DNA of 64,000 bases from Candidatus Micrarchaeia archaeon (GTDB taxonomy: Archaea > Micrarchaeota > Micrarchaeia > Norongarragalinales > CAINOH01). The DNA lies in contig JBAYMJ010000004.1 of the NCBI GenBank assembly GCA_041663565.1, positions 582 through 64,581 of the forward strand. The letters are read 5' to 3'. Shown piece by piece: positions 1 to 64,000 of the stretch. Under the pieces are notes generated by a model that did not search any database, was not told the origin of the DNA, and saw nothing but the letters and a program-made list of their open reading frames with translations. The stretch's first letter is position 1, and every line of letters starts with the position of its first letter. Both the position numbers and the translations under genes were made by a program.

Positions 1-3000
1 CGGCGGGTTCGCGCTGACGGAATGATAGCTGGCCTGTGAAAGGCCTGTTCCGCTGTAAACCGCGAAAAACAGGCTCTGCCCGCCGTAGAGGAACCACGAA
101 TTCCCGTCGTTGCCGCACCCGTCCGGGCAGCCTATGTGCTTGTCTATTATGCCGCCCCCGGACGCGGACGCGGGCTTGACCCAAGCCTGCACCGTGAGCG
201 CGGGAGTTCCGTCGAGGCCACCCGAATCAGGAACCTCGAGGTAATCCTTCGCCCCGTCAAACCTCATCGCGCTGCCCCACTTGCCGTCAGGAGTCCAGTC
301 GGCGTGCCTCGCCCTGCCCTCGCTGTACAGGCTGGACACTTCATAAGCCGAAAGGCCGCGCGAATAAAGCGCGACCTCGTCTATGGTGCCGTTGAAGAAG
401 TGGCCCGTCGGGTTGTAAGCGCCTATGTACTTGGACCGGTTGTAGTACGGGAAAAGCATCGGGTACCCGGCGTACTGCCTTGCGAAGAACACGCCGTTGC
501 GGTAAACGTCAACAGTGCCCGCGGGGTAGTCGGCCACGACAACTATGTGGACGAGCGTGTTGTCAAGCCCCGTGAAGTAGCCCGGAAAGTAAAGCCCGTA
601 ATAATACGTGCCGTTGCCGTACTGGAAGCACAGGTGGTCGCCGGCCGCGTTGCGGTAGACGAACAGGTAACCCCCGACGCCCTGCGCGTCGTCGCTGAGA
701 AGCGTCTGGTAGCTCGCCGACAGGCTGCTGTTTACCCACATCGACATCGTGAGCGTCGAGTTGCCCGGGCTGCTTATGGCAAACGGGCCCGTTGCAAGGT
801 AGTCGTTCAGCCCGTCGAAGCGCAGGCCGTAGCCGGACTTTCCTGCAACCGAGTCCGCGTGCCTGGCCCTGCCTGAATTGTACCGGGAGAGGACTTCGGA
901 AGCGGAAAGGGATTTGTTGTATATTCCGACTTCATCGATTGTACCGTTGAAATAGGTGTTCCGGTTGTATTGGCCGCCAACACGCAAAGTTGTTGAGACG
1001 ATGATGTTTGCAGTCGCTGATGTTTCGTTTGCCAGTAGTCCGTTAACATAGATGCGAACCTTCGAGTGGTCGTAAGTCCCGGCAATGTGATACCACGTGT
1101 TTTCCGTTGGCGTAATGCTGAACTTTGCGCTACCCGCACCATAAAAGAGGGCAGTCATCGTGTTGTCTGAAAAGTACTCAAGCAAAAATCCCTTGTCGCC
1201 GTCGTCTCCGCCGTACGCCACAACGATTTGGCTGCTGTTTGGAACCTTGTTCCATTTTACCCACGCGCAGACTGAAACGTTATTCTGCCCGTATGGGATT
1301 GCGCCTGAACGTAAGTCCAAGTCAACGTAATCATTGACACCGTCGAACAATATGCCGGCGCCGCTCTTTCCTGCCACCCAATCGGCGTGCTTGGCCTGGC
1401 CGGCATTGTACTGCGCAAGGACTTCGGAAGCCGAAAGCGAACGGCTTGCAACCATTACCTCGTCAATCGAACCGTTGAAATACATCCACTTGCCCCACGA
1501 CGGCGAGTATTCCGCGCCGATGTAGAGGTTGAGCGCGTTCGTCGGCAGCGGGATAGGAAGCGTGCCGTTGGAGGCCTGGATGCCGTCAACGTAACCCACC
1601 ACCGAAAGGCCATCTATTGTCATAGTGTAGTGATGCCAGCCGGACTGGGTGAAAAACAGGGGGTTGTAGGCGCCATTGTATGACGTATAAAGTATCACGC
1701 TGCTGCCACTACCCGCAGTTGCAATGGACCATTGCCCGTTGTCTATCCCATACTTGCTTATTATCCCGTTGCCCCACGACTCTGCCTGCACGCCGGGATT
1801 CATCCACCACGAGACGGACATCTTGCTCGAGAGATTGATGGATGAAGAGGCTGCGACCACCGCATAGTCATTGACACCATCAAACGAGACACCCAGGCCA
1901 GCTTTTCCGGTCGTCCAGTTGCAGTTGGTGACTCCTGACCCGCCGTTCATGTTGTAGCACGTGGCGTTATTTGCGTATACGCCCTTGTCGTAAGCCGTGT
2001 TGCCCGCATTCTCATCCATATGAAGAAGCAATGCGGTATTCCCATAGAGCTTTCCATTATTGAGGTTGGTGCTTCCATCGGCAATTGAAGTCGGATCTGC
2101 CTCTTCCATGTGCAGGAGGAGCGCAGTATTCCCATAGAACCTTCCGTTGTTGTGGTTGACGCTCTCGTCCGTGATGTTCGCCGAATCATCGTCCTCCATG
2201 CGCAAAAGAAGCGCGGTGTTCCCGTAGATTGTTCCGTTGTTGCCGTAGCGCGAGACGTCAACTACCTTGGCTGCGGTGTCACCGATTGCTGCCATGTCGT
2301 CGAAGTTGTACGCAAGCACAAGCGAGTCGTTGTACATCGTGTAGTTCGCGCCGTTCCAGTTGAACACCACCTGCGAAGGCACTGTCGTGTTCTGGACGCT
2401 CGCAGTTATCGTTATGTTGTTTATGAACACCGTGGGAGCGTTCAGCGGGGTCTGGGGGAGGAACAATATGCCGTTGAACGTGACGCTGCGCGAATCGCTC
2501 GACACGTTCGACCAGTTGGAGCCGGAAAGCGACGAGGCGAAAAGCCTGTAACCGTAAGCCCCGCTGTCCACGCCCTGCCGCACCGAAGTGAACAGCCACC
2601 GGTCAGGAGCGTACTTTGCGAGGTTGGAATAATACTGCTGCTGTATCTCGGCTGCGGAAAGCGAACGGTTCCACACGCGCACCTCGTCTATGGAGCCGTT
2701 GAAATGGCGGTTGTAAGCGGTCCCGTCGTACCAGCCGACCATCGTGTGCTCTGGTATCAACACCTTCGAAGCCGCGGGACTGGAATCGCTACCCACCAAC
2801 GAGCCATCCACGTACACGTTGGCGATGATACCGTTGCCTGTCGCGGCTATGTGGTGCCATCCCGGCGCATATGCATTGTTCACCTGTATCAGAGTGCCCC
2901 AGGTGGACCCGTCGGCAGACTCCACGAAGCCCTGCAAGCTGTTGCTGAAAAAGAGACTGTACGGACCGTAACCGTTGCTCAACTTTATCTTAGAAAGCAC

Positions 3001-6000
3001 GTCAGCATTGCCCGAACCAGCATAATTGACCCACGCGGAGACTGTGATGGGCCCGGTGACGTTCAGGCCGGCCGAATCGCCACTGTCAACATAATCATCA
3101 ACTCCGTCAAACCTCAAAGCCGAGCCCCACTTGCCGCTCGGGCCCCAGTCCGCATGCTTTGCTTTCCCGGCGTTGTAGTGCGCAGCGACTTCGGAGACGG
3201 TTAGCGCCTTGGAATAGACTCCAATCTCGTCAAGCGAGCCGTTCAGGTTGTACGCCGCATAGTTCAGCTTGCCTATCAGCATGCTGTTGGACTCCGACAG
3301 GTTGGTGATGTTGCCTGATGAACTCTTATTGGTGCCGACTGGGACGCCGTTGACGTAAAGTTGTGCCCTGTGGCTTGCGAAGGAATAGGCTGCGGCTACG
3401 TGCGTCCACTGGTCAAGCGGGATTATGTCGCCTGTGCTTGCCGGCCAATAGTCCTCATAATTCGTGCCGTCGCCAAGAATAAGTGATGGAACGTACGGGT
3501 GGCTGGAACCGCTGCCGGATATCACAAACGCATATCCGCTAGCCTTGTCCGCCCCTGCGACATTGGTTTTCTTCGCCAGTATTCCAGGGTTGACCGCGGG
3601 GTTGTCGTTGCGCTTGACCCACGCCTCCAGCGTGAAGTCGTTGGTGGACAGGGTGAGACTGTTGCTGTTGGGTATGACCACGTAATCGTCGTTGCCATCA
3701 AAGGAAATACCTGTGCCGGTTTTTCCGGCAACCCAGCTACAGTTGGTAGTTCCGGAGCCGCCGCCCATGTTGTAGCAGGTTCCGTTGTTGCGCCAGACGC
3801 TTTCGTCGTAAGTCGTGTTGCCTGCGTTCTCGTCCATGCGCAAAAGCAGCGCGGTGTTCCCGTAAATCGTGCCGTTGTTGCCGTAGCGCGATACGTCAAC
3901 TACCTTGGATGCCGAGTCGCCGATTGCCGATTGGTCGTCAAAGTTGTACGCAAGCACAAGCGAGTCGTTGTACATCGTGTAGTTGGAAGAGTTCCAGTTG
4001 AAGATGATGGCCGAAGGCTGCGAAACGTTCTGGATGCTCGCATTGATGGTTATGTTGTTGATGTAGACGGTCGAGGCGTTCGCCGGGGTCGGCGAGAGGA
4101 ACCGGATTGCATTGAACGTGACGGACCGCAATTCGCTGGACGAGGTGTTCCCGACGGGATCGCGCGTCCACAGGAAATAATTGTAGGCCCCGCTGTCGAC
4201 GTCCTGAGGTGAATAAGTAAAGAGCCACCTGCCGGGCGCGTACTTTGCGAGGTTGGAATAATACTGCTGCTTGATTTCATCTGCCGAGAGCGAACGGTTC
4301 CAAATCCGAACCTCGTCGATTGAGCCGGTGAGTACTAGCGAACCGGTGAAATACGCGCCGACAGAAGCCTTGTCAATCCCCGAAAGCCCGCCCCATTGCC
4401 CGTCGTTGCTTGCCTGGCCTACGGACAGCGGCTTGCTTGCCCCATCGAGATACAAGGTAGTGTAAGTGCCGTTGTACGTGGCTGCTATCTGGTGCCAGTT
4501 GCCATCGAAGACCTCCGACCGCGAGGAAGTAACGTAGCCAAGCCGAGGCCCGGAGGACTGCCTGCCGAGCATGATAAGCTCTCCGCTCAGTGTGCTGGTG
4601 CAGCCGTCGCCTATGCATATGTCCTGGTGCTGTGTAACATCCCCGGAATTGCCTATGCCGAAAAGGGTCGCGGTGGTTTCGGACGCGGACTTGACCCACA
4701 GCGAGACCGTTGCAGGCGCTGCGAAATTCAATGCCGAAGCGTTGGAAACAAGCACGCGGCCATATGCGCCGTCAAGCCTCAACGCCGAATTCCATTTTCC
4801 GTTCGGGTCCCAGTTTGCGTGCTTTGCCTTCCCGGCATTGAACTGGTTGAGGATTTCAGCCGCGGAAAGCGAGCGGTTGACAACCATGGCCTCATCAATG
4901 GAGCCGTTGAAGTAAGCCCCGTAATTCCAACCCGCACCCAAAGAAACGCGAACATAAGTCGGCGCAGTGCCGCCAGACGAGCCCAGATAGGCTCCGTCAA
5001 CGTAGAACTTGTAAGTGGTGCCTTCGCGCGTTCCCATCAAGTGGTGCCACTGGCCGTCGTTTTGCGGCGCGGTGCCCAATACATTGCCTGTCGGCCCCCC
5101 GCTGTTATCGGTAATGAACGTGCCGTTGGTGTACAAGCAAATCTGGAATCCCGCCCCGCTCGCCTGCGCCAAGTCCATTATCCTCTGCTGATAGGCCTGC
5201 GCCGCGGAGGCTTTCACCCATGCACCGAAAGAGAAGTCGCCAGTTATATTCGCGGAAAACGTGTTTGACAGCACATAGTCGTTGACTCCGTCAAAACTGA
5301 TTCCGCTACCGCTCTTTCCCGCAACCCAATTGCAGTTGGTGACTCCCGAACCTCCGCTCATGTTGTAGCACGTGCCGTTGTTCCTGTAAGCGCTCTCGTC
5401 ATAAGTGGTGTTTCCGGAGTTCTCGTCCATGTGCAAAAGCAGCGCGGTGTTCCCGTAAATCGTGCCGTTGTTCCCATACTTGCTCGTGTCCACCACTTTC
5501 CCCACGGTGTCCCCAATCGCGGAAGCGTCGTCGAAGTTGTACGCAAGCACAAGCGAGTCGTCATAAAGCGTGTAGTTCGTGCCGTTCCACGAGAACGTCG
5601 CGTTCGAAAACGTCTGGCTCGCGACGGTCGTGTTGTCGATGGTCGCGTTGAACATGGCGTTGGCCGAAAACACTGTCGAGCCACTGTCCGGGGTCGGCGG
5701 GGCGAACTGTATGAGGCTCGGGTAGTTTGTCGCATTCGGCGTAGGTGAAGGCGACGGGCTGGCGGTGGGCTGTGAGGACAGCACGTAGACGGACGCGGGA
5801 ATCTCGATGCTCTGGTTGCCGAGCTCGCCCTGCACGGTCACGTTGACTATCCCCGAATAAATGCCGTACGCGGAGTCACCGACAGTAAAATTTACAAAAA
5901 AAGGGACGCTTGAGTGGGCGGAAAGCGCAAAGCTCGAGCTCGGGCAGGAGATTGTCACGTCGCTCGCGGTCCAGTTGCACTGCACGGTCACGTTCGAGCT

Positions 6001-6492
6001 GGTGCTTGAAAGGCTGGACAGGGTTATGGGTTCATTATGGGTTTCACTGAGAAAAAGCGTGGTGTCAATCGCGCTCACGTTTGCGTAGGCGAGCCACCTG
6101 CCGATGGACACGGTCGCGCCGTCGTTCTCGACCAAAAACTCGTACGTGCCCGGCCTGCCTGGGAGCGAGCCGGTCACCTGGAACGGGAACGTCTCTATGT
6201 AGTCGGACCGCCCGGCGTGAACCTTGATGTAGTAGGGGTAGACCCCGGACAGGGACGCGTTGTAGGAGCGCGGCAGCGTGACCAGGGACGTTTTCCGCGC
6301 GCCGATGCCCTGGGCGTAGACTTCGCGGGCCGCGTTGCCTATGTCGGTAGCGGCGAGGGACGCCTGCAGCTCGGCCTTGCGGGTTGACAGGGCGCTGCCC
6401 TGCTCGTTGGAAAGTGTGACTGTCACAAGGAGGACGAGCAGGGCGATGCCCAGTATCATCATAAACTCCAAAGTAGTCTGGCCGCGACGCAT
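1..6492 (-). CDS. Giant (>2160 aa in window, 3'-truncated by window edge) secreted/surface protein with archaeal class-III (pilin-type) signal peptide and repeated LamG/ConA-like lectin modules
   Basis: Hand translation of minus strand from the ATG at 6492 gives MRRGQTTLEFMMILGIALLVLLVTVTLSNEQGSALSTRK (RGQ-TTLEF class-III signal peptide). Further hand-translated stretches give LamG-like motifs: ALRFDGVDDYVDSGDSAGLN (from the reverse complement of 3061-3120), GSLDEIGVYSKALTVSEVAAHYNAGKAKHADWGPSGKWGS (3121-3240), IYGNTALLLHMDENSGNTTYDESAYRNNGTCYNMSGG (~5344-5460), and NTALLLRMEDDDSANITDESVNHNNGRFYGNTALLLHMEEADPTSIADGSTNLNNGKLYG (2041-2220). The frame is antisense to all the plus frame-1 pseudo-ORFs. 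No minus-frame ORF with codon ends congruent to 0 mod 3 is listed in 1-6500, which is consistent with one open frame running off the window. Confidence 0.8.
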   Translation of the reverse strand, partial: MRRGQTTLEFMMILGIALLVLLVTVTLSNEQGSALSTRKAELQASLAATDIGNAAREVYAQGIGARKTSLVTLPRSYNASLSGVYPYYIKVHAGRSDYIETFPFQVTGSLPGRPGTYEFLVENDGATVSIGRWLAYANVSAIDTTLFLSETHNEPITLSSLSSTSSNVTVQCNWTASDVTISCPSSSFALSAHSSVPFFVNFTVGDSAYGIYSGIVNVTVQGELGNQSIEIPASVYVLSSQPTASPSPSPTPNATNYPSLIQFAPPTPDSGSTVFSANAMFNATIDNTTVASQTFSNATFSWNGTNYTLYDDSLVLAYNFDDASAIGDTVGKVVDTSKYGNNGTIYGNTALLLHMDENSGNTTYDESAYRNNGTCYNMSGGSGVTNCNWVAGKSGSGISFDGVNDYVLSNTFSANITGDFSFGAWVKASAAQAYQQRIMDLAQASGAGFQICLYTNGTFITDNSGGPTGNVLGTAPQNDGQWHHLMGTREGTTYKFYVDGAYLGSSGGTAPTYVRVSLGAGWNYGAYFNGSIDEAMVVNRSLSAAEILNQFNAGKAKHANWDPNGKWNSALRLDGAYGRVLVSNASALNFAAPATVSLWVKSASETTATLFGIGNSGDVTQHQDICIGDGCTSTLSGELIMLGRQSSGPRLGYVTSSRSEVFDGNWHQIAATYNGTYTTLYLDGASKPLSVGQASNDGQWGGLSGIDKASVGAYFTGSLVLTGSIDEVRIWNRSLSADEIKQQYYSNLAKYAPGRWLFTYSPQDVDSGAYNYFLWTRDPVGNTSSSELRSVTFNAIRFLSPTPANASTVYINNITINASIQNVSQPSAIIFNWNSSNYTMYNDSLVLAYNFDDQSAIGDSASKVVDVSRYGNNGTIYGNTALLLRMDENAGNTTYDESVWRNNGTCYNMGGGSGTTNCSWVAGKTGTGISFDGNDDYVVIPNSNSLTLSTNDFTLEAWVKRNDNPAVNPGILAKKTNVAGADKASGYAFVISGSGSSHPYVPSLILGDGTNYEDYWPASTGDIIPLDQWTHVAAAYSFASHRAQLYVNGVPVGTNKSSSGNITNLSESNSMLIGKLNYAAYNLNGSLDEIGVYSKALTVSEVAAHYNAGKAKHADWGPSGKWGSALRFDGVDDYVDSGDSAGLNVTGPITVSAWVNYAGSGNADVLSKIKLSNGYGPYSLFFSNSLQGFVESADGSTWGTLIQVNNAYAPGWHHIAATGNGIIANVYVDGSLVGSDSSPAASKVLIPEHTMVGWYDGTAYNRHFNGSIDEVRVWNRSLSAAEIQQQYYSNLAKYAPDRWLFTSVRQGVDSGAYGYRLFASSLSGSNWSNVSSDSRSVTFNGILFLPQTPLNAPTVFINNITITASVQNTTVPSQVVFNWNGANYTMYNDSLVLAYNFDDMAAIGDTAAKVVDVSRYGNNGTIYGNTALLLRMEDDDSANITDESVNHNNGRFYGNTALLLHMEEADPTSIADGSTNLNNGKLYGNTALLLHMDENAGNTAYDKGVYANNATCYNMNGGSGVTNCNWTTGKAGLGVSFDGVNDYAVVAASSSINLSSKMSVSWWMNPGVQAESWGNGIISKYGIDNGQWSIATAGSGSSVILYTSYNGAYNPLFFTQSGWHHYTMTIDGLSVVGYVDGIQASNGTLPIPLPTNALNLYIGAEYSPSWGKWMYFNGSIDEVMVASRSLSASEVLAQYNAGQAKHADWVAGKSGAGILFDGVNDYVDLDLRSGAIPYGQNNVSVCAWVKWNKVPNSSQIVVAYGGDDGDKGFLLEYFSDNTMTALFYGAGSAKFSITPTENTWYHIAGTYDHSKVRIYVNGLLANETSATANIIVSTTLRVGGQYNRNTYFNGTIDEVGIYNKSLSASEVLSRYNSGRARHADSVAGKSGYGLRFDGLNDYLATGPFAISSPGNSTLTMSMWVNSSLSASYQTLLSDDAQGVGGYLFVYRNAAGDHLCFQYGNGTYYYGLYFPGYFTGLDNTLVHIVVVADYPAGTVDVYRNGVFFARQYAGYPMLFPYYNRSKYIGAYNPTGHFFNGTIDEVALYSRGLSAYEVSSLYSEGRARHADWTPDGKWGSAMRFDGAKDYLEVPDSGGLDGTPALTVQAWVKPASASGGGIIDKHIGCPDGCGNDGNSWFLYGGQSLFFAVYSGTGLSQASYHSVSANPP
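2195..2480. repeat. Approx. 300-nt intragenic/intergenic DNA repeat (copy 1 of 4) encoding the GNTALLLHM(D/E)E…NNGTCYNM linker module
   Basis: Shared strings such as aagttgtacgcaagcacaagcgagtcgttgta and gcgcggtgttcccgta…gccgttgttgccgtagcgcga recur at ~2200, ~3770, ~5430 and ~15080. Boundaries are approximate. Confidence 0.55.
3768..4055. repeat. Repeat copy 2 (about 88% identical to 15082-15362 by eye)
   Basis: Direct by-eye comparison of 3768-4055 with 15082-15362. Confidence 0.6.
5415..5700. repeat. Repeat copy 3
   Basis: Same conserved strings (ccatgtgcaaaagcagcgcggtgttcccgtaaatcgtgccgttgtt…aagttgtacgcaagcacaagcgagtcgtc). Confidence 0.55.
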
Positions 6493-6585
6493 ATTTTCCC
6501 CGAACAGTGAACGGAATTAGTGCTTTTTAATGCGCCTTTTAGCTCGTAAAAACGGGAAAAATTCGCTGGAGCGGCTGGCTTTCCG

Positions 6586-9339
6586 CTACTTGCACGCATC
6601 CGCAGTCGGGTGGTCGGCACAGACTATTTCATTCAACTGCCCTATCTGCAACTTCTGCTTTGCATTGTCGGACTTCATCTGTTCTATCTGCGCCTGCTGC
6701 GCCGCCTTGTCCGCCTTGAGCGCGTCGATTTCCTCCTGCTGTTCCTGCATCGCGCTGACAATCACGGGCGCGATGCGCTCGTAGGATATCCCCTTGTAGC
6801 CCTTGTCGTCGGTAGTCACCAATTCAGGAATGATTTTCTCAACGTCCTGCGCGATGAAACCGACTTGAGTTCCATCGGTGAAGCCCATGTTCGGGTACTC
6901 ACTCGTCCGCCACTCGAAATTCACAGGCTTGAGCGCCATTACCTTGTCGAGCGATGCCGAAGGCAGGAGCGAAGTCACGTTCTTCTTCCAGCGCGCATCA
7001 GAACCCGACCACGAACCCGAGGTGACCCAAGCGGTGCCTGCGACGGTCAGAGTATAGCTGGGGGTTGTTGTGCCGATGCCGACGTTGCCGCTCTTCAGGG
7101 TCATCGTATCCAAATAATTCTGCGAACCCAAACGCAACTCCCAAAGGGTGCTGACAAACTGCGAGGTTATTCTTCCAAGTTCATAAGAGCCTTGGTTGAA
7201 GCTGATTTTTGTCCCGGTCCCACTGCCTTCGCTGTTGGGATTGTCCAACCTCAATAACTCTACTACCGCGCCGCTTGACGTCTTGGCCAGGTGCAGCGGC
7301 GCGCCAGGGCTGGCGGTGCCTATGCCCACGCTGCCATTTAGGATTGACGAGCCATCCACGCGCAATGTTGCCGCAGGCACCTGGTAGCGTATGATCACGA
7401 TTCCCGAACCGCCTGCCCCGCCGGAACCGCCGGTGCCGCTTGCGGGCCATCCGCCACCTCCGCCTCCACCGCCACGGTTAGCTATGCCTGCAGTTCCATT
7501 GCTTCCGCCGGTCGCCCCGGCTCCGCCGCCGTCCATCGCAGCCCCGAAAGAGGTATAACCGCCGCCTCCACCGCCGCCTGCATAAGTAAGCGAGACCCCG
7601 GAAATGGAATAAGCCAACCCATAGCCGCCGGACCCGTTGCCTGAAGTACCGCCTGCAGTGCCCGCGCTGCCGGCACCGCCACCTCCACCGCCCACGTATG
7701 GCAATGCGGACCCTCCGCCAGCGCCGCCTGCATTACCCTGGGAACCGGTTCCGCCGGCAGCACTCGTACCGCCGCCTCCGCCCGAACCGCCGTTTCCTCC
7801 GGCATAACTAGATTTTGCGCCATAACCGCCGCCGATTGCGGTGATTGGACCGAACGTGGAATTGTTGCCGGAGCTTCCGCTGTTGCCGCCCTGACCATCC
7901 GCGTTTCCGAGACCGCCCGCACCACCGGCACCCACAGTAACAGTATACGGCGTCGTAGTTATGGCATAAGACGCGTTGTACAGGACTCCGCCACCGCCAC
8001 CACCGCCTATGCCATTACCGTTCCCGTACCCGCCGCCTCCACCACCACCGCCTGCGACCACGAGGTATTGCACGCTGGTGACTCCTACGGGGGGGATGAA
8101 CGTGCTGTTGCCGACTGTCGTGAACTTGTGAACGCGGTAAGCGACGCCGTTCTCAACAATGTCATAGATGCTGTCGCCTCCAAAACCCATCGGCCCTGCA
8201 ACGTGAAGCATCTCGCTTGAGACAGGCGTGCCGATGCCTACGCTGCCGTTGAGGAAGGTCGTTCCGTTCACGTGCAGCATTGCCAGGGGCCTTGTTGTCC
8301 CTATGCCGACGCTGCCTTGAAGAACCGCAGCAGGACCGGATATCGGGTAGCGGATTATCACTACCCCTGAACCGCCGTAACTGTTGCCGGCGCCGTTGCC
8401 GGTGCCAGCACCGCCATTGCCCAACCCGTTGGTGCCTGATGCGCCAACTGTGCCGTCGGAGCGGCCGTAACCTGCGTTACCTCCGGTGGCATAAGTTACC
8501 GGGACGCCGCTGATGCTGCTGGTGACGCCAATCCCGCCAAGACCCATCGTGTTCTGGCCGAACTGGCCTGGCCCGCCGGCACCGCCGCCACCGCCACCGC
8601 GGTCGTTGCCGCCATACCAGCCGCCGTCTCCGCCGTTGTTGCCCTGGCCCGCAATCCCGTACCCTCCGAGAGACTGGCTCATGTCGCTGAAGATTGTTCC
8701 CGCACCGCCGCCCGAGCCGCCGGTATTGGCGCGCCCGCCGCAATGCGTCACTCCGCCACCGCCGCCCATTGCGGTGATGTTTGCAAAAGTCGAATTCCCG
8801 CCGTTGCCTGCTGCGCCATAACCACCCGCGCCTACTGATACGGTATACGCCCCGGACACGCCGGTAAGGACCCCAGTAAGCATACCCCCCGCTCCGCCAC
8901 CGCCACCCGCGGTGTTGACCTGCGCGCCTGCTCCGCCGCCACCGCCTGCGACGACAAGGTATTCGACTTGGGTGACTCCAGTAGGCGCGGTGAACGTGCT
9001 GTTGCCAACGGTCGTGAACTTGTGCACTCGGTAAGTCGTGCCGTTTTCAACAATGTCATAGATGCTGTCCCCGCCGGAACCTCCCGACACGTTGATTGGA
9101 GGAACGACCTGAAGGGTCGCGTTGGGGCTTGCTGTGCCGATGCCTACGCGGCCGGAAGCGGAGTTGACAAAGAGCGAACCATTGCCCGCGGAAAAGTCGC
9201 TGGTTGAGTTGAACTGGCCCTGCACAAGAAGGCTTCCTGCTGACGCGGGCTGGAAAAGCAAGACCGCACAAAGAAGAAGCAAAGACGCGCACGTAGGCAA
9301 GGAAACCAAATACCTACAGCCACTTGCACCAACCACCAT
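6586..9339 (-). CDS. Secreted Gly-rich tail-fibre-like protein with C-terminal peptidase S74 (intramolecular chaperone auto-processing) domain
   Basis: Sec-type signal peptide (…LLFQPASAGS). N-terminal phage tail-fibre-like repeat (GRVGIGTASPNATLQVV). Two copies of the motif IVENGTTYRVHKFTTVGNSTFTAPTGVTQVEYLVVAGGGGG, each followed by a poly-Gly tract and GSGIVIIRYQ. C-terminus SDARWKKNVTSL…LKPVNFEWR…GFIAQDVEKIIPELV…GYKGISYERIAPVIVSAMQEQQEEIDALKA matches the S74 chaperone domain consensus. Confidence 0.8.
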   Translation of the reverse strand: MVVGASGCRYLVSLPTCASLLLLCAVLLFQPASAGSLLVQGQFNSTSDFSAGNGSLFVNSASGRVGIGTASPNATLQVVPPINVSGGSGGDSIYDIVENGTTYRVHKFTTVGNSTFTAPTGVTQVEYLVVAGGGGGAGAQVNTAGGGGGAGGMLTGVLTGVSGAYTVSVGAGGYGAAGNGGNSTFANITAMGGGGGVTHCGGRANTGGSGGGAGTIFSDMSQSLGGYGIAGQGNNGGDGGWYGGNDRGGGGGGAGGPGQFGQNTMGLGGIGVTSSISGVPVTYATGGNAGYGRSDGTVGASGTNGLGNGGAGTGNGAGNSYGGSGVVIIRYPISGPAAVLQGSVGIGTTRPLAMLHVNGTTFLNGSVGIGTPVSSEMLHVAGPMGFGGDSIYDIVENGVAYRVHKFTTVGNSTFIPPVGVTSVQYLVVAGGGGGGGGYGNGNGIGGGGGGGVLYNASYAITTTPYTVTVGAGGAGGLGNADGQGGNSGSSGNNSTFGPITAIGGGYGAKSSYAGGNGGSGGGGGTSAAGGTGSQGNAGGAGGGSALPYVGGGGGGAGSAGTAGGTSGNGSGGYGLAYSISGVSLTYAGGGGGGGYTSFGAAMDGGGAGATGGSNGTAGIANRGGGGGGGGWPASGTGGSGGAGGSGIVIIRYQVPAATLRVDGSSILNGSVGIGTASPGAPLHLAKTSSGAVVELLRLDNPNSEGSGTGTKISFNQGSYELGRITSQFVSTLWELRLGSQNYLDTMTLKSGNVGIGTTTPSYTLTVAGTAWVTSGSWSGSDARWKKNVTSLLPSASLDKVMALKPVNFEWRTSEYPNMGFTDGTQVGFIAQDVEKIIPELVTTDDKGYKGISYERIAPVIVSAMQEQQEEIDALKADKAAQQAQIEQMKSDNAKQKLQIGQLNEIVCADHPTADACK

Positions 9340-9383
9340 ACTGCATTCCCATTAGCTTTCAGCAAACCCGAATAATACTGCGC

Positions 9384-11954
9384 TCATTTGCAGGCATCCG
9401 CAGCAGGGTGGTCAATGCACACAAGCGCCTTCAGCTGTTCTATCTGCAACTGCTGCGCAGCCTTGCCAGCCTTGAGCGCGTCGATTTCCTCCTGCTGTTC
9501 CTGCACCGCCTTCACAATTACCGCGGAGAGCTGCCCATAGGCAATCCCTTTCCTGCCATCCTCGCCGGAAACGACTTCGGGAACCACTTTCTCAAGTTCC
9601 TGCGCAACGAACCCGACCTGGGAAGAGTTGTCGGACTTCATCAGGTAGCTTCTTGGCTGCATCAACATCAAATCCGCCAATCCGTAGTGGATGTCCCTTA
9701 CGTCCTTCTTGTAACTTGCATCGGACGCGCTGGTCCACGCGCCTGCGGAAGAGAGGTAGCCTTCGTTCGCTCCGTTGTAGAAGTACAGGTTTCCCGCATA
9801 ACCCAGGTATATTTGGCGATACAGTCCTTCCGACGAATCCTGTATCTCTAGGCCGGTGTAAGGCAGGCTCTTGTTGTTGACCACGTGAAGTGCCGCGGAC
9901 GGGCTTGACGTGCCGATGCCTACGCTGCCGTTGAAGAACGACTGCCCGTTCACGTGCAAGGAAGCCGCGGGACTGGATGTGCCGATGCCGACGCTGCCTT
10001 GGAAGACCGCTGCCGACCCGACTTGATAGCGCACGATTACGATTCCTGAACCGCCATTGCCGCTAACTTCACTAACGCCCCCGCCGCCCTCGCCGCCGGA
10101 ACCGGTATTATCGAGGCCCGACACGCCATTCCCGCCTGCACTCCCGTTGCCGCCGGCTGCGTATGTAACCGGGGTTCCTGAAATATAATTTACATTTCCC
10201 GCGCCACCGAGACCACCGCTAGGATATCCGACGTATCCTGCATGGCTGCTGCCACCGCCACCGCCACCGGAGTTGTTTCCGGGTGCACCAACAATCGCCG
10301 CACCGCCAGCATAACCTTGACCGGCTATTCCAGAACCGCCGGGGGCGCTGTCACGAGCGCCTCCACCGCCCCCAGAACCACCAGCCTGACCATTCCAATC
10401 AATACTATATTCCCCGCCGCGGCCGCCACCCTTCGCTATAATCGTATCAAAAACGGAATCGCTGCCGCTGGTTGCACCACCACCCCAGCCTGCACCGGAT
10501 CCTCCGGCGCCGACAGTTATTATTTTTGCCCCGTTGACGATGAGTGAACCTGAGAGATATCCGCCTGCACCGCCACCACCACCATATCCCCCGCCTCCGG
10601 CGCCGCCGCCAGCAACTACGAGGTATTCAACTTGCGTGACGCCATCCGGCGGGGTGAACGTGCTGTTGCCAATGGTCGTGAACTTGTGGACCCGGTAAGC
10701 CACGCCGTTCTGTACTATTTCATAGACGCTGTCGCCTCCGGACGCCATTGGACCGGAAACAACGTGAAGCTTCGCCTTCGGACTCGCCATCCCTATGCCG
10801 ACGCTGCCGTTGAAGACTGACGTACCCGCCACATGCAACGTAGCCAAAGGATTCGCTGTGCCTATGCCGACGCTGCCTTGGAAGACTGCCGCGGGTCCTG
10901 ATAGTTGGTAGCGTATGATCACGATGCCGGAACCACCATTGCCGCCAACGCCGCCACCCGCCGGAGCTAAGGCAGTAGACCCGCCTCCTCCGCCACCGGT
11001 ATTTGCATCTGCGTTTGAACCGCTCACTGTGGAACGCCCCGTCCCACCGCCACCGATGCCACCTGGCGTAGTTAGCCCGGCAGTTTCGCCTGCCCCTCCG
11101 CCTCCACCGCCTGCATAGTATGTCGGAGTACCTGAAATCGAGTAGGACAGGCCTATTCCGCCAGCTCCGGTAGTTGCACCAGAAACTCCCGCGCCACCCG
11201 CGCCGCCACCGCCACCGCTCCGAGTGCCACCAGTAGCAGCATCTCCAATTGCGCCATTATTGCCCTGGCCAGCGACGCCCTTACCATAGGAATACAAATT
11301 ATCGTAATTATTGGGACGACCACCAGCGCCGCTGCCGCCATCCTCAATATCGGAACGGCCACCGGCGTTGTAACCCGGAGCACCACCCCCGCCTATTGCC
11401 GTCTGAGAGTTAAAGCTACTGTTGGACCCTTTGCTTCCAAAAGCATCATTTGCATTGAACTCGGCTACGGTTGCAGGCCTGCCGGCGCCACCCGCACCTA
11501 CAACAACAGGATAGCTTGTTCCTGCAGTTACAAAGGAAGAGGAATTGTAAATCAGGCCGCCTGCTCCGCCTCCACCACCATACCACGAAGCACCTCCACC
11601 GCCACCCGCAACAATAAGGCATTCGACAGAAGTAACGCCACTAGGCGGAGTGAATGCGCTGGTGCCGACTGCTGTGAACACGTGGACGCGGTAGGTCGTG
11701 TTGTTGACTACGGTGTCATAGACTCGGTCCCCGCCAAAACCGCTGGAACCGCTAACGACATGAAGAGTCGCATTTGGGCTTGACGTGTTGATGCCTACGC
11801 GGCCGGAAGCGGAGTTGACAAAGAACGAACCATTGCCAACGGAAAAGTCGCTGGTCGAGTTGAGCGCACCCTGCACGAGCAGGCTTCCTGCGGACGCGGG
11901 CTGGCACAGGCAAATGACAAGGAACACGGAAATAATCCAAAGGCCAGATTTCAC
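9384..11954 (-). CDS. Paralogous secreted Gly-rich tail-fibre-like protein with C-terminal peptidase S74 chaperone domain
   Basis: N-terminus is near-identical to the 917-aa neighbour (SAGSLLVQGALNSTSDFSVGNGSFFVNSASGRVGINTSSPNATLHVV). It has the same duplicated YRVH.FT…GVT.VEYLVVAGGG motif and Gly-rich tracts. C-terminus SYKKDVRDI…GFVAQELEKVVPEVV…GIAYGQLSAVIVKAVQEQQEEIDALKA. Confidence 0.8.
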   Translation of the reverse strand: MKSGLWIISVFLVICLCQPASAGSLLVQGALNSTSDFSVGNGSFFVNSASGRVGINTSSPNATLHVVSGSSGFGGDRVYDTVVNNTTYRVHVFTAVGTSAFTPPSGVTSVECLIVAGGGGGASWYGGGGGAGGLIYNSSSFVTAGTSYPVVVGAGGAGRPATVAEFNANDAFGSKGSNSSFNSQTAIGGGGAPGYNAGGRSDIEDGGSGAGGRPNNYDNLYSYGKGVAGQGNNGAIGDAATGGTRSGGGGGAGGAGVSGATTGAGGIGLSYSISGTPTYYAGGGGGGAGETAGLTTPGGIGGGGTGRSTVSGSNADANTGGGGGGSTALAPAGGGVGGNGGSGIVIIRYQLSGPAAVFQGSVGIGTANPLATLHVAGTSVFNGSVGIGMASPKAKLHVVSGPMASGGDSVYEIVQNGVAYRVHKFTTIGNSTFTPPDGVTQVEYLVVAGGGAGGGGYGGGGGAGGYLSGSLIVNGAKIITVGAGGSGAGWGGGATSGSDSVFDTIIAKGGGRGGEYSIDWNGQAGGSGGGGGARDSAPGGSGIAGQGYAGGAAIVGAPGNNSGGGGGGSSHAGYVGYPSGGLGGAGNVNYISGTPVTYAAGGNGSAGGNGVSGLDNTGSGGEGGGGVSEVSGNGGSGIVIVRYQVGSAAVFQGSVGIGTSSPAASLHVNGQSFFNGSVGIGTSSPSAALHVVNNKSLPYTGLEIQDSSEGLYRQIYLGYAGNLYFYNGANEGYLSSAGAWTSASDASYKKDVRDIHYGLADLMLMQPRSYLMKSDNSSQVGFVAQELEKVVPEVVSGEDGRKGIAYGQLSAVIVKAVQEQQEEIDALKAGKAAQQLQIEQLKALVCIDHPAADACK

Positions 11955-12012
11955 AAAAACACCAACTTACCAAAACAACCCAACAGTCAAAACGTCAGAA
12001 AGCCAATACGTA

Positions 12013-13404
12013 CTACGTGAACCCGAGGAATATCCACTTGACAACCGTGTTGCTGTCGCACTCCGAACCGACCATCATGACCTCGACGTCGCTGTACTGG
12101 GCCGCGCGCCTTGCAATCGGATAGCCCGAGCACCAGGCCGAATACTGGAGCTGCGTAGCCATGCTTCCGACTGAAGCAGCGGAATTCGAGATGGCGTACG
12201 TCGAGCCGCCGTATGACCCTTTCAGGATGAGCAGCCCCTGGTCCAGCTGGCCTATTGACCTCCAGCCTCCGCCGCCTACGTCGATGGTCCCGCTTTGTAT
12301 TGCTGCCAAGTTGCTCTTTATGTTGCCTGCCGCCTCGATTTTTCCGCTTGAAAATATGTTGACGGGCTTGTTGCCGTTGCTGTCGGATGTCGAGAAGACA
12401 GTTGAGTCGTCGGATGTGACGGTTATGTACATGTGGTTGCCGGTGTTAAAAGTCGTAGGCGTGAACGTCCCTCCGAGAGTGGGCTCGGTGTTGTCCTGTA
12501 TGTAGTCCACGGCACCGCCCGTGCCGTTGTCAACGTAGAACGCGCCAGTTGGCATGTAACCCACCACCCCGCTTTTCCACGCGACGTAATAATCGGCAGT
12601 AGCCGAGGTCAGCGGGCTGCCTATGGTCAGGTCCGCCTGCGAGAAAGCCTGCGTCACCTGCGCGCCTGCAGCCCCAGCAGGCAGCGTGAAGCGCGCGCCG
12701 AACCTTACTGCCCACGTGTTGCCGCCGGTGTTCTCGACAAACAGCAGCCACCACTTTCCTGTTGTGCTTGCGCTGGGCTTGCGGTAGGTCACCGCGGTGT
12801 ACAGCGTGTTCTTTGCAAGCAGGAACTCGGGCGTGTTCTCAACCCCGAAATAAGCGTTGTTCGCGTCGAACCACGAAGTCCCGTCAGTGTGCGGCAACGG
12901 GTGACCCGTCAGGCCGTAGGACGTGTTGCTCCGGACCTGCAGGCTTGCAGACGGGCTTATGATGCCGATGCCCACGTTGCCGGTGCCGTTCTGTATGGTG
13001 ACCCGGTCTGCAATACCTGACTCCGTAACCCTCAGCGTGCCGTCGTAATCCATCCGCACTATGTGCCATTTTAGCGAACCGGATGCATTGCCGAAGAATA
13101 TTACCGAGTTGTTCCACGCGTCGGGACTCACCCTAATAGACCCGTTCACGTCAAGCCTAACTATGGGGCTCACCGTACCGACACCGACGTTGCCGGAAGT
13201 CGCGTTCACGAAAAACGAAATCGAACCGTTGCCAGCAGAAAAGTCGCTGCTTGAGTTGAGCGCACCCTGCACGAGCAGGCTTCCGGCGGACGTGACCGGG
13301 CAGAGGAGGATTGCGCCAAGGAGAAGGAACGCGAAAAAAGCGGGAGCGTCGGCTGCCAAGACGCCGCGCGCCGCATTACCGCCCAAAACAGTTCTTGCAA
13401 TCAT
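12013..13404 (-). CDS. Secreted protein sharing the fibre-like N-terminal module (SAGSLLVQGALNSSSDFSAGNGS…GNVGVGTVSP) but with a distinct C-terminal region
   Basis: 463-aa ORF. Signal-peptide-like N-terminus, and N-terminal motif paralogous to the two S74 proteins. No S74 domain. Confidence 0.65.
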   Translation of the reverse strand: MIARTVLGGNAARGVLAADAPAFFAFLLLGAILLCPVTSAGSLLVQGALNSSSDFSAGNGSISFFVNATSGNVGVGTVSPIVRLDVNGSIRVSPDAWNNSVIFFGNASGSLKWHIVRMDYDGTLRVTESGIADRVTIQNGTGNVGIGIISPSASLQVRSNTSYGLTGHPLPHTDGTSWFDANNAYFGVENTPEFLLAKNTLYTAVTYRKPSASTTGKWWLLFVENTGGNTWAVRFGARFTLPAGAAGAQVTQAFSQADLTIGSPLTSATADYYVAWKSGVVGYMPTGAFYVDNGTGGAVDYIQDNTEPTLGGTFTPTTFNTGNHMYITVTSDDSTVFSTSDSNGNKPVNIFSSGKIEAAGNIKSNLAAIQSGTIDVGGGGWRSIGQLDQGLLILKGSYGGSTYAISNSAASVGSMATQLQYSAWCSGYPIARRAAQYSDVEVMMVGSECDSNTVVKWIFLGFT

Positions 13405-13435
13405 GATATCCTACCCATCATCCAACAAACCCGAA

Positions 13436-16198
13436 TCAACTGCCGTTGTTCTGCATGAGGCTGCCCACCAGGCACATCTGTCCTGTCTCGCTAATGTATG
13501 ACACGGTAACGTTGTTTGCGTCCTTGACCACGAACAGGTTGTCCGACGCGGTGCACGAAGCGTCGTGGTCGCCGCAGGACGCGTCCTCCAAGCACAGGTT
13601 CCCTGCCTCGGTTATGTACGCGTGGGACACGCCAAGGGAGTCGCGGAACGCCAGCGCGCCCGACGGCGGGGTTGCGCAGCTTGCGCCTGCCGAGCAGGCG
13701 CCTGAAAGTATGACGTCGCCTGCCTGCGTGAACGTCGCCACGCTCGTGCCGGTCGGCGCCTGGAAGAACGCTATGCCTGAAGAGAACACGACCTTGCGCA
13801 GCGCCGAGCGCCCCGACCAAGAATCGTTCTGCGCGAACAGGGAATACCACACGCTGCCTTCAAGCAGGGGGCTGCTATACGAGAACAGCCACTTGTCGGG
13901 CGCGTACTTTGCGAGGTTGGAATAATACTGCTGCTGTATCTCGGCTGCGGAAAGAGAGCGGTTCCAGACGCGCACCTCGTCTATGGAGCCGTTGGAGGAA
14001 TAACCCCTGCCGGAACCGATCCACCAAGGATAGTTGGCCGCATTCGTTACGTTCTGGCCGTACATGGGCTGGGTAAGCCCCAAAGCGAGAGGCATCTGTA
14101 CCCCGTTGACGTATATTGAGAAGTTGTTCGTTGAACCGTCGTGCGTCGCCACGACGTAGGTCCATGCGTTCCTCGGAACTACTCCGACTGCGGTCCTTGA
14201 ATACCTGACCCAGCCATAGCCCCAGTGAGGCACGCCCACAAAGACGTCGCCAAAGCCCACGTCGGTCACCAAAAAGTCGAAGCCATAATTGTTGCCGAAC
14301 GACGGGTCGGGTGCTATTAATATGTGGTTGTAGCTGTTACCCTGTATCTTGACCCACGCCCCGACCGTCCAAGGCACGGCGTCTCCGAAAACCCCACCCA
14401 ACGCGCTGCCGTTGGCCTGCAGGTAGTCGTCAACCCCGTCAAACCTCATTGCACTCTCCCACTTCCCTTCCGGGTCCCAGTCGGCGTGCCTTGCCCTGCC
14501 CGCAGCGTAGGCCGCGGCAACTTCCGCGTCCGAAAGGGCGCGAGAGAAGACTCCAACTTCATCTATTGAACCGTTGAACCCGGCCATGAACGAGTCGCCT
14601 ATCCTGTTGAACGCGCCGATGTTAACCGAGTTGTTGGCAAAACACAACGGCCCGTACGCGGCCCTAGAACCGTTGAGCACGCCGTTCAGGTAGACGCGTA
14701 TCGATTGGCGGTCACGGTCGTACGCAGCCGCCACGAAGGTCCAAGAGTTGGCCGGCACCGCGTTTGTTGCAAACCCGTTGTTGGTGCCCGACGGGTCGCC
14801 TGCGGTGTTGTTGATGAATTGGAACGACACGATGCCTGGCGAGGCGAAGAACAGCATGAACTGCTGGTGCTCCTCCGTTCCCGGGCCATAGCGGTACTTG
14901 CCGACAATCTGTGGGCTTGAAAGCGAGCGAGGGTATATCCAAGCCATCACGGTCACCGCGTTGGAAACGTTAGCAGCTGACGCGTTGCCTGCGACGACGT
15001 AGTCGTCCACCCCGTCGAACTGAACCCCGGTTCCGCTCTTGCCTGTTGCCCACCCGCAGTTCGTGACTCCCGTGCCTCCGTTCATGTTGTAGCAGGTTCC
15101 ATTGTTGCGCCAGACGCTCTCGTCGTACGTCGTGTTGCCGGTGTTCTCATCCATGTGCAGAAGCAGCAACGTGTTGCCGTAAATCGTGCCGTTGTTGCCG
15201 TAGCGCGATATGTCCGTCACCTTGCTCGCGGTGTCTCCGATTGCGGAAACGTCGTCGAAGTTGTACGCAAGCACAAGCGAGTCGTTGTATACCGTGTAAT
15301 TCGTCGAGTTCCAATTGAAGATTACGCCCGAAGGCTGCGAAACGTTCTGGATGCTCGCGTTTATGGTGATGCCGCCAAACGCCATCGATGAATTCGCCGG
15401 CGTCGGCGGCAAGAACTGTATTAGCGAGACTGGCGGGCTTGAGATGACGTTGGATACCACCAGGGTTATCGGCACCTGGAAGCTCTGGTTCCCGGTTGAC
15501 CCTGCGCCGACAAGCGATATGAAAAGCTGGCCGGAGTAGGTGCCCTTTGCGAGCGCGCTGGTGTTCACAAGCAAGTCTAGTTGCTGCGTGCCGTAAGCCA
15601 AAAGCGTGAAGTCCGAAGGGCCAAAAGTTAGGTTGACGCTGCCGTTAGACCACGTCGAGGACACCGTGCCTGCCATCTGGACGATTGACGTGCTTGACAC
15701 GAGGATGGCGTCCGAATATCCGCTGCCGGGGGCCACCACCGCGCTTATGGACGTACGATTGATGCGCGCGACCTTGTCGCCGATTATGACCGAAGTGCCG
15801 TCGTTCTCAACCGGCCAATAGTACGTGCCGGAAGAGTCGGGCAGGCTCCCCTGCAGGGAAAAGGAGAAGGTGCGCACGTAGTCCGTGTCCTTTGCACGCA
15901 GGATTATCGCGTTCTGCGTGATGCGCGAGTTGTCCGGGTCGTAGGAGCGCGGCAGGTCTATCGTCACAATCTTGCGCGCGCCCGCGCCCTGCGAGTGCAC
16001 CTCCCGCGCGGCGTTCGCAAGGTCGGTCACCGCGAGGTTTGCGGAGATTTCGACGTTGCGCGAGCTCAGCGCGTCGCTCCGGCCGACCGTGACCGCGTAG
16101 ATTATCGCAAATACGACTACCGCTGCGGCGAAAAGGAGCAGGAACTCCGTTGAACTCTGCCCCCTGGCCTTGACGCTCCCCATAAAACCCGGTATCAA
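13436..16198 (-). CDS. Large (920 aa) surface protein with class-III (pilin-type) signal peptide and LamG/ConA-like domains
   Basis: N-terminus MIPGFMGSVKARGQSSTEFLLLFAAAVVVFAIIYAV (KARGQ-SSTEF). LamG motifs GVQFDGVDDYVVAGNASA and GSIDEVGVFSRALSDAEVAAAYAAGRARHADW. Shares the YGNTLLLLHMDENTGNTTYDESVWRNNGTCYNM module and an ~88%-identical ~300-nt DNA repeat with the giant gene. True start may be the internal Met (MGSVKARGQ, 16183). Confidence 0.8.
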   Translation of the reverse strand: MIPGFMGSVKARGQSSTEFLLLFAAAVVVFAIIYAVTVGRSDALSSRNVEISANLAVTDLANAAREVHSQGAGARKIVTIDLPRSYDPDNSRITQNAIILRAKDTDYVRTFSFSLQGSLPDSSGTYYWPVENDGTSVIIGDKVARINRTSISAVVAPGSGYSDAILVSSTSIVQMAGTVSSTWSNGSVNLTFGPSDFTLLAYGTQQLDLLVNTSALAKGTYSGQLFISLVGAGSTGNQSFQVPITLVVSNVISSPPVSLIQFLPPTPANSSMAFGGITINASIQNVSQPSGVIFNWNSTNYTVYNDSLVLAYNFDDVSAIGDTASKVTDISRYGNNGTIYGNTLLLLHMDENTGNTTYDESVWRNNGTCYNMNGGTGVTNCGWATGKSGTGVQFDGVDDYVVAGNASAANVSNAVTVMAWIYPRSLSSPQIVGKYRYGPGTEEHQQFMLFFASPGIVSFQFINNTAGDPSGTNNGFATNAVPANSWTFVAAAYDRDRQSIRVYLNGVLNGSRAAYGPLCFANNSVNIGAFNRIGDSFMAGFNGSIDEVGVFSRALSDAEVAAAYAAGRARHADWDPEGKWESAMRFDGVDDYLQANGSALGGVFGDAVPWTVGAWVKIQGNSYNHILIAPDPSFGNNYGFDFLVTDVGFGDVFVGVPHWGYGWVRYSRTAVGVVPRNAWTYVVATHDGSTNNFSIYVNGVQMPLALGLTQPMYGQNVTNAANYPWWIGSGRGYSSNGSIDEVRVWNRSLSAAEIQQQYYSNLAKYAPDKWLFSYSSPLLEGSVWYSLFAQNDSWSGRSALRKVVFSSGIAFFQAPTGTSVATFTQAGDVILSGACSAGASCATPPSGALAFRDSLGVSHAYITEAGNLCLEDASCGDHDASCTASDNLFVVKDANNVTVSYISETGQMCLVGSLMQNNGS
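15082..15362. repeat. Repeat copy 4, inside the 920-aa LamG gene
   Basis: See copy 2. Confidence 0.6.
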
Positions 16199-16499
16199 GC
16201 AGGTAATCGGGACTTTTTAACTCACCGGAAATGAAGTGCATAAACTGTTTTTTACTCGAAGAATGACAACAAAATCCGATGAATTACAAAGCCCGTTTGG
16301 GCGGCGAAATGAAAATGGAAAACCGACTTGACAAAACTAGGGGCTTGCCTGGAAACAAAACTCCCTGCAAGACACGGCACGGCTCCGGGAAAAGCATAAA
16401 AACATACTCAAATAACATATGTTCGGGGGGATTGTCCTGAAGGAACATTGGATATACCCCACATGGCAGTCGCTTCCCCTAATCCCGAGCCGTTCTGCG

Positions 16500-16718
16500 A
16501 TGAACGAACTTTGGAAGTACGGCCTCGCATTGGACGATGCAAAACAGGTGCTTGAGGAAGGCTACGACTGCTCGGACGGAAAACGCAAAAAGACCGTGTT
16601 CGAACGGTGCCTGCACAGCAGAGGCAAGGTCATCAAAATCGTTGTCGCATGCGGCTACAACCATTCCCTTGCAACGGACTGCTGGGTGGTCACGCACGTC
16701 GGCACGGTCAAAGAATGA
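16500..16718 (+). CDS. DUF4258-like small protein, putative type II toxin (ORF track start 16419; likely true start at the Met of MNELWKYG)
   Basis: The pattern …VLEEGY…KR..VFERC..RGKVIKIVVACGYN…WVVTHVG resembles the DUF4258 family. It sits immediately upstream of a Zn-ribbon/AbrB-like partner. Confidence 0.45.
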   Translation: MNELWKYGLALDDAKQVLEEGYDCSDGKRKKTVFERCLHSRGKVIKIVVACGYNHSLATDCWVVTHVGTVKE

Positions 16719-16733
16719 GGGAAAGGAATTCTT

Positions 16734-17057
16734 ATGGCTGGAAAAAAGAAGGGAATGGATTGCGTCAAGTGCGGGGGGCTAGCTAAGCCCGCCAAAACCG
16801 GGTTCCAGGGCATCGATATAGACGGGTGGAAGTGCACGCGGTGCGGCGAGGTATATTACGACCCGGCCCAGGCACAGCGGATACTCCTGCTTCACAAGCT
16901 CGGGCACGAAGAGATTGAAGCCAAGCTAGGCAAGGTGCGGAGCAACCTGATACTGCGCATCCCAAAGGCGGTTGAGGAAGGCCTCGGGCTCAAGGAAGGC
17001 GAAAAAATCAGGCTCAAGGTGCGGAACGCGACGGAATTGACGCTCACAACGGGATAA
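16734..17057 (+). CDS. Zinc-ribbon (CxxC…CxxC) plus AbrB/SpoVT-like swapped-hairpin domain protein, putative antitoxin
   Basis: N-terminus CVKCGG…CTRCGEVYYD. C-terminus LILRIPKAVEEGLGLKEGEKIRLKV is AbrB/MazE-like. 15-nt gap from the upstream small ORF. Confidence 0.5.
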   Translation: MAGKKKGMDCVKCGGLAKPAKTGFQGIDIDGWKCTRCGEVYYDPAQAQRILLLHKLGHEEIEAKLGKVRSNLILRIPKAVEEGLGLKEGEKIRLKVRNATELTLTTG

Positions 17058-17153
17058 GAGCAAGGAAAGAAAAACGGACTTTGAAAACGGGACCTGCGGA
17101 GCCTGTCTCTTTGCAATATAAAAAAACCGCCGCACAAAAGTAGTTGGGAAGAT

Positions 17154-18206
17154 TTGAACATGGAAAAAACATCGCGCGCAACCGCATCCGCACCCAACAA
17201 GATAATACTCGCAGGCGAGCACAGCGTGGTGTACGGCGGCAAGGCAATCAGCGTGCCAGTTGAGGTCAACGGCAGGCGCAACGGGGCGATTGCGACCGTC
17301 GCGAAGGGAAGCGGCAGGATTGCGGTGACCGCAGGAAGGCAGACCTCGACGCTCTCGGACGGATTGGCCGCGGGCGACCGCGAGTTTTTCCCGGTGCTGC
17401 ACGCAGTTGGCTTTGCCCTGCAGGAGCATGCAAAGCAGCTTGCTGAAAGCGACGTGCACATCACATTGCACTTTTCGGGCGCGCCGAAGGGCACCGGCAA
17501 CTCCGCGTCGATGTCCGCAGCCGCGGTATGCGCGTCGTGCGCGGCACTTGGCTGCACACTTACCAATGAAGAGCTGTTCAACGCGACGATGGTTGCAGAG
17601 AACGAGTACCACGCGGGGAAGGCCTCGGGGCTGGATCCGATGACGGTGTGTTCGGACGAGCCGCTGGTTTTTCGCAAGGAATTTTCTAAGAAAGGCGTGC
17701 GCTTCGACTACGTGCGGAAAAAGCTCTCTCTGCCCAAGGGCACTTCGCTCCTTCTGGTGAACGCGCTGTTTGGCGGAAAACGCGCGTACACCGACGAGAT
17801 GATAAGCGCGTTCGCACAGGCAAACAGGATTGACTGCGCGCCCGACGCCCTCCCGAAGGAGCGCCAAAAGTCGCTTGTCGCGGCGTACGACATGCTGGTC
17901 GAGGAAATGGAAAAGGAGCTTCACCCCGACGGCAGCATGGAGACCCTCGGCGAGCTCTTCGACGAGAACCACGCGCTGCTTTCATGCTCGGGAGTGTCGT
18001 GCCACAGCATCGAACGGGTGAGGAAAGTCGCCGCAAACAACGGCGCGCTCGGCTCCAAGCTGACCGGGGCGGGCGGCAACGGCGGGTGCGTCCTGGTCCT
18101 TTCCGCAAGCGAGGACGAGGAAAGCATCAGGGACGCGCTGGAGAAGCAGGACTTCCGGTGCTTCAATGCGGAGTTCTCGCACAGGGGCGCCGGGATAGAC
18201 CGCTAG
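17154..18206 (+). CDS. mvk: Mevalonate kinase (GHMP kinase family)
   Basis: KIILAGEHSVVYG N-terminal motif, GKASGLD, and the GHMP ATP-binding motif KLTGAGGNGGCVLVL. Confidence 0.85.
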   Translation: MNMEKTSRATASAPNKIILAGEHSVVYGGKAISVPVEVNGRRNGAIATVAKGSGRIAVTAGRQTSTLSDGLAAGDREFFPVLHAVGFALQEHAKQLAESDVHITLHFSGAPKGTGNSASMSAAAVCASCAALGCTLTNEELFNATMVAENEYHAGKASGLDPMTVCSDEPLVFRKEFSKKGVRFDYVRKKLSLPKGTSLLLVNALFGGKRAYTDEMISAFAQANRIDCAPDALPKERQKSLVAAYDMLVEEMEKELHPDGSMETLGELFDENHALLSCSGVSCHSIERVRKVAANNGALGSKLTGAGGNGGCVLVLSASEDEESIRDALEKQDFRCFNAEFSHRGAGIDR

Positions 18207-18328
18207 CAGAATCATCGGCAACCCGCCCAGTAAAAGATTAACTACTGCTTTTCACACCGACTTTGCGATAGGCGACTTTCCAAGTCCCCCGCAGGCAACA
18301 GGATAAAAGCCTTGCTTGCCTACAAATT

Positions 18329-18345
18329 GATATCAAATAGATATC
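18329..18345. promoter_or_regulatory. Tandem palindromic hexamer GATATC-aaata-GATATC, putative operator for the downstream RHH antitoxin/RelE pair
   Basis: The motif lies 15 nt upstream of an SD-like ggtgg and the ATG at 18361. Confidence 0.3.
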
Positions 18346-18360
18346 TAAAAGGTGGAATGA

Positions 18361-18618
18361 ATGGAAATGATTGTCAGGCTTGACGGCATGGTGGAAAAAA
18401 TCCTGAACTCGCTTGTCAAGCAGGGTTACTACAAGACCAAGACCGAGGCAATCCGTGCGGGAATACTTTGGATGGGAAGGGACTACAACCTCATAACCGA
18501 CCCCGAAGCAAGGCTTGTCTCCAAAAGGATAAGGCAGATGGAGGCCGAGGTAGCTGCAGGAAAGAAGAGGATGGTTCCCATCGAGGAAGTCGCCAGGAAA
18601 GCTGGCGTTAAGATATGA
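18361..18618 (+). CDS. Small DNA-binding antitoxin-like protein (RHH/CopG/ParD-like)
   Basis: 85 aa. Its 4-nt overlap (ATGA) with the downstream RelE/ParE-family ORF is the classic TA arrangement. Confidence 0.55.
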   Translation: MEMIVRLDGMVEKILNSLVKQGYYKTKTEAIRAGILWMGRDYNLITDPEARLVSKRIRQMEAEVAAGKKRMVPIEEVARKAGVKI

Positions 18619-18884
18619 CAGAGTACAGGATAACTGTCCATGAGACGGTGACAAGGAAGCTCCTTAAGATGGACAACGCAATCCGCGAACGCCTAATCAA
18701 GGAAATCGCGAGGATGCGTTTTTCGGACCTCGGAAGGCATATGAAACACGGCCTTGATTTTTTTGTTGAGGAGGCTGGGCAGTACCGGATTGTTTTTCGG
18801 TGCATCGACCATGAAAAAAGAATTCATTTTGTCGGCAACCACAAGGAATACGAAAAATGGTATCGTAAAGCGATGCAAAACTAA
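18615..18884 (+). CDS. Type II toxin, RelE/ParE family
   Basis: 89 aa, with …YRIVFRCIDHEKRIHFVGNHKEY… (RelE/ParE fold signature). Confidence 0.6.
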   Translation: MTEYRITVHETVTRKLLKMDNAIRERLIKEIARMRFSDLGRHMKHGLDFFVEEAGQYRIVFRCIDHEKRIHFVGNHKEYEKWYRKAMQN

Positions 18885-18929
18885 TGTTAGGAAAAACGGC
18901 GCAGGATAATTTTCTTAAACCTGTCGGAT

Positions 18930-19679
18930 TCAGACGGGAGTGCCTGCGGTGTTGGACACGTCCACCACCTGGTCGCACATCACCTGGATGCCGTTCTCGT
19001 CAAGCACCATCGGGCAGACGTTCTCGCTTATCCTCGTGTCGCGCATCTTGATGACTTCGACCGCGCGGATGCGCACGCCCTTCTCCCGCAGGTGGTAGAA
19101 GTGGATTATGCCGTCGGAGAGGAAGTCGGCGCGCTTCGAGGTATAATTGTCAAGACGGGCGGGCTCCTCGGAAACCACGAGGGTGGTGCAGCCGAGGTCG
19201 TGCAACAGCTGGAAGAGCTCAAGAAGCGTCTGCTGCTCGCGGTAGGCGTCCTTTTCGAACATCAGCGAGAACGAAGTCAGCGGGTCCAGGACGACTCGCG
19301 AGATGTTGAACGACTCTATGGTGTCGCGGATGGAGCCGCCGCCCTGGGCGACTATGTCCATCAGGTCCTTGGGCTGGTAGTGGAAGAAAACGAAACGGCC
19401 CTGGCGCTCGAACTCCTCGAAGTTCCAGCCAAATAGGGATGCGGTCTGGTATATCTCCTCGCGCGGCTCGGAAAAGCTGATGAAGAGGGCGTTCTCGCCG
19501 CACGCGGTAAGGCCGGAGTAGAGGAACTGCAGGCAGAAGGTGGTCTTGCCCGTGCCGGAGTCGCCGCCCACCAGGGTGACGCTCTTGCGTATCAGGCCTC
19601 CGCCAGTCATCTCGTCCAGGCCGGGGACGCCGGTGCTTGTGCGCACGACGCCGCACACGTTCTGAAGCCGCGGTTCCAT
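18930..19679 (-). CDS. KaiC/RadA-like RecA-superfamily ATPase (start taken at the internal Met of MEPRLQNV; the ORF-track N-terminal extension is probably spurious)
   Basis: GVPGLDEMTGGGL, the Walker A motif GGDSGTGKTTFCLQF, and a KaiC-like core. The Ser/Ala-rich N-terminal extension of the listed ORF (18930..19976) looks non-coding. Confidence 0.7.
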   Translation of the reverse strand: MEPRLQNVCGVVRTSTGVPGLDEMTGGGLIRKSVTLVGGDSGTGKTTFCLQFLYSGLTACGENALFISFSEPREEIYQTASLFGWNFEEFERQGRFVFFHYQPKDLMDIVAQGGGSIRDTIESFNISRVVLDPLTSFSLMFEKDAYREQQTLLELFQLLHDLGCTTLVVSEEPARLDNYTSKRADFLSDGIIHFYHLREKGVRIRAVEVIKMRDTRISENVCPMVLDENGIQVMCDQVVDVSNTAGTPV

Positions 19680-19725
19680 GAGAAAAGCACGCAACCGGCA
19701 TTGATAAACGTGTCGAGGGCACCCG

Positions 19726-20847
19726 CTATGCGGAGAACACCTCGTCCATGTCGCCGAAGCGCTCGAGGACGGCTCCAAGGCCGAGAACCTTCCCGAGGGC
19801 AAGAAGCGAGGAAAGGCCGCGGTTTCCAAGGGCATCGAAAAACGAGCGGATGCCCCGGTGGAGCGCAAGCTTCCGGCCATATGCCTTTCTCCAGCGCTGC
19901 TCGTAGCGGATGGGCTGCTTGCGCTTGACGAAGGCCACAATCTCGTCGGCTGCAACCTTTGCGCACCTGCTTGCAAAGACTATGCCTCCACCGGTGCTTG
20001 CCTTCGCCTGGCCAGCGGCGTCGCCTACAAGCAGCACGTTCCCCAACTGCGTCCTTTTGCGCGGCCGGAGGGGAATCATGGCGTAGAACTCGCGGCGAGC
20101 CATTGCGCGCGCCCCAAGAAGCGCCCGCACTTCGGGCCGCGAAAGGAAAGCCGCCTTGGAGTACAGGAGGCCGCGGCGGTTTGTAGTGCCTAACCCCACG
20201 CGCACCACGGACTCCGAGCAGGGCACGGTCCAGCCGAAGAAGCCCGACAGCCTTTCGGAGTCGAGGAAGACCTGCACCTTGCCAACTGCCGGGACCTTCG
20301 CGTCGGCGTATTCCGCCTCGTAGCAGAAAGCGTAGTCGCGGTCGCGGAATGCCGGGAAGCACGCCGCCCGCGCAACCGCCGAATTCGCGCCGTCGGCGCC
20401 TACGAGGACCTTGCAGCGGAATTTTTGCGCTGCCTTGTTTTTGGGCCTCTTGCACGATACGGAAAAGCCCGACTCGTCCTCCAAAAACGACTCGAAGCGC
20501 GTGTCGAACAGAAACTTCGCGCCGGCCTTCTGCGCGGCCTTGGCGCAAGCTTCGTCGAACTTGAACCGGTCAAGCACGAGGGCCTGCACCTTGCCGGTGC
20601 GGACGCCCATGTGCGTGCCCGCGGCGCGGATGTCGGCCCCGTGGATTTCGTTGAGCGTTGACGACGAGTAGTCCGCGCCGATGGAATCAAGGCCCTTCCT
20701 GGAAACTATGGCGGTGCAGCGTCCGTACTTTCCGGGCAGGGGGTGCTCCTCCACGACGCAAACCGAAAGCCCGGCGCGGGCGCAATGGAGCGCGACGGCG
20801 CTGCCCGACACCGAGCCGCCAACGACAACAACGTCAAACTTTTGCAT
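19726..20847 (-). CDS. Geranylgeranyl reductase family FAD-dependent oxidoreductase (digeranylgeranylglycerophospholipid reductase-like)
   Basis: N-terminal FAD motif DVVVVGGSVSGSAVA, and GDAAGQAKASTGGGI. Confidence 0.75.
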   Translation of the reverse strand: MQKFDVVVVGGSVSGSAVALHCARAGLSVCVVEEHPLPGKYGRCTAIVSRKGLDSIGADYSSSTLNEIHGADIRAAGTHMGVRTGKVQALVLDRFKFDEACAKAAQKAGAKFLFDTRFESFLEDESGFSVSCKRPKNKAAQKFRCKVLVGADGANSAVARAACFPAFRDRDYAFCYEAEYADAKVPAVGKVQVFLDSERLSGFFGWTVPCSESVVRVGLGTTNRRGLLYSKAAFLSRPEVRALLGARAMARREFYAMIPLRPRKRTQLGNVLLVGDAAGQAKASTGGGIVFASRCAKVAADEIVAFVKRKQPIRYEQRWRKAYGRKLALHRGIRSFFDALGNRGLSSLLALGKVLGLGAVLERFGDMDEVFSA

Positions 20848-21004
20848 TCAATTTCGCCTGGAAGCGGATTGTTTGCCGCCCATCACTTGCAAATATATTT
20901 TGTTGGGCTGGATGACTCCTCATGTTAGCTGGGAGTTGAAAACCTCTCGAATAGTGGCAATGGGCTCGGTCAAGGTTAAAAAGTGTTGGTAACGCGGGTT
21001 TTTT

Positions 21005-22174
21005 ATGAATCGGGTTTGCAAGTTCAGGTTGTATCCATCCAAAGCGCAGGAAGAGCTATTGCTCCAGCACTTGTGGGCAGCTAAAAACCTTTGGAACAAC
21101 GTCTTGAAAATTACTAAGCAGTTGTATGAGAACTTTGACAAATTCCCAACTGGGCGCACCCTAGCGCAGTTGAGCAAAGATTCGGGCTTGTATTCTCAAG
21201 TCGCGCAACAGGTTTCAATACGCTTGACTCTCGCATTGAAGGCAGTTTCGTGTCGTAAGAAATCGGGCGAGAAGGCGGGGTTTCCGCGTTTCAAAAACAT
21301 TGACCGAATGAAATCACTATGCTACCCCCAGTCAGGGTTCAAACTCGTAGAGAAGAAGCTGCGAGTCACTCCTTTTGGAGAAATCAACATCAGGTTACAC
21401 AGGCCAATCGAGGGCAAAATCAAAACGTTATCACTCAAGCGGAAGTCGAGCGGCAGATGGTTCGCCGTAATCACAGTCGAACTGCCCGACGTGGAATACA
21501 AGTCCAACGGCAAGCCGAGCGTCGGGATAGATGTTGGTTTGAAATCGTTTGCTACTCTGTCGGATGGTTCGAAGATAAAGAATCCGCGCAATTTTGAACT
21601 CGCTCAAGAGCGACTCGCAGCCGCCCAAAAGCAGTTGTCGAAAAAGGCAAGGGACGGGAAGAACCGCTGGAAATCCAAGCGCAGGGTGGCCCGTATCCAC
21701 GAAAAGATTGTGAACAAGCGCGACGACTACCTACACAAACTCTCACACAAGTTCGTAGGCGAGTACGGGCTAATTGCACTAGAAAAACTAGATATAAATA
21801 GGCTGAAAGAGAATAAGTTTGGTAAACAGATTAATGATGCTTCTTGGGGTAAACTCTCGAATATGATTAGCTACAAAGCGGCAGATGCTGGTTGCCAAGT
21901 CGTGCTCGTAGAACCCAAGGGAACAACAAAACAGTGTTCCAACTGCGGCCACGAAAAACGAATGCCACTAACTGAACGCATCTACGGGTGCGACGCCTGC
22001 GGGTTGGTGGAAGACCGTGACGTGAACGCTGCCAAAAACATACTTGCGAAAGCTACGGCGGGAATCGCCGGAAGTAACGCCCGTGGAGTCGGGAGCATAA
22101 TCCCGACAGTGAAACAGGAAGCACTAACCGAAAGGCGGTGTAATTCACAGCGGTTGCAGGCTTCAACAGTTTAA
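21005..22174 (+). CDS. tnpB: TnpB (IS200/IS605 family OrfB; RNA-guided endonuclease), no adjacent tnpA
   Basis: N-terminus MNRVCKFRLYPSKAQEELLLQHLWAAKNLWN (OrfB HTH). C-terminal RuvC plus zinc finger: QVVLVEPKGTTKQCSNCGHEK…CGCDACGLVEDRDVNAAKNI. Confidence 0.85.
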   Translation: MNRVCKFRLYPSKAQEELLLQHLWAAKNLWNNVLKITKQLYENFDKFPTGRTLAQLSKDSGLYSQVAQQVSIRLTLALKAVSCRKKSGEKAGFPRFKNIDRMKSLCYPQSGFKLVEKKLRVTPFGEINIRLHRPIEGKIKTLSLKRKSSGRWFAVITVELPDVEYKSNGKPSVGIDVGLKSFATLSDGSKIKNPRNFELAQERLAAAQKQLSKKARDGKNRWKSKRRVARIHEKIVNKRDDYLHKLSHKFVGEYGLIALEKLDINRLKENKFGKQINDASWGKLSNMISYKAADAGCQVVLVEPKGTTKQCSNCGHEKRMPLTERIYGCDACGLVEDRDVNAAKNILAKATAGIAGSNARGVGSIIPTVKQEALTERRCNSQRLQASTV

Positions 22175-22190
22175 CGAGTGTGACCATGAG
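22000..22190 (+). ncRNA. Putative omega RNA (reRNA) overlapping the tnpB 3' end and right end
   Basis: Perfect 7-bp hairpin gtcgggagcataatcccgac (~22088-22107) and further stems within the last ~170 nt of tnpB, as expected for omega RNA scaffolds. No direct evidence of transcription. Confidence 0.3.
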
Positions 22191-22192
22191 AT

Positions 22193-22480
22193 ATGGACTT
22201 CCAACCTCTGCAGGCAATAGTCGGCGGCGCGCTGTTTCTGGTAAGCGGCTACGCGGTCTCCCTTGCTGCGTTTCCCAAAAACGAGCTTGACGCGATAGAG
22301 CGCATCGTGCTTTCGCTGTTCTTCTCGGTATCAATACCCGCGGTGCTCCTTCTGGTCGCGAACCTCCTCTTGGGAATACGGCTTGACGCGGTTGCAGTCT
22401 ATGCGGCGTACATAATCACGATTGCGGCCGCCCTCGGGTACATGAAGTACGGGAAGAAGGGCCACGGACACCGCGCATAA
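22193..22480 (+). CDS. Small membrane protein (3 predicted TM helices)
   Basis: Hydrophobic 95-aa ORF that starts 19 nt after the tnpB stop. Confidence 0.45.
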   Translation: MDFQPLQAIVGGALFLVSGYAVSLAAFPKNELDAIERIVLSLFFSVSIPAVLLLVANLLLGIRLDAVAVYAAYIITIAAALGYMKYGKKGHGHRA

Positions 22481-23183
22481 ACCACCCAAGCCATAGGTAG
22501 CGCAGCCGGAGCTGCAGGATTCCCAGCGTCATCTTCAACAAGTCCAGCGGACGCGCCTTACTGCCCTTCCGATACGCCCACGCAACCGGGCGCTCCGCAA
22601 CAACAAGGCCCATCTTCCTTGCGGCGACAAGCATCTCCACGTCCCACTCGTAGCCACTGGATGAAAAAGCGAACCTTGAGAGCTTGCGGGCTGCCTTCCG
22701 CGAGTAGAGCTTGTAGCCGCACTGCGTGTCGGAATACGAAAAGCCGAAGAGAAGGCGCACGAAGGAATTGAGAAGGAAGCTCAGGCAGCGACGGTAGAAC
22801 GGGATTGCGCCGATTGCCTTCGAGCCTGCGCGCCGCCTTGACGCGATGACTATGTCCGCTGCCTTGAGTTTTTGCCGCATCTTCGGAACCTCGGACAGCT
22901 CCAGGCTCGCGTCGGCGTCGAAGGAAAGGACGTCGCCGGTTGACTTCCGAAGGCCGACAAGTATTGCCGCGCCTTTCCCCAAGCGGTGCGGAAATGATAT
23001 CACTTCAAGCCGAGGCTTGAACGCGCCGGCAAACCTCCTGCAGGTTGTGGCGGTGGAATCGTCGCCGTCGCTGACTACGATGATCCGGGTCCCGCGCCGT
23101 TCCTTGGCCCACCCGGCAAGCACGGACAAAGTCGGCGCTATGCGCTCTTCCTCGTCGTATGCCGGGATAAGTATGGTCAGCAA
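22416..23183 (-). CDS. Family 2 glycosyltransferase (dolichyl-phosphate sugar synthase-like)
   Basis: N-terminus LTILIPAYDEEERI…VVSDGDDST, the canonical GT2 DxD region. Confidence 0.75.
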   Translation of the reverse strand: MLTILIPAYDEEERIAPTLSVLAGWAKERRGTRIIVVSDGDDSTATTCRRFAGAFKPRLEVISFPHRLGKGAAILVGLRKSTGDVLSFDADASLELSEVPKMRQKLKAADIVIASRRRAGSKAIGAIPFYRRCLSFLLNSFVRLLFGFSYSDTQCGYKLYSRKAARKLSRFAFSSSGYEWDVEMLVAARKMGLVVAERPVAWAYRKGSKARPLDLLKMTLGILQLRLRYLWLGWFMRGVRGPSSRTSCTRGRPQS

Positions 23184-23295
23184 GCTAACTCCCCAGTCCT
23201 GCGGGGCGCAAATACACCGCAGGCCGTATATACCTTATCGTCCATCACAATAACAACTGTTCGAAAAACCTGATGCTGTTTCCTGAAAAGGACAA

Positions 23296-24681
23296 GTGGT
23301 GGCGCGTATGTCTTCTTCTATTTTTGGCGGCTACGACGTCCGCGGGATATTCCCGACAGAGCTTGACGACAAGGCCGCGCTGCGCATAGGCGCATCCTTC
23401 GGCGCGCTGCTTTCGCAGAGGGGGATACCCACCTGCATCGTCGGCCGCGACAACCGCGAAAGCTCCGAGGCGCTCTCTCACGCATTCATCGAAGGCCTCA
23501 CTGCCTATGCAGGGGTGAACGTGATAGACATCGGCCTTGCGCCGACAAGCACCCTGTGCTTTGCCCTTTCCAACAACATGCAGATGGCCGGCGCCTCGGT
23601 AACCGCGTCGCACAACCCCATCCAATACAATGGCATCAAGTTCTACGGCCGAAAGGCACTACCGCTTTTTTCGGATGACCTTGCGAAGGTAAGACGGGTT
23701 TACGAATCCGAAGGCAATCTTGCGAAGGCAAACGTCGCAGGAAGGGTCACGCGCGCGACGTACACCGACAGGCACGCCGAGTTCGTCGCATCAAGGCACA
23801 GGCTCGCACGCAAGTTCAAGGTCGTAGTCGACTGCGGCAACTCCGTGTGCGGAATGGTCGCGCTCCGGATGTTCAAGCTTTTGGGCTGCGAGACGGTCGA
23901 GCTTTTCTGCGAGCCCGACGGCAGGTACCCGAACCACCTGCCTGACCCGCACAAGCGCGAGAACTACGCGGCGATTACCGCGAAGGTCATCGAGACAAAG
24001 GCGGACTTCGGCGTGATGTTCGACGGCGACGGCGACCGCGCGGGCTTCGTCGACGAGACGGGAAACATAGTCGACGGCGACTACGCGCACATCCTGCTTT
24101 TGCGCGACCTGCTCTCGCGCAAGCCGGGCGCGACCGCGATACTCGACCTGCGGCTTTCGCTTGCAGTGTTCGAGGACGCCACCGCGCACGGGGCCAAGGT
24201 AGTGATGAGCAAGGCGGGCAGGATGGCAATCCACGAGGAGATGGACAAGCTTTCCGCGGACTACGGCGGGGAAGTCACCGGGCACATCTCGTTTGCGGAA
24301 AACTCGGGAAACGACGACGCGTTCTACTCTACGGCGAGGATGGCGCAGATACTCTCGCAGTCGCAGGAAAAGTTCTCGAAGATTGTCTCGGACCTGCCGC
24401 ACTACTATTCGCTTCCCGAGATGCGCATCCCCTGCGCCAACGAAAGGAAGTTCGCAATCGTGGAGGAAGTCAAGAAGGAGATGTGGAAGAGCTACAAGGT
24501 CAACTCGCTCGACGGCGTCCGGGTTGACTTCGACGACTCGTGGGGGCTGCTGCGCGTCTCCAACACCGAGCCGCAGGTTACGCTGCGGTTCGAAGGAAAG
24601 ACCCGGGCCGCGCTGGAAAAAGTATACGCGATATTCTCTGCCGAGCTTTCAAAGAACGGCGTCACGCTCCCAAAAATCTGA
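23296..24681 (+). CDS. Phosphomannomutase/phosphoglucomutase (alpha-D-phosphohexomutase family)
   Basis: YDVRG…, active-site TASHNP, FDGDGDR metal loop. Confidence 0.85.
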   Translation: MVARMSSSIFGGYDVRGIFPTELDDKAALRIGASFGALLSQRGIPTCIVGRDNRESSEALSHAFIEGLTAYAGVNVIDIGLAPTSTLCFALSNNMQMAGASVTASHNPIQYNGIKFYGRKALPLFSDDLAKVRRVYESEGNLAKANVAGRVTRATYTDRHAEFVASRHRLARKFKVVVDCGNSVCGMVALRMFKLLGCETVELFCEPDGRYPNHLPDPHKRENYAAITAKVIETKADFGVMFDGDGDRAGFVDETGNIVDGDYAHILLLRDLLSRKPGATAILDLRLSLAVFEDATAHGAKVVMSKAGRMAIHEEMDKLSADYGGEVTGHISFAENSGNDDAFYSTARMAQILSQSQEKFSKIVSDLPHYYSLPEMRIPCANERKFAIVEEVKKEMWKSYKVNSLDGVRVDFDDSWGLLRVSNTEPQVTLRFEGKTRAALEKVYAIFSAELSKNGVTLPKI

Positions 24682-24703
24682 TTGCCCCGGACGGCGTTTA
24701 CGG

Positions 24704-25444
24704 TCAGAGCCTGCGCACGTTGCGCTTCAGCCACTCCTCGGCCTCCGCATACTGCCCGAACTTACGCTCGTCCGCAAGGAACGAAGTCGAGTGCACGATT
24801 ACCCGCATGCTCTTGCCGCGCTCGTAGAGCGGCTTGTACTTCGAGTGCAAAAACTCGTGGAAGCACAGGTACTCGATTATGAACCGGGGGACTTCTTCGG
24901 AATCGAATATGCGGCTCACGAGGACCGCGTCGAACGCGCGGTCGTAGAATGCCAGGGTGCGCCGTCCGCCCTTGTCGTTCCAATGGACCGCAGGCATCTT
25001 GTCAAGCTGGAGCACCCAGCGGTATTTTTCCATCACCGACCTACCGACCTCCGAAAGGTCGTACGCGGTTCCCTGCGAGTTGTCGCGCCGCTTCCTAGCG
25101 CGCATCTGCCTCATGGAATCGGAAAGCTTGAACAATGCGCCCTTCTTGGAAAACTCGCGGAAGGCACGCACGTACTCGTTGTCCACTTTCCTGCGAAAGA
25201 GCCGGCCGCACAAGTCAAGCGCAAGGCCCGTGAGCGCCTCGCGGGTGGACAGCCGGAACGCGTCGCTCGCCTCGGCGTCGATGCGCATCTGCAGCCGGTC
25301 CACCGATGCTTTGTGCCTGACGGACGAGAACGGCCTGAAGCGCGCATTGACCGAGTAGCCGGAGATGCCCAGGATTGAGAGTGCGGAATAGAACGCGGCC
25401 TCCAGGTCGGAGTCGTCGAATGAGTCTGCCGGAAGGTCGTCCAT
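24704..25444 (-). CDS. Putative zinc metallopeptidase-like protein (HExxH; DUF45/YgjP-like)
   Basis: …LCFHEFLHSKY… HExxH motif near the C-terminus. Family assignment is uncertain. Confidence 0.35.
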   Translation of the reverse strand: MDDLPADSFDDSDLEAAFYSALSILGISGYSVNARFRPFSSVRHKASVDRLQMRIDAEASDAFRLSTREALTGLALDLCGRLFRRKVDNEYVRAFREFSKKGALFKLSDSMRQMRARKRRDNSQGTAYDLSEVGRSVMEKYRWVLQLDKMPAVHWNDKGGRRTLAFYDRAFDAVLVSRIFDSEEVPRFIIEYLCFHEFLHSKYKPLYERGKSMRVIVHSTSFLADERKFGQYAEAEEWLKRNVRRL

Positions 25445-25562
25445 CGGAATCAGGAAGATACATTGGATGCCGGGAGTTTTTTTGACTATGCAAAAAAATA
25501 CGAAGCATTAAATACGGCGCGCCGGTGATATGATAAATCTCAAAAAAAGGAGGCGTAATGAA

Positions 25563-25595
25563 ATGGCAGCAAAGAAGAAAGCAAAGAAGAAATAA
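25563..25595 (+). CDS. Micro-ORF encoding MAAKKKAKKK (10 aa)
   Basis: Preceded by aaaaaaaggagg (SD-like) and followed by the hairpin ggggggagcattcccccc plus a T-run. A paralog lies 230 nt downstream. Confidence 0.35.
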   Translation: MAAKKKAKKK

Positions 25596-25610
25596 GTGCC
25601 TTGATTTTTA

Positions 25611-25640
25611 GGGGGGAGCATTCCCCCCGCACCATTTTTC
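25611..25640 (+). terminator. GC hairpin (GGGGGGA/TCCCCCC) plus T-tract, intrinsic-terminator-like
   Basis: ggggggagcattcccccc gcacc attttt. Confidence 0.4.
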
Positions 25641-25793
25641 GCCGAGAAAAACAATATTTGCCGGAAAAAATAAAAAAATCCGGCGAAAAATCTGATTTTG
25701 CCGGAAATTATTTTTCCAAAAATTCTGGTATAGTTTTTTATATGATGCCGCAGTGCCAGTATTAACTTTTCAAGAAAAGGAGTGAATCCACAC

Positions 25794-25838
25794 ATGGCAG
25801 CAAAGAAGAAGGCTAAGGCAAAGGCCAAGAAGAAATAA
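25794..25838 (+). CDS. Micro-ORF encoding MAAKKKAKAKAKKK (14 aa), paralog of 25563..25595
   Basis: Same start context (aaaaggag…atggcagcaaagaagaa) and the same …aagaagaaataa ending. Followed by the hairpin gggggacgcatgtgccccc plus a T-run. Confidence 0.35.
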   Translation: MAAKKKAKAKAKKK

Positions 25839-25854
25839 TTTATTTTAAGAGTAT

Positions 25855-25885
25855 GGGGGACGCATGTGCCCCCGACTTTTTCTTT
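25855..25885 (+). terminator. GC hairpin plus T-tract, terminator-like
   Basis: gggggacgcatgtgccccc gac tttttctttt. Confidence 0.4.
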
Positions 25886-26057
25886 TATTTCCCTTCCTTT
25901 CTTTTTACTTTCCGAAAATTCCATCCCGCCGGCGAGCCTGCTGCATATTTATCCTCCGGCGTGGAGAATAATCCTGTGATGAGACTGAGGTATTTCCTAG
26001 CCGCTTGTCCTATGGGATTCTGCTGCGATGAGGAGAAGAGAGTCATCTGATAATTGT

Positions 26058-26672
26058 TCAACCGCTTTCCTCTGCGGACTGGACGGAATACACAAGCACT
26101 TTTGGTCTGAGCGTGCGCCACGAATCGGGCCGCATCCCTGCCTTCGCGCACAGGTGCGAAAGGAACTCCTCCTTTCCCGGAAGCTGTTCCCAGACCTGCG
26201 GGAGGAAAGTCGAGCCAGCTCCGTTCGAGAACTTAAGCAGCACGCCGTTCTCGCGTGGCTTTAGCTTTGAAAGCAAATCGCTTGAATCAGAATAACCAAG
26301 CTCGGACAGCGGCGAAAGCACCGAAACCTCAATAGTGATTTTTTCAAACTCGTCTTTTGAAAGCGGCAGGAAGCGCGGGTCGGAGAACGCGGCGTTGAGC
26401 GCGTTGTCATAAACCGCATACAGCAGAGGCGAGTCGGCAAACATCGAGCCTATGCAGCCGCGAAGGTTCCCGGCGATGGTCAGGGTGAGGAACGCGCCGC
26501 GCTTTTGCATGAGGGCGCCGGCATCTTTTCCCGCGGATTTTTCCAAACCTTTCCGTGAAAGGTTCGGCTGGCCGGAAAGCCGCCGCGCTATCGCTTCCCT
26601 TGCGATGCGCAAAAGAAGACGCATCTGCGGCTTTGAAAACCGTTTCTCACTTGTAGAACGCGAAAGCGCCAT
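26058..26672 (-). CDS. amrA: AMMECR1-domain protein (AmmeMemoRadiSam system protein A); start possibly the internal Met at 26624
   Basis: GAFLTLTIAGNLRGCIG signature of AMMECR1. Operon with MEMO1-like and radical SAM genes. Confidence 0.8.
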   Translation of the reverse strand: MALSRSTSEKRFSKPQMRLLLRIAREAIARRLSGQPNLSRKGLEKSAGKDAGALMQKRGAFLTLTIAGNLRGCIGSMFADSPLLYAVYDNALNAAFSDPRFLPLSKDEFEKITIEVSVLSPLSELGYSDSSDLLSKLKPRENGVLLKFSNGAGSTFLPQVWEQLPGKEEFLSHLCAKAGMRPDSWRTLRPKVLVYSVQSAEESG

Positions 26673-27447
26673 AGCCTACCACCCTTGAATCGTCGCCGCT
26701 TGCCTCTGCCGAAGTCGAGTAACCGAGCCGCACGCACTTCCAGCCCAGCCTGCGGGCAAGAAGCATAACGATGACTATGCCTGTCTTTCCGCACGCGTCG
26801 ATTTCATCCGCACGCGAAACGTCAAGACCTGATATTATTCCGCACGAACGCGAATCAACCGCCTTTGCTTTTGCGAGAGGGAGAAAATGCGAAAGGTCGC
26901 TGCTGACTACCAGGAGGTTCCCTGGTTCCTGCATTGCTACTGAAAGGTAATCAGCGGCGCCCTGCCCGTCGGTCTCGCAGGTTAGCGCGGGATAGATTGT
27001 GAAATCTTTTTTCATCACAGCCTGCAGGAACGGGAGCTGGACTTCGAGGCAGTGCTCGGGGGCGTGGGCCTCGCACGCATCAATGACCAGGTCGGACTTG
27101 CCGCAAATCTTATCGATTGCGCCAGCAGCGACTCCGCCGATTGGCGTCCGCCATGCTGTTGCGCCGCAGGTCGCAAGGCCGGAAAAGAGCGCGTTGTGCG
27201 ATGGGCCGACAAGGATTACGTTTTTTGGCTGTGATGCGAGTTGTGACAAAAGGGCGTATGCCTTGCCGGCGGTTGCGCCGGAATAGACATAACCTGCGTG
27301 GGGAACTATCAGGGCGCGAAGGGTGCCGGGAACTTCCGCCGCGGCCGCTTTGTTCAGGAAGCCATACACCGCGGATTCCAGTTGCGTTTTTCCCGCAGGG
27401 TAGAAACTGCCTGCGTATGCCGGTTTGCGCTCGGTCTTTTTCTCCAT
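26647..27447 (-). CDS. amrB: MEMO1-family protein (AmmeMemoRadiSam system protein B)
   Basis: N-terminus RKPAYAGSFYP plus HAGYVYSG motifs typical of Memo/LigB-like proteins. Confidence 0.8.
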   Translation of the reverse strand: MEKKTERKPAYAGSFYPAGKTQLESAVYGFLNKAAAAEVPGTLRALIVPHAGYVYSGATAGKAYALLSQLASQPKNVILVGPSHNALFSGLATCGATAWRTPIGGVAAGAIDKICGKSDLVIDACEAHAPEHCLEVQLPFLQAVMKKDFTIYPALTCETDGQGAADYLSVAMQEPGNLLVVSSDLSHFLPLAKAKAVDSRSCGIISGLDVSRADEIDACGKTGIVIVMLLARRLGWKCVRLGYSTSAEASGDDSRVVGYGAFAFYK

Positions 27448-28590
27448 TCACTTCACGCTGATTTTTCGGGCTGGTTTGAGCTGGTTCTTGTCCCATATGC
27501 CCGGAATCTTCTTTTTGCACTGGCTGCACTTGCCGTCCTTTCCGAGGGACTTGACCCCTACTGAATAGCCGTGCCGCGAAACCAAAAGGGCCTTGCAATC
27601 CGGGCAGTAGGTGTTCTCATACTCTTGGTCTTTTGAAGGGAGGTTGCCTGCATAGACGAATGAAAGGCCCTCGTCCAAGCCGATTTTCCTCGCAGCCACA
27701 AGCGACTGCATAGGCGTTGCCATCACGTCCAACATCCTGTACGCGGGATGGAAAGCGGTCACGTGCCAGGGAATATCTTTGTCAACAGATGCGATGAAGC
27801 TGGCGATTTGCGAAAGCTCGTCTTTGGAGTCGTTCTTTCCGGGGATTACGAGGGTGGTTATCTCGACCCAGATGCCGAGCTTGCGGCAGCGCCTGACCGT
27901 CTCAAGCACCGGCTCAAGCGAGGCGTGGCAAATCGAGGAATAGAACTTTTCTGAGAAGGACTTGATGTCTATGTTGATTGCATCAAGCACGGGCGCTATG
28001 AACCCAATCGACTCCTTGGAGGTGTAGCCGTTGGATACGTAGACCGTCCCAAGGCCCGCTGCTTTTTTTGCGGCAACGGAACAGTCGTAGGCGTACTCGG
28101 AGAAAATCGCAGGCTCGTTGTAGGTGAACGCGACGCTTGCGCAGCCGCCCGCGATTGCCGCACCGGCAAAGTCGGAAGGCGAGACATAAGGAAGATTATC
28201 AAATTCCTTTTCAAGCAGCGCAAGTCTCTCCTTTGCAGTTGACTTTGCGCCTCCAATCAGCCTCGGCGCCTGGGAAAGCTCGGGGTTCTGGCAGAACTCG
28301 CAGGCGAAGTTGCAGCCGTAAGTCCCCATCGAAAGGATTTCAGTCGAGGGCAGGAAGTGGAAGAGCGGCTTCTTCTCAACCGGGTCTATTGCGATTGAAG
28401 ATGGCCTGCCGTATGCGAGGAGATGCAGCTGACCGCGTTCGTTCTTCCGGATGCCGCAAAAGCCCGTCGAGCCGTTCGGGATGGTGCAATAGCGCGAGCA
28501 GGCGAGGCACTTGACTGGTTTGCCCGCGCCTACGCTTGAGAAGAGCTTTGCAACAGCACTGTCTCCGCTTCCTTTGCTTTTGCCGGTCAT
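27448..28590 (-). CDS. amrS: AmmeMemoRadiSam system radical SAM enzyme (PFL-activase-like); start taken at the Met of MTGKSKG
   Basis: Radical SAM cluster motif GCNFACEFCQN. Contiguous with the MEMO gene, and has a 4-nt overlap with the upstream PhoU-like gene. Confidence 0.75.
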   Translation of the reverse strand: MTGKSKGSGDSAVAKLFSSVGAGKPVKCLACSRYCTIPNGSTGFCGIRKNERGQLHLLAYGRPSSIAIDPVEKKPLFHFLPSTEILSMGTYGCNFACEFCQNPELSQAPRLIGGAKSTAKERLALLEKEFDNLPYVSPSDFAGAAIAGGCASVAFTYNEPAIFSEYAYDCSVAAKKAAGLGTVYVSNGYTSKESIGFIAPVLDAINIDIKSFSEKFYSSICHASLEPVLETVRRCRKLGIWVEITTLVIPGKNDSKDELSQIASFIASVDKDIPWHVTAFHPAYRMLDVMATPMQSLVAARKIGLDEGLSFVYAGNLPSKDQEYENTYCPDCKALLVSRHGYSVGVKSLGKDGKCSQCKKKIPGIWDKNQLKPARKISVK

Positions 28591-29627
28591 TTCTCCTCGC
28601 CCTGCCTGTGCGCCCCTGCCGGCCGCCTGTTGCGGTTGAGCGTAATCTCCGCAATCTCCGCGCAATAGTTCGCGATGCTGTTGTCGAGCTTTGCAAGCAT
28701 GAGCGTGTACTGGACAGGCACCTTGCGCTGGTGCTGCGACACCTCGTTTAGTGCCGCTCGGTACTCCTCGCTTGAGCGGCGCCTGTAATCGAGCACGGAC
28801 TCGGCAGCCGCGGTGTCGGACTCGGTGAACGCGCGCACCGCCAAGCCGTACTGCCTTGCCGCTTCGGTGCAGGCCGCCTCGAACTTCCTTGCCGGAAAGT
28901 CCTGGGACCTGGCATTGCCCACCTCGTGGTAGTGCATGCCGATTTCGATTATGTCGTCAGCTATGTGCTCGAGATTGCGGGTCGCGACCGCGTAGTCTAT
29001 GCAGTCCGCGCTCGCAAGGCCCATCGCAAGCAGGACGCGCGTGTCGGAAAGCGCCAGGTTGAGCTGGCGAAGGATGAGGAATTTCAGCCGGTCGACCTCG
29101 TCGTCGCGCGAGCGCATCGAACGGGCGGACTCGTAATCTGCGCGCTTGACTGTGGAACAAAGCTCGGAGAACAGCTTCCCTACAAGGAGATGCATCCTGC
29201 CGAAGGCGCGTTCAACCGACAGCTCCTTTTGCGAGTAGAAGTCCCGCACGGTAAGCGATGATTCGGTCTCGTCGGTCACTTCCATTCCGATGAGCCTGCG
29301 TGCCTCCTCGAATATCGACTGGCGCGTGCTGTTGGAAAGGGCGTTCCGGGAGTAGAAGAGGATGCGGCCGGTGCCTGCAATGTAGGACGCGATGAACTTC
29401 CTGCGAAGTGAGTCCGTCTTGTACTGGTCCACGCAGACTTTTTCCTCAGCGGCCCGCGCAGCCTGCGCCTCCGCGTCCTCCGCATCAAGGACAAGCGAGC
29501 CTCCGGCGGATTCTAGCACTGAAAGCCTGGTTCCCCGACCTATCCCCTTGCGCTTGGCCCACTCCTTGGGCAGGGAGACGGTGTAAGTTGAAGTCCCGGT
29601 GAGCTGGACGCGGCGTACTGACGGCAT
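28587..29627 (-). CDS. AbrB/SpoVT-domain plus PhoU-domain regulator (archaeal PhoU homolog)
   Basis: N-terminus VQLTGTSTYTVSLPKEWAKRKGIGRGTRLSVLESAGGSLVL (AbrB-like), followed by a PhoU-like helical region (…DDEVDRL…, …LEHIADDI…). Confidence 0.65.
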   Translation of the reverse strand: MPSVRRVQLTGTSTYTVSLPKEWAKRKGIGRGTRLSVLESAGGSLVLDAEDAEAQAARAAEEKVCVDQYKTDSLRRKFIASYIAGTGRILFYSRNALSNSTRQSIFEEARRLIGMEVTDETESSLTVRDFYSQKELSVERAFGRMHLLVGKLFSELCSTVKRADYESARSMRSRDDEVDRLKFLILRQLNLALSDTRVLLAMGLASADCIDYAVATRNLEHIADDIIEIGMHYHEVGNARSQDFPARKFEAACTEAARQYGLAVRAFTESDTAAAESVLDYRRRSSEEYRAALNEVSQHQRKVPVQYTLMLAKLDNSIANYCAEIAEITLNRNRRPAGAHRQGEEK

Positions 29628-29781
29628 GAGAAACCTACCGGTAAGAAAGTAGGTCTATATAGAAAAAAGCCTTGTGATTGGGGGCTTTGCTGCGGGATGG
29701 AAAAAATGAAAAAGAAAGAAAAAGAGTTTGGAAAAGAAGGACGGACCGAAAAACAGGCGAGTGAGCCTGTAAGCCTAAAGC

Positions 29782-29895
29782 TTACAGCTCGCTGTTGCGG
29801 CGCGCTATCTTCCGCTTGAGGCGGCGGCGCTTCTTCTTAATCCATTTCCAGCGCATGTGGTTCTTTTTCTTCCATTTGCGGGGTCTTGAACCCAT
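29782..29895 (-). CDS. rpl41e: Ribosomal protein L41e (37 aa); not in ORF track
   Basis: Hand translation of the minus strand: MGSRPRKWKKKNHMRWKWIKKKRRRLKRKIARRNSEL*, a typical archaeal L41e. Confidence 0.7.
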   Translation of the reverse strand: MGSRPRKWKKKNHMRWKWIKKKRRRLKRKIARRNSEL

Positions 29896-30032
29896 CGAAT
29901 ACACTCTCCTAAAAATGTGCTGATGCTCCCTTTTGCCTCAGGGCGTGGCCTTCGGCAGAATGAGGATTGACAGGTAACTTTTGTGCATATTATCGTTTTT
30001 ATATGGTAGCATTCCGGCCCGAAGGAGCAAAA

Positions 30033-30635
30033 CTATTGGCTTCTTGAGACGTACCTTCCACGTGACTCGATGTCGGAAAGCTGGGTTATGGCGGCCTTCG
30101 CATTCGGGTTGGCGGCCTTGTATCCGGAAAGGAAGGCCGCAAATTCCTTCCCGGTCACCGCCTTCTTGAAAAGAAGGAGATCAGTAGCGTAGTCCTCCAC
30201 CCGGAGCGAGCGCTCGGAGAGGCCGAAGTCGATGACGTAAAGCGCCTTGCCGCAGAGCATCAGGTTTGCAGTAGTATAATCACCGTGGTATATGCCTGCC
30301 GAGTGCAGCCTGCCTAGGAGTTCGCCTGCAGCCTTGGCTTGTTTTGAGCGCACCACAGGGCTTACTGAGGAAAGGAGCCTGCCATCGAGCTTTTCCTCAA
30401 AGATTCGCATCCTCCGCACGTCGACGTACTTGACCAGCGGGCACAGCACGCCGGCCTGCTTCGCAGCGGAAAGCAGCCGGGCCTCTGAAAGCGTGCGCCC
30501 GCGGCGCAGGGTCGAGTCAATTTGGCTGATGCGGTAGCGTTTCGGCCTGCGCTCCTTGATTACAACCGGCTTTGAAAGAAAGATTGCCTCCAGTAGGTAA
30601 GCCTCAGCGCCCTTCGAGATGACTTTTTCGCTCAT
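30033..30635 (-). CDS. bud32: Bud32 (KEOPS complex RIO-type kinase/ATPase); start at MSEKVISKG
   Basis: Kinase-like motifs …HGDYTTANLM…VIDFGLS. Adjacent to tsaC and kae1. Confidence 0.75.
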   Translation of the reverse strand: MSEKVISKGAEAYLLEAIFLSKPVVIKERRPKRYRISQIDSTLRRGRTLSEARLLSAAKQAGVLCPLVKYVDVRRMRIFEEKLDGRLLSSVSPVVRSKQAKAAGELLGRLHSAGIYHGDYTTANLMLCGKALYVIDFGLSERSLRVEDYATDLLLFKKAVTGKEFAAFLSGYKAANPNAKAAITQLSDIESRGRYVSRSQ

Positions 30636-31381
30636 TTCTTCCTGCCTTTTGGACTTGATTTCTTCTTTTCGTTCGAACGCGTCTTCTTTTTCGCCGCTTT
30701 CATCCCGCCCGCAGTTCCGGACGCTTCCGCCAGCACTTCCTTGCTGCCAATCGGGCCCTCGCGCAGTATCTTCGGAGCGCCAAGCAGGCACACTATGGTG
30801 GACGCGGGCACCTGTGGAAGGTTGCCGCCATCGACAATCAGGTCGGCCTTCCTTGCAAACAGCTCTACTACCTGGCCGATTTCATAAACAGCTGCCTCGC
30901 CGGAGAGGTTTGCGGAAGTGGAAACTATAGGCGCCCCAAAAAGGCGGCTTGCCTTTCTTGCAAACTCGCTTGCGGGGATGCGGAACGCGACGGTCTCTGC
31001 TTTCCCGCTTGCGGGAATCGCAACCCTCTTTTTTGCGGCGATGGTCAGCGGGCCGGGCATGAACTTTTCTACAAGCCTCTTCTGGCCGGGAGTTGAAACT
31101 GTAAACTTTGAGACCATCCTGGCATCTGCCATTATCAGCGGAAGCGGCTTGGACCTGTCGCGTGCCTTGATTGCATACACCCGTACAACTGCGCCCTTGT
31201 CAAGCCCGCTGCAGCCAAGGGCGTAGGCGGTCTCTGTAGGGTAGGCCACGATTCCTCCAAGTGCCATCACCGCTGCCGCCTTGCGCGGCGCTGCAGGGTC
31301 GCGGACTGAAATTATGGGGCAGTGAAAACCCGGTGGCAACAGTATTGCCGAGGTTTTTTTTGCGGTTTTTCTTGCAGCCAT
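30632..31381 (-). CDS. tsaC: L-threonylcarbamoyladenylate synthase (YrdC/Sua5 domain) with Lys-rich C-terminal tail
   Basis: …GGIVAYPTETAYALGC… YrdC signature, …STSANLSG…. Tail …GMKAAKKKTRSNEKKKSSPKGRKK. Confidence 0.8.
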   Translation of the reverse strand: MAARKTAKKTSAILLPPGFHCPIISVRDPAAPRKAAAVMALGGIVAYPTETAYALGCSGLDKGAVVRVYAIKARDRSKPLPLIMADARMVSKFTVSTPGQKRLVEKFMPGPLTIAAKKRVAIPASGKAETVAFRIPASEFARKASRLFGAPIVSTSANLSGEAAVYEIGQVVELFARKADLIVDGGNLPQVPASTIVCLLGAPKILREGPIGSKEVLAEASGTAGGMKAAKKKTRSNEKKKSSPKGRKK

Positions 31382-31387
31382 AACAAC

Positions 31388-32413
31388 TCACTTCTTTTCA
31401 AGTTCGCTTTTCCTTATCCAAGAAACGGGCTCCGAATCCATGCGCAAGTCCTGCACCACTCCGAGGTTTGCGCTCTTTTTGGGCGCGGATTTACCTGCCA
31501 TCAGCATCGCGGTCAGCGCAATCATCGCCGCGTTGTCGCCCAGGTACTCGTCGGCTGCGATGCACAGCCGCGCGTCGTTTTCGGACGCCACGAGACCCAG
31601 CATCTGCGAAAGCCTGCGGTTCCGGGCGTTGCCGCCGCACAGCACGATTTCCTTTTTGCGCTTGAGCAGGAGCGCACGCTCGGTCGCCTCGCACAATGCG
31701 GCAAACGCTGTCTCCTGCGCCGAGTAGCAGATGTCCTTGGCGCTTGCGCCGCCTGATTGCGCCATCTTCTGGCAGTAGGTGAGCATGCCCGAATAGGAGA
31801 CGCTCATCCCCTTGACCACGTAGGGCATCGGGACGTAATTGCAGCCTGGAAGGGCTGCAAGCTTGAGCACCCCGACAGCATCCGGCGGGTTCAGGTTGAG
31901 CGAGCGGCCGAGCATGTCGAGGAAATTCCCGATTCCCATGTCGAGCGTCTCTCCAAGGACGCGGTAGCGGCCGTTCTCGATGCACAGGATTTGCGTGTTG
32001 CCTCCTGAGACGTAAACTACGAGCGGGTCGTTTGCTTTGGACAAGTAGCGAACAATCTCTGCGTGCGCAAGCGCGTGGTTCACGCCAATTACTGGAATAC
32101 CTAAAGCAGAACCAAGGGCCTTGGCCGCATCTGAACCAACAGACAAGCAGTGTCCCATCCCGGGACCGCGCGTGTAAGCTACAAAGTCAAGGTCTGAAAA
32201 ATTGATTTTCGCCTTTGAGACCGTTTCCTCAAGAAGGGCCCGGATGTTCCTTGCGTGGGACTCCGCAAGCTTTCTCGGGACATAACCTTCCTTAAGGGAG
32301 GGATATTTTGCGGTGCAGTTTGAGAGAACCTCAATCTTGCCTGCCTTGCGCGTTGCAACTGACATCCCGAGAGTGTGCGCGGAGGACTCGATTGCAAGCA
32401 CGTTCAAAGGCAT
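31388..32413 (-). CDS. kae1: Kae1 (tRNA N6-adenosine threonylcarbamoyltransferase, KEOPS catalytic subunit); start at MPLNVLAIE
   Basis: …LAIESSAHTLGMSV…, …GNFLDMLGRSL… and Kae1/TsaD family conservation. The upstream in-frame extension is probably not translated. Confidence 0.85.
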   Translation of the reverse strand: MPLNVLAIESSAHTLGMSVATRKAGKIEVLSNCTAKYPSLKEGYVPRKLAESHARNIRALLEETVSKAKINFSDLDFVAYTRGPGMGHCLSVGSDAAKALGSALGIPVIGVNHALAHAEIVRYLSKANDPLVVYVSGGNTQILCIENGRYRVLGETLDMGIGNFLDMLGRSLNLNPPDAVGVLKLAALPGCNYVPMPYVVKGMSVSYSGMLTYCQKMAQSGGASAKDICYSAQETAFAALCEATERALLLKRKKEIVLCGGNARNRRLSQMLGLVASENDARLCIAADEYLGDNAAMIALTAMLMAGKSAPKKSANLGVVQDLRMDSEPVSWIRKSELEKK

Positions 32414-32463
32414 CTGACCACTATAAGGGATTTGGCTGCGGCTGCCAATAAAGCATTTGCTGG

Positions 32464-33501
32464 TCAGGCAATCACGGAGAATATTACGGCCATCGAGAGT
32501 GCGTTGTAGGCGCAGTGGGCAAATACCGGCGCAACAAGGTTGTCGGTGCGGCGCACGTACCACGCGAACAGCAGCCCGATTGCGATGGCTCCCGCGACCT
32601 CGATTACGGAGCCGTAAAAGTAGTGGGCAATGCCGAACGCGACGCTGCTTGCGAGGATGCCGTACTTTTTCGAGAGCAGGCCGCGGAAGAAAAGCTCCTC
32701 TGCAAGCGGGCCGAACGTCACCGCAAGAAAGAGCGCAACTGCGCCCTGCCTCTTGATTACCTCGGCCACCTGGCCCTGGTCGGCAAAGCCGAAGTGGGAG
32801 AACACCACGCCCACAAGCCCGACGAGGAGGATGCTTGTCAGGAGAAGCCAGGCGCAGTCCGAGATGAGCCTGACCGCGGGCATCCTGTTGAGCCCGAGGA
32901 ACGAAAGCGATTCGGAAAGCGTCTTGCGCTCAGCTGCAAGCCACACGAAGGGCGTAAGGAGGAGCAGCAGGTTGATTATGAAGCTCCCGGACACCGAGCC
33001 AAGTAAGAACACCGCAAGCGTTGCCATGCGGAAGGATAGCGACGCGGCAAAGCCGAACCTGCCAAGCAGGAAGGCGCAGATTGCGCCGGAGAACAGAAGG
33101 AACAGCACGTTTGACAGGTAGGAGCCGAAGCCGGCTGAGAACGGCCACGCCACTAGGAGCGCGTAAGCAACCGCCTGGCCCGCAAACCCCACTAGGTTTT
33201 TTTGGACCGTGACGCGGAAGAACAGCTCCTCGGAAAGCACGAGAAGAAGCGCGGCCCAGAGGGGGGCTTCCGCAAGCGCGTCCAGGTACTGGTCCTGCGC
33301 AATCGCGCGCGAAAAGAACACCGCGGCGGTTGCAAGTAAAATTATCAGTATGAAGCGCAGCGAAAGCCGGTTCCAGGCGGGATTTGAAAGTTCCTGCGTC
33401 GGCGCAAGGAGGGCGGAGATTTTTTTCCTGTCCCACTTGAGAAGGAGCGCGCAGAGTGCGGTTGCTGCAAGAAGCAATACTGCAAGCTCAAGGACGGCCA
33501 T
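32464..33501 (-). CDS. Tandem CPBP-family (CAAX protease/Abi) intramembrane metalloprotease
   Basis: Two EELFFR motifs (SEELFFRVTV, AEELFFRGLL), plus FGIAHY and FAHCAYN. Confidence 0.7.
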   Translation of the reverse strand: MAVLELAVLLLAATALCALLLKWDRKKISALLAPTQELSNPAWNRLSLRFILIILLATAAVFFSRAIAQDQYLDALAEAPLWAALLLVLSEELFFRVTVQKNLVGFAGQAVAYALLVAWPFSAGFGSYLSNVLFLLFSGAICAFLLGRFGFAASLSFRMATLAVFLLGSVSGSFIINLLLLLTPFVWLAAERKTLSESLSFLGLNRMPAVRLISDCAWLLLTSILLVGLVGVVFSHFGFADQGQVAEVIKRQGAVALFLAVTFGPLAEELFFRGLLSKKYGILASSVAFGIAHYFYGSVIEVAGAIAIGLLFAWYVRRTDNLVAPVFAHCAYNALSMAVIFSVIA

Positions 33502-33585
33502 GTGAAAAGCAGGAAAGCTGAAAATAAAAGGCAGCTATTGAAAATAAAAAATAGAAAAAGAAATTGAAAAGAAAGGAAAACCCTC

Positions 33586-33744
33586 TCAAATCATTTCGGT
33601 GTACCCGCACTTTCCGCACGCGTACCTCGGCTTCTGGCCCTTCGCCTCGTGCTTTGCGAGCTTGTTGCCTGCCCCGCACTTGGGGCACGACCTGCCGGGC
33701 TTGTAGGCCTTCGTAACGCGGGCCTTCTTCTTTGCTTCTGCCAT
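33586..33744 (-). CDS. rps27ae: Ribosomal protein S27ae (eS31), 52 aa zinc ribbon; not in ORF track
   Basis: Hand translation: MAEAKKKARVTKAYKPGRSCPKCGAGNKLAKHEAKGQKPRYACGKCGYTEMI*. Confidence 0.8.
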   Translation of the reverse strand: MAEAKKKARVTKAYKPGRSCPKCGAGNKLAKHEAKGQKPRYACGKCGYTEMI

Positions 33745-33760
33745 CAAAATCACCAATCAC

Positions 33761-34075
33761 TTAGGCTGCAGGCTTCGCTGCATCCTTTTTCTTTGCCGAG
33801 CGCTCGATGCGCGCGAACTTGTACCCGCGCTCGGTGCCCTTCGCCGCGTCTGTGGACTTGTAGACCTTGGCGTGGACCTGCACGGTCTTGGTGCCGAACT
33901 TCTGGTCAACCTTGTCGACTACCACGCAGTCCTTTGCGCACTTGCACGCAACCGACACCGCCTCCGCAATCTTGTCGCGCGAGGGAGTCGGCGAACCGGT
34001 TGCAGTGAACACGACTTCCTTGCGGCCAAAGAGGGCGTTTTCCTTTTCGCTTACCTTCTTGAGTTCCATATTCAA
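33761..34075 (-). CDS. rps24e: Ribosomal protein S24e
   Basis: MELKKVSEKENALFGRKEVVFTATGSPTPSRDKIAE… matches the S24e family. Alternative start at 34069. Confidence 0.8.
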   Translation of the reverse strand: MNMELKKVSEKENALFGRKEVVFTATGSPTPSRDKIAEAVSVACKCAKDCVVVDKVDQKFGTKTVQVHAKVYKSTDAAKGTERGYKFARIERSAKKKDAAKPAA

Positions 34076-34097
34076 AAACCACCGTTGAAAACATGAC

Positions 34098-34283
34098 TTA
34101 CTTTATCTTGAGCGCGTACCTGCCGGGCGCCTTTGCGCCGATTGTGGTCGCTACTTCGGACGAAGTGTCCATTATGAAGATGTAGCCCATCCACGACTTC
34201 GAAAGTTCGCCTGCCTGCTGGCAGTTGGGGCACACGTCGCCCTCGACAATCAACCTGCATTTCTTGCACGCTTTCTGGACCAT
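34098..34283 (-). CDS. spt4: Spt4 / RNA polymerase subunit E''
   Basis: 61 aa, CKKC…CPNC zinc ribbon. Directly downstream of rpoE'. Confidence 0.8.
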   Translation of the reverse strand: MVQKACKKCRLIVEGDVCPNCQQAGELSKSWMGYIFIMDTSSEVATTIGAKAPGRYALKIK

Positions 34284-34292
34284 AATAACACC

Positions 34293-34817
34293 TTATCCTG
34301 AGACCTTCCCCAGCCCAGCCGGGCGCATCGTGAGCGCTATCTTGCTGTTGAGGATGGTGTCCTTCATGCTGACCGTCGCGACCTTTGCGCGGACCCAGTC
34401 TCCCTTCTTGATTCCCTTCTTGCTCTCGCGTCCTACTAGCATCCCCGTCTTCTTGTCGTAGGATAGGAAGTCGTCCGCAATCTGCGAGACGTGCACGAGG
34501 CCGTCTATGGGCCCGATGCGCACGAATGCTCCGAACTCCACAATCTCGGTCACTTCGCCCTCGACCACCTCGTTCACCTTGGGGGTGTACACGAGCGCGT
34601 CGAACTCCGCGTCAAAGTATGCGGCACCGTCTCCCTGGATGATGCGTCCCTCGGACTTCACTTCTGCGTCTGAGATGCTGATGACTACGCCGTACTCGCG
34701 GTGGACCGTGCGCTCGTACTGGTCGCGCAAAATCTTGAGCGCTGCCTCTGAAATCTTCATGCCGAAAAGGTTCGGCGGTATCCTGACTGACTCAGAAAAC
34801 CTGCAAATGCGGAACAT
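34293..34817 (-). CDS. rpoE: DNA-directed RNA polymerase subunit E' (Rpb7 homolog, S1 domain); start at MFRICRF
   Basis: Rpb7-like N-terminus with S1 domain (…GEVTEIVEFGAFVRIGPIDGLVHVSQI…). Confidence 0.8.
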   Translation of the reverse strand: MFRICRFSESVRIPPNLFGMKISEAALKILRDQYERTVHREYGVVISISDAEVKSEGRIIQGDGAAYFDAEFDALVYTPKVNEVVEGEVTEIVEFGAFVRIGPIDGLVHVSQIADDFLSYDKKTGMLVGRESKKGIKKGDWVRAKVATVSMKDTILNSKIALTMRPAGLGKVSG

Positions 34818-34852
34818 ATTTTCCTCAAACCTCCAATGAATGCAATTCTTTC

Positions 34853-35242
34853 CTACTCGCCGCTTCGCCACTCGGTGACAAGGTGCGACTTGTCACGCGA
34901 ATAGATGAGCTGCACCAAGCCAACTTGCTTGAGCCGCTTCATCAGCTTGCGGTCCTCCGTTACCACCGCGACCTTGCCGCGGTGCCTGGTGGCATAATCG
35001 ACAATCATGTCGTCCACCTTCCCCTCGCCGGGGATTATCTCGGCGCCCTCGTTCGCAAGGGCAGCCATTATCGCCTTCACGCGCAACTGCTGCTTGCGCG
35101 ACTTTGTCGAAAGCTCGTTGCCAGACTGCGCGAACACGACGAACTCCGCCGTGCCGTCCACGAGCTTTTCGGACTGCCGGAAGATGTCAATGCCCCACTC
35201 GAATGGCATCAAAAGCGCGTTCGAGTCCAGGACGATTTTCAT
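34853..35242 (-). CDS. PIN-domain protein conserved upstream of rpoE in archaea; start at MKIVLDSNAL
   Basis: MKIVLDSNALLMPF… PIN N-terminal acidic motif. Conserved synteny with rpoE'/spt4. Confidence 0.65.
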   Translation of the reverse strand: MKIVLDSNALLMPFEWGIDIFRQSEKLVDGTAEFVVFAQSGNELSTKSRKQQLRVKAIMAALANEGAEIIPGEGKVDDMIVDYATRHRGKVAVVTEDRKLMKRLKQVGLVQLIYSRDKSHLVTEWRSGE

Positions 35243-35394
35243 CTTGTTTCCCTTTGCTGCCGATGCAAACATCTTGTTTTCGCAACGGGCCCGACGGGAT
35301 TGCTCAGCGTGCGTCGGGGAAAACTACGTTTTCCCCTTGTCCACGCCGGACGCTCCCCTTTCCTTGCGGAAACGAGACCGTTCATTTTTTCTAG

Positions 35395-35534
35395 CGGGCC
35401 CGACGGGATTCGAACCCGCGACATCTTGATTGCTTCTCGACCCGCTTGCGAAACTAAAACGATTGCAAAAAAACAAATCTCGCAAGAAGGAGGATTAAAA
35501 GTCAAGCGCTCTAGCCAGACTGAGCTACGGGCCC
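35395..35534 (-). tRNA. tRNA-Lys (anticodon UUU) with ~66-nt intron at the canonical 37/38 position
   Basis: Reverse complement reads GGGCCCGTAGCTCAGTCTGGCTAGAGCG CTTGA CTTTTA [intron ATCCTCC…GAGAAGCA] A TCAAG ATGTC GCGGGTTCGAATCCCGT CGGGCCC G, with acceptor, D, anticodon and T arms all pairing. Confidence 0.8.
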
Positions 35535-35592
35535 TCTTAACTTACTAAGAATAGGGTCGAAAAGGAATTAAAAGGGTTTATTTGGCGGGAAT

Positions 35593-37689
35593 ATGGCGCG
35601 GTTTAATATGCTGCGAAAAAATAACCGTACAGAGGGATTACTTATGAACAGGAATGCATGCTTTGTCGCCATTTTCATCATGCTCTTTTCGGCAACGGTT
35701 GCCGCAATAAGCTGCGCACAATCGCCCCAGTCCGACGAGATATTCAAAAAGGACCTGGGCTCCTGCGTTCTTGACGGCAACATAAGGCACTGCACCTTCA
35801 CGATTGAATCGGAAATCTGCAACGCCACGGCGGTCAAGCCGTGCCAGGTCGATTACGGCAGCTCGTACGCCTACAACGACAAGAACATGGTATACAACGA
35901 GAGCCTGGTCAGCTGCTATGTCATCCACGATGGGACTAAGCTTGCGTGCGGAGAGCCGTTCGTGACGGGCGAGGAGGACTACCCTTGGGGAACGGCCAGG
36001 GGCATGGCAGTAATGCTTCCCTCGTGCGAGAATGGCGACGTATACCAGGTCATCACGTCAAGCAATTTCTCAAACCTGAGGAATGACGTGGTTGAGGACA
36101 GCTGGTACTTTACGATGACCGGCATGAACGGGACGCCCGCGTACTCCGAATGGTCCCGGCTGGAAATCAGCGTTCCGAAGGGGATGCCCATGTATTATTA
36201 CTTCCATTCCAAGGCCGCCACAGCGACAAACACCACGGTAAACGGGGTTACGAAGTACGTCTTCGAACAGAAGGGCATGCCGCCCCTAAAGGAGGAGGAA
36301 AAAATGCCGGCCGCCAAGGAAGTCGAGGACTGGATGGAATACGCCAGCTCGGACGACTTCGGGGCGGTTTCAAGCTGGTTGCAAAGCGGATATGAAGACG
36401 CGGTAAAGCCCGACGAGTCGGTCATTGCCAAAGCATCGGAAATCGTCGGGAACTCGCAAGGCGGGGAAGCCATAGGAAAGCTGTACGATTGGACGAGGAA
36501 AAACATCGGATACAAGAGCGGGACCTCGATGGGATTCCGGCCCAACAATGCAAGCTACGTGCTGAAAACCGGGTACGCCAACAGCCAGGACGTCGGCGCG
36601 TTGCTTACGGCCCTCCTGAAAAGCAGGGGCTTTGACGCCGAACCCGCAATAGTCGCGTCAAACAGGGCCACGCGGATGGGAACGCTTGACCAACTCAACT
36701 ACATCATAACAGTTGCGCATTACCAGGGCAAGGACATCTGGATGGACGCAACTTGCGCCACCTGCCCCTACGGAACAGTTCCGTGGGATAAGCGGGACGT
36801 GCCGGTACTGCGGTTCATGACGCAGGACGCGACGGAAACAATACCCGCAGCCGGCGGGGAAACCAACACGTCAATCCGGATAGGCATCAAGGTGCTCCCA
36901 AATGGCACCACGCACATCACCCAGGCAAACATCCTTATGGACAAGCTCCGCGCTGAAGAATACCGGCAATATTACGGGACGTCAAGCAAGGAACAACGCA
37001 ATGGCTGGTTACAGGGGGCGGCAGGCGACTTCTGCAGCAACTTCTCAAACCTCGAATACTCGGGCCAAGACTTGGACAACGGCAAGTTCGAAATAAAGAT
37101 CAGCCTGGACTGCAACGGCCTTGCGGTTGTTGATGGCAAGAAAATCACGTTGCCAACATACGAGGGCAACAACATCGGGATGCCACATTACCTTACCGCA
37201 ACCGAACGCGTAAACGACTTTGACCTGGGCCCGACGGTCTACTACGAAGTCGCAATCAACTTCGAGTTCCCGGAAGGATATGAAGTCACTACGGACATCG
37301 CACCGGTCAGCGGCGGGTACGAAAACTACACCAAAACGCTCGGTTACGCCAAGCAGGGGAACACGGCCAAGTTAGTTTTCAACGCCTACTCCGGCCCGTT
37401 CGTGTCAAAGGAAGGTTTTGCCAGCATGAAGGCAGTAAGCACCGCGGTTTTCAACGCGCTGACACCCATTGAGGCGGTTTCTGCCGACGATGCCATTGCG
37501 ACGCCGAACGGCCAGACGGACAACCCGACTGCAACGCCAACGGCAGGCGGAAAGCTCGACAACACGGCAATCGCCGGCATCCTGGCCTTGGTCGCAATCG
37601 TTGCAGTCGGAGGATACTACCTGCTCAAGGCAAAGCCCAAAACTAAAGGCGGGAAAAAGATCAAATCAAGGAAGGGCAAGAAAAAGTAA
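35593..37689 (+). CDS. Secreted surface protein with degenerate transglutaminase-like core and C-terminal TM anchor plus Lys-rich tail (probable start at MNRNACF, 35644)
   Basis: Signal/lipobox-like …FSATVAAISCAQS. Transglutaminase-like core GYANSQDVGALLTALLKSRGFDAEPAIVAS…HYQGKDIWMDAT, with the catalytic Cys position replaced. C-terminal …AIAGILALVAIVAVGGYYLLKAKPKTKGGKKIKSRKGKKK. Confidence 0.45.
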   Translation: MARFNMLRKNNRTEGLLMNRNACFVAIFIMLFSATVAAISCAQSPQSDEIFKKDLGSCVLDGNIRHCTFTIESEICNATAVKPCQVDYGSSYAYNDKNMVYNESLVSCYVIHDGTKLACGEPFVTGEEDYPWGTARGMAVMLPSCENGDVYQVITSSNFSNLRNDVVEDSWYFTMTGMNGTPAYSEWSRLEISVPKGMPMYYYFHSKAATATNTTVNGVTKYVFEQKGMPPLKEEEKMPAAKEVEDWMEYASSDDFGAVSSWLQSGYEDAVKPDESVIAKASEIVGNSQGGEAIGKLYDWTRKNIGYKSGTSMGFRPNNASYVLKTGYANSQDVGALLTALLKSRGFDAEPAIVASNRATRMGTLDQLNYIITVAHYQGKDIWMDATCATCPYGTVPWDKRDVPVLRFMTQDATETIPAAGGETNTSIRIGIKVLPNGTTHITQANILMDKLRAEEYRQYYGTSSKEQRNGWLQGAAGDFCSNFSNLEYSGQDLDNGKFEIKISLDCNGLAVVDGKKITLPTYEGNNIGMPHYLTATERVNDFDLGPTVYYEVAINFEFPEGYEVTTDIAPVSGGYENYTKTLGYAKQGNTAKLVFNAYSGPFVSKEGFASMKAVSTAVFNALTPIEAVSADDAIATPNGQTDNPTATPTAGGKLDNTAIAGILALVAIVAVGGYYLLKAKPKTKGGKKIKSRKGKKK

Positions 37690-37706
37690 ATCTGTAAGTA
37701 GGTGAG

Positions 37707-38360
37707 ATGGATACGGTGGCAAAACACATAATCTTGCTCGGCGCGCCCGGAGTGGGCAAGGGAACTCTCGGCCAGGAAGTGGTCAGGCGCGCGGGCCTTG
37801 CATACGTCTCAACAGGGGACATGCTGCGCTCCGAAGTCGCGGCAAAGACTCCGCTTGGAAACAAGATTGCATCCATTCTCGCCGCTGGCGAGCTTGTAAA
37901 CGACGACCTTGTCAACGAGCTAATCAAGAAAGCGCTCGAGCGGCCGGAATCCCGTAACGGCTATATGCTCGACGGCTACCCGCGCACGCTTTACCAGGCA
38001 AAGACGCTTGAAGCGCTCCCGCAGGGAAAAATCGACATAGTGTTCAACATCGAACTGCCCACTGAGGAAATTGTCCGAAGAATCTCATCGCGCCGAAGCT
38101 GCCCCAAGTGCAAGGCAGTGTACAACCTGCTTTACTCAGCACCGAAGAAGGCCGGAGCCTGCGACAAGTGCGGCACCGGGCTGGTGACGCGCTCGGACGA
38201 CACGCCGGAGACAATCCGCAACCGCATCGCGGTATACGAGAAGAACACCAAGCCCCTTGTCGAGTATTACGAGAAGAAGGGAGTGCTTGTGCGCATCGAC
38301 TCGAGCGGAAGCGACAACGAACCGAAAATCCGCAAGATGCTTGCGGTAATCGGAAAGTAA
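37707..38360 (+). CDS. adk: Adenylate kinase (long form with Zn-binding LID)
   Basis: IILLGAPGVGKGT P-loop. LID CPKCKAVYN…CDKCG. Confidence 0.85.
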   Translation: MDTVAKHIILLGAPGVGKGTLGQEVVRRAGLAYVSTGDMLRSEVAAKTPLGNKIASILAAGELVNDDLVNELIKKALERPESRNGYMLDGYPRTLYQAKTLEALPQGKIDIVFNIELPTEEIVRRISSRRSCPKCKAVYNLLYSAPKKAGACDKCGTGLVTRSDDTPETIRNRIAVYEKNTKPLVEYYEKKGVLVRIDSSGSDNEPKIRKMLAVIGK

Positions 38361-38415
38361 GCCAAGGTTGCACGCATCGTCCTTTTCAAGGGCGAATTAG
38401 CGCACACCTAGGCAA

Positions 38416-38793
38416 CTACCCGCGCAATTGCGAGCGCTCCTCCGGCGTGAGGATTCGGAAGTACAACATTGACTTCTTGGCCGAATGCTCGCCGATGTTT
38501 GTTATCCCCGTCCTGCGGGAAGTGAAAAAACGCTTATGCGCAGGCACCGAACCGACCTGTTCATGCGTCAAGCCGGATTCGCTTGCAATCTTGGCCAAAT
38601 AGGCCTTATCCGGAATTGAAGACGGGCGTTCGCCCAGAAACACGCCGTGCGGAACGTGCGTCTTTTCATTCTCAAGCCGGGCAACGAAACCCGTATTATG
38701 AACGTCAATCGCCTTCCATGACGGCTTCAAGCTCCCGTGCGGGATGTGGACATACCGGTATGTTCCCTCGGTTTTGGCGGGTGTTTTCGGCAT
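38416..38793 (-). CDS. Hypothetical protein
   Basis: 125-aa ORF with plausible composition and no recognisable motif. Confidence 0.3.
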   Translation of the reverse strand: MPKTPAKTEGTYRYVHIPHGSLKPSWKAIDVHNTGFVARLENEKTHVPHGVFLGERPSSIPDKAYLAKIASESGLTHEQVGSVPAHKRFFTSRRTGITNIGEHSAKKSMLYFRILTPEERSQLRG

Positions 38794-38835
38794 CGCAGAT
38801 TCACCTTTCTTAGTATCTGGGTTCTTGTTTAAAAC

Positions 38836-39519
38836 TCAGCCTGCGAGAAGCTTTTCAATCTCGTAAAGGCTTGCAATCCTGCATACTTCCTCGCCTAGCG
38901 GCGGCTCGTCGCCAAGCAGCTTCGTGTACTTCAGGTTCCGGTCAAGAAGTATTGCCGAGCAGCCTTCCTTTACTGCTGGAAGATAATCGCTCTTGTAGGA
39001 GTCGCCGACGTGCAGGATTTCGCAGGTCTCCACGCCAAGCTCGCGTGCAAGCCGTGCGAACACGCCGTCGTGGGATTTTATTTTTGAGTAGTCGGAATAT
39101 ACTGAAATCGAGCGCTCGAAGAACCCGTCGAGGCCGTCAACTTTTATCTTGATGTCGAGGAACATCTTGGGCGTGTTCGAGAACACCACCATCCGCCGCT
39201 TTTCCTTCCGGAGCGCTTTCAACACGGGAAGCGCGTCGGGAAATACAGTGATCTTGTGCGAAAGGTCGGACACTATTTTCTGCGGGTCAACCTTGAGCTT
39301 GTGGTGCTCTATCCAAAAGCACAGGTCGTACCACTCGCGGCGCTGCATCCCGATGCGGTCGTATTCCGAACGCATCAGTTCCTTCGCCTGCGCAAGCGGC
39401 ACCCCGTTCTGCTCCGAATACAGCCGCGGGAGCTCCTGAAACCACAGGTGGAAGTCAAAATCCAGGTCTATGAGCGTGCCGTCGAGGTCGAATGAGATTA
39501 CCTTTGGCGACAAAGGCAT
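38836..39519 (-). CDS. HAD-superfamily hydrolase (start at MPLSPKVISFDLDGTL)
   Basis: DxDGT motif FDLDGTLID, plus …HVGDSYKSD. Confidence 0.65.
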   Translation of the reverse strand: MPLSPKVISFDLDGTLIDLDFDFHLWFQELPRLYSEQNGVPLAQAKELMRSEYDRIGMQRREWYDLCFWIEHHKLKVDPQKIVSDLSHKITVFPDALPVLKALRKEKRRMVVFSNTPKMFLDIKIKVDGLDGFFERSISVYSDYSKIKSHDGVFARLARELGVETCEILHVGDSYKSDYLPAVKEGCSAILLDRNLKYTKLLGDEPPLGEEVCRIASLYEIEKLLAG

Positions 39520-39535
39520 TTGGGCAAACACCGGG

Positions 39536-40750
39536 TTACTGGGCAAGCACTGCCGTGCCATAGAGGCGCCAGCGCTTCTGCGCCTGCCTCATCACGGCAA
39601 TCTTGGATGCGCCGTCGATGCAGACGGGCTTTCTGAGCTTGAGGGTTGCGACGTTCTTCTTTTTGTCGGTCACAAAGCCGACGGTTGTGTTGGTTCCAAC
39701 CCCAAGAACGAGAGGCTCGTCCTTCCCAAATCCTGCAGGGAATATCTCCATCGTGCGCTCCAGGGGGGTAATCTTGATTTTGATTTCATCCATCAGAAGC
39801 GGGAGCTTGCCAGGAAGGCCTACCGTGCATCCAACAAGAGTGTCCGCCTTTGAGATTGCCGGATCCACTTCAAGGCCCATCGCGATGAGCCCGCCGGGAA
39901 CGGCTTCCTTGAGCTGCTCTGCGCCGGCGTGAAGGGAGACTATTTTCGACTTGAGCTTTACGTAGCTCGTCTTTTCCTTCTTCTTCCTTGCGGGCCCTGG
40001 AAGCAACTCGACCTCGTCGCCTACCTTGAAGGAGCCGCGGATTACCGAGCCGCCGACCACCCCGCCGCCAACTTCGGCAATCTTGGTGCCGGGCTTGTTG
40101 ACATCGAAGCTGCGGGCGACGTAAAGTATGGGCGAGTCCGAAGGCTCGCGCTTGGGGGTGGGGATGTCCTTCTCGATGGCCTGGATGAGCGCGTCGAGGT
40201 TGATGCCCTGGTTTGCAACAACGGGAATGATTTGCGAGTTCTCGTAGGAGGAGCCTTTGAGGAACGTCTTGATTTCCTTGTAGTGCTCAAGCGCGCGCTC
40301 CTTGCTTACCAGGTCGATTTTGTTCTGTACAATCACGACGTTCTTTATCCCCGCGGCCTCAAGCACAGCAAGGTGCTCCACGGTCTGGGGCATCGGGCAC
40401 TTCTCGGTCGCGGCAATCAAAAACAGCGCGCCGTCGATGATGGAGCTTGCTGCAATGACGGTTGCCATCAGCGTCTCGTGACCCGGCGCGTCCACGAATG
40501 AAATCTTCCTCATCTTCTCGGTCTTCCGGTTGCACACCGGGCACTCCTGCTTCATAGAGAAGCACTGTGGCGCCGAGCACTTCACGCAGCGGTAGAACGT
40601 GGCGTCGGCGTAGCCGAGCTTGATGGTGATGCCGCGCTTGAGCTCCTCGCTGTGCGTGTCCGTCCACTTGCCGGTAAGCGCCTGCACTAAGCTGGTCTTT
40701 CCGTGGTCGACGTGGCCTATGGTGCCTATGTTGATTTCAGCCTGAGCCAT
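39536..40750 (-). CDS. eif2g: Translation initiation factor aIF2 gamma subunit; start at MAQAEINIG
   Basis: GTIGHVDHGKTSLVQALTG G1 motif, …DAPGHE…, Zn knuckle CPVCNRK. Confidence 0.85.
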   Translation of the reverse strand: MAQAEINIGTIGHVDHGKTSLVQALTGKWTDTHSEELKRGITIKLGYADATFYRCVKCSAPQCFSMKQECPVCNRKTEKMRKISFVDAPGHETLMATVIAASSIIDGALFLIAATEKCPMPQTVEHLAVLEAAGIKNVVIVQNKIDLVSKERALEHYKEIKTFLKGSSYENSQIIPVVANQGINLDALIQAIEKDIPTPKREPSDSPILYVARSFDVNKPGTKIAEVGGGVVGGSVIRGSFKVGDEVELLPGPARKKKEKTSYVKLKSKIVSLHAGAEQLKEAVPGGLIAMGLEVDPAISKADTLVGCTVGLPGKLPLLMDEIKIKITPLERTMEIFPAGFGKDEPLVLGVGTNTTVGFVTDKKKNVATLKLRKPVCIDGASKIAVMRQAQKRWRLYGTAVLAQ

Positions 40751-40874
40751 GAGAATGAAATTATCGCGCTTCAAGGTTAAAATGGGATGGGGTGTAGCTC
40801 CCAACGCATTTATCTTTCCTTTCGTGCCAAAGCCATAAGACGCAATCCGCCCTATTTTCCAGAGGTAATTTACA

Positions 40875-42539
40875 ATGGCAGCTGACTACGACCCCGAAAA
40901 GAAAAGAAAGCTCGACTTGCTGGTCGCAAAGAAGGTCAACCCATACCCCTACACTTTCGGCCGCACGCACAAGGCGCAGCAGGTCAAGGACTGCTACGAC
41001 GCCCTCGAGGGAAAGGAAGTCTCGGTCGCGGGCCGCATCATGCAGATGCGCTCGTTCGGGAAGCTCGTGTTCTCAACGCTGGACGACGTGTCCGGCCGCA
41101 TACAGGTGTACGCAAGCGAGGCGGACGTCGGTCCGGAAGTTCTCAAGTCGTTCGAGACTGCTGACCTGGGAGACATCATCGGAGTCACCGGGAAGGTCAC
41201 CAAGACCAAGAAGGGCGAGATTTCAGTTGCCATAAAGAAGTGGGAGATGCTTGCAAAGTCGCTCCGCACGCTTCCGGAGAAGTTCCACGGCCTGGAGGAC
41301 ACCGAGACCCGCTACCGAAAGCGCTACCTCGACCTTTTGATGAACCCCGAGTCGAGAAAAATCGCAATCATACGCTCGAAGATGGTCAGCGCGATGCGCG
41401 ACTACTTCGACCGCAACGAGTTCTTCGAGGTGGAGACGCCGATTTTGCAGCCGCTTTACGGCGGCGCCGCTGCAAGGCCGTTCATCACGCACCACAACGC
41501 GCTTGACACCGACCTATACTTGAGGATAGCAAACGAGCTCTACCTCAAGAGGCTGATAGTGGGCGGGCTTGAGCGGGTGTACGAGTTCTCCAAGGACTTC
41601 CGCAACGAGGACATAGACTCGACCCACAACCCCGAGTTCACGCAGGTGGAATACTACGCCGCGTACTGGGACTACAACAGCTGCATGCGCTTTTCCGAGG
41701 GAATACTCGGACACGTAGTTGAAAAGATCCACGGCACGAAGAAAATCCAGTTCCGCGGGAAGGAAATCAGCTTCGAGGCGCCGTTTGCGGTCGTGTCCTT
41801 GGTTGGCAAAATCTTGGAAAAATCCGGCGAGGACGTTCTTACTTGGACTACTGACGCGCAGGCTGTCGAGGCTGCAAAGAAGCACGGCCTGGACTGCAAG
41901 ATACCCAACAGGGCGCACGTGATTGACGCTTTGTTTGACAAGTACGTTCAGCCGGAATTGGTCCAGCCCACATTCCTCATCGACTTTCCGGGGTTCATGT
42001 GCCCGCTTGCAAAGAAAAAGCGCGGCGACGAGAGGCTTGCCGAGAGGTTCGAGCTTTTCATCGGAGGCGGCGAGTGCGGGAACTCCTACTCGGAAATCAA
42101 CGACCCCGTGTTCCAGCGCCAGAAGCTCGAGGAACAGGCCCGCGAGCTTGCGGGCGGGGACGACGAGGCGATGCCCCTTGACGAGGACTTCCTCGAGTCG
42201 ATGGAGTACGGCATGCCGCCGACCGGAGGCATGGGAATCGGCATCGACCGGCTGGCAATAATCCTAACTGACTCTCCCTCAATCAAGGAAGTCATACTCT
42301 TCCCCAGCATGAGGCCCCTTGACTCCGACCGCCGGAACAACGAAAAGGCCGTCCCAAAGGCGGTTGCGGAACAGAAGCAAAAGGAGAAGGGCGATGCGAA
42401 GGCCAGGGAAAAAGAGCCGAAGAAGCCTGCTGGAAATGACAAGACTGCGGGCGGCTCCAAGGACAAGGACGAAAAACCACCTGCAAAACTAAATACGCCC
42501 GGCTTCGCAGAGGACTTGGACGAGATGCCGTCAATCTGA
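40875..42539 (+). CDS. lysS: Lysyl-tRNA synthetase, class II, with ~70-aa Lys/Asp/Glu-rich C-terminal extension
   Basis: N-terminal OB anticodon-binding fold. Class II motifs …FRNEDIDSTHNPEFTQVEYYAAY… and …GMPPTGGMGIGIDRL…. Tail …KQKEKGDAKAREKEPKKPAGNDKTAGGSKDKDEKPPAK…. Confidence 0.8.
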   Translation: MAADYDPEKKRKLDLLVAKKVNPYPYTFGRTHKAQQVKDCYDALEGKEVSVAGRIMQMRSFGKLVFSTLDDVSGRIQVYASEADVGPEVLKSFETADLGDIIGVTGKVTKTKKGEISVAIKKWEMLAKSLRTLPEKFHGLEDTETRYRKRYLDLLMNPESRKIAIIRSKMVSAMRDYFDRNEFFEVETPILQPLYGGAAARPFITHHNALDTDLYLRIANELYLKRLIVGGLERVYEFSKDFRNEDIDSTHNPEFTQVEYYAAYWDYNSCMRFSEGILGHVVEKIHGTKKIQFRGKEISFEAPFAVVSLVGKILEKSGEDVLTWTTDAQAVEAAKKHGLDCKIPNRAHVIDALFDKYVQPELVQPTFLIDFPGFMCPLAKKKRGDERLAERFELFIGGGECGNSYSEINDPVFQRQKLEEQARELAGGDDEAMPLDEDFLESMEYGMPPTGGMGIGIDRLAIILTDSPSIKEVILFPSMRPLDSDRRNNEKAVPKAVAEQKQKEKGDAKAREKEPKKPAGNDKTAGGSKDKDEKPPAKLNTPGFAEDLDEMPSI

Positions 42540-42562
42540 GCGGCAGCCCAAAAACCCTCCTC

Positions 42563-43108
42563 TTATTTTTTATTGAACGACTTGGAAAGCCGCAAGTCCA
42601 GGTAGCCCATCAGCTGGTAGCCGGCATCGAAGCCCACCACCGCAAACGCGTACGCGGGTTCGGAAAGAAGAAGCGACACGGCTATTGCGGTCACGTCGAG
42701 TATTACGCGGTAGGACAGCAGCCTGCGCAACGTCCTGTCCCTGACTTTCCCGAGGCTTGCGCGGTCGGACAGGACCTCGTCCACATAGGCCGCGACGACC
42801 AGCGCACACAGCGGGAGGAAATAGGGCATCCTCAGGCCCATCGCAATCGACGCGACCACGAACGCGAGCATCCCGGCGTAGTGTATGGGGTGGTCCTCCT
42901 TTCCCGCAAGGATTACTGCGACTATTACCGCAAGAGCAGCTGTCGCAAGCACCGGGCTCTGGGTGAATATGATTGCGCCTACAAGGCCGTAGCCTATGCC
43001 CGCCAGGTACCCGTAAACGCTGTGGCGCGAAAGCCTGCGATCGTCGGCGATGTCGTCGGCCAGCTTGACCAGGCAGCCGCAGAGGATGCAAAGGACGTAA
43101 ATGAACAT
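42563..43108 (-). CDS. Polytopic membrane protein, unknown function
   Basis: 181-aa hydrophobic ORF with ~5 TM segments. An alternative overlapping frame, 42570..43139, is less protein-like. Confidence 0.4.
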   Translation of the reverse strand: MFIYVLCILCGCLVKLADDIADDRRLSRHSVYGYLAGIGYGLVGAIIFTQSPVLATAALAVIVAVILAGKEDHPIHYAGMLAFVVASIAMGLRMPYFLPLCALVVAAYVDEVLSDRASLGKVRDRTLRRLLSYRVILDVTAIAVSLLLSEPAYAFAVVGFDAGYQLMGYLDLRLSKSFNKK

Positions 43109-43167
43109 TCAGACCACGAAATATTCGGAAAAAGGGCAATATATTCCTCTGCCCGACAAACTCCTTC

Positions 43168-44136
43168 CTAAAGAAAAGGCGAGATTATGATTGGGAAAAG
43201 CACGGTCGCGTCGCCCTCCACATAGGCTGACTTTGCCTTGGCGCTGATTTTCCCCCACGACACGGCCTCGTTGGTGCGCGCGCCGGTCATCGAGCCGTCG
43301 TACTGCGTGCCTGTTGAGACGTAAACTGCATAGTCAAGCCCGCCGCGCATTATGTTCAGGCCGATGGTGTGGTGCTTTGCAAAACCCCCGCCGAGTATGA
43401 TTGCGCCGGTCTTCTTTGCAAATGCCACTTCCGTGCCAATGGTGCGCATGTCGCCAGCCGCGTCGACTACCAGGTCGTAGTCCTGGCGGAAGAACGCAAG
43501 GTGCATCCCCATCGCGCCGTCGGTCGGGGCCGGGAGGATGACCTTGATTCCGTTCTTGTACGCCCAATATACCCACGAGCTTTCCAAGGCCTTGTTGCCC
43601 TTGAACTTCTCGGCAATGAACTTGCCGTACGCAAAGACCATTTCCGAAGGCGTGATTACCGCGCGGAACTTTCCGTTCGGACGCTTCTCCTTCTTCGCCT
43701 CGAAAATTTTGGAATAGAACTCCATATCGAGCTTCTCAAGGAGAACATACCGGTCGTTGGGCACGAGCACGTTCCCGATGCGGTTGATGCCCTTCCTGTG
43801 CAGCGCGGCATCGTCCTCGTTGAAGGTCCCGAGCAGGAATGGCTTGCTGATTTTCATCACGTCCTCCTCGACCGAGCCCACGCCGGTGACTACTGCGTCG
43901 CAGAACTTGCGGCGGCAAAGCTCGGCGAAGAGCTCGCGCAGGCCGCCGGACACCATGTTGGAGGTGAACGCAAGGAAAGTGTAGGCGTTGTCCGCCTTCA
44001 TCGCCTTGACAACGTCAACGGCCCTGCCAAGCTCGCTTGCCTGGAAGCCTGCGGACTTGAGCATGCTCGCATAATCCGAAAGCGTGGTCTTTGCTGACAC
44101 TGAAATGCCTGAAATCTTCTGCTGCACTGTTTTCAA
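43168..44136 (-). CDS. dys: Deoxyhypusine synthase
   Basis: …FTSNMVSGGLRE…, …ILGGGFAKHH… DHS signatures. Confidence 0.8.
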   Translation of the reverse strand: MKTVQQKISGISVSAKTTLSDYASMLKSAGFQASELGRAVDVVKAMKADNAYTFLAFTSNMVSGGLRELFAELCRRKFCDAVVTGVGSVEEDVMKISKPFLLGTFNEDDAALHRKGINRIGNVLVPNDRYVLLEKLDMEFYSKIFEAKKEKRPNGKFRAVITPSEMVFAYGKFIAEKFKGNKALESSWVYWAYKNGIKVILPAPTDGAMGMHLAFFRQDYDLVVDAAGDMRTIGTEVAFAKKTGAIILGGGFAKHHTIGLNIMRGGLDYAVYVSTGTQYDGSMTGARTNEAVSWGKISAKAKSAYVEGDATVLFPIIISPFL

Positions 44137-44750
44137 CTCCGTTCTTCCCGCTCTTCGAACTCGATTTTGAAACCTTTCGGGGTCAAGGCATCGAAATAAT
44201 TCGGTTTTCCCTTCGCATTTGCCAGATGCTCGTTGGCGGCTGCGCGAATACCGTCTTGTGCTACTCCCGAGTTCTTGGCCTTGACGAGCTGCACAAACGC
44301 CTGCAACCCTTGGGTGGATTCGGGATTGTAGGACCTCTTTTCGTGGAACGCTTCCTTTATGACGGCCTGGTGCGTCGGATGCTCGCGTTGAACGGTATTT
44401 ACCAGCCTCTGCAACGCTTCCTTTGCCAACTGATAATGGGTGGTTTCGCCGTTTTTCACCCGCATCGACAGGTTATCAACGATTATTTTCTGCAACCCCT
44501 TGACGTCTTGCGAGGTTGGAATGGCAGTAAGGTCGGAAATGCGCTGCCTTATCACAAGCGGCAGCAGGGTATTCCGGTTCTCATTAAAATCGATGACCAG
44601 GCCGTCCATTTGACCGCTTTTCCCGTTCAGGTGTTCCATGGCCACGATGCCGTTTTTTTTCAAGGCCCGCTTAATAGTCGGCAAAAGTGCATCGTGCCCG
44701 GTTATGTGCGAGATGGTCTGCTTTCGTTCCTCTGGATTGGCGGAGGCCAT
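44133..44750 (-). CDS. Hypothetical protein co-transcribed with deoxyhypusine synthase (4-nt overlap)
   Basis: 205-aa ORF, hydrophilic, no motif recognised. Confidence 0.35.
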   Translation of the reverse strand: MASANPEERKQTISHITGHDALLPTIKRALKKNGIVAMEHLNGKSGQMDGLVIDFNENRNTLLPLVIRQRISDLTAIPTSQDVKGLQKIIVDNLSMRVKNGETTHYQLAKEALQRLVNTVQREHPTHQAVIKEAFHEKRSYNPESTQGLQAFVQLVKAKNSGVAQDGIRAAANEHLANAKGKPNYFDALTPKGFKIEFEEREERS

Positions 44751-44830
44751 GTGGATTCCTTCTTAGAGGTTATCTGCCTGCCGCGGTTTTTAACGCTTCC
44801 AGATGCCCCTGCTGAATGCAGCCTGGCGCA

Positions 44831-45997
44831 TCAGGGCTGGCTCCACTCTATCTCGTAATACTCGAACTTGCTGTCGGCAAGCGCAATGCGCTTTACAAGG
44901 TAGTGCGTGACAGCTGTCTCGCGGTCGCAGATTGCAAGCATCAGGTCGATGCCGTACTTCTTGGAGGTCTCGATTGCCTTGGCAAGCTCCTGGCCGCCAA
45001 TCTCCTCCTCCTCGGAAAGCGCGAGCATCGCAAAGCGCGGCCCGGAGGTCTTGGGCGTTTCGATGCCTTCCTTCGCGCGGTGGTATAGAATGAAATCAAC
45101 GTCGGACGGCACCTCGCGCCTTGTGCCCGGTATTGCGAGGATGAATGTCTTCTTCACGCCGTGCGCAACTCGGATTGCGCGGCTCCACTCGGAGATGAGC
45201 ATCTTGCTTTCGCGGGGAAACACGTGGATTACGTGCTTGGAGTGCATCCACTCGTCATTCGAGAGCGCGGGAGAGGCTCCGGGAAGGTACAGCCGAAAGT
45301 GCGTGCCGAACTTGAACCCGGTCTTGAGCACGCACCCGCGGAGCCGCCAGTCCTCGTAGACTTCGTAAAGCGCGAGGAAGTCGAACCTGCGCTTGGTTGC
45401 CTCCTCGATGAGCCTCTTTTCGCCCACGTTGAGCACAAGCCCGCAGTGCCTCATAAGGAAAAGCGTCTCGTATGCATCCAGCTTGAGGAAGCGGCCGTGC
45501 TTGCGCGCCTTGTAGGTTCCAAGCTGGCCGAACCAGCCGTTGTCGTAAAGCGAGGCGCCTACTGCGTCGTCGTCGATTACTGTCATCAGGTCGTCGTAGA
45601 AGAACAGGCCCTTCGCGCCAATCTTGAACGGCTTGAAATCCCCCGACGGGTACTTCTTGACCGGGTTTCTTCCGTAATTCTTCTTGGCCTCGGAAAACTC
45701 GCGGGCAATAAGGCCGCGGTCGCGCCAGTCCTTGTAGCAGAAGTAGCGCGCTAGGAACTTTTTCGAGCGGTCGCACTTTCGCGCGACGTCGTTGAACGAC
45801 AGCAGCTTGCCCGAAGGACCCTTGCACTCGGCGTTGCGAACGTCGAGCAGGTAAAGGGCTTCCTCTGCCGAAAGCTCCAGCTCGAACTTTCCCTTTTCCT
45901 TCTTCTCCACGCCGTAGAAGCTGCGGTCAAGCGCCTGGACTGAGACCAGGTCGCGCACTGTCGCCTTCTCTCCGTCGAATCCGAAAACTACGCCCAT
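44831..45997 (-). CDS. endA: tRNA-intron endonuclease, long three-unit (epsilon2-like) form
   Basis: Catalytic unit …FLALYEVYEDWRLRGCVLKTGFKFGTHFRLYLPG…HSKHVIHVFP. It is preceded by an EndA-like unit (…YFCYKDWRDRGLIAREF…) and followed by a third ~120-aa unit. 388 aa in total. Confidence 0.65.
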   Translation of the reverse strand: MGVVFGFDGEKATVRDLVSVQALDRSFYGVEKKEKGKFELELSAEEALYLLDVRNAECKGPSGKLLSFNDVARKCDRSKKFLARYFCYKDWRDRGLIAREFSEAKKNYGRNPVKKYPSGDFKPFKIGAKGLFFYDDLMTVIDDDAVGASLYDNGWFGQLGTYKARKHGRFLKLDAYETLFLMRHCGLVLNVGEKRLIEEATKRRFDFLALYEVYEDWRLRGCVLKTGFKFGTHFRLYLPGASPALSNDEWMHSKHVIHVFPRESKMLISEWSRAIRVAHGVKKTFILAIPGTRREVPSDVDFILYHRAKEGIETPKTSGPRFAMLALSEEEEIGGQELAKAIETSKKYGIDLMLAICDRETAVTHYLVKRIALADSKFEYYEIEWSQP

Positions 45998-46064
45998 GAA
46001 TTACTACCCGCCAAGAGGCGCGTATGACACGTTTATATCCTTCAGGATTTTTGCTTACTATTGT

Positions 46065-46505
46065 ATGGCATCCCATAAATTAAACAGGTGCAAAGGCCAG
46101 GTCTCGCTCGAATACGTCGTGATGGTCGGGCTGGTGCTTGCGGCGTGCGTGCCCGTCTGGATACTCGCACAGGACCGCATCTCGGACGCGCAGACGGAAC
46201 TCGACGCGGTGACCGCGCAGGCGTCCGTTGACGCCTTGGCCAAGGCGGCCGACTGGGCGGCGCTGTCCGGATACCCCGCAAGGCGCACCGTTGACATCGA
46301 GCTTCCTCACACAGTCCAAGGCGCGCTTGTCGCAGGACGCGAGGTGCGCATACTGTTCTACGGCTCTGCAGGGCTTTCCGAAGCTTACGCCGTTTCCGAA
46401 GCCAACCTCACCGGGACGATACCCATCGGCGGCTCGAAGGTGACGATGGTGGTTGCCGCAAGCCAGTCGCAGCCTGGGAACGTCACAATAGGGCAGGCGG
46501 GTTAA
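46065..46505 (+). CDS. Pilin-like protein with class-III signal peptide (MASHKLNRCKGQVSLEYVV…)
   Basis: Short basic leader, G-Q, then a hydrophobic helix. First of five consecutive such genes. Confidence 0.55.
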   Translation: MASHKLNRCKGQVSLEYVVMVGLVLAACVPVWILAQDRISDAQTELDAVTAQASVDALAKAADWAALSGYPARRTVDIELPHTVQGALVAGREVRILFYGSAGLSEAYAVSEANLTGTIPIGGSKVTMVVAASQSQPGNVTIGQAG

Positions 46506-46506
46506 G

Positions 46507-46899
46507 ATGCGTCGCGGCCAGGTAGCCATGGAATTCGTCGCAGTCTGCATGCTCCTCATACTCGTGTGGACCGCGTTCTCGATGCTCTCGGCCGAGTGGA
46601 ACCGCAGGACCTATTCCGTCGCGGCATCTGCTGACGCGCAGGCCCTCCTTGAGAAGATTTACAACGAGGCTGTTGACGCGAAGGCTGCCGGACCGGGCTA
46701 CTCGCACGCGTTTGCGGTGCCTGCCGCGCTTGCGGGAAACCAAAACTACACCGTGAGCATCTATCCAGCATACTCCACGATACAGATTGCATTCAAGGAT
46801 TCAAGCGCATCAGCCGTGCTCCCATTCAGCGCATCCGGAAGCGCCGGCTGCTGCACCGTAAGAGTGACTAATGACAATGGCAACGTCGTGTTCTCATAG
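46507..46899 (+). CDS. Pilin-like protein, class-III signal peptide (MRRGQVAMEFVAVCMLLILV)
   Basis: RRGQ-VAMEF class-III motif. Confidence 0.6.
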   Translation: MRRGQVAMEFVAVCMLLILVWTAFSMLSAEWNRRTYSVAASADAQALLEKIYNEAVDAKAAGPGYSHAFAVPAALAGNQNYTVSIYPAYSTIQIAFKDSSASAVLPFSASGSAGCCTVRVTNDNGNVVFS

Positions 46900-47461
46900 G
46901 CGCCGTGGCAACCACCGCCGCGGCCAGGTGCTTAGCGCGGAAATAGTGCTCGCCACATTCGTGTTCGTGATGGCCGTTGCCATCATAAACCACGCCTACT
47001 CGCGCACTCTTGAGGCGGGGCTCTCGATGACGTCGGGCCAGCGGGACGTGCGCACTTATGCGGGGCTTCTTTTGGACGGCCAGGGCAGCCAGCCCGACTG
47101 GGACTATGCAAGCCATGATGCCCGGCCGCTAACGCTTTCGTCGGACGGCTCAATCAATATCACCAAGGCGGCGGACCTTGTCGCATTGCTTTACGATGAC
47201 GAGAACGCCACGCTCTCCGCACTCTCGGCCGGGCCGTACAAGGTAGGGATACGCATAACCGGCCAGGACGGCTTGCCGATTGTGGTTGCCTGCCCCGGCT
47301 GCAGCTGCGGCGGCAGGTGCAACGTCACGCTCGAGTATTACCCGCCGCTTTATTCGAAGAACATCTTCCCGGTCGAGGGCGTTTATAGGCTTGTGAACGC
47401 CAACGGCTCGGGAGCGGGAATCGGGAACGTACGGCTGCTATTCTACAGGACATACGACTAG
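46871..47461 (+). CDS. Pilin-like protein, class-III signal peptide (…HRRGQVLSAEIVLATFVFV)
   Basis: RRGQ-VLSAEIVL. The exact start is uncertain (it overlaps the previous gene). Confidence 0.5.
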   Translation: MTMATSCSHRRRGNHRRGQVLSAEIVLATFVFVMAVAIINHAYSRTLEAGLSMTSGQRDVRTYAGLLLDGQGSQPDWDYASHDARPLTLSSDGSINITKAADLVALLYDDENATLSALSAGPYKVGIRITGQDGLPIVVACPGCSCGGRCNVTLEYYPPLYSKNIFPVEGVYRLVNANGSGAGIGNVRLLFYRTYD

Positions 47462-47475
47462 GATTTGATGACGCT

Positions 47476-48027
47476 TTGGAAAAAAACGCGGGTAAAGGCA
47501 GGGGGATTGCGTTCGCAATTGACGCGCTGTTCGCAATAGCGGTAGTGGCGGCGTTCGCAATAACTGTCGTGCCCGCAAGTTCCGGCCTGCAGGATGCGGG
47601 CGATGCCGCGCCAAGGGCGGCCTCAAAACTGTCCGAGAGCACGCTCCGAGCGATGTGCCTTGCGACCGCAAGCGAGCTTTCAGCGGCTTCGCCGGAAATC
47701 GCCGCAATTTATTCGGACGGCAACCTCACTGCAAACGATTCGGAAATGACCTTGTGCCAGCTTCTCGCCAGGCTGGAAGCCGAGGGCAACGGCTCGGTCT
47801 TGCGGGCAAAGAACGTAACTGCACAGGTGTTCGGTCCGCTTGTGCCGCAGACAATGGGGCTTGCGGTCTATGCAGATGGCGCGCTAATCTACAACACCAC
47901 TTTCGAGCCGCCGGCGCCAATAGCGCTGCACTCGTCAGCGGCATACGTCTACTCCTATGGGAAGGCCGGCGTTTCTACAGCGCCAATCGGGCCGGTAAAA
48001 ATCGAGGCGAGGAGCTGGTGGCCATGA
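47476..48027 (+). CDS. Pilin-like protein (MEKNAGKGRGIAFAIDALFAIAVVAAFAITVV)
   Basis: KGRG-IAFAIDALFAI class-III-like N-terminus. Confidence 0.5.
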   Translation: MEKNAGKGRGIAFAIDALFAIAVVAAFAITVVPASSGLQDAGDAAPRAASKLSESTLRAMCLATASELSAASPEIAAIYSDGNLTANDSEMTLCQLLARLEAEGNGSVLRAKNVTAQVFGPLVPQTMGLAVYADGALIYNTTFEPPAPIALHSSAAYVYSYGKAGVSTAPIGPVKIEARSWWP

Positions 48028-48575
48028 GACGCGGTTTTGCCTACTCGCTTGCTGCTCTTGCGCTCGCCCTAGCTGTCGCGCAGGCAGCGATAATCTTTTC
48101 GTCGGCCCAGTCGGGCGTTGCGTACGAACGCAGCTCGCAAAAGGACGCAGTTGAGTTCGCCGCGTTTTCAGAGGGCACTGCCGGGCTCCAATCAGGACTG
48201 CTCCTCAGCTGCGGCCTTGCGTTTGAGGCTGCAAAGGACTACGAGGAGTCCACCAATTCCACGTTCGTAAACCGGTCCTGCGTGCTGACGTTCCTTGCAA
48301 GGGACGGCAGCGTCACAAACGCCACCTGCCCGGGCGAGCCTTTTGCCCTGATTGAGACTTCCAACCAGGCGTATTCGCTTTCAGGCTGGCAGCAGGCCGC
48401 GGCATCGGAAAGGACAGGCAGCGTGGGAATCTCTTCGGAGGTTCTGTCAGCCTATGCGACGGGGAACGCAACGCGCGCGATGTGCGACGCAACCGCACTG
48501 GTCACTGCTGCCACCCCTGGCAATTCCACATTCATTTCGAGAACGTACGCGGCGCAAAGGACGGTGCAAAACTAG
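48024..48575 (+). CDS. Pilin-like protein, class-III signal peptide (MRRGFAYSLAALALALAVAQAAIIF); internal start of track ORF 47655..48575
   Basis: ATG at 48024 overlaps the previous stop (ATGA). RRG-FAYSL motif. Confidence 0.55.
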   Translation: MRRGFAYSLAALALALAVAQAAIIFSSAQSGVAYERSSQKDAVEFAAFSEGTAGLQSGLLLSCGLAFEAAKDYEESTNSTFVNRSCVLTFLARDGSVTNATCPGEPFALIETSNQAYSLSGWQQAAASERTGSVGISSEVLSAYATGNATRAMCDATALVTAATPGNSTFISRTYAAQRTVQN

Positions 48576-48674
48576 CGCAAATATGACAGGCGGGCTTTTA
48601 TTTGGCACGACATTAATAGTGCCATAAGGGCAAATGCAGTAAAACTGCGCAAATCCTAAGAGGGCTGAAGACTT

Positions 48675-49241
48675 TTGGCTGGAACAGGCGACGCAGGCTC
48701 ATCCGAAAAGGCGATTGAGACGGTAGTGGACCGGCTCTACGACCTTGTCAACGCGAAGAAGTCGGTGACCGTAAGGGAAGTCGCCAAGGCGCTGTCGATT
48801 TCCGAGCCCCAGACCGAGAAGCTTGCCCGGCTGCTCGAGTCGTCCAAGCTGGTGCAGGTAAACTACAGCCTTTCTGAAATAATCATCACCATCGCCGAGG
48901 AGGCCAAGGCGGCCCCGGCCGCAGCGGCCACCGAGCCGGACCCAGCTGAGCGCGCCATCCTGTCCTCCTGCGACGAGGTAGCGAGGGCGAAGGCGGTGCT
49001 CGAGTTTTCCAGGCGCCAAGTCGAGCAGCTTTCAGGCAGGCTCGCACAGTCGGCTTCGCAGCAGGCTGCCGCAATCAAGGCAAAGGACGTGAGCCCGGCT
49101 TTGCGAAGGAGGCTTGAAGGCATCGGGTCGGACGCCGCCCAGGCGAAGGCCCACGCAACCGCCGCCCTGGCAGCGGCAACGGTTCTCGAGGAGGCCAGCC
49201 AGAGGCTTTCGCAGGTCGCGACACGCAAGGGTGCAAGATAA
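48675..49241 (+). CDS. Winged-helix-like / coiled-coil accessory protein of the pilus locus
   Basis: N-terminus …VTVREVAKALSISEPQTEKLARLLESSKLVQV resembles a wHTH. The rest is Ala/Gln-rich and helical. Confidence 0.35.
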   Translation: MAGTGDAGSSEKAIETVVDRLYDLVNAKKSVTVREVAKALSISEPQTEKLARLLESSKLVQVNYSLSEIIITIAEEAKAAPAAAATEPDPAERAILSSCDEVARAKAVLEFSRRQVEQLSGRLAQSASQQAAAIKAKDVSPALRRRLEGIGSDAAQAKAHATAALAAATVLEEASQRLSQVATRKGAR

Positions 49242-50737
49242 TGAAAATCCTAGACTCGTACAGCGTTGAAAGCGAGGGCATACCCGCCCTGATACAGATA
49301 GTGGACGACGAGTCGTTCACCAACATGTACATGCTACACCGCGCCAAGGTGCGCAAGTCAACTGAGGCGGTGATGGACTTCCTCAAGCAGCGCGTCATCG
49401 ACGCAGTCAACATCAGCGCGTCCGAGATAGCCAACTTCAGCGCGTGGGAAAAGCTTCGCGCGAACGTCAAGAAGAAGGCCCACGAGCTCGTGCGCACCGA
49501 GCTTGGCAACCTCGACCCCAAGGAGGAGGACTTGCTCGTGGGGAAGCTCCTGCAGGAGATGCTCGGCATCAGCGAGCTCGAGTTCTTCCTGAGCGACGAG
49601 CAGCTCGAGGAGGTCGTGGTCATCTCCTCCAAGGACCCCGTGTGGGTGTACCACCGCAAGTACGGCTGGCTCAAGACCAACGTGAACATCGACACCGAAG
49701 AGCAGATACGCAACTACGCGGCCATAATGGGAAGGCGGGTTGGCAAGCAGATAACAAACCTCGACCCGCTGATGGACGCGTACCTGCTTTCCGGCCACCG
49801 CGTCAACGCGACCCTCGCGCCGGTCTCGGCGAAGGGCAACAGCATCACCATACGCAAGTTCCGCAAGGACCCGTTCACGGTCATAGACTTCATGAACCCT
49901 AACCTCAACACCACCTCGGTCGAGGCGCTCGCGTTCATCTGGCTTGCGGTGCAGTACGAGATGAACCTCCTGGTTGGAGGAGGGACCGCAAGCGGGAAGA
50001 CGTCGTTCCTCAACGCAATACTCGCGTTCACCCCGCCGAACCAGCGCATAGTCAGCATCGAGGACACGCGCGAGCTCATGCTCCCGACGTACCTGCACTG
50101 GACGCCGATGGTCACGCGGCTGCCGAACCCCGAAGGCAAGGGCGGCGTGAGCATGCTCGACCTTGCGGTGAACTCCCTGCGCATGCGGCCCGACCGCATC
50201 GTGCTCGGCGAAGTGCGCAGGCAGAACGAGGCCGAGGTTCTCTTCGAGGCAATGCACACCGGACACTCAGTGTATTCCACCGTCCACGCGGATGACGCGT
50301 CCCAGATGAAGGCCAGGCTCATAAGCCCGCCCATCAACCTGCCCGAGCAGTTCCTTTCGGCCATGCACCTTGCGGTAGTGCAGTACCGCCAGCGCAGGAC
50401 GGGGATACGCAGGACGACCGAGATTGCCGAGATAATTCCCGGCGAGCGCGGGGTCAGCTTCAACGTGGTGTACCAGTGGAACGCCCAGGACGACACCCTC
50501 GAGAAGGTCGACGAGCACATGAGGGTCGACAACGAGATTAAGGCCCGGACCGGCATGAAGCAGAAGGAAATCACTGCAGACCTTGAGCAGAAGAAGGCAA
50601 TACTCCTTGCGATGTCCGACGCGGGGATAAGCAAGGTGGACGACGTGGGAATGATATTCGCAAAGTACTACAAGTCGCCCAAGCTGGTGGCCGAGAGCGC
50701 GCAGAAGGGCGCGAGGGAGATGCGCAAGCTCCTGTGA
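49241..50737 (+). CDS. Type IV pilus/archaellum assembly ATPase (FlaI/TadA/VirB11 family)
   Basis: Walker A LLVGGGTASGKTSFLNAIL, and …IVLGEVRRQNEAEVLFEAMHTGHS… typical of secretion ATPases. Confidence 0.8.
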   Translation: MKILDSYSVESEGIPALIQIVDDESFTNMYMLHRAKVRKSTEAVMDFLKQRVIDAVNISASEIANFSAWEKLRANVKKKAHELVRTELGNLDPKEEDLLVGKLLQEMLGISELEFFLSDEQLEEVVVISSKDPVWVYHRKYGWLKTNVNIDTEEQIRNYAAIMGRRVGKQITNLDPLMDAYLLSGHRVNATLAPVSAKGNSITIRKFRKDPFTVIDFMNPNLNTTSVEALAFIWLAVQYEMNLLVGGGTASGKTSFLNAILAFTPPNQRIVSIEDTRELMLPTYLHWTPMVTRLPNPEGKGGVSMLDLAVNSLRMRPDRIVLGEVRRQNEAEVLFEAMHTGHSVYSTVHADDASQMKARLISPPINLPEQFLSAMHLAVVQYRQRRTGIRRTTEIAEIIPGERGVSFNVVYQWNAQDDTLEKVDEHMRVDNEIKARTGMKQKEITADLEQKKAILLAMSDAGISKVDDVGMIFAKYYKSPKLVAESAQKGAREMRKLL

Positions 50738-50748
50738 GGTGACAAGCG

Positions 50749-51633
50749 GTGGAAAGCAAGATACCCATACTGCCGTTTTCGCTGGTGCCCTCGCAGTTCC
50801 TGTTCGTCCTGGCCGAAAAGACGCGGCCCATAGGCAACGCCGTGCAGGCTTGGATGCCCATACTCGGCGACGACCTGATGGGCGCGGGGTACGGGAACCT
50901 CGACGCCGACGCGTACGCGACCGCGTGCGTGCTCAACGCGTTCACGAACTTCTTCGTCTCGTTCCTCTTCATCAACCTGCTGGGCGTGCTTGCGCTCACG
51001 CCGATGCTGCTCCTCGCTGGCCTTGCCTCGGCCGGGATTGGGGTGGCGACGCTGGTCACCTGCCTGGTGTACCCGCAGATAGTCGCATCGCAGCGGAGGC
51101 GCGCAATCGACGCGAACATGATAACGGCCACGAGGCAGCTGCTCATCCAGATACGCTCCGGGGTGCCGCTGTTCAACGCGCTCCTTTCGGTGAGCACTGG
51201 GCACAACAAGGTGTCGGACGAGTTCTACAAGATAGTCGCGCAGCTCAACGCGGGCGTTGCTGAGGCCGACGCGCTCGCCGAGGCGTCCGCAACGTCGCCT
51301 TCGATGCAGTTCCGCAAGGTCGTGTGGCAGCTTTCCAACGCGCTCAAGGTGGGCACCGACGTGGGCCTTGCGCTCGAGGCCACGCTTTCCGAGCTTGAGC
51401 ACGAGCAGACCGAGCAGATCAAGAAGTATGCGCAGGAGCTCTCGCCGCTGACCATGATATACATGATAAGCGCAATCATAGTACCGAGCCTGGGAGTGAC
51501 CCTGCTCATAGTCATAGGCTCGCTGCTTTCGTTCCCGATTCCCAAGGCCCTGCTCGTGGTCATATTCATAATAATGGTCGGCTTCCAGGCTTTCTTCCTC
51601 GACTTCGTCTCAACCCGGAGGCCGGTGGTGTAG
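50749..51633 (+). CDS. T2SSF-domain membrane protein (TadB/FlaJ N-half-like)
   Basis: …TRQLLIQIRSGVPLFNALLSV…QLSNALKVGTDVGLALEA… T2SSF repeat with TM segments. Confidence 0.65.
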   Translation: MESKIPILPFSLVPSQFLFVLAEKTRPIGNAVQAWMPILGDDLMGAGYGNLDADAYATACVLNAFTNFFVSFLFINLLGVLALTPMLLLAGLASAGIGVATLVTCLVYPQIVASQRRRAIDANMITATRQLLIQIRSGVPLFNALLSVSTGHNKVSDEFYKIVAQLNAGVAEADALAEASATSPSMQFRKVVWQLSNALKVGTDVGLALEATLSELEHEQTEQIKKYAQELSPLTMIYMISAIIVPSLGVTLLIVIGSLLSFPIPKALLVVIFIIMVGFQAFFLDFVSTRRPVV

Positions 51634-51636
51634 GAC

Positions 51637-52671
51637 ATGAAGGCCAGCCGCATAATCATAAGGTCGTCCTACGCCCTTCCCAGGAGGTGGGTCGAAGCAA
51701 TCGGAAAGCTCCTTGCAAAGGGCGGTTTCGACACCACGAAGAACCGGTACCTGATAGGCCTCTGCATGCTCGGCGCGGCCTCGCTCGGCATCCTCGTTTT
51801 CCTCATATTCGCAGTAGTCACGGCCGACTACAGGTTCGCGGCGTTCTCCGGGCTCCTCGTGGTGATGGCCGAGGTCGGCGGCGCGTACGTCATCCTGAAG
51901 TCGACCGCGTACCAGAGGAGCAGGAAGATAGAGAGCGTGCTCCCGGACGCGCTGCGCATCATCTCGGCGAACATGCGCGCGGGGATGACCGTCGAGAACG
52001 CTCTCTGGTCGGCAGCAAGGCCGGAGTTTGGGCCGTTCAGGGACGAGCTGAGCAGGGTTGCTGCGGACACGTTCGGCGGGATGCCAATCGAGGACGCGCT
52101 GCTTGCGATGCCCGACCGGGTCGACTCGCGGCTTCTGGAACACTCGGTGAACCTGATGGTCGGAGGCCTGCGCCTGGGAGGCAGGATGACCGACCTGCTT
52201 GACCGCATCGCGGCAGACATCTCGTCGCGGCAGGGCCTGCAGCGCCAGATAGAGACATCGACTACGACGTACTCGATATTCATAGTGTTCTCCGCGCTCG
52301 TAGCGGCACCCATGCTGTTTGCGGTCTCGACGTTCTACTCCGAAATCAACGAGACTACGCTCACCGGCTTCACCTCAGGGATGCAGATAGACTCGGCCGC
52401 CAGGGCGCGCATCTCAAGTTCGGGCATCCCGATACTACTGCCTTCACAGCAGGACACCCAGACGGACCAGATAGCGTTCGCCGACATCCGGCTGTTCTCC
52501 CTAGGCGTGATAATCATCATCGCGTTCTTTGCCGCCCTGCTCATCGCCCAGATAAAGGAAGGCGAGTCGCACCGGGGGCTTTCCTACGTGCCGATATTCG
52601 TGGCAGTAGCGATGGCGGTGTTCATAACCAGCCTGTTCGGGCTTGAGACCGTGTTTGCGGGAATGGTCTGA
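51637..52671 (+). CDS. T2SSF-domain membrane protein (TadC/FlaJ C-half-like)
   Basis: …LRIISANMRAGMTVENALWSAA…VNLMVGGLRLGGRMTDLLDRIA… second T2SSF domain. Confidence 0.65.
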   Translation: MKASRIIIRSSYALPRRWVEAIGKLLAKGGFDTTKNRYLIGLCMLGAASLGILVFLIFAVVTADYRFAAFSGLLVVMAEVGGAYVILKSTAYQRSRKIESVLPDALRIISANMRAGMTVENALWSAARPEFGPFRDELSRVAADTFGGMPIEDALLAMPDRVDSRLLEHSVNLMVGGLRLGGRMTDLLDRIAADISSRQGLQRQIETSTTTYSIFIVFSALVAAPMLFAVSTFYSEINETTLTGFTSGMQIDSAARARISSSGIPILLPSQQDTQTDQIAFADIRLFSLGVIIIIAFFAALLIAQIKEGESHRGLSYVPIFVAVAMAVFITSLFGLETVFAGMV

Positions 52672-52772
52672 GCGCCCTTTGCGGCGCGCGGCTCCCTGCG
52701 GCCGGCAGACAGCAACGCATTAATAAGCGGGGAAAGTAATTTTTGCAGGACGATTCAAACGGTGGTATAGTT

Positions 52773-53237
52773 ATGTCAAAAGGCCAGACTGCGCTCGAAT
52801 ACCTTGTCACTTACGGCTGGGCCATACTCGGAATCATAATCATCGTGGGAGTCCTCATCAACTTCGGCGTGTTCAACCCGAGCAAGTGGGCCAACGTGCG
52901 CCAGCAGGGCGGCTTCTCCTCGCTTGCGGTGCTTGACCACAGCGTCATAGCGGGGGCCAACGGCAACATGACCATAGCGTTCCAGAACACCCGCGGGAAC
53001 TCCATCACCATCACGCGTGTGGTCACGATGGCGGGCGGGTGCGGCTGGTCGGGCTCGCAGCTCCTTACCGTTGACAACCCCGTATCCATCACCACAACTG
53101 CATGCAACCAGAGCACGGTAACCGGCGCAAGCGTCGGCTCCGCGTACGACTTTTCGGACGTCGCGGTGACCTACACCGACTCGGTGTCGAGCATGGCGCA
53201 CACCGAACGCGGGTTCATCAAGGGGCAATTCCAGTAG
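52773..53237 (+). CDS. Major pilin candidate, class-III signal peptide (MSKGQTALEYLVTYGWAILGIIIIVGVLI)
   Basis: Canonical KGQ-TALEYL archaeal prepilin N-terminus. The track ORF starts 30 nt upstream. Confidence 0.75.
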   Translation: MSKGQTALEYLVTYGWAILGIIIIVGVLINFGVFNPSKWANVRQQGGFSSLAVLDHSVIAGANGNMTIAFQNTRGNSITITRVVTMAGGCGWSGSQLLTVDNPVSITTTACNQSTVTGASVGSAYDFSDVAVTYTDSVSSMAHTERGFIKGQFQ

Positions 53238-53261
53238 GCAAAGCCCGGCTCTGCAATCCTC

Positions 53262-54191
53262 ATGACCAAGGAACGCTTCCCAAAGGAATACTTGGAAAAA
53301 TACTCCGCAATACTTGGAAGCGAGTTCGACAGGTTCATCCATTCCTTCGACAGCAGGGCCAAGAAGACCATCTGGTGCAACTCGCTTTGCATCACCCCCA
53401 AGGGTCTTTGCGAAGAGTTGGCCGGTCGCGACTTTCGCCTGTCCCCGCTTGAATTCTCCGAAAACGCCTTCCAGATAGATTCCGGGCCGGAGAGGCCCGG
53501 CCAGGACGAGGCGTTTGCGCAAGGCAGGTTCAACCTGCAGGAGAAGGCGTCGATGCTTCCCGCAATCGCGCTTGGCGCAAGGCCGGGAGAGCGCATACTC
53601 GACGCGTTCGCGGCCCCGGGAAACAAGACGCTCCAGCTGTGCTGCCTGTGCAACAACGAAGCGGAGATTACCTGCCTTGAGCGCGACCCGACGCGAATTG
53701 GCACGCTCCGGTTCAACACGAGAAAGTTCGGCATGCGCATCGACGCCAAGAAGCTTGACTTCCAAAAGTTCAAGGATTACGAGGGGTTCGACAGGATGCT
53801 CCTCGACGCGCCGTGCAGTTCCGAGGGGATGGCAAGAAAGAGGCTAGACGCGCTTTCTGAATGGAGCGAAAAGAAAGTGGCAAACATGTCCAAGAGGCAG
53901 AAGAAGGCCATCGTGCGCGGATTTGACCTGCTCAAGACCGGCGGCACCCTCGTCTATTCGACTTGCTCGCTCTCGCCGGAGGAAGACGAGGAAGTCATCG
54001 ACCATTTACTCTCAAGCAGGGATGGCGCGAAAGTCGAAAAGACAAAAATAGCCGGAGTAAACGCGTCCAAGGGCATCCCGGAATACAAGGAAAAGGAATA
54101 CGCCGGCCAAGTCCAAAATTGCTCAAGGCTCTATCCCCACGAATGGGACTGCCAGCCGTTCTTCCTTGCAAGGGTCTCAAAGCAAAAGTAG
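53262..54191 (+). CDS. NOL1/NOP2/Sun-family RNA (cytosine-5)-methyltransferase
   Basis: …DAFAAPGNKT…, DAPCSSEGM, …VYSTCS… motifs. Confidence 0.8.
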   Translation: MTKERFPKEYLEKYSAILGSEFDRFIHSFDSRAKKTIWCNSLCITPKGLCEELAGRDFRLSPLEFSENAFQIDSGPERPGQDEAFAQGRFNLQEKASMLPAIALGARPGERILDAFAAPGNKTLQLCCLCNNEAEITCLERDPTRIGTLRFNTRKFGMRIDAKKLDFQKFKDYEGFDRMLLDAPCSSEGMARKRLDALSEWSEKKVANMSKRQKKAIVRGFDLLKTGGTLVYSTCSLSPEEDEEVIDHLLSSRDGAKVEKTKIAGVNASKGIPEYKEKEYAGQVQNCSRLYPHEWDCQPFFLARVSKQK

Positions 54192-54292
54192 GTCTGGTGA
54201 CAGCGAAGGAAAAATAGGCGCAAGCATGCAACCGCTGCGGCTACGAAGGCAGGAGCGCAGCATGACAAGCGGATGCGAAGGGCATATAATCA

Positions 54293-55075
54293 TTGATGCC
54301 CAAGTCGTCTTACAAATCTTTACGAAAAAAGGTCGGTTGCCTTATGACCATAGTTACGCCACAGACGTTCGATGCAATACTTTCCGAAAAGCGCGAGGAA
54401 GTCCCCGGAGTCATAACGATGCGGCTCACACCGGTTGACGGCCGCAAGCTTTCCTTTGCCCCGGGCCAGTTCGCGATGCTGTGCTTCCCCGAGGAGGCTG
54501 ACCCACAGCGCAAGTGCCGCGCATACTCCATCTCATCGGCGCCCCAGGTTGCAGACTACGTCGAGGTGACCATCAAGGTAGTCAAGGAGTGGACGACCCG
54601 CATGACCTCGACTTCGGTTGGCGCCAAGCTGCAGGTCAAGATGCCCTTCGGACGGTTCGTCCTCGACCCGGCGTGCAAGGACCACGTGTTCATCGCAGGC
54701 GGCGTGGGAATCACGCCCTTTGCGGCAATGTCAAGCCACCTTGCCGCGACCAAGCCCGAAGGCGTGAAGGCGACCCTGTTCTACAGCGCAAAGACGCCTG
54801 CAACGCTCATATTCCGCAAGAGGTTCGAGGACATCTCAAAGGAGTGGCCCGGGCTGAAGCTTGCGTTCACCATTACCGACAAGGAGTACGCGGGCACGGA
54901 CTGGAGCGGGCACCGCGGAAGGCTGGACGCCGAATACGTCAAGGCCACGCTTGGCGGAATAGGGGGGAAGAAGTTCTACCTCTGCGGCTCCGGCCAGATG
55001 ATGGGCGGCATCGAGGAGATACTTGAATCGATGGGCGTTGCCAAGGAGAACATCCACACCGAAAAGTTCGGATGA
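54293..55075 (+). CDS. Ferredoxin-NADP reductase-like FAD/NAD(P)-binding oxidoreductase
   Basis: RAYSISS flavin-binding motif. NAD-binding GGVGITPF. Confidence 0.65.
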   Translation: MMPKSSYKSLRKKVGCLMTIVTPQTFDAILSEKREEVPGVITMRLTPVDGRKLSFAPGQFAMLCFPEEADPQRKCRAYSISSAPQVADYVEVTIKVVKEWTTRMTSTSVGAKLQVKMPFGRFVLDPACKDHVFIAGGVGITPFAAMSSHLAATKPEGVKATLFYSAKTPATLIFRKRFEDISKEWPGLKLAFTITDKEYAGTDWSGHRGRLDAEYVKATLGGIGGKKFYLCGSGQMMGGIEEILESMGVAKENIHTEKFG

Positions 55076-55088
55076 AAAACGGCGACGA

Positions 55089-55394
55089 CTAGCGCTTGGT
55101 CTTCATCTTCTCGCCGACGAAGCTGATGAGGTCGCGCAGCTTCTTTTCCATCGTGGGGTAGTCCACGAGCTCTTCCAGCCCGGTGCGCATCGACTCGATT
55201 TCGGGCTTCATCTTCAGGTACTCGCGCTCGAGCTGCTCAAGGCGCGACGAGAGCTCCTTTATCTCCTTCTGCGTCCTGCGCTGGTAGTCGATGACAAAGT
55301 ATATCACTACCGCGAGGATGACCATGGAGATGGTGAAAAGCCCGAACGCAATTGCCGACATGCCTAGGATTTCCATGTTGTCACGACCCCTCAA
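55089..55394 (-). CDS. Small N-terminal-TM plus coiled-coil protein
   Basis: …LGMSAIAFGLFTISMVILAVVIYFVI… followed by heptad-like KELSSRLEQLEREYLKMK. Confidence 0.35.
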   Translation of the reverse strand: MRGRDNMEILGMSAIAFGLFTISMVILAVVIYFVIDYQRRTQKEIKELSSRLEQLEREYLKMKPEIESMRTGLEELVDYPTMEKKLRDLISFVGEKMKTKR

Positions 55395-55683
55395 TAACCG
55401 CCGAAGTCAGGTCCTTGGCCTGCTTTGTGATGCTCTGCATCGCGTTGCGGGTGATTTTCTTCTCCAGGCCGGACTTTGCCGCCTGGATGTCCGAAGTCAT
55501 GGCCGCGGACTCCGCGTGGGCGGACTCGATGCGGGCCGAAAGCTCCGCGACGCTGGCCACAGCAGCCTCGTGCGTCTTCTTGGAAAGATGGTAGGCGACT
55601 GCAGCGGCCGCTACCGAGACCAGGAAACAGAATCCCGCAACGTAGAGGTCGTCTGCCATATTGCCATCAATACCTAGGCGCAC
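55381..55683 (-). CDS. Small N-terminal-TM plus coiled-coil protein (similar architecture to 55089..55394)
   Basis: …LYVAGFCFLVSVAAAAVAYHL… then an Ala/Glu-rich helix. Confidence 0.35.
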   Translation of the reverse strand: MRLGIDGNMADDLYVAGFCFLVSVAAAAVAYHLSKKTHEAAVASVAELSARIESAHAESAAMTSDIQAAKSGLEKKITRNAMQSITKQAKDLTSAVIEGS

Positions 55684-56156
55684 GTTCCGATAAGCGGCCG
55701 GGCACCGGTCTGCCTCATGGAGTAAGTCATGAAGTTGTACAGGATGTTGACCTGGGTTATCTCGAACATCTTGCCCGTTGCGGTATAGACGCAGGGGTTG
55801 CCGTTCGTGAAGCCGGTGATGTAGATTGCCTTCTCCTCGCCTGCCGTGAGGAGCTGGTAGCCCGTGCTCAGGTTGCGCACGTTGCCTGAGCCGTCGTCAA
55901 ACTGTATCTCGGTGATGTTGAGCTTGTCCGAGCCGCGGTTTGCGACCATCAAAAGGGCGGTGCCGTTGCCGAGCTGGACCGTAGTGATGGAAAACGGCGT
56001 GGCCGTCTTCCAATAGGACTGGGACTCCTTTTCCCTTGAGGGGCCGCCCACTTGCGGGAACCATCCTAGAAGCGCGATGATGACCATCGCCACAAGCAAT
56101 ACTGCGCCGAGGATGACGAGATATTCTGTCGCGCCCTGCCCCTTTGAACGAGCCAT
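55674..56156 (-). CDS. Pilin, class-III signal peptide (MARSKGQGATEYLVILGAVLLVAMVIIALLGW); start at 56156
   Basis: KGQ-GATEYL motif. Paralogous to the partial ORF at 63681..64000 (shared NPC…TGK…YEF/FEI core). Confidence 0.7.
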   Translation of the reverse strand: MARSKGQGATEYLVILGAVLLVAMVIIALLGWFPQVGGPSREKESQSYWKTATPFSITTVQLGNGTALLMVANRGSDKLNITEIQFDDGSGNVRNLSTGYQLLTAGEEKAIYITGFTNGNPCVYTATGKMFEITQVNILYNFMTYSMRQTGARPLIGTCA

Positions 56157-56281
56157 AGAATCACCTAGTTCATACGATTGGTTGGAATTATACAAGGGGA
56201 ACGGGAGGGGGAAATAAAAAAGTAGGTTTTGGGGAAAGACCACCCAATAACCCGTGCTGCTTGGGCGCCTAGCCAATCTGG

Positions 56282-57505
56282 CTATTTCCTTCTTCGCGCA
56301 AGCTCGGCCCGTACCTCGTCCGGGGTTATCCCTTTCTTTGCCATCAGCACAAGAAGGAAGTACGAAAGGTCCGCTATCTCCCACACGAGGTTCTCACGGT
56401 CCTGGTAATCTATGACCTCTGCTGACTCCTCGGCAACCTTGTCCAAGATTGTTGACTCGCTTGCGCTGATTGCCGAGGTGAAGGAGCCTTCCTGCGGGTC
56501 ATCCACCTTGCCCTTCACTACGGCATACAACTCGTCCAACCCGAACTTCCTGTTGCCAAAGCAGCTGTAGGTGCCGGTGTGGCAGGCGAAATTCTCCTGC
56601 CTGACGGTAAAGAGAAGGCTGTCGCGGTCGCAGTCGTACCTTGCAGTCAGCAGGGCCTGGAAGTTGCCCGAAGTCTCGCCCTTGGTCCACAACGTTTTTC
56701 GCGAGCGGCTGTAATACGCGGCCTTGCCAGTCTCAAACGTCCTGGCAACCGACTCCTTTGAGGACCACGCGAGCATCAGGACCTGCCCGTTCCCGTCTTG
56801 GACAATCGTCGGGATGAGGCCGGTCGCCGGGTCGAACCGCAGGACGCCAGCAAAAGCATCCGCAAGCCTTACCGCGCCGGTGTAGATGGACATCCCGAGC
56901 TGCGGGTTCATGCCGGCTTCCTCTATTTTTTTTATTTCTTCGGTTGTGGTGATTCCGCCAGCAATCGTGAGCTTGTTCTTAGTCGAAGCCTTGACCTGCA
57001 TTATGGCGCCAAAATCCACTCCCTGCATCAGGCCCTCGCGGTCGACGTTGGTGTAGAGAAATTCCGAGCATAACGGTTCGAGTTTTTTTGCAAGCCCAAC
57101 CGGCGTGTTGTCCGTCGCGTTGGTCCAGCCTTTGTCCACCACTTTCCCTTGCTTCGAGTCAAGGGCTACAACCAGCCTGTCCTTTGGAAGCTGGGAAAGG
57201 AACTCCGGCGTTGCCGCGGTGCCTATGATTATTTTTTTCGCGCCAGCAGCAAGCAGCTCGTTTGCCCGGCCGGCCGTGCGTATCCCGCCGCCCACGCGGC
57301 AGTCCGCAACCTTGCAAAGGGCCTTCACCAACTCCAGGTTGTCGCCCCTGCCTAGGGCCGCGTCCAAGTCGATGACTGCGACTTCGCCGTACTTCGCGAA
57401 CTCCGCCGCAAGCCCAAGTGGGTCGTCCCGCTCAAGGACTTTCTCCTTCCCCTGCCGCAGCTGGACCGCCTTTCCGCCCATCAGGTCAATGCTTGGTATG
57501 ATCAT
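56282..57505 (-). CDS. hisA: Trifunctional fusion HisA (ProFAR isomerase) - HisI (PR-AMP cyclohydrolase) - HisE (PR-ATP pyrophosphatase)
   Basis: HisA MIIPSIDLMGGKAVQL…IIGTAA…AGGIT. HisI …LMLAWSSKESVARTFETGKAAYYSRSRKTLWTKGETSGNFQ…FTVRQENFACHTGTYSCF. HisE …LDKVAEESAEVI…WEIADLSYFLLVLMAKKGITPDEV. Single ORF. Confidence 0.75.
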   Translation of the reverse strand: MIIPSIDLMGGKAVQLRQGKEKVLERDDPLGLAAEFAKYGEVAVIDLDAALGRGDNLELVKALCKVADCRVGGGIRTAGRANELLAAGAKKIIIGTAATPEFLSQLPKDRLVVALDSKQGKVVDKGWTNATDNTPVGLAKKLEPLCSEFLYTNVDREGLMQGVDFGAIMQVKASTKNKLTIAGGITTTEEIKKIEEAGMNPQLGMSIYTGAVRLADAFAGVLRFDPATGLIPTIVQDGNGQVLMLAWSSKESVARTFETGKAAYYSRSRKTLWTKGETSGNFQALLTARYDCDRDSLLFTVRQENFACHTGTYSCFGNRKFGLDELYAVVKGKVDDPQEGSFTSAISASESTILDKVAEESAEVIDYQDRENLVWEIADLSYFLLVLMAKKGITPDEVRAELARRRK

Positions 57506-57584
57506 TTTCTCACGCTCATCTATGCTTGTGTTCCCAGTGCCCGCCGGCCCCGGTGCCCGCGCCATTATATTCTTCTTCCCATGC

Positions 57585-58418
57585 TCATGTCCTTACGCTT
57601 ACTTTTCTTGCCGCAAGGTAATCCTTTATCTCTCCCACGGTCAGGTTCCCGTAGTGGACCAGCGAGGCCACCAATGCGGCATCCGCGTTTCCCTTTTCAA
57701 AAACATCTGCAAAATCGGACAGCTTTCCCGCTCCCCCCGACGCAATCACGGGTATGTTCACCGCATTGCTGACTGCGCAGGTCAGCTCCAAGTCGTACCC
57801 TTCCTTGGTGCCGTCGCGGTCCATCGAGGTCAAAAGGACCTCTCCCGCGCCGAGCTTCTCAGCGCGGCGGACCCACTCAACCGCGTCAATCCCTGTGGGA
57901 GTCCTTCCGCCATTTACGAAGACTTCCCAGCCTGCAACCCTGCCGGTTCCATCACCAGACGCCTTGCCCGCTGCTTTGCCCGCGGACTCGCCCATCGCTT
58001 TCCCCTCTGTTCCATACCTTTTTTTCGCATCAACCGCAAGGACGACAGCCTGGCTTCCGAACCTTTCGGCCGCCTCTGAAACCAACTGCGGGTTTTTCAC
58101 TGCTGCGGTGTTCAGCGATACTTTGTCAGCCCCTGCTGCCAATATCTCCTGCACCTGTTCAACCGTGGAAATGCCTCCACCGACGGTGAACGGGATGAAC
58201 ACTTCCCTTGCGACGCGTTCCACAAGCCCGACAATCATCCTCCGCTTTTCAACTGACGCGGTTATGTCAAGGAAAACCAGCTCGTCAGCACTGTCATCAT
58301 TGTACTTCTTGGCGAGGGCAACAGGGTCGCCTGCGTACTGCAAGTTTACGAAATTCGTCCCCTTGACCACCTGCCCGTCCCGAACGTCAAGGCAGGGGAT
58401 TATGCGTTTTGTCAGCAT
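57585..58418 (-). CDS. hisF: Imidazole glycerol phosphate synthase cyclase subunit HisF (with ~25-aa Gly/Lys-rich insertion)
   Basis: [20 protein letters not shown]…, …[10 protein letters not shown]…. Insertion …[30 protein letters not shown]…. Confidence 0.85.
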
Positions 58419-59140
58419 TCAAGCCACCTTCGAAGCAAGTCCAGCCCGAACTCGCCGCTTCTTTCCGGGTGGAACTGCACTGCAGTAACGTTCCCCTTCC
58501 GGACTGCGCTCGCAAAATCGCCGTAATAGTCAGTTGTCGCAGCGACGATGCCCAAGTCGTCGGGGACGACGAAATAGGAATTGACGAAATACGCGTAGCC
58601 TTCCTTGATAAGACCGGGTTGCATGTTTTTTCCACCTTCCGAGCAGTCTCCGCCTTTTCCATCTTTTGGGCAGCCCGCGCCTTTTCCGGCATTCGTGTTG
58701 TCCCCGCATTTTCCGTCTTTTGTGCCGTATTCTCCGTTCCCGTTCTTTCCTTCAGCAACAACTGGAATAATCCTGTTCCAGCCAACTTGCGGCACTTTTC
58801 CCTTTGAAAAGCGGATTACCTTTCCTTTGAACACGCCAAGGCCGGCCACCCCGGGGCTTTCCTCGCTCGACTCGAACAGCGCCTGCAGCCCGAGGCAGAT
58901 TCCAAGAAACGGCGTGCCTTTTGCGATGGCCCCGACTATGGCCTCGTCCAGCCCTTTTTTCCTCAGGCGTTCCATCATGTACCCGAACGAGCCCACTCCG
59001 GGAAATATTATCCTTTCAGCTGCAAGGATTTCCGAAGGGCTCGCGCTCAGCCTTGACCTTGCGCCAAGCCGGTCGAGCGCGTTCCTCACGCTCGAGATGT
59101 TTCCCGCCCCGTAGTCTACAATTACGACATCATCTGCCAT
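58412..59140 (-). CDS. hisH: Imidazole glycerol phosphate synthase glutaminase subunit HisH (with ~45-aa Gly/Lys/Cys-rich insertion)
   Basis: …[12 protein letters not shown]…, catalytic [11 protein letters not shown], …QFHPERS…. Insertion [48 protein letters not shown]. Confidence 0.85.
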
Positions 59141-59143
59141 AAA

Positions 59144-59737
59144 CTATATCGCCCCTTTCGTGCTCGGCATGCTGCCCTTTGCCCTCGCGTCCTTCGAGCA
59201 AGCCATCTTCAGGGCTTTGGCGAACGCCTTGAAAGCCGCCTCAATCTTGTGGTGGTCGCTCCTGCCGCAGGGTATGCGGACGACTACGTTGGCCCCCAGG
59301 CCGGAAGCGAATCCCTGGAAGAAATCCTCAATCGTGTCAGTGTCGAAGCCGCCGCAGAACTGGCGCTCGAACTTGGCGTCGTACTGCACGAAGGGCCTGC
59401 CGCAGACGTCAACTGCGACAATCGCAAGCGCCTCATCCATCGGGAACACGAAGTATCCTGCACGGTTTATTCCCTTCTTGTCCGAAAGGGCGGCCCTGAA
59501 AGCCTGGCCTAGCGCGATGCCGCAGTCCTCCACAAGGTGGTGCGAGTCAACCTCGAGGTCGCCTTCCGCCTTGACTTCCAGGTTGAAGAGGCCGTGCTTT
59601 GCGAAGGACTCCAGCATGTGGCTGAAAAAGCCGATTGGCGTCCCAACCGAGTACCTTCCGTTCCCGTCCACGTTCAACGACAGGGTTATGGCCGTCTCCT
59701 TGGTCTTCCGCACGATTTTTGCCTTACGCATAAGCAC
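59144..59737 (-). CDS. hisB: Imidazoleglycerol-phosphate dehydratase
   Basis: …RKTKETAITLSLNVDG… and IGPD histidine motifs (…HHLVEDCGIALG…, …GRSDHHKIEA…). Confidence 0.85.
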   Translation of the reverse strand: MLMRKAKIVRKTKETAITLSLNVDGNGRYSVGTPIGFFSHMLESFAKHGLFNLEVKAEGDLEVDSHHLVEDCGIALGQAFRAALSDKKGINRAGYFVFPMDEALAIVAVDVCGRPFVQYDAKFERQFCGGFDTDTIEDFFQGFASGLGANVVVRIPCGRSDHHKIEAAFKAFAKALKMACSKDARAKGSMPSTKGAI

Positions 59738-59747
59738 TCACATCCTC

Positions 59748-60449
59748 CTAAACATTCCCAGACCCGTCTCTTGGTTTCTCCGCCCTTTTTGCCGACTTTA
59801 CCGATTTTGTCCAATTCATTACGTCCGCGTTAATGCCCCGAAAATCCGGCTTGGTAACCCAGATGCACTTGCCTCCCCCTTGCTTGATTCGGGCCATAAA
59901 TGGCGCGTCGCCTTCCGAGTCCGCAATCCCGGCAACCATTGAAAGCGGAGTGCCCGCGTCCGAACAGGCCCGCAGGAGCGCGGCCTCCTTTTGCTTTCCC
60001 TCAATCACCGGGCCGACAAGGCCTACTGCCTTGCCGCCGGCCATCCGCAACCTGCTTGCAAGCACAACCGCATCCTTGAGCCCGAGCCTTCCCGCGACCC
60101 TTTCCGCAATCGGCTCGTAGCTTGCGGTCAGAATGCACACGCGGGCCCCCAGCGATTCAACACCTGAAAAAAATCCTGCAGCTCCGGGAAACAGCTTTGC
60201 ATCATCGGCCACCCTTGCAAACGCCTCATTTGGTATCGGGTCCCTTGACGCAACCCGCTCCAAAAGCACCCTCACGTCCGAGCCATTCTCCTCGGCATCG
60301 AGCCTCGCGGCTTCCTTTTCCAGGCTGAACCCCCTGAAAAATGCGAATATGGTGTCGCCATCGACGATGGTGCCGTCAAGGTCCGACGCTATGAGAAAAC
60401 CCTCGAGGGGCTTTGCGCAGTATTTTTTTCCGGTTGCAGTCGTGCTCAT
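59748..60449 (-). CDS. HAD-family phosphatase within the his operon (candidate histidinol-phosphatase)
   Basis: DLDGTIVDGD HAD motif I. Positioned between hisC and hisB, where a histidinol-phosphatase is expected. The assignment is inferential. Confidence 0.5.
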   Translation of the reverse strand: MSTTATGKKYCAKPLEGFLIASDLDGTIVDGDTIFAFFRGFSLEKEAARLDAEENGSDVRVLLERVASRDPIPNEAFARVADDAKLFPGAAGFFSGVESLGARVCILTASYEPIAERVAGRLGLKDAVVLASRLRMAGGKAVGLVGPVIEGKQKEAALLRACSDAGTPLSMVAGIADSEGDAPFMARIKQGGGKCIWVTKPDFRGINADVMNWTKSVKSAKRAEKPRDGSGNV

Positions 60450-60455
60450 GCAAAA

Positions 60456-61532
60456 TCAAATCCCATCAAAGCTTTTCCCCAATATCCTGCCAAGTTCCGC
60501 TGCAAGGCGCCGGTTCTCTTCCCCGGTCCCGACTGTTATGCGGATGCAGTTTCCAAGCATCGGAAGCGACGACCGGTCGCGGACTATAATGCTCGCCTCT
60601 TCTGCCAGCCGTCCCTGTACTTCCTTAGAGCTGATTCCCTCAGGAAAGCGCACCAGCACAAAGTTCGCCTGGCCGGGAAACACCTCAAGCCCGAGCCTTC
60701 GTAGGCCGCCCGAGAGCCTCTCGCGCTCCGCCATTATAGCGGACACGTTTTCGAGCATCCGCGCCTTCCCTTCGCGCAGCGCTTTCGACGCCAGAATCTG
60801 GCTCAGGGTGCCCACGCCGTACGGGAACCTTATCTTTCTCATTACCTTGATGGCTCCGGGCGACGAGATGCAGTAACCTACGCGGAGCGCGGCAAGCCCC
60901 CACGCCTTGGACAGCGTCCGCGAGACAATCAGGTTCGCAAACTCGTCAACAAGGGGCCTGACGGTTTTGCCGCAGAACTCGAAATACGCCTCGTCCACGA
61001 ACACCATCCCGTTGAACTCTCTCGCCAGCCTGCGGATTGAGGCTTCACCAACCGGCCTTCCGGTCGCGGCGTCGGGGCTTGCGAGGAAAACGATGCGCGT
61101 ATCCGAATCCACGCAATCCAATACCGCGTCCACATCCAATTCAAAGTCGCGCGTCATAAGGGCCTGCCGCTCCGTAGCGCCCGCCACTTGCGAACGCACG
61201 CCCCACATCGAGTACCCGGGCTGGACGGTCACGACGTTGTCGCCAGCGCCGCAAAACGCCGATGCGGCAATGGAGATTATGTCGTCCGAGCCGTTTCCGA
61301 CAAGCAGCTGCCCTTCACCGGCGCCGCAGTAGCCGCCGAGCAACCCCGCCAGCTCGGTGCAGTCCGAATCGGGATACCGGTTCAGGCTCACGCCAGGATA
61401 GTCAACTGCGCTGCCGAACGGGTTCTCGTTGGCATCCAGGAAAGCGCCGGCTTTCTTGTAAAGGTCCCGTGCGCAGACGTATGACTCTAGCTGGGCGACT
61501 TCCGGCCTTGCCCTGATGGTCTTGCTTATCAT
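60456..61532 (-). CDS. hisC: Histidinol-phosphate aminotransferase
   Basis: …LDANENPFGS…, class II aminotransferase fold, …SKAWGLAALRVGY…. Confidence 0.8.
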   Translation of the reverse strand: MISKTIRARPEVAQLESYVCARDLYKKAGAFLDANENPFGSAVDYPGVSLNRYPDSDCTELAGLLGGYCGAGEGQLLVGNGSDDIISIAASAFCGAGDNVVTVQPGYSMWGVRSQVAGATERQALMTRDFELDVDAVLDCVDSDTRIVFLASPDAATGRPVGEASIRRLAREFNGMVFVDEAYFEFCGKTVRPLVDEFANLIVSRTLSKAWGLAALRVGYCISSPGAIKVMRKIRFPYGVGTLSQILASKALREGKARMLENVSAIMAERERLSGGLRRLGLEVFPGQANFVLVRFPEGISSKEVQGRLAEEASIIVRDRSSLPMLGNCIRITVGTGEENRRLAAELGRILGKSFDGI

Positions 61533-61533
61533 A

Positions 61534-63447
61534 TCAATTCATCCCTTTGTCCTCGAACCGCTTTTTCACCGAGTTCGCGTGGGCTTCGAGCCCTTCGGCC
61601 CTTGCAAGCACCTCGATGGTCCCGGCAAGCTCCGAAAGCCCGTTGCGCTCAAGCTTGAGGTAGTTGACCTCGCGCACGAAGTCCCTTGCCGAAAGGCCTG
61701 AATACATCCTTGCGGCCCCGCCGGTAGGAAGCACGTGGTTCGGCCCCGCCGCATAGTCGCCTGCCGAGACGCTGGTGTAGTTCCCGATGAATATCGCCCC
61801 TGCGTTCCTGACTTTGTCAAGGACCGTGAACGGCCTGTCAACCGCAAGCAGGAGGTGCTCGGGCGCGTACTCGTTCGAAAAGTCTATCGCCTCGCCGACG
61901 TCGCCTACGACCAGGATTGCGCCGTTTGCTGACAGCGAAGTGCGGATTATCTCCCTTCGCGGAAGCAAAAGCATCTGGCGCGAAACCTCGGCCTCGACTT
62001 CGTCCGCAAGCTCTTTTGAAACCGCAAGCAGCACCGCAGCCGCATCCGGACTGTGCTCGGCCTGCGCCAGCATCTCGGCAGCCAAGAACCTCGCGTCGGC
62101 AGTCCGGTCGGCTATTGCCAGAAGCTCGCTCGGGCCTGCAGGCGAGTCTATGGATACGAGTGCGCGGGACAATGCCTCAAGCTTTGCCGCAGCCACGTAC
62201 GAGTTGCCTGGCCCCACTATTTTCCTGACTCGCGGGACGGTCCGCGTCCCGAGGGCCATTGCAGCTATCGCCTGGGCCCCGCCGAGCTTGAACACCTTGC
62301 CAACCCCGGCAACGTCAGCCGCAACAAGCACAGCGGGGTTGCACTTTCCTTCCCTGTCCGGCGGGGTGCAAAGGACGATGTCGCGGACTCCCGCCACCTT
62401 TGCAGGCACCACGCCCATTATGACCGACGAAGGGTATGCAGCGGAGCCGCCCGGCGCGTATACCCCCACCGAATCAAGCGGGACAACCAGCTTGCCGCCC
62501 AGGCCGCCTTCCATCTTCATCTCCCATTTTTGCGGAAGCTCCTTCTGCGAAAAGCGCGCCACGTTTTCCGCCGCCTTCTTCAGCGCCGCAATGACCTCGG
62601 GCTTGACTTTCGAATATGCTTCCTTGGTCTCCTCGGCTGTAACAGCGAACTGCCTTGGAAGCAGCTTGACCTTGTCGAACCGTTCGGTATAGGATGAGAG
62701 CGCCTCGTCGCGGCCCTTTGATACGGTGTCGAAGACTTCGGCCGCAAACACCCTTGCCTCGGCTGCCTTGCTGAAATTGCGGTAGAGTATCCTCTTGCGG
62801 TCCCCTGCGGAAATCCCGTCCAGCCGGCCCCGAAGAACGGAGAAGTCCCCGCGAAACGCGCCTACTGCGCCGTCGACCTGGCCGCGCTTTTGCGCAAGCG
62901 AAGCGGGGTTGGCGACGATGACTGCGCTTGAGCGCAAAAGCTCCTGCGACTCCTCCAGGCCGTTCGCGGCAAGGGTGCGGCCGGTGCTCGAAAGGTCGAT
63001 TATCGCATCAGCTATCCCCGCGGATACGCTGGCCTCTATCGCGCCGTCAAGCTGGATGACCTTCGCGTCGATGCCGTTTTCCGAAAGGAACTTTGCAGCA
63101 AGGCGCGGGAACGCGGTTGCCACGCGGCCTGGCTTGCCGCAGCCGCCCTTGGGGACGGCATAGACCAGCCTGCAGAAGCCGAAGGGAAGCGGAAGAAGCG
63201 TCACCACTTCGGAGCCCTTTTCCGCAACCATGTCGGAACCGGTTATCCCGATGTCCGCAACGCCTGACTCTACGTAAGTGGGTATGTCGCGCGCCCGGGC
63301 AAGGAGGAAGCGGTACTTTCCGCACGGCGAGGCCGAGTAGTACCCCCGGTCCCTGCCGGAGTTCTCAAACCCAAGCGCCCTGGCAAGAAGCTGGGCCGGG
63401 GCCGCCAGCGCGCCCTTGTTGGGCAGTGCTATGATGAAGAGACTCAC
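61534..63447 (-). CDS. hisGD: Bifunctional fusion: ATP phosphoribosyltransferase (HisG, short form) N-terminal ~200 aa plus histidinol dehydrogenase (HisD) C-terminal ~430 aa
   Basis: HisG: MSLFIIALPNKG…DIPTYVESGVADIGITGSDMV…AIIDLSSTGRTLAANGL. HisD: …VGVYAPGGSAAYPSSVIMGVVPAKVAG…QAEHSPDA…NEYAPEHL…HVLPTGGAARMYSGL. A single 637-aa ORF with no stop between the halves. Confidence 0.75.
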   Translation of the reverse strand: MSLFIIALPNKGALAAPAQLLARALGFENSGRDRGYYSASPCGKYRFLLARARDIPTYVESGVADIGITGSDMVAEKGSEVVTLLPLPFGFCRLVYAVPKGGCGKPGRVATAFPRLAAKFLSENGIDAKVIQLDGAIEASVSAGIADAIIDLSSTGRTLAANGLEESQELLRSSAVIVANPASLAQKRGQVDGAVGAFRGDFSVLRGRLDGISAGDRKRILYRNFSKAAEARVFAAEVFDTVSKGRDEALSSYTERFDKVKLLPRQFAVTAEETKEAYSKVKPEVIAALKKAAENVARFSQKELPQKWEMKMEGGLGGKLVVPLDSVGVYAPGGSAAYPSSVIMGVVPAKVAGVRDIVLCTPPDREGKCNPAVLVAADVAGVGKVFKLGGAQAIAAMALGTRTVPRVRKIVGPGNSYVAAAKLEALSRALVSIDSPAGPSELLAIADRTADARFLAAEMLAQAEHSPDAAAVLLAVSKELADEVEAEVSRQMLLLPRREIIRTSLSANGAILVVGDVGEAIDFSNEYAPEHLLLAVDRPFTVLDKVRNAGAIFIGNYTSVSAGDYAAGPNHVLPTGGAARMYSGLSARDFVREVNYLKLERNGLSELAGTIEVLARAEGLEAHANSVKKRFEDKGMN

Positions 63448-63680
63448 TTTCCATATTCTCCCCTCCGGAGCAAACCCGCAGGTAACGGGCTGACGATTTC
63501 AAAAAGGAGGATGGACGCGAGTAGGGACGAAGAAGAAGCCTTAGTGAACAAAATCCCTTTCCATTGCTCCCGAACCTTTTGCGAAAAGACATTGTGCGAA
63601 GACAGGTTAATAACCGTTGCCACTGCCCGAAAGGGGCGTTGGGAAAAGGCAGGGAACCCTACGGAGGCCCAGCCGGGAAC

Positions 63681-64000
63681 CTATGAACAGAAGCCGACGA
63701 AACGCTCTGCGCCCACCTGGCGCATGTCGGAAATCAGGCCCTGCGAGTAGAGGAAGGACAGGTTTGAGAACTCGTAAGGCGTGCCGACCTTTCCGGTGCC
63801 GGCGCACGGGTTGGAGACCGTGAACGCCAGGTTGGTGAAGTCCGCCTCCTCGCCCGCATTCATCACCTGGTTCGGCGAAAAGACGGCGATGGTGCCGTTG
63901 GACTCGTCGCCGAACTCAATCGAGGACAGCATGAGCTTCTCGGCGCCCTGGTTGCGTATGCGGAGGCTGATGTTTGAGCCGGTAAGCTTCGAAGTCACTA
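63681..64000 (-). CDS. Pilin paralog, C-terminal part (the gene start lies beyond the window end)
   Basis: …NAGEEADFTNLAFTVSNPCAGTGKVGTPYEFSNLSFLYSQ… aligns with the 55674..56156 pilin (…TAGEEKAIYITGFTNGNPCVYTATGKMFEITQVNILYN…). Confidence 0.45.
   Translation of the reverse strand, partial: VTSKLTGSNISLRIRNQGAEKLMLSSIEFGDESNGTIAVFSPNQVMNAGEEADFTNLAFTVSNPCAGTGKVGTPYEFSNLSFLYSQGLISDMRQVGAERFVGFCS

Follow-up and report, generated by a model that had tools for sequence, protein, structure and literature searches.

Two conserved lysine-rich micro-genes in an AT-rich island of a Micrarchaeota genome as candidate sources of oligolysine peptides

The question raised by this locus is whether an AT-rich island next to the operon of the AmmeMemoRadiSam system holds genes of only 10 and 14 codons, and what such genes could be for. 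In the window, the whole 64,000-nt stretch of DNA that was analysed, GC falls to 0.38-0.44 at ~25400-26000 compared with 0.578 over the whole window. A sequence-only reading had placed in this spacer two paralogous micro-ORFs with a common start context and a common ending, and we confirmed that all the elements it described are present in the sequence, barring small coordinate shifts.

Layout and putative signals of the island

Micro-gene 1 (ORF1) spans 25563-25595 on the plus strand, from the ATG at 25563 to the TAA closing at 25595, and encodes the 10-aa peptide MAAKKKAKKK, whereas micro-gene 2 (ORF2; 25794-25838, plus strand, ATG at 25794, TAA closing at 25838) encodes the 14-aa peptide MAAKKKAKAKAKKK. 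Lys codons make up 6 of the 10 sense codons in ORF1 and 8 of the 14 in ORF2. The two share the 17-mer ATGGCAGCAAAGAAGAA, of which the window has exactly two copies and 100 shuffles none, and both ORFs end in AAGAAGAAATAA. An extended ORF1 starting at the ATG at 25530 (MINLKKRRRNEMAAKKKAKKK) was rejected, that start being absent or out of frame in the relative L004 and lacking a Shine-Dalgarno (SD) motif. We also rejected a programmed -1 frameshift that would reach the open frame at 25601-25765, since an X XXY YYZ slippery site is missing, conservation of the spacer is poor, with indels of lengths not divisible by 3, and the relatives L003 and L004 do not preserve the -1 product. The divergent neighbour of the micro-genes is a 246-aa gene with a HEFLH motif, which has no relative in Pfam, NCBIfam or PDB; its synteny with the micro-genes is stable, and we draw no functional tie between them beyond this.

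TATA-like boxes and oligo-T runs act as promoter and terminator signals in archaea. In putative promoter 1 (25492-25514, plus strand) the TATA-like box ATTAAATA occupies 25507-25514, ~56 nt upstream of ATG1, and is preceded by A-rich sequence that resembles a BRE in its position only. In alignments with relatives this block is kept as GCTTATATA or GCTTTTATA, and we infer from its position, sequence and conservation that it is probably an archaeal promoter. Putative promoter 2 (25736-25743, plus strand) is the TATA box TTTTATAT, ~58 nt upstream of ATG2; here TTTTATATG is identical in 5 of 5 ORF2-type units and has the counterpart TTTTTATTC in L247. A bacterial sigma-70 scan of the region returned no promoter, in keeping with an archaeal host. 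Translation signals are equally regular. The SD-like motifs ascribed to the two micro-ORFs are indeed there, as GGAGG at 25549-25553 (plus strand), 9 nt before ATG1, and as GGAGTGA at 25779-25785 (plus strand), 8 nt before ATG2. GGAGGCG is invariant in 5 of 5 ORF1-type units, and the 16-nt block CAAGAAAAGGAGTGAA, within which GGAGTGA lies, is identical in the window, L003, L004, L250 and L252. An SD match of at least 5 nt precedes only 6 of the 46 long ORFs of the window, by a crude first-ATG start call.

A hairpin with a T-run stands behind each micro-ORF, as had been proposed, at corrected coordinates of 25605-25639 and 25847-25881 (both plus strand). The 3' end of unit 1 comprises a T5 run (25605-25609), a 7-bp G/C hairpin (25611-25628) beginning 15 nt past the stop of ORF1, and a second T5 run (25635-25639). 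This hairpin, with a GGGGGGA/TCCCCCC stem and a GCAT loop, folds at -17.3 kcal/mol (z -2.3) and is conserved, with a compensatory G-to-A/C-to-T change in L252. The 3' end of unit 2 comprises a hairpin with a G5 core (25855-25873) and an extended stem (25847-25879), which begins 8 nt past the ORF2 stop, and a T5 run (25877-25881); it folds at -15.9 kcal/mol (z -3.7), and a hairpin of differing sequence is kept at this place in every relative. A simple terminator scan missed both hairpins because their T-runs begin more than 2 nt past the stem, and returned in the spacer the palindrome at 25679-25705 instead. The palindromic segment reported between the micro-ORFs does exist (25651-25705) but is not conserved in relatives, and is therefore probably not functional. 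Downstream of unit 2 lies a pyrimidine-rich tract, CTTTTATTTCCCTTCCTTTCTTTTT (25882-25906, plus strand), which is kept in relatives, is 72% complementary to the Lys-codon run of ORF1 and could be an extra oligo-T termination signal or a composition effect. The notion that each micro-ORF has its own signals holds, but in an archaeal frame: a bacterial promoter plus rho-independent terminator is a poorer fit to the conserved TATA-like boxes and the oligo-T runs than are the transcription signals of archaea.

Conservation and codon use in relatives and metagenomes

Across 7 Micrarchaeota genomes, in which the neighbouring protein is 60-100% identical, we found 13 units of 7-15 aa; the closest genomes for that neighbouring protein are Micrarchaeota, and gene calling at the related loci left the micro-genes out in every set returned. 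Every unit starts with ATG GCN and closes with AAG AAG AAA TAA, and all indels (from 7 to 15 codons) are multiples of 3. The ORF1 orthologues measure 7, 8, 12, 13 and 15 aa and those of ORF2 7, 11, 14, 14 and 15 aa, with a single copy of 12 aa in L247, and all are in frame; among ORF1 orthologues, nucleotide changes are either synonymous or indels in multiples of 3. The sequence-only reading had taken loss of the frame in relatives as the observation that would speak against it, and the micro-ORFs are instead paralogous, independently signalled and kept in frame. TATA box, SD motif and hairpins form conserved islands amid diverging spacer, the hairpins with compensatory changes. The two copies co-vary within a genome, as pairs of 7 and 7 aa (the product in L250/L251 being MAKKKKK), as pairs of 15 and 15 aa that share the ending ATKKK, or as an AKAK type in both. 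Non-terminal Lys codons of the 13 units are AAG in 78 cases and AAA in 1, compared with 117 and 62 in neighbouring genes, and the stop is TAA in 13 of 13 units, whereas 7 of 8 neighbouring genes end in TGA. Ala codons vary freely, both in these units and in the metagenome micro-ORFs described below. On this comparative evidence we consider the two micro-genes genuine and conserved in a group of DPANN archaea; the retention of two strongly signalled copies in these genome-reduced organisms suggests a real cellular need.

Metagenome contigs were scanned with the pattern MAAKK...KKK-stop, which alone defines the set considered here. Among the matches listed there were at least 83 free-standing micro-ORFs in ~44 distinct flank clusters, bacterial and archaeal, 105 of the 114 unique pattern matches being in frame and 83 of them free-standing. 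Across the class, including the Micrarchaeota units, the whole ORF is 7-19 codons long, with in-frame stops close upstream. An SD match of at least 5 nt at -18 to -3 precedes 47 of 82 (57%) among the matches listed, compared with 2-7 of ~80 (~5%) at control offsets, and in many members the SD motif has long complementarity to the 16S 3' end. The free-standing set is composed of K 716, A 295, G 27, S 22, T 14, P 7 and R 5, with no D, E or Q, and this Lys/Ala composition with almost no Arg holds even in contigs of 65-72% GC. Codon use was analysed in the inner parts of 80 distinct metagenome micro-ORFs, where the search pattern sets no constraint. Their 498 codons include 285 for Lys, all of them AAA or AAG, and 122 for Ala, which use all four GCN forms, and the one-step neighbours of Lys codons are nearly missing (Asn 1, AGR Arg 2, Glu 0, Gln 0), so that the third position after AA is a purine in 285 of 286 triplets, the exception being the single Asn codon. 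Within the reach of sequence comparison, selection on the micro-gene products is thus shown to act at the amino-acid level, and the metagenome matches appear, from their frame, their SD enrichment and their spread over many flank clusters, to be real translation units, although convergence rather than homology may account for the 'family'. Viral contigs yielded at least 120 further matches to the pattern, which we rejected as C-termini of longer K/M-rich phage ORFs without SD motifs; among those free-standing by a 40-codon rule an SD motif is present in 1 of 30, and a mirror-image control pattern gave only 2 matches in these contigs.

The genes flanking the metagenome micro-ORFs differ from lineage to lineage. 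Bacterial contexts include sigma-54 regulators, TlpA and SecA; archaeal ones include Nre, Tyw1, a YGR210-type GTPase and a 136-nt tRNA match. Downstream genes encode TlpA-like proteins, hydrolases, SecA, RecG-wedge, RpiA, Tyw1 and RimK-like proteins, and the downstream neighbour, as crudely called, lies on the opposite strand in 29 of 73 loci (~40%). Tandem pairs occur in the clade of the window and in L010/L019/L082, L032, L049 and L060. A soil-bacterial cluster carries a long conserved structured 3' region with the anti-SD-like CCCTCCTT and further conserved hairpins downstream, so the RNA may, in this cluster at least, do more than encode a peptide. Rfam has nothing at the micro-ORFs, by an E-value scan of the region and by gathering-threshold scans of the window and 19 related loci, and Pfam and NCBIfam gave no meaningful match for padded micro-peptides, in a search weakened by low-complexity bias filters. 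Since peptides this short can be searched only with padding, their absence from family libraries is weak evidence. A literature search for 'MAAKKK' and for Lys-rich small ORFs or microproteins of bacteria and archaea, with most subscription journals outside its scope, returned nothing relevant.

Candidate functions of the micro-genes

We favor, with confidence somewhat short of even, the reading that the AT-rich island comprises two separately transcribed, efficiently translated micro-genes whose peptides are abundant polycations acting by charge. Each unit would begin with a TATA-like box, continue with a 5' UTR of ~25-30 nt that carries a strong SD motif and with an ORF of 10 or 14 codons, and close with a hairpin plus oligo-T; transcription would presumably start ~25 nt past the TATA boxes, near 25535-25540 and 25765-25770, and end at the T-runs, giving RNAs of ~100-130 nt. 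The products would be unstructured oligolysine peptides, made of Lys and Ala only in the window and of Lys with Ala, Thr, Gly or Ser in relatives, and at 7-15 aa in the clade they would carry a net charge of ~+5 to +10, counted from Lys residues. Such peptides are envisaged to accumulate and to bind or neutralise nucleic acid (rRNA or ribosomes, or DNA) in the manner of an H1 tail, eL41 or a polyamine; by that analogy, binding to nucleic acids or ribosomes would be through charge. A tiny ribosomal or nucleic-acid-binding peptide, one of the possibilities that the sequence-only reading had offered, would be the most plausible function. We take the strong SD motifs, AAG bias and TAA stops as signs of efficient, accurate translation. 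The Lys/Ala composition with almost no Arg, which matches H1-tail-like segments of nucleoid proteins, speaks for this reading as well; the free variation in length among orthologues fits a charge-based rather than a docking role, and the tandem pairs and co-varying copies may be counted as a dosage point for a polycation. Against this reading, the 7-aa product of L250/L251 is very short for binding, and the invariant AAG AAG AAA TAA together with the near-absence of Arg could mean a need for Lys codons or tRNA-Lys, with the act of translation mattering over the peptide.

Several known classes of basic molecules come close to the micro-gene products. The tiny ribosomal proteins eL41/eS32 (25 aa), bTHX, bL36, mycobacterial bS22 and bL37, which are thought to pack against rRNA, are likewise very short, basic and stand-alone with strong translation signals. 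They differ in mixing Arg with Lys, in their conserved sequence and fixed length, and in being seen in ribosome structures, whereas the micro-peptides are 7-19 aa of Lys plus small residues with variable orthologue lengths; orthologues of 7, 8, 10, 12, 13 and 15 aa do not show the fixed length of eL41. No padded peptide matched Ribosomal_L41 (PF05162) or another ribosomal-protein model of Pfam or NCBIfam at E <= 10, in a test that bias filters weaken. H1-tail-like Lys/Ala(/Pro) segments are found in the mycobacterial HupB/MDP1 tail, Streptomyces HupS, Pseudomonas AlgP, chlamydial Hc1/Hc2 and the Deinococcus HU extension. Their composition is that of the micro-peptides, with Lys/Ala, some Pro/Gly/Ser/Thr, almost no Arg and no acidic residues even at high GC; however, they run to 50-200 residues and are usually joined to a folded domain, whereas a micro-gene product equals one or two of their 'repeats', with no long repeat array or HU/histone-fold fusion in an ORF that is 7-19 codons in its entirety. 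Polyamines offer an analogy of function only: spermidine and spermine are also small flexible polycations (+4 for spermine compared with ~+5 to +10 for the peptides), and what counts would be the overall charge and not the precise sequence, in line with the variable length, but the micro-peptides are gene-encoded and not metabolites.

A wider claim, which we regard as possible though rather doubtful, is that the micro-genes belong to an unrecognised class of stand-alone genes in Bacteria and Archaea encoding oligolysine counter-ions for RNA or DNA, polyamine-like or H1-tail-like. Gene callers and family databases would miss such a class because its members are small and of low complexity, and its absence from normal annotation despite its presence in dozens of unrelated bacterial and archaeal contigs among the matches listed in one scan points to a systematic blind spot. 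Trypsin destroys such peptides, which hides them from standard proteomics too. If the claim is true, few conserved protein-coding genes on record would be as short as these (7-19 codons). Should the peptides be made, the smallest prokaryotic genes that are conserved and expressed on their own would go down to ~7 codons, and a gene-encoded polycation would join polyamines, basic ribosomal proteins and nucleoid proteins as charge neutralisers.

Two other explanations arise from the genes nearby. The micro-genes adjoin amrA in the window, L003, L004, L250, L252 and L254, and the amrA (26058-26672), amrB (26647-27447) and amrS (27448-28665) genes, which pass the NCBIfam cut-offs (amrA/amrB/amrS: TIGR04335, TIGR04336, TIGR04337), all lie on the minus strand and are convergent with ORF2 on the plus strand, as had been described. 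We know of no substrate for the AmmeMemoRadiSam system, which had only incidental mentions in our literature search, so the peptides could be imagined as substrates or partners of AmrS/AmrB/AmrA, in the way that RiPP precursors such as PqqA and MftA are very short ORFs beside a radical-SAM gene. This proposal, made in the sequence-only reading, is hardly credible. The orientation is convergent, the micro-genes have their own putative TATA boxes and terminators, and the peptides have neither a leader/core organisation nor the Cys, Tyr or Glu usually targeted in RiPPs. The expected company is also missing: adjacency to amr genes is confined to close relatives, and in L247 the micro-gene still sits beside the 246-aa gene with AglB/STT3 at the place of amr. 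By tblastn, amrA, amrB and amrS occur in none of the 120 metagenome micro-ORF loci listed; conversely, no K-rich micro-ORF was found within 3 kb at three bacterial amrA loci, the ones sampled outside the clade, and the system is far more widespread, with at least 7377 AmrA homologues at E <= 1e-20 among 8000 candidates scored. The partnership is thus largely refuted by missing co-occurrence, which removes a tempting candidate substrate of AmmeMemoRadiSam as unsupported. It is also highly improbable that the micro-ORFs are classical leader peptides of a lysine-responsive attenuator controlling a downstream gene. They do resemble the attenuator leaders hisL, thrL and pheL, and the lysine-cluster leader peptide known in Thermus, which provides a precedent, in having an SD motif, an ORF of 10-20 codons rich in one codon family, and, directly after it, a hairpin with a T-run. 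A leader needs a regulated gene, however, and in the window the next gene, amrA, is convergent with nothing on the same strand downstream; the two units are in tandem, each with its own terminator, in an archaeal host; and elsewhere the downstream genes (TlpA-like, SecA, RpiA, Tyw1 and others) are unrelated to lysine. Minimum-free-energy folds show the terminal hairpin only, with no antiterminator pairing overlapping the ORF evident. With a convergent downstream gene at ~40% of loci, the suggestion that these are leader peptides of a regulatory element is not supported.

The remaining alternatives concern what the transcript or the peptide itself might do. The function could be the act of translating the mini-ORF, with a strong SD motif, a Lys-codon run and an immediate stop plus hairpin acting on ribosomes, charged tRNA-Lys or peptidyl-tRNA as a sensor or sink, or as a device that stabilises or terminates a short transcript, for which minigenes, 'start-stop' and arrest elements are models. 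Constraint at the nucleotide level (the preference for AAG and the terminal AAA-TAA in 13 of 13 units), the near-disuse of Arg although it would preserve charge, the shrinkage of the ORF to 7 codons, about a ribosome footprint, with SD, stop and hairpin retained, the long 16S complementarity of many SD motifs, and the anti-SD-like sequence and more conserved hairpins downstream in the soil cluster all agree with this idea. We nevertheless judge it unlikely on balance. No consistent regulated partner is found, flanking families differing from lineage to lineage and the downstream gene often being oppositely oriented; both units of the window are closed by a hairpin and T-run of their own, and the gene that follows them is convergent; Ala codons are free to vary; and AAG bias with a TAA stop is equally expected of a highly expressed coding gene. 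To our knowledge, attenuation through coupled transcription and translation, as bacteria have it, is not established for archaea. A non-coding sRNA whose (AAG)n tract and hairpin engage an Sm/Hfq-type protein or a pyrimidine-rich target, with an ORF there only by chance, is very improbable, although AAG repeats are compatible with the A-R-N motif that Hfq binds on its distal face, the tract at 25882-25906 has its partial complementarity to the Lys run, and the soil cluster has a structured 3' region. A purine-only third position in AAR (Asn in 1 of 498 codons) beside all four bases in GCN is a coding signature and not that of A-R-N; the enrichment of SD motifs falls at the correct spacing; the 13 units keep their start, stop and frame; and the micro-ORFs have no Rfam match. 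There is similarly scant likelihood that the peptides are secreted or released as cationic antimicrobial or host-interaction peptides. Their strong positive charge and the attachment of Micrarchaeota to host archaea would suit that role, but they lack a signal peptide as well as any hydrophobic or amphipathic face, their neighbours include no consistent transporter or immunity gene, and the class is also present in contigs of free-living-type soil bacteria.

Other features of the locus

A candidate eL41-like ORF lies 4 kb off in the same window (29782-29856, minus strand), and the window also contains a 140-nt tRNA match that we read as an intron-containing tRNA, in line with an archaeal host. 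Closer by, the island includes a third small unit, a neighbour and not a part of the micro-genes, which is a candidate C/D-box-like sRNA (25975-26051, plus strand). Its 5' end carries GTGATGA and its 3' end CTGA, a GCGATGA lies between them, and a TATTTATCC box of its own stands ~25 nt upstream; the three motifs are invariant in 5 genomes. A clear D' box is lacking, the C'-to-D spacing is 15 nt, and the match to Rfam sR11 is weak, at 17.1 bits compared with a gathering score of 39. The ends of the element are nearly invariant and its internal hairpin variable in the window, L003, L004, L250 and L254, and its two putative guide regions are AUGACUCUCUUC and GCUAGGAAAUACCUC.

Two lysine/alanine micro-genes and their signals

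The GC content of the window (~0.58) drops to 0.38-0.44 at about 25400-26000, and this AT-rich island holds two plus-strand micro-ORFs, ORF1 (ATG 25563 to TAA 25595, product MAAKKKAKKK) and ORF2 (ATG 25794 to TAA 25838, product MAAKKKAKAKAKKK), the only Lys/Ala ORFs recovered in a whole-window scan for short basic ORFs. The two have a 17-mer in common, ATGGCAGCAAAGAAGAA, with two copies in the window versus none in shuffles. The sequence-only reading had described two paralogous Lys/Ala micro-ORFs in the island, each with a Shine-Dalgarno (SD) motif and a hairpin, and the sequence confirms this arrangement. A longer ORF1 from an upstream start was rejected because that start is not conserved, as was a -1 frameshift from ORF1 into the open frame at 25601-25765, which also lacks conservation. 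ORF1 is divergent from a minus-strand gene for a 246-aa protein (24704-25444) that carries an HExxH motif and has no match in Pfam or NCBIfam, while ORF2 is convergent with the minus-strand amrA, amrB and amrS genes, which score above the NCBIfam cut-offs of TIGR04335, TIGR04336 and TIGR04337.

The host is an archaeon, as supported by relatives among Micrarchaeota MAGs and by a 140-nt tRNA match (35395-35534, minus strand; Rfam RF00005, 57.2 bits), which we take for a long-intron tRNA and which ARAGORN did not report under bacterial settings. The signals must therefore be read differently, with TATA-like boxes in place of a sigma-70 promoter, of which the promoter scan found none. The box of unit 1, ATTAAATA (25507-25514, plus strand), appears as TTATATA or TTTTATA in relatives, and that of unit 2, TTTTATAT (25736-25743, plus strand), is likewise conserved; in both units the box lies about 56-58 nt from the ATG, implying 5' UTRs of ~25-30 nt with the SD motif inside. 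The SD motifs, GGAGG (25549-25553, plus strand) and GGAGTGA (25779-25785, plus strand), precede the ATGs of ORF1 and ORF2 by 9 and 8 nt, respectively, and are no genome-wide default, since an SD match of at least 5 nt stands at the corresponding position in just 6 of the 46 long ORFs of the window (by a crude first-ATG start call). The G/C hairpins of units 1 and 2 (-17.3 and -15.9 kcal/mol; z -2.3 and -3.7) are both flanked by T5 runs, and this combination of hairpin and oligo-T fits archaeal termination and 3'-end elements. A conserved pyrimidine tract 3' of micro-gene 2, CTTTTATTTCCCTTCCTTTCTTTTT (25882-25906, plus strand), has 72% complementarity to the Lys-codon run of micro-gene 1, which could be a composition effect, or the tract could be an additional oligo-T terminator signal.

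Conservation in relatives and a wider class in metagenomes

Relatives were found through the neighbouring proteins. Among GTDB species genomes, the 246-aa protein has relatives only in two Candidatus Micrarchaeota/Micrarchaeia MAGs (83% and 74% identity), both with the gene order of the window, and it is also present on one metagenome contig. The micro-genes occur in seven Micrarchaeota genomes as 13 units, although in none of the called gene sets of the related loci. Units 1 and 2 encode 10 and 14 aa in the window, 12 and 14 aa in L252/L253, 8 and 11 aa in L003, 13 and 14 aa in L254, 15 aa each in L004 and 7 aa each (MAKKKKK) in L250/L251; L247 has a single 12-aa copy and no unit 2. Every unit starts ATG GCN and ends AAG AAG AAA TAA, and the lengths differ by multiples of three nucleotides without exception, so that the frame, for which the sequence-only reading had proposed a check in relatives, is kept throughout and this check does not refute the micro-ORFs. 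The TATA boxes, SD motifs, ORFs and hairpins form conserved blocks in a poorly conserved spacer, and hairpin pairing is maintained by compensatory changes, such as GGGGGGA/TCCCCCC to GGGGAGGA/TCCTCCC in L252. Non-terminal Lys codons are AAG in 78 cases and AAA in one, versus 117 and 62 in neighbouring genes, whereas the final Lys is encoded by AAA in 13/13 units; the stop is TAA in 13/13, compared with TGA in 7/8 neighbouring genes. Copies within a genome are more alike than orthologues (7 and 7 aa; 15 and 15 aa, both ending ATKKK; AKAK type in both), a likeness that points to concerted evolution. No micro-ORF lies beside the least similar of the 246-aa homologues (40% identity); the intergenic region there (L249, about 3080-3350, minus-strand reading) holds a GC-rich, structured-looking stretch of ~250 nt that might encode an RNA, for instance SRP RNA.

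A metagenome collection was scanned for the pattern ATGGCNGCNAARAAR-N(0-30)-AARAARAARTAA, which returned at least 120 loci. Among the matches listed, the frame is kept in 105 of 114 unique contexts, 83 of these 105 being free-standing (in-frame stop no more than 40 codons upstream), and an SD match of at least 5 nt lies at -18 to -3 in 47/82, versus 2-7 of ~80 at control offsets. These listed loci span contig GC of 0.29 to 0.72, with which the AAG fraction tracks (r = 0.68), and fall into about 44 flank clusters when the ORF is masked. Bacterial contexts include sigma-54 response regulators, TlpA-like oxidoreductases and SecA; archaeal ones include Nre, Tyw1, a YGR210-type GTPase and a 136-nt tRNA match, and here TATA-like boxes stand 50-60 nt before the micro-ORF ATG. 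Tandem pairs recur in further lineages (L010/L019/L082, L032, L049, L060). The part of the ORFs unconstrained by the search pattern, 498 interior codons from 80 distinct ORFs, comprises 285 Lys (AAA or AAG) and 122 Ala codons, the latter using all four GCN (40, 36, 24, 22), with five Arg, one Asn and no Glu, Gln or Asp, as expected under amino-acid selection and unlike a purine-rich RNA motif. The class, being defined by a pattern, may include convergent members beside homologous ones.

The pattern is also common on viral contigs, but the matches there are of another nature, being the C-terminal ends of longer K/M-rich phage ORFs that lack SD motifs; a mirror-image control pattern gave only two matches. 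Many IMG/VR phage contigs (viral loci L125-L244, e.g. L145, L171, L186) encode small Lys/Met/Ala-rich proteins of ~30-100 aa ending ...KKMAAKKMKKK*, apparently a separate, large family of very basic proteins. In a soil bacterial cluster (L005, L008, L013, L021, L051, L052, L058, L077, L085, L086, L089, L093, L105), a conserved, structured 3' region that is absent from Rfam follows the micro-ORF MAAKKKAKKKAKKKKK and extends to ~200 nt downstream. It contains a stretch rich in G/U, an anti-SD-like AAACCCTCCTT and a conserved hairpin (GGTAACCGTTCTGGTTACC), with a strong terminator last. The anti-SD-like element could pair with the SD motif of its own micro-ORF, and the locus could be a dual-function sRNA/mRNA of ~250 nt. 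Two related low-GC bacterial contigs, the only such cases among the matches listed, have secA on the same strand downstream of an oligolysine micro-ORF (L027, 9959-10009, minus strand; L031, 7225-7266, minus strand) across a gap of 1-89 nt by crude ORF calls, a position that recalls secM in E. coli.

Possible functions of the micro-peptides

On these comparisons, the two micro-genes of the window are conserved, independent of each other and well signalled, and selection acts on their amino-acid composition; the micro-ORFs are probably real translated genes. Their earlier description as independently expressed peptide genes is supported by the TATA-like box, SD motif and terminator that each unit has of its own, together with the conserved frame. 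We infer high expression from the near-consensus TATA boxes, the strong SD motifs, which are scarce among the long ORFs, the preference for AAG codons, the TAA stops and the duplicated copies evolving together. Micro-protein genes and tiny basic peptides are already known as a kind; free-standing oligolysine genes of 7-19 codons, found in both domains and often in tandem, are new in that the micro-genes have no match in Rfam, the micro-peptides (as padded sequences) none in Pfam or NCBIfam, and a literature search found no paper with 'MAAKKK' or on such genes.

The products would be unstructured polycations with a net charge of about +5 to +10 (Lys residues counted) that would bind and neutralise nucleic acid through charge, whether ribosomes and rRNA or DNA. 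A charge-based role is favored because orthologue length is free (7-15 aa) while composition is constant (Lys and small residues), and we propose the polycation function tentatively, as a serious possibility. Analogues are the H1-tail-like Lys/Ala segments of bacterial nucleoid proteins, eL41-type tiny basic ribosomal proteins and polyamines. A role at nucleic acids or ribosomes is plausible. The main rival holds that translation itself is the function, the micro-gene being a Lys-codon- or tRNA-Lys-specific sensor or sink. Such a role draws on three observations: AAG AAG AAA TAA does not vary even at its synonymous sites, Arg is avoided, and ORFs have shrunk to as few as 7 codons. Against it, the micro-genes have no consistent regulated partner, and we consider it rather unlikely.

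Two further suggestions of the sequence-only reading found no support. Leader peptides are at odds with the convergent next gene in the window and with a separate terminator for each unit; in the metagenomes, the gene downstream lies on the other strand in 29/73 loci (crude calls, among the matches listed), and same-strand downstream neighbours belong to unrelated families. As for a substrate or partner of the AmmeMemoRadiSam enzymes, L247 has its micro-gene divergent from a 246-aa homologue (60% identity) with AglB/STT3 in place of the amr operon, and tblastn with AmrA, AmrB and AmrS against the 120 metagenome loci listed matched only the window's own contig and two close relatives. A K-rich micro-ORF is likewise absent from three bacterial amrA loci. 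In the bacterial assembly GCA_900175155.1 (L256, 3001-6681), amrA is followed by a same-orientation gene for a 700-aa spermine-synthase-domain protein and then a radical-SAM gene; the 700-aa protein is an unusual insertion in the AmmeMemoRadiSam cluster.

Other small elements near the island

A third small unit of the island is a candidate RNA of ~77 nt (25975-26051, plus strand) with a TATTTATCC box at about 25950-25958, conserved in L003, L004, L250 and L254. The two ends hardly vary (GTGATGAG...GAGGTATTTCCTAGC and GCGATGAGGAGAAGAGAGTCATCTGAT), and the internal hairpin is variable: one genome shows covariation and L250 carries a longer insertion. The candidate appears to resemble a C/D-box sRNA, at 17.1 bits to Rfam sR11 against a gathering score of 39 and with no evident D' box. 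The amr operon is preceded by a PhoU/AbrB gene, and immediately upstream of that gene lies a small basic ORF, MRWKWIKKKRRRLKRKIARRNSEL (29782-29856, minus strand, or from an upstream ATG at 29895 that is preceded by GGAG). It looks like ribosomal protein eL41; Ribosomal_L41 (PF05162) is the sole Pfam family listed for it, but scores 10.5 bits where the cut-off is 22.3. An IS605-family OrfB/TnpB transposase gene with a Cas12f-like TNB domain (21005-22174, plus strand) lies ~3 kb from the island.

What the first reader, a model, noticed from the sequence alone, without database searches (positions are those of the whole stretch)
55674..64000. Complete histidine operon in bacterial-like order with rare fusions, bracketed by two pilin paralogs
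Minus-strand operon: hisGD fusion, hisC, HAD phosphatase, hisB, hisH, hisF, and a hisA-hisIE fusion. The order G-D-C-(N)-B-H-F-A-IE follows the enterobacterial hisGDCBHAFI logic, unlike the scattered his genes of many archaea. Two fusions stand out. HisG-HisD joins the first and last enzymes of the pathway, and HisA-HisI-HisE joins steps 4, 3 and 2. The operon is immediately flanked on both sides by paralogous small pilins (55674..56156 and 63681..>64000), as if a compact, possibly horizontally acquired his cassette was inserted between tandem pilin genes.
Basis: partly seen in the sequence, partly recalled or inferred. Interest (0 to 1): 0.65.

Follow-up and report, generated by a model that had tools for sequence, protein, structure and literature searches.

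The report
Acquired mosaic histidine operon among pilins
A tiny symbiotic-type archaeon (Micrarchaeia) carries a complete histidine-synthesis operon with two fused enzymes. About ten close relatives lack it at this site, so it looks like a pathway gained by gene transfer from other archaea, not from bacteria.

Summary
Window 56282..63447 (minus strand) holds seven tightly packed genes covering all ten histidine steps: HisG(short)-HisD, HisC, a HAD-IB phosphatase, HisB, HisH, HisF and HisA-HisI-HisE. Paralogous class-III-signal pilin genes lie on both sides.

Both fusions are real, because diverged homologs share them. G-D is rare (about 19 clusters, those named being Micrarchaeota). A-IE is common in uncultured archaea (at least 120 clusters, including Lokiarchaeum).

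The insertion idea is strongly supported. At least ten metagenomic relatives are collinear with the window at about 80% DNA identity, carry the pilin genes directly in tandem, and have no his genes within 10 kb. The window is nested inside their tree.

The bacterial flavour is not supported: nearest relatives of every part are archaeal, and GC3 is host-like.

New findings:
- The operon is a mosaic. GD-C-HAD matches one Micrarchaeota operon type and B-H-F-A·IE matches another.
- It lacks the AbrB-ACT gene and the leader tRNA-His that precede GD-type operons in relatives.
- It has no HisZ and no HisG regulatory domain.

Verdict: a real, moderately interesting new variant of a known kind.

The parts
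61534..63447 (-). hisGD: a fusion of short-form ATP phosphoribosyltransferase (step 1, residues about 1-200) and histidinol dehydrogenase (steps 9-10, residues about 205-637). It has no HisG_C regulatory domain.
   Evidence: Pfam and NCBIfam matches. 18 fused homologs align through the junction. The AF2 model has pLDDT 80 and pTM 0.69, with helices at 181-186 and 188-199 across the junction and no low-confidence linker. Closest PDB relatives are HisD 6an0 and HisG 2vd3.
60456..61532 (-). hisC, histidinol-phosphate aminotransferase (step 7).
   Evidence: TIGR01141 scores 294.7 bits, above its cutoff. It is 48-56% identical to HisC of GD-type Micrarchaeota operons and only 30-34% identical to the other operon types.
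59748..60449 (-). HAD-IB phosphatase, the candidate histidinol-phosphate phosphatase (step 8).
   Evidence: PF12710 and TIGR01488 match. The DLDGT motif is present. It sits between hisC and hisB in every fully read GD-type locus and is fused to HisC in L002/L003 (562 aa). Nearest PDB relatives are phosphoserine phosphatases, and only weakly. The activity is inferred.
59144..59737 (-). hisB, imidazoleglycerol-phosphate dehydratase (step 6). This is the first gene of the 3' block.
   Evidence: NF002111 scores 249 bits. It is 74% identical to L004 and 70% to L091, against 46-53% to GD-type operons. The affinity switch is visible from about residue 20 onward.
58412..59140 (-). hisH, the glutaminase subunit (step 5). 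It carries a lineage-specific 40-aa Gly/Lys/Asp-rich insert at 58640..58759.
   Evidence: TIGR01855 scores 195 bits in two stretches. The alignment shows the insert is absent from all relatives. A 27-nt tandem repeat lies at 58628..58687.
57585..58418 (-). hisF, the cyclase subunit (step 5). It carries a 29-aa insert in the beta5-alpha5 loop at 57930..58016.
   Evidence: TIGR00735 scores 368 bits. It is 64% identical to L004, which has a shorter insert at the same site.
56282..57565 (-). hisA-hisI-hisE fusion covering steps 4, 3 and 2. The likely start is at 57505, giving 407 aa.
   Evidence: Pfam finds three domains. NF002747 HisIE scores 191 bits (cutoff 187). The HisA models score 154-157 bits, below their equivalog cutoffs. 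At least 120 homolog clusters of 401-422 aa (mostly 407) share the architecture.
63448..63680 (-). Operon leader and promoter region. It keeps a 21-nt motif at 63544..63564 that is shared with the leaders of GD-type operons. It lacks their tRNA-His and their upstream AbrB-ACT gene.
   Evidence: The motif occurs once with 2 mismatches, against 0.00 expected by chance. Leader alignment. No tRNA found. No AbrB-ACT homolog in the window plus L010.
63681..64000 (-). The 3' two-thirds of pilin paralog pilA2; the full gene runs to contig position about 64181. This part has no close ortholog and probably belongs to the inserted DNA.
   Evidence: The 5' 130 nt are 100% identical to pilA1, after which identity to every relative drops to about 50%.
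56238..64000 (.). DNA present in this genome but absent from the orthologous site of at least 10 relatives. The full insert is about 7.8 kb and its left end lies about 3 nt beyond the window end.
   Evidence: blastn collinearity breaks at ext 1750 and ext 9518. Boundary alignments. tblastn finds no his genes in 77 pilin loci.
55674..56156 (-). pilA3, a class-III-signal (type IV pilin-like) protein native to the locus.
   Evidence: Orthologs at 82-91% aa identity in L013-L023, with a conserved promoter. PF04021 scores 21.6 bits, below its gathering score of 23.7. AF2 predicts an N-terminal helix at 7-32 followed by an all-beta domain, at low confidence.
49241..53237 (+). Neighbouring type IV pilus assembly genes: a T2SSE ATPase, two T2SSF membrane proteins and another pilin-like gene at 52743..53237. 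This is native context that is collinear in the relatives.
   Evidence: Pfam; collinearity.

Best explanation
Window 56282..63447 is an intact operon of seven genes in a Candidatus Micrarchaeia genome that encodes all ten steps of histidine biosynthesis. Two of its proteins are fusions: HisG(short form)-HisD, and HisA-HisI-HisE.

The operon is not native to this site. It lies on a segment of about 7.8 kb that sits between pilin genes which are directly tandem in the closest relatives. The segment appears to include the 3' part of pilin gene pilA2. The likely left junction is a recombination inside the conserved 5' pilin sequence. The right junction lies about 45 nt after the hisA-IE stop codon.

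The operon is a mosaic of two archaeal operon lineages:
- The leader plus GD-C-HAD derive from the Micrarchaeota 'GD-type' operon, whose order is AbrB-ACT regulator, tRNA-His, GD, C, HAD, B, H, A, F, IE.
- B-H-F-A·IE derive from the widespread archaeal B-H-F-A·IE block, and are closest to another Micrarchaeota lineage (L004).

How it probably works (inferred):
- The genes are co-transcribed from the retained GD-type promoter and leader, or by read-through from pilA2.
- A-IE joins three consecutive steps (2, 3 and 4), which allows fixed stoichiometry and possibly hand-over of intermediates.
- G-D most likely arose by loss of the stop codon between adjacent genes, and it couples the amounts of the first and last enzymes.
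- The HisG part has neither a regulatory domain nor a HisZ partner. The cognate AbrB-ACT gene and the leader tRNA-His are missing. Flux is therefore probably poorly feedback-regulated, or controlled in a way not yet known.
- The net effect is a gain of histidine prototrophy in a DPANN lineage whose cultivated relative lacks nearly all amino-acid pathways.
For: Shown here:
- Domain content and full-length, above-cutoff family matches.
- Conserved fusion architectures.
- The organism: NCBI names this very HisGD protein 'Candidatus Micrarchaeia archaeon'.
- Empty sites. L013-L023 are collinear at 78-83% nucleotide identity for up to 10.6 kb downstream and at about 72-77% upstream. Their pilins are directly tandem, and tblastn finds no his genes.
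- The window is nested within these relatives in a neighbour-joining tree built on 2,838 ungapped columns.
- Breakpoints.
- Mosaic pattern. GD, C and N are 53-64%, 48-56% and 31-48% identical to GD-type loci, which is within that group's own spread. B, H, F and A·IE are 74%, 55%, 64% and 83% identical to L004, but only 46-53%, 31-37%, 48-53% and 32-44% identical to GD-type loci. Those values lie below that group's internal range.
- L004 is itself a Micrarchaeon, judged from hits to its DRG GTPase.
- The leader motif is shared with GD-type leaders.
- No HisZ or HisRS in 66 kb. No HisG_C domain.
- GC3 is host-like.

From the literature:
- The cultivated Ca. Micrarchaeum harzensis lacks almost all amino-acid biosynthesis (PMC8975820).
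Against: - No donor with the same chimeric arrangement was found. The best GD relative is only 64% identical.
- No integrase, target-site duplication or terminal repeats mark the insert. Only the pilin 5' direct repeats flank it. The mechanism of entry is therefore inferred.
- The divergent 3' part of pilA2 could reflect fast pilin evolution rather than co-transfer.
- Whether the sister genomes lack histidine biosynthesis altogether was not tested directly. The only evidence is indirect: none of the 120 best HisD hits or 120 best A·IE hits lies on contigs of their sizes.
- Enzyme activities, the role of the HAD protein and expression are untested.
- The identity matrices are not phylogenies.
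Confidence: 0.72

Rival explanations
1. One reading: a compact his cassette of bacterial origin, in enterobacterial order, was transferred into an archaeon.
For: The GD-C-(N)-B-H order resembles E. coli hisGDC[NB]HAF[IE]. GD-type relatives have exactly the order G-D-C-N-B-H-A-F-IE.
Against: - The best unfused HisD hits that carry a name are Bathyarchaeota.
- The HisG part matches archaeal M. thermautotrophicus HisG (2vd3) best among PDB entries.
- A·IE relatives are Asgard and DPANN archaea.
- The HAD is a HAD-IB, SerB-like protein. No match to the enterobacterial bifunctional HisB phosphatase domain was seen.
- GC3 is host-like.
- In the window F precedes A.
Confidence: 0.06
2. The operon is ancestral at this locus, and was precisely deleted in all the relatives.
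For: The pilin 5' regions form direct repeats on both sides of the operon (D1). These could mediate deletion.
Against: - The window is nested within relatives that all lack the operon, so at least three independent losses would be needed.
- The relatives' pilA-pilA3 spacers are ordinary terminator and promoter sequence with no his remnants.
- No close orthologs of GD or A·IE were found on contigs of the relatives' sizes.
Confidence: 0.07
3. The window's arrangement (GD-C-N-B-H-F-A·IE) is the ancestral Micrarchaeota operon. The GD-type and L004-type operons each replaced one half, so there was no recombination in the window's ancestry.
For: L091 has the same gene order, G-C-HAD-B-H-F-A·IE-D. 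The order itself is therefore not unique.
Against: - It needs two independent block replacements instead of one.
- The operon is an insertion relative to the window's closest relatives.
- L091's G, C and HAD are unrelated or distant: 30% identity for C, and no hit for G or N.
Confidence: 0.1
4. Metagenome assembly chimera: his genes from another population were stitched into the pilin locus at the repeated pilin 5' sequence.
For: A 130-nt stretch is 100% identical between pilA1 and pilA2. That is the kind of repeat that can mis-join contigs.
Against: - The contig leaves and re-enters the same locus at adjacent positions, 7.8 kb apart.
- The right junction has no long repeat.
- The JGI contig (the window) is identical over 12.4 kb, including both junctions, to a contig from a second public assembly deposited in ENA.
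- GC3 is uniform.
Confidence: 0.03

Closest known systems
Enterobacterial his operon hisGDC[NB]HAF[IE] (E. coli/Salmonella; Fani et al. 2007, PMC1963479)
   Same: One compact operon encodes the whole pathway. The order G, D, C, phosphatase, B, H is the same. I and E are fused.
   Different: - G and D are one polypeptide.
- The phosphatase is a separate HAD-IB protein, not the N-terminal domain of HisB.
- F precedes A, and A is fused to IE.
- HisG is a short form without a regulatory domain.
- There is no His-rich leader-peptide attenuator; the leader uORF has a single His codon.
- The sequences have archaeal affinity.
Micrarchaeota 'GD-type' his operon
   Same: - The HisG-HisD fusion is 53-64% identical.
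- HisC and the HAD phosphatase are of the same type.
- The leader motif is homologous.
   Different: - Relatives have separate A, F and IE in the order H-A-F-IE.
- Relatives have an upstream 130-aa AbrB-ACT gene in 7 of 7 loci.
- Relatives have a leader tRNA-His(GUG) in 5 of 6 loci.
- Relatives have no flanking pilins.
- The window lacks all three of these features and has a foreign B-H-F-A·IE block.
Archaeal HisA/F-HisIE fusion (cluster 787.1 of Padalko et al. 2024, PMC11237513) and the B-H-F-A·IE block of Ca. Lokiarchaeum ossiferum (L006), L004 and L091
   Same: The A-I-E architecture of about 407 aa is the same, at 60-83% identity. The neighbouring order B-H-F-A·IE is the same.
   Different: - In those genomes G is a separate gene (long or short form); D is separate (L006, L091) or not at the locus (L004), and C is of another type.
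- The paper reported only four assemblies. Here at least 120 clusters were seen.
Other multi-step His fusions: yeast HIS4 (HisI-E-D), HisNB, and HisHF (HIS7)
   Same: The same principle applies: neighbouring his genes fuse into multifunctional proteins.
   Different: - A G-D fusion is not listed in the his-fusion survey or the archaeal fusion survey.
- Here G is N-terminal to D.
- Related rare forms seen here are HisZ-HisG-HisD (P0368), HisD-HisZ (P0380) and HisD-HisC (P0375).
Short-form ATP-PRT HisG(S)/HisZ hetero-octamer (PDB 1usy, 1z7m, 5m8h)
   Same: The catalytic two-domain HisG lacks the C-terminal histidine-binding domain.
   Different: - No HisZ gene is present in the operon or within 66 kb.
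- The C-terminus continues directly into HisD.
- The sequence is slightly closer to the catalytic core of long-form archaeal HisG (2vd3).

Membership tests
Complete histidine biosynthesis operon | Genes are present for steps 1-7 and 9-10 (HisG, E, I, A, H/F, B, C, D). | tested here: met
   NCBIfam equivalog models score above cutoff for hisG, hisD, hisC, hisB, hisH, hisF and hisIE. HisA is recognised by Pfam PF00977 and by HisA models at 154-157 bits, below their cutoffs.
Complete histidine biosynthesis operon | A histidinol-phosphate phosphatase (step 8) is present. | tested here: inconclusive
   A HAD-IB protein with a DxDGT motif sits between hisC and hisB in every fully read GD-type locus and is fused to HisC in L002/L003. 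No curated HolPase model matches it. Its PDB neighbours are phosphoserine phosphatases.
Short-form ATP-PRT (HisG-S) working with HisZ | HisG lacks the C-terminal regulatory domain (PF08029). | tested here: met
   Only PF01634 is found. The HisD match begins at residue 217-228.
Short-form ATP-PRT (HisG-S) working with HisZ | A HisZ (HisRS paralog) partner is encoded. | tested here: not met
   tblastn with HisRS and HisZ queries finds nothing in the window plus L010, 66 kb in all. The rest of the genome could not be searched.
HisA (ProFAR isomerase) | Scores above the curated equivalog cutoff (TIGR00007 or PRK13585). | tested here: not met
   Scores are 154 and 157 bits against cutoffs of 229 and 243. 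It still scores far better as HisA than as HisF (44 bits). A separate bona fide HisF exists, so the HisA function is inferred.
Bifunctional HisIE | PRA-CH and PRA-PH domains lie in one chain and score above the NF002747 cutoff. | tested here: met
   191 bits against a cutoff of 187.
Archaeal type IV pilin (class III signal peptide protein) | An N-terminal [KR]G followed by a small residue, then a hydrophobic helix of about 20 aa. | tested here: met
   The sequence MARSKG|QGATEYLVILGAVLLVAMVIIALLG is present. AF2 predicts a helix at 7-32 with pLDDT about 86.
Archaeal type IV pilin (class III signal peptide protein) | Reaches the Pfam PF04021 gathering score. | tested here: not met
   21.6 bits against 23.7. 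The model is only 27 positions long.
Archaeal type IV pilin (class III signal peptide protein) | Assembly machinery (ATPase and platform protein) is encoded nearby. | tested here: met
   A T2SSE gene at 49241..50737 and two T2SSF genes at 50749..52671.
Integrative mobile element or genomic island | An integrase or transposase, a tRNA or att target, and target-site duplication or terminal repeats. | tested here: not met
   The insert holds only his genes plus part of a pilin gene. No tRNA is present. The only flanking repeats are the pilin 5' regions.

The most novel reading that the evidence does not exclude
GD-type his operons of Micrarchaeota may carry a previously undescribed archaeal histidine-control module. 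It would consist of an AbrB-ACT protein together with a structurally conserved tRNA-His embedded in the mRNA leader, which could couple operon expression to tRNA-His processing or charging. In that module the HisG-HisD fusion would replace HisZ or the regulatory domain as the means of product feedback. The window would then be a natural 'escape' variant that lost the module when it was transferred. That would make it a ready-made comparison for testing how the module works.
Probability: 0.12. Interest if true: 0.75.

Novelty: new variant of a known kind. Interest (0 to 1): 0.5.

Why it matters
- Histidine biosynthesis is the textbook case for how operons and gene fusions evolve. This locus shows three processes in one place: fusion of adjacent genes (G-D, A-IE), block-wise recombination between two operon lineages, and relocation of the whole pathway.
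- About ten sequenced 'before' states (empty sites) are available for comparison, which is rare for metabolic operons.
- It documents a DPANN archaeon gaining a complete amino-acid pathway from other archaea. DPANN archaea are usually thought to be auxotrophic and host-dependent, so this bears on how fixed their dependence is.
- The G-D fusion lacks every known ATP-PRT regulatory device, which raises a testable question about feedback control.
- Public annotation hides both fusions. They are named only 'histidinol dehydrogenase' and 'HisIE'.

Tried and rejected
- The look-up of P0001 failed. The identical P0247 worked and gave L010.
- I looked for genes shared between the window and the relatives' loci, to calibrate organismal distance. 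None were found.
- I looked for HisZ/HisRS and for the AbrB-ACT regulator in the window. Neither was found.
- GC and GC3 show no compositional sign of recent transfer.
- A search for a crossover inside hisB could not place it more finely than between the end of the HAD gene and about codon 20 of hisB.
- The single-sequence AF2 model of the pilin had pLDDT 52, too poor for a fold search. I used only its secondary structure.
- A repeat search for target-site duplications or terminal inverted repeats at the insert ends found nothing beyond the pilin 5' repeats.
- Literature searches for a G-D fusion, and for a tRNA-His in an archaeal his leader, found nothing.
- I considered whether the leader motif is a His leader peptide. 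It reads as M-x-x-x-x-L/V-H with a single His codon, and it also resembles the 5' end of hisG. This is unresolved.

Full report
**1. Observation**

Pfam and NCBIfam assign them as follows.

| Coordinates | Product | Evidence |
|---|---|---|
| 61534..63447 | HisG + HisD in one 637-aa chain | TIGR00070 168 bits; TIGR00069 505 bits; no HisG_C domain |
| 60456..61532 | HisC | TIGR01141 above cutoff |
| 59748..60449 | HAD-IB phosphatase | TIGR01488 above cutoff |
| 59144..59737 | HisB (IGPD only) | NF002111 249 bits |
| 58412..59140 | HisH | TIGR01855 195 bits |
| 57585..58418 | HisF | TIGR00735 368 bits |
| 56282..57565 | HisA + HisI + HisE in one chain | HisIE model above cutoff; HisA models 154-157 bits, below their cutoffs |

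- Gene spacing runs from -7 to +19 nt, which is operon-like.
- The G/D junction lies near 62,770-62,900 and the A/I junction near 56,820-56,860.
- Rfam and ARAGORN find no RNA gene in the region.

**2. The fusions are real**

*G-D.*
- The fused G-D architecture recurs in about 19 clusters (at 90% identity) that are 42-64% identical to the window protein. All those that carry a name are Candidatus Micrarchaeota.
- They align without gaps through a conserved junction (A2).
- An AlphaFold model built from that alignment has pLDDT 80 and pTM 0.69. Helices at 181-186 and 188-199 span the junction, with no low-confidence linker between the HisG core and HisD.
- An exhaustive HMMER scan of 1.84 billion representatives shows how rare the architecture is. 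It found the Micrarchaeota cluster, one 673-aa protein at 41% identity, and a 933-aa HisZ-HisG-HisD triple fusion. HisD-HisC and HisD-HisZ fusions also turned up.

*A-IE.*
- This fusion is common. All 120 best hits (60-83% identity) are proteins of 401-422 aa (mostly 407) with the same three domains, and they include Ca. Lokiarchaeum ossiferum.
- A 2024 survey of archaeal fusions mentions HisA/F-HisIE in four assemblies. It does not mention HisG at all and says it did not find the HisIE-HisD fusion in Archaea (PMC11237513).
- The classic review of his fusions does not list G-D either (PMC1963479).

**3. Organism**

NCBI holds this very HisGD protein as MFA6329365.1, from 'Candidatus Micrarchaeia archaeon'. 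It is therefore a DPANN archaeon. It names the proteins only 'histidinol dehydrogenase' and 'HisIE'.

**4. Relatives' operons**

*GD-type.*
- Six loci with the GD fusion for which DNA was available (L001, L002/L003, L007, L008, L009, L090) share one architecture. L007 is cut off by its contig end after the HisA-like gene. A seventh contig gave only a gene list. The order is:
  - a 130-aa AbrB/SpoVT + ACT protein;
  - a leader;
  - GD, C, HAD, B, H, A (238 aa), F (251 aa) and IE (191 aa).
- This is the enterobacterial order.
- A, F and IE are unfused, and no pilins flank the operon.
- In L002/L003 HisC and the HAD protein are fused (562 aa). This is Rosetta-stone support for the HAD protein acting as the histidinol-phosphate phosphatase.

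*Other operon types.*
- The closest A·IE relatives (80-83% identity, L004/L005) have the order G(long)-B-H-F-C-A·IE.
- Their DRG GTPase matches, among named hits, almost only Micrarchaeota, so that organism is also a Micrarchaeon.
- Lokiarchaeum has C-B-H-F-A·IE-G-D.
- L091 has G-C-HAD_2-B-H-F-A·IE-D.

**5. The operon is a mosaic**

Percent identity of the window's proteins to each group:

| Gene | GD-type loci | GD-type internal range | L004 | L091 |
|---|---|---|---|---|
| GD | 53-64 | 53-62 (one close pair 82) | G 36; no D in locus | D 43; no hit for G |
| C | 48-56 | 46-54 | 34 | 30 |
| HAD | 31-48 | 33-47 | none in locus | no hit |
| B | 46-53 | 54-62 | 74 | 70 |
| H | 31-37 | 43-58 | 55 | 47 |
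| F | 48-53 | 57-65 | 64 | 53 |
| A·IE | 32-36 (A), 41-44 (IE) | 45-51 (A), 61-66 (IE) | 83 | 65 |

- The first three genes sit within the GD-type group's own spread. The last four fall below it and match L004 best.
- HisF shares an insertion site with L004.
- The switch lies between the end of the HAD gene and about codon 20 of hisB.
- The leader upstream of hisGD keeps a 21-nt motif from GD-type leaders. It occurs once, with 2 mismatches, against 0.00 expected by chance. The 5' block therefore came with its promoter region.

**6. Insertion between pilins**

*The pilin genes.*
- L010 extends the contig 1.75 kb beyond the window end (offset).
- It shows three same-strand pilin paralogs: pilA1, pilA2, then the his operon, then pilA3. 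Pairwise identities are 58%, 47% and 43%.
- More class-III-signal genes lie nearby, and a T2SSE/T2SSF pilus assembly locus lies at 49.2-52.7 kb.

*The relatives.*
- A metagenome scan with the pilin alignment returned 77 loci.
- In L013-L023 the pilA3 orthologs are 82-91% identical. The DNA downstream is collinear with the window for up to 10.6 kb at 78-83% identity, and the upstream DNA at about 72-77%.
- In every one of these loci, one or two pilA1-like genes are followed directly by pilA3.
- tblastn with all seven his proteins found nothing in any of the 77 loci. A positive control worked.
- A neighbour-joining tree on 2,838 ungapped columns places the window inside these relatives, next to two 1.2-Mb contigs. 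One insertion is therefore far more parsimonious than repeated deletions.

*The boundaries.*
- The right boundary is about 45 nt after the hisA-IE stop, where the conserved pilA3 promoter begins at window position about 56,237.
- On the left, the pilA2 promoter region resembles (about 52-74% identity) that of the relatives' second pilin copy.
- Its first 130 coding nucleotides are 100% identical to pilA1.
- Identity to everything then drops abruptly to about 50%, and the usual T-rich terminator is missing.
- The C-terminal domain of pilA2 has no ortholog better than 46%, against 84-89% for pilA1 and pilA3.
- I infer that the incoming DNA carried a pilin 3' part plus the operon, and that it recombined within the conserved pilin 5' sequence. 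Fast pilin divergence is the alternative.
- No integrase, tRNA or target-site duplication is present.

**7. Origin**

- GC3 of the his genes (0.63-0.79) lies within the window's spread of 0.72 +/- 0.11.
- The best unfused HisD hits that carry a name are Bathyarchaeota.
- The best PDB match to the HisG part is an archaeal long-form enzyme, 2vd3.
- A·IE relatives are archaeal.
- Nothing points to bacteria.
- None of the 120 best HisD hits or 120 best A·IE hits lies on contigs of the size of the sister genomes. The sisters therefore lack close orthologs. Whether they lack the whole pathway could not be tested.
- The cultivated Ca. Micrarchaeum harzensis lacks nearly all amino-acid biosynthesis (PMC8975820).

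**8. How it probably works (inferred)**

- The seven genes supply all ten steps. The HAD-IB protein is the step-8 candidate. HAD-type histidinol-phosphate phosphatases are known (PMC12220765), but this one resembles phosphoserine phosphatases only weakly.
- A·IE joins the consecutive steps 2, 3 and 4.
- G-D joins the first and last enzymes. It is best explained as a read-through fusion of adjacent genes.
- The HisG part lacks both the regulatory domain and a HisZ partner.
- The window also lacks the AbrB-ACT gene and the leader tRNA-His of its GD-type relatives. Canonical feedback and the cognate transcriptional control therefore appear to be absent.

**9. Side finding in the relatives**

- Five of six GD-type loci carry a tRNA-His(GUG) gene 22-65 nt upstream of hisGD, on the same strand.
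- Rfam scores these at 40-53 bits.
- They have an 8-bp acceptor stem that includes G-1:C73. RNAalifold counts six base pairs with compensatory changes.
- L001 also has a separate canonical tRNA-His next to HisRS.
- I found no literature on this arrangement.

**10. Verdict**

- The insertion hypothesis is supported by empty sites.
- A bacterial origin is not supported.
- The operon is a mosaic of two archaeal lineages.
- This is a new variant of a known kind, of moderate interest.

Noticed in passing
L001 9907-9978; L002 9863-9935; L007 2534-2605; L008 2680-2751; L090 4167-4239 (not in the window): A structurally conserved tRNA-His(GUG) gene lies in the leader of GD-type his operons, 22-65 nt before hisGD on the same strand. 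Compensatory changes are seen in the acceptor and anticodon stems. L001 also has a second, canonical tRNA-His next to HisRS. The window has no such tRNA, only a possible 22-nt remnant near 63462-63482.
   Followed up: partly
L001 9356-9748; L002 9306-9698; L007 1979-2371; L008 2042-2434; L009 9509-9901; L090 3576-3971: A conserved 130-aa protein with an AbrB/SpoVT (MazE-like) domain and an ACT domain is encoded immediately upstream of every GD-type his operon (7 of 7 contigs). It is a candidate histidine-responsive regulator. No homolog exists in the window or in L010.
   Followed up: partly
window 63541-63564 (minus strand) and the leaders of L001, L002, L007, L008: A 21-nt leader motif, ATGG(A/C)AAGG..TTT..TTCAC, reads as a short uORF (MERDFVH* in the window) with one conserved His codon. 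It also resembles the 5' end of hisG itself. Its role is unclear; it could be an operator, a relic duplication or a leader peptide.
   Followed up: partly
L002 11868-13556 and L003 5242-6930: HisC and the HAD phosphatase are fused into one 562-aa protein in one Micrarchaeota lineage. This joins consecutive steps 7 and 8 and supports the HAD protein acting as the histidinol-phosphate phosphatase.
   Followed up: partly
window 58640-58759 (HisH) and 57930-58016 (HisF): Gly/Lys/Asp-rich low-complexity inserts of 40 and 29 aa interrupt HisH and the beta5-alpha5 loop of HisF. The HisH insert contains a 27-nt tandem repeat at 58628-58687 and three Cys residues. L004 HisF has a shorter insert at the same site.
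   Followed up: partly
L010 984-1130 and 1601-1750 (just beyond the window end): The first ~130 coding nucleotides of pilA1 and pilA2 are 100% identical, although the rest of the two genes is only about 50% identical. This suggests gene conversion or a recombination scar.
   Followed up: yes
proteins P0368, P0380, P0375 (from the representative library): Other rare HisD fusions exist elsewhere: HisZ-HisG-HisD (933 aa), HisD-HisZ (804 aa) and HisD-HisC (772 aa).
   Followed up: partly
window 6586-9339, 9384-11954 and 13436-16198 (minus strand): Three proteins of 856-920 aa lie here. Two have Gly_rich_2 plus Peptidase_S74 (endosialidase-chaperone, phage tail-fibre-like) domains. The third has a class III signal peptide followed by Laminin_G_3 lectin domains. 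They may be pilus-tip or surface adhesins.
   Followed up: no
window 35395-35534 (minus strand): Rfam finds a 140-nt tRNA (57 bits) that ARAGORN misses. It is presumably an intron-containing archaeal tRNA.
   Followed up: no
window 55089-55394 and 55381-55683 (minus strand): Two small paralogous proteins, each with a membrane anchor and a coiled coil (95 and 92 aa), follow pilA3. They are conserved at 77-89% aa identity (lower, 54-73%, in the two most distant loci) in all relatives of the locus.
   Followed up: no
L090 11312-12499: An IS66-family transposase lies directly downstream of one GD-type his operon, which hints at how these operons move.
   Followed up: no
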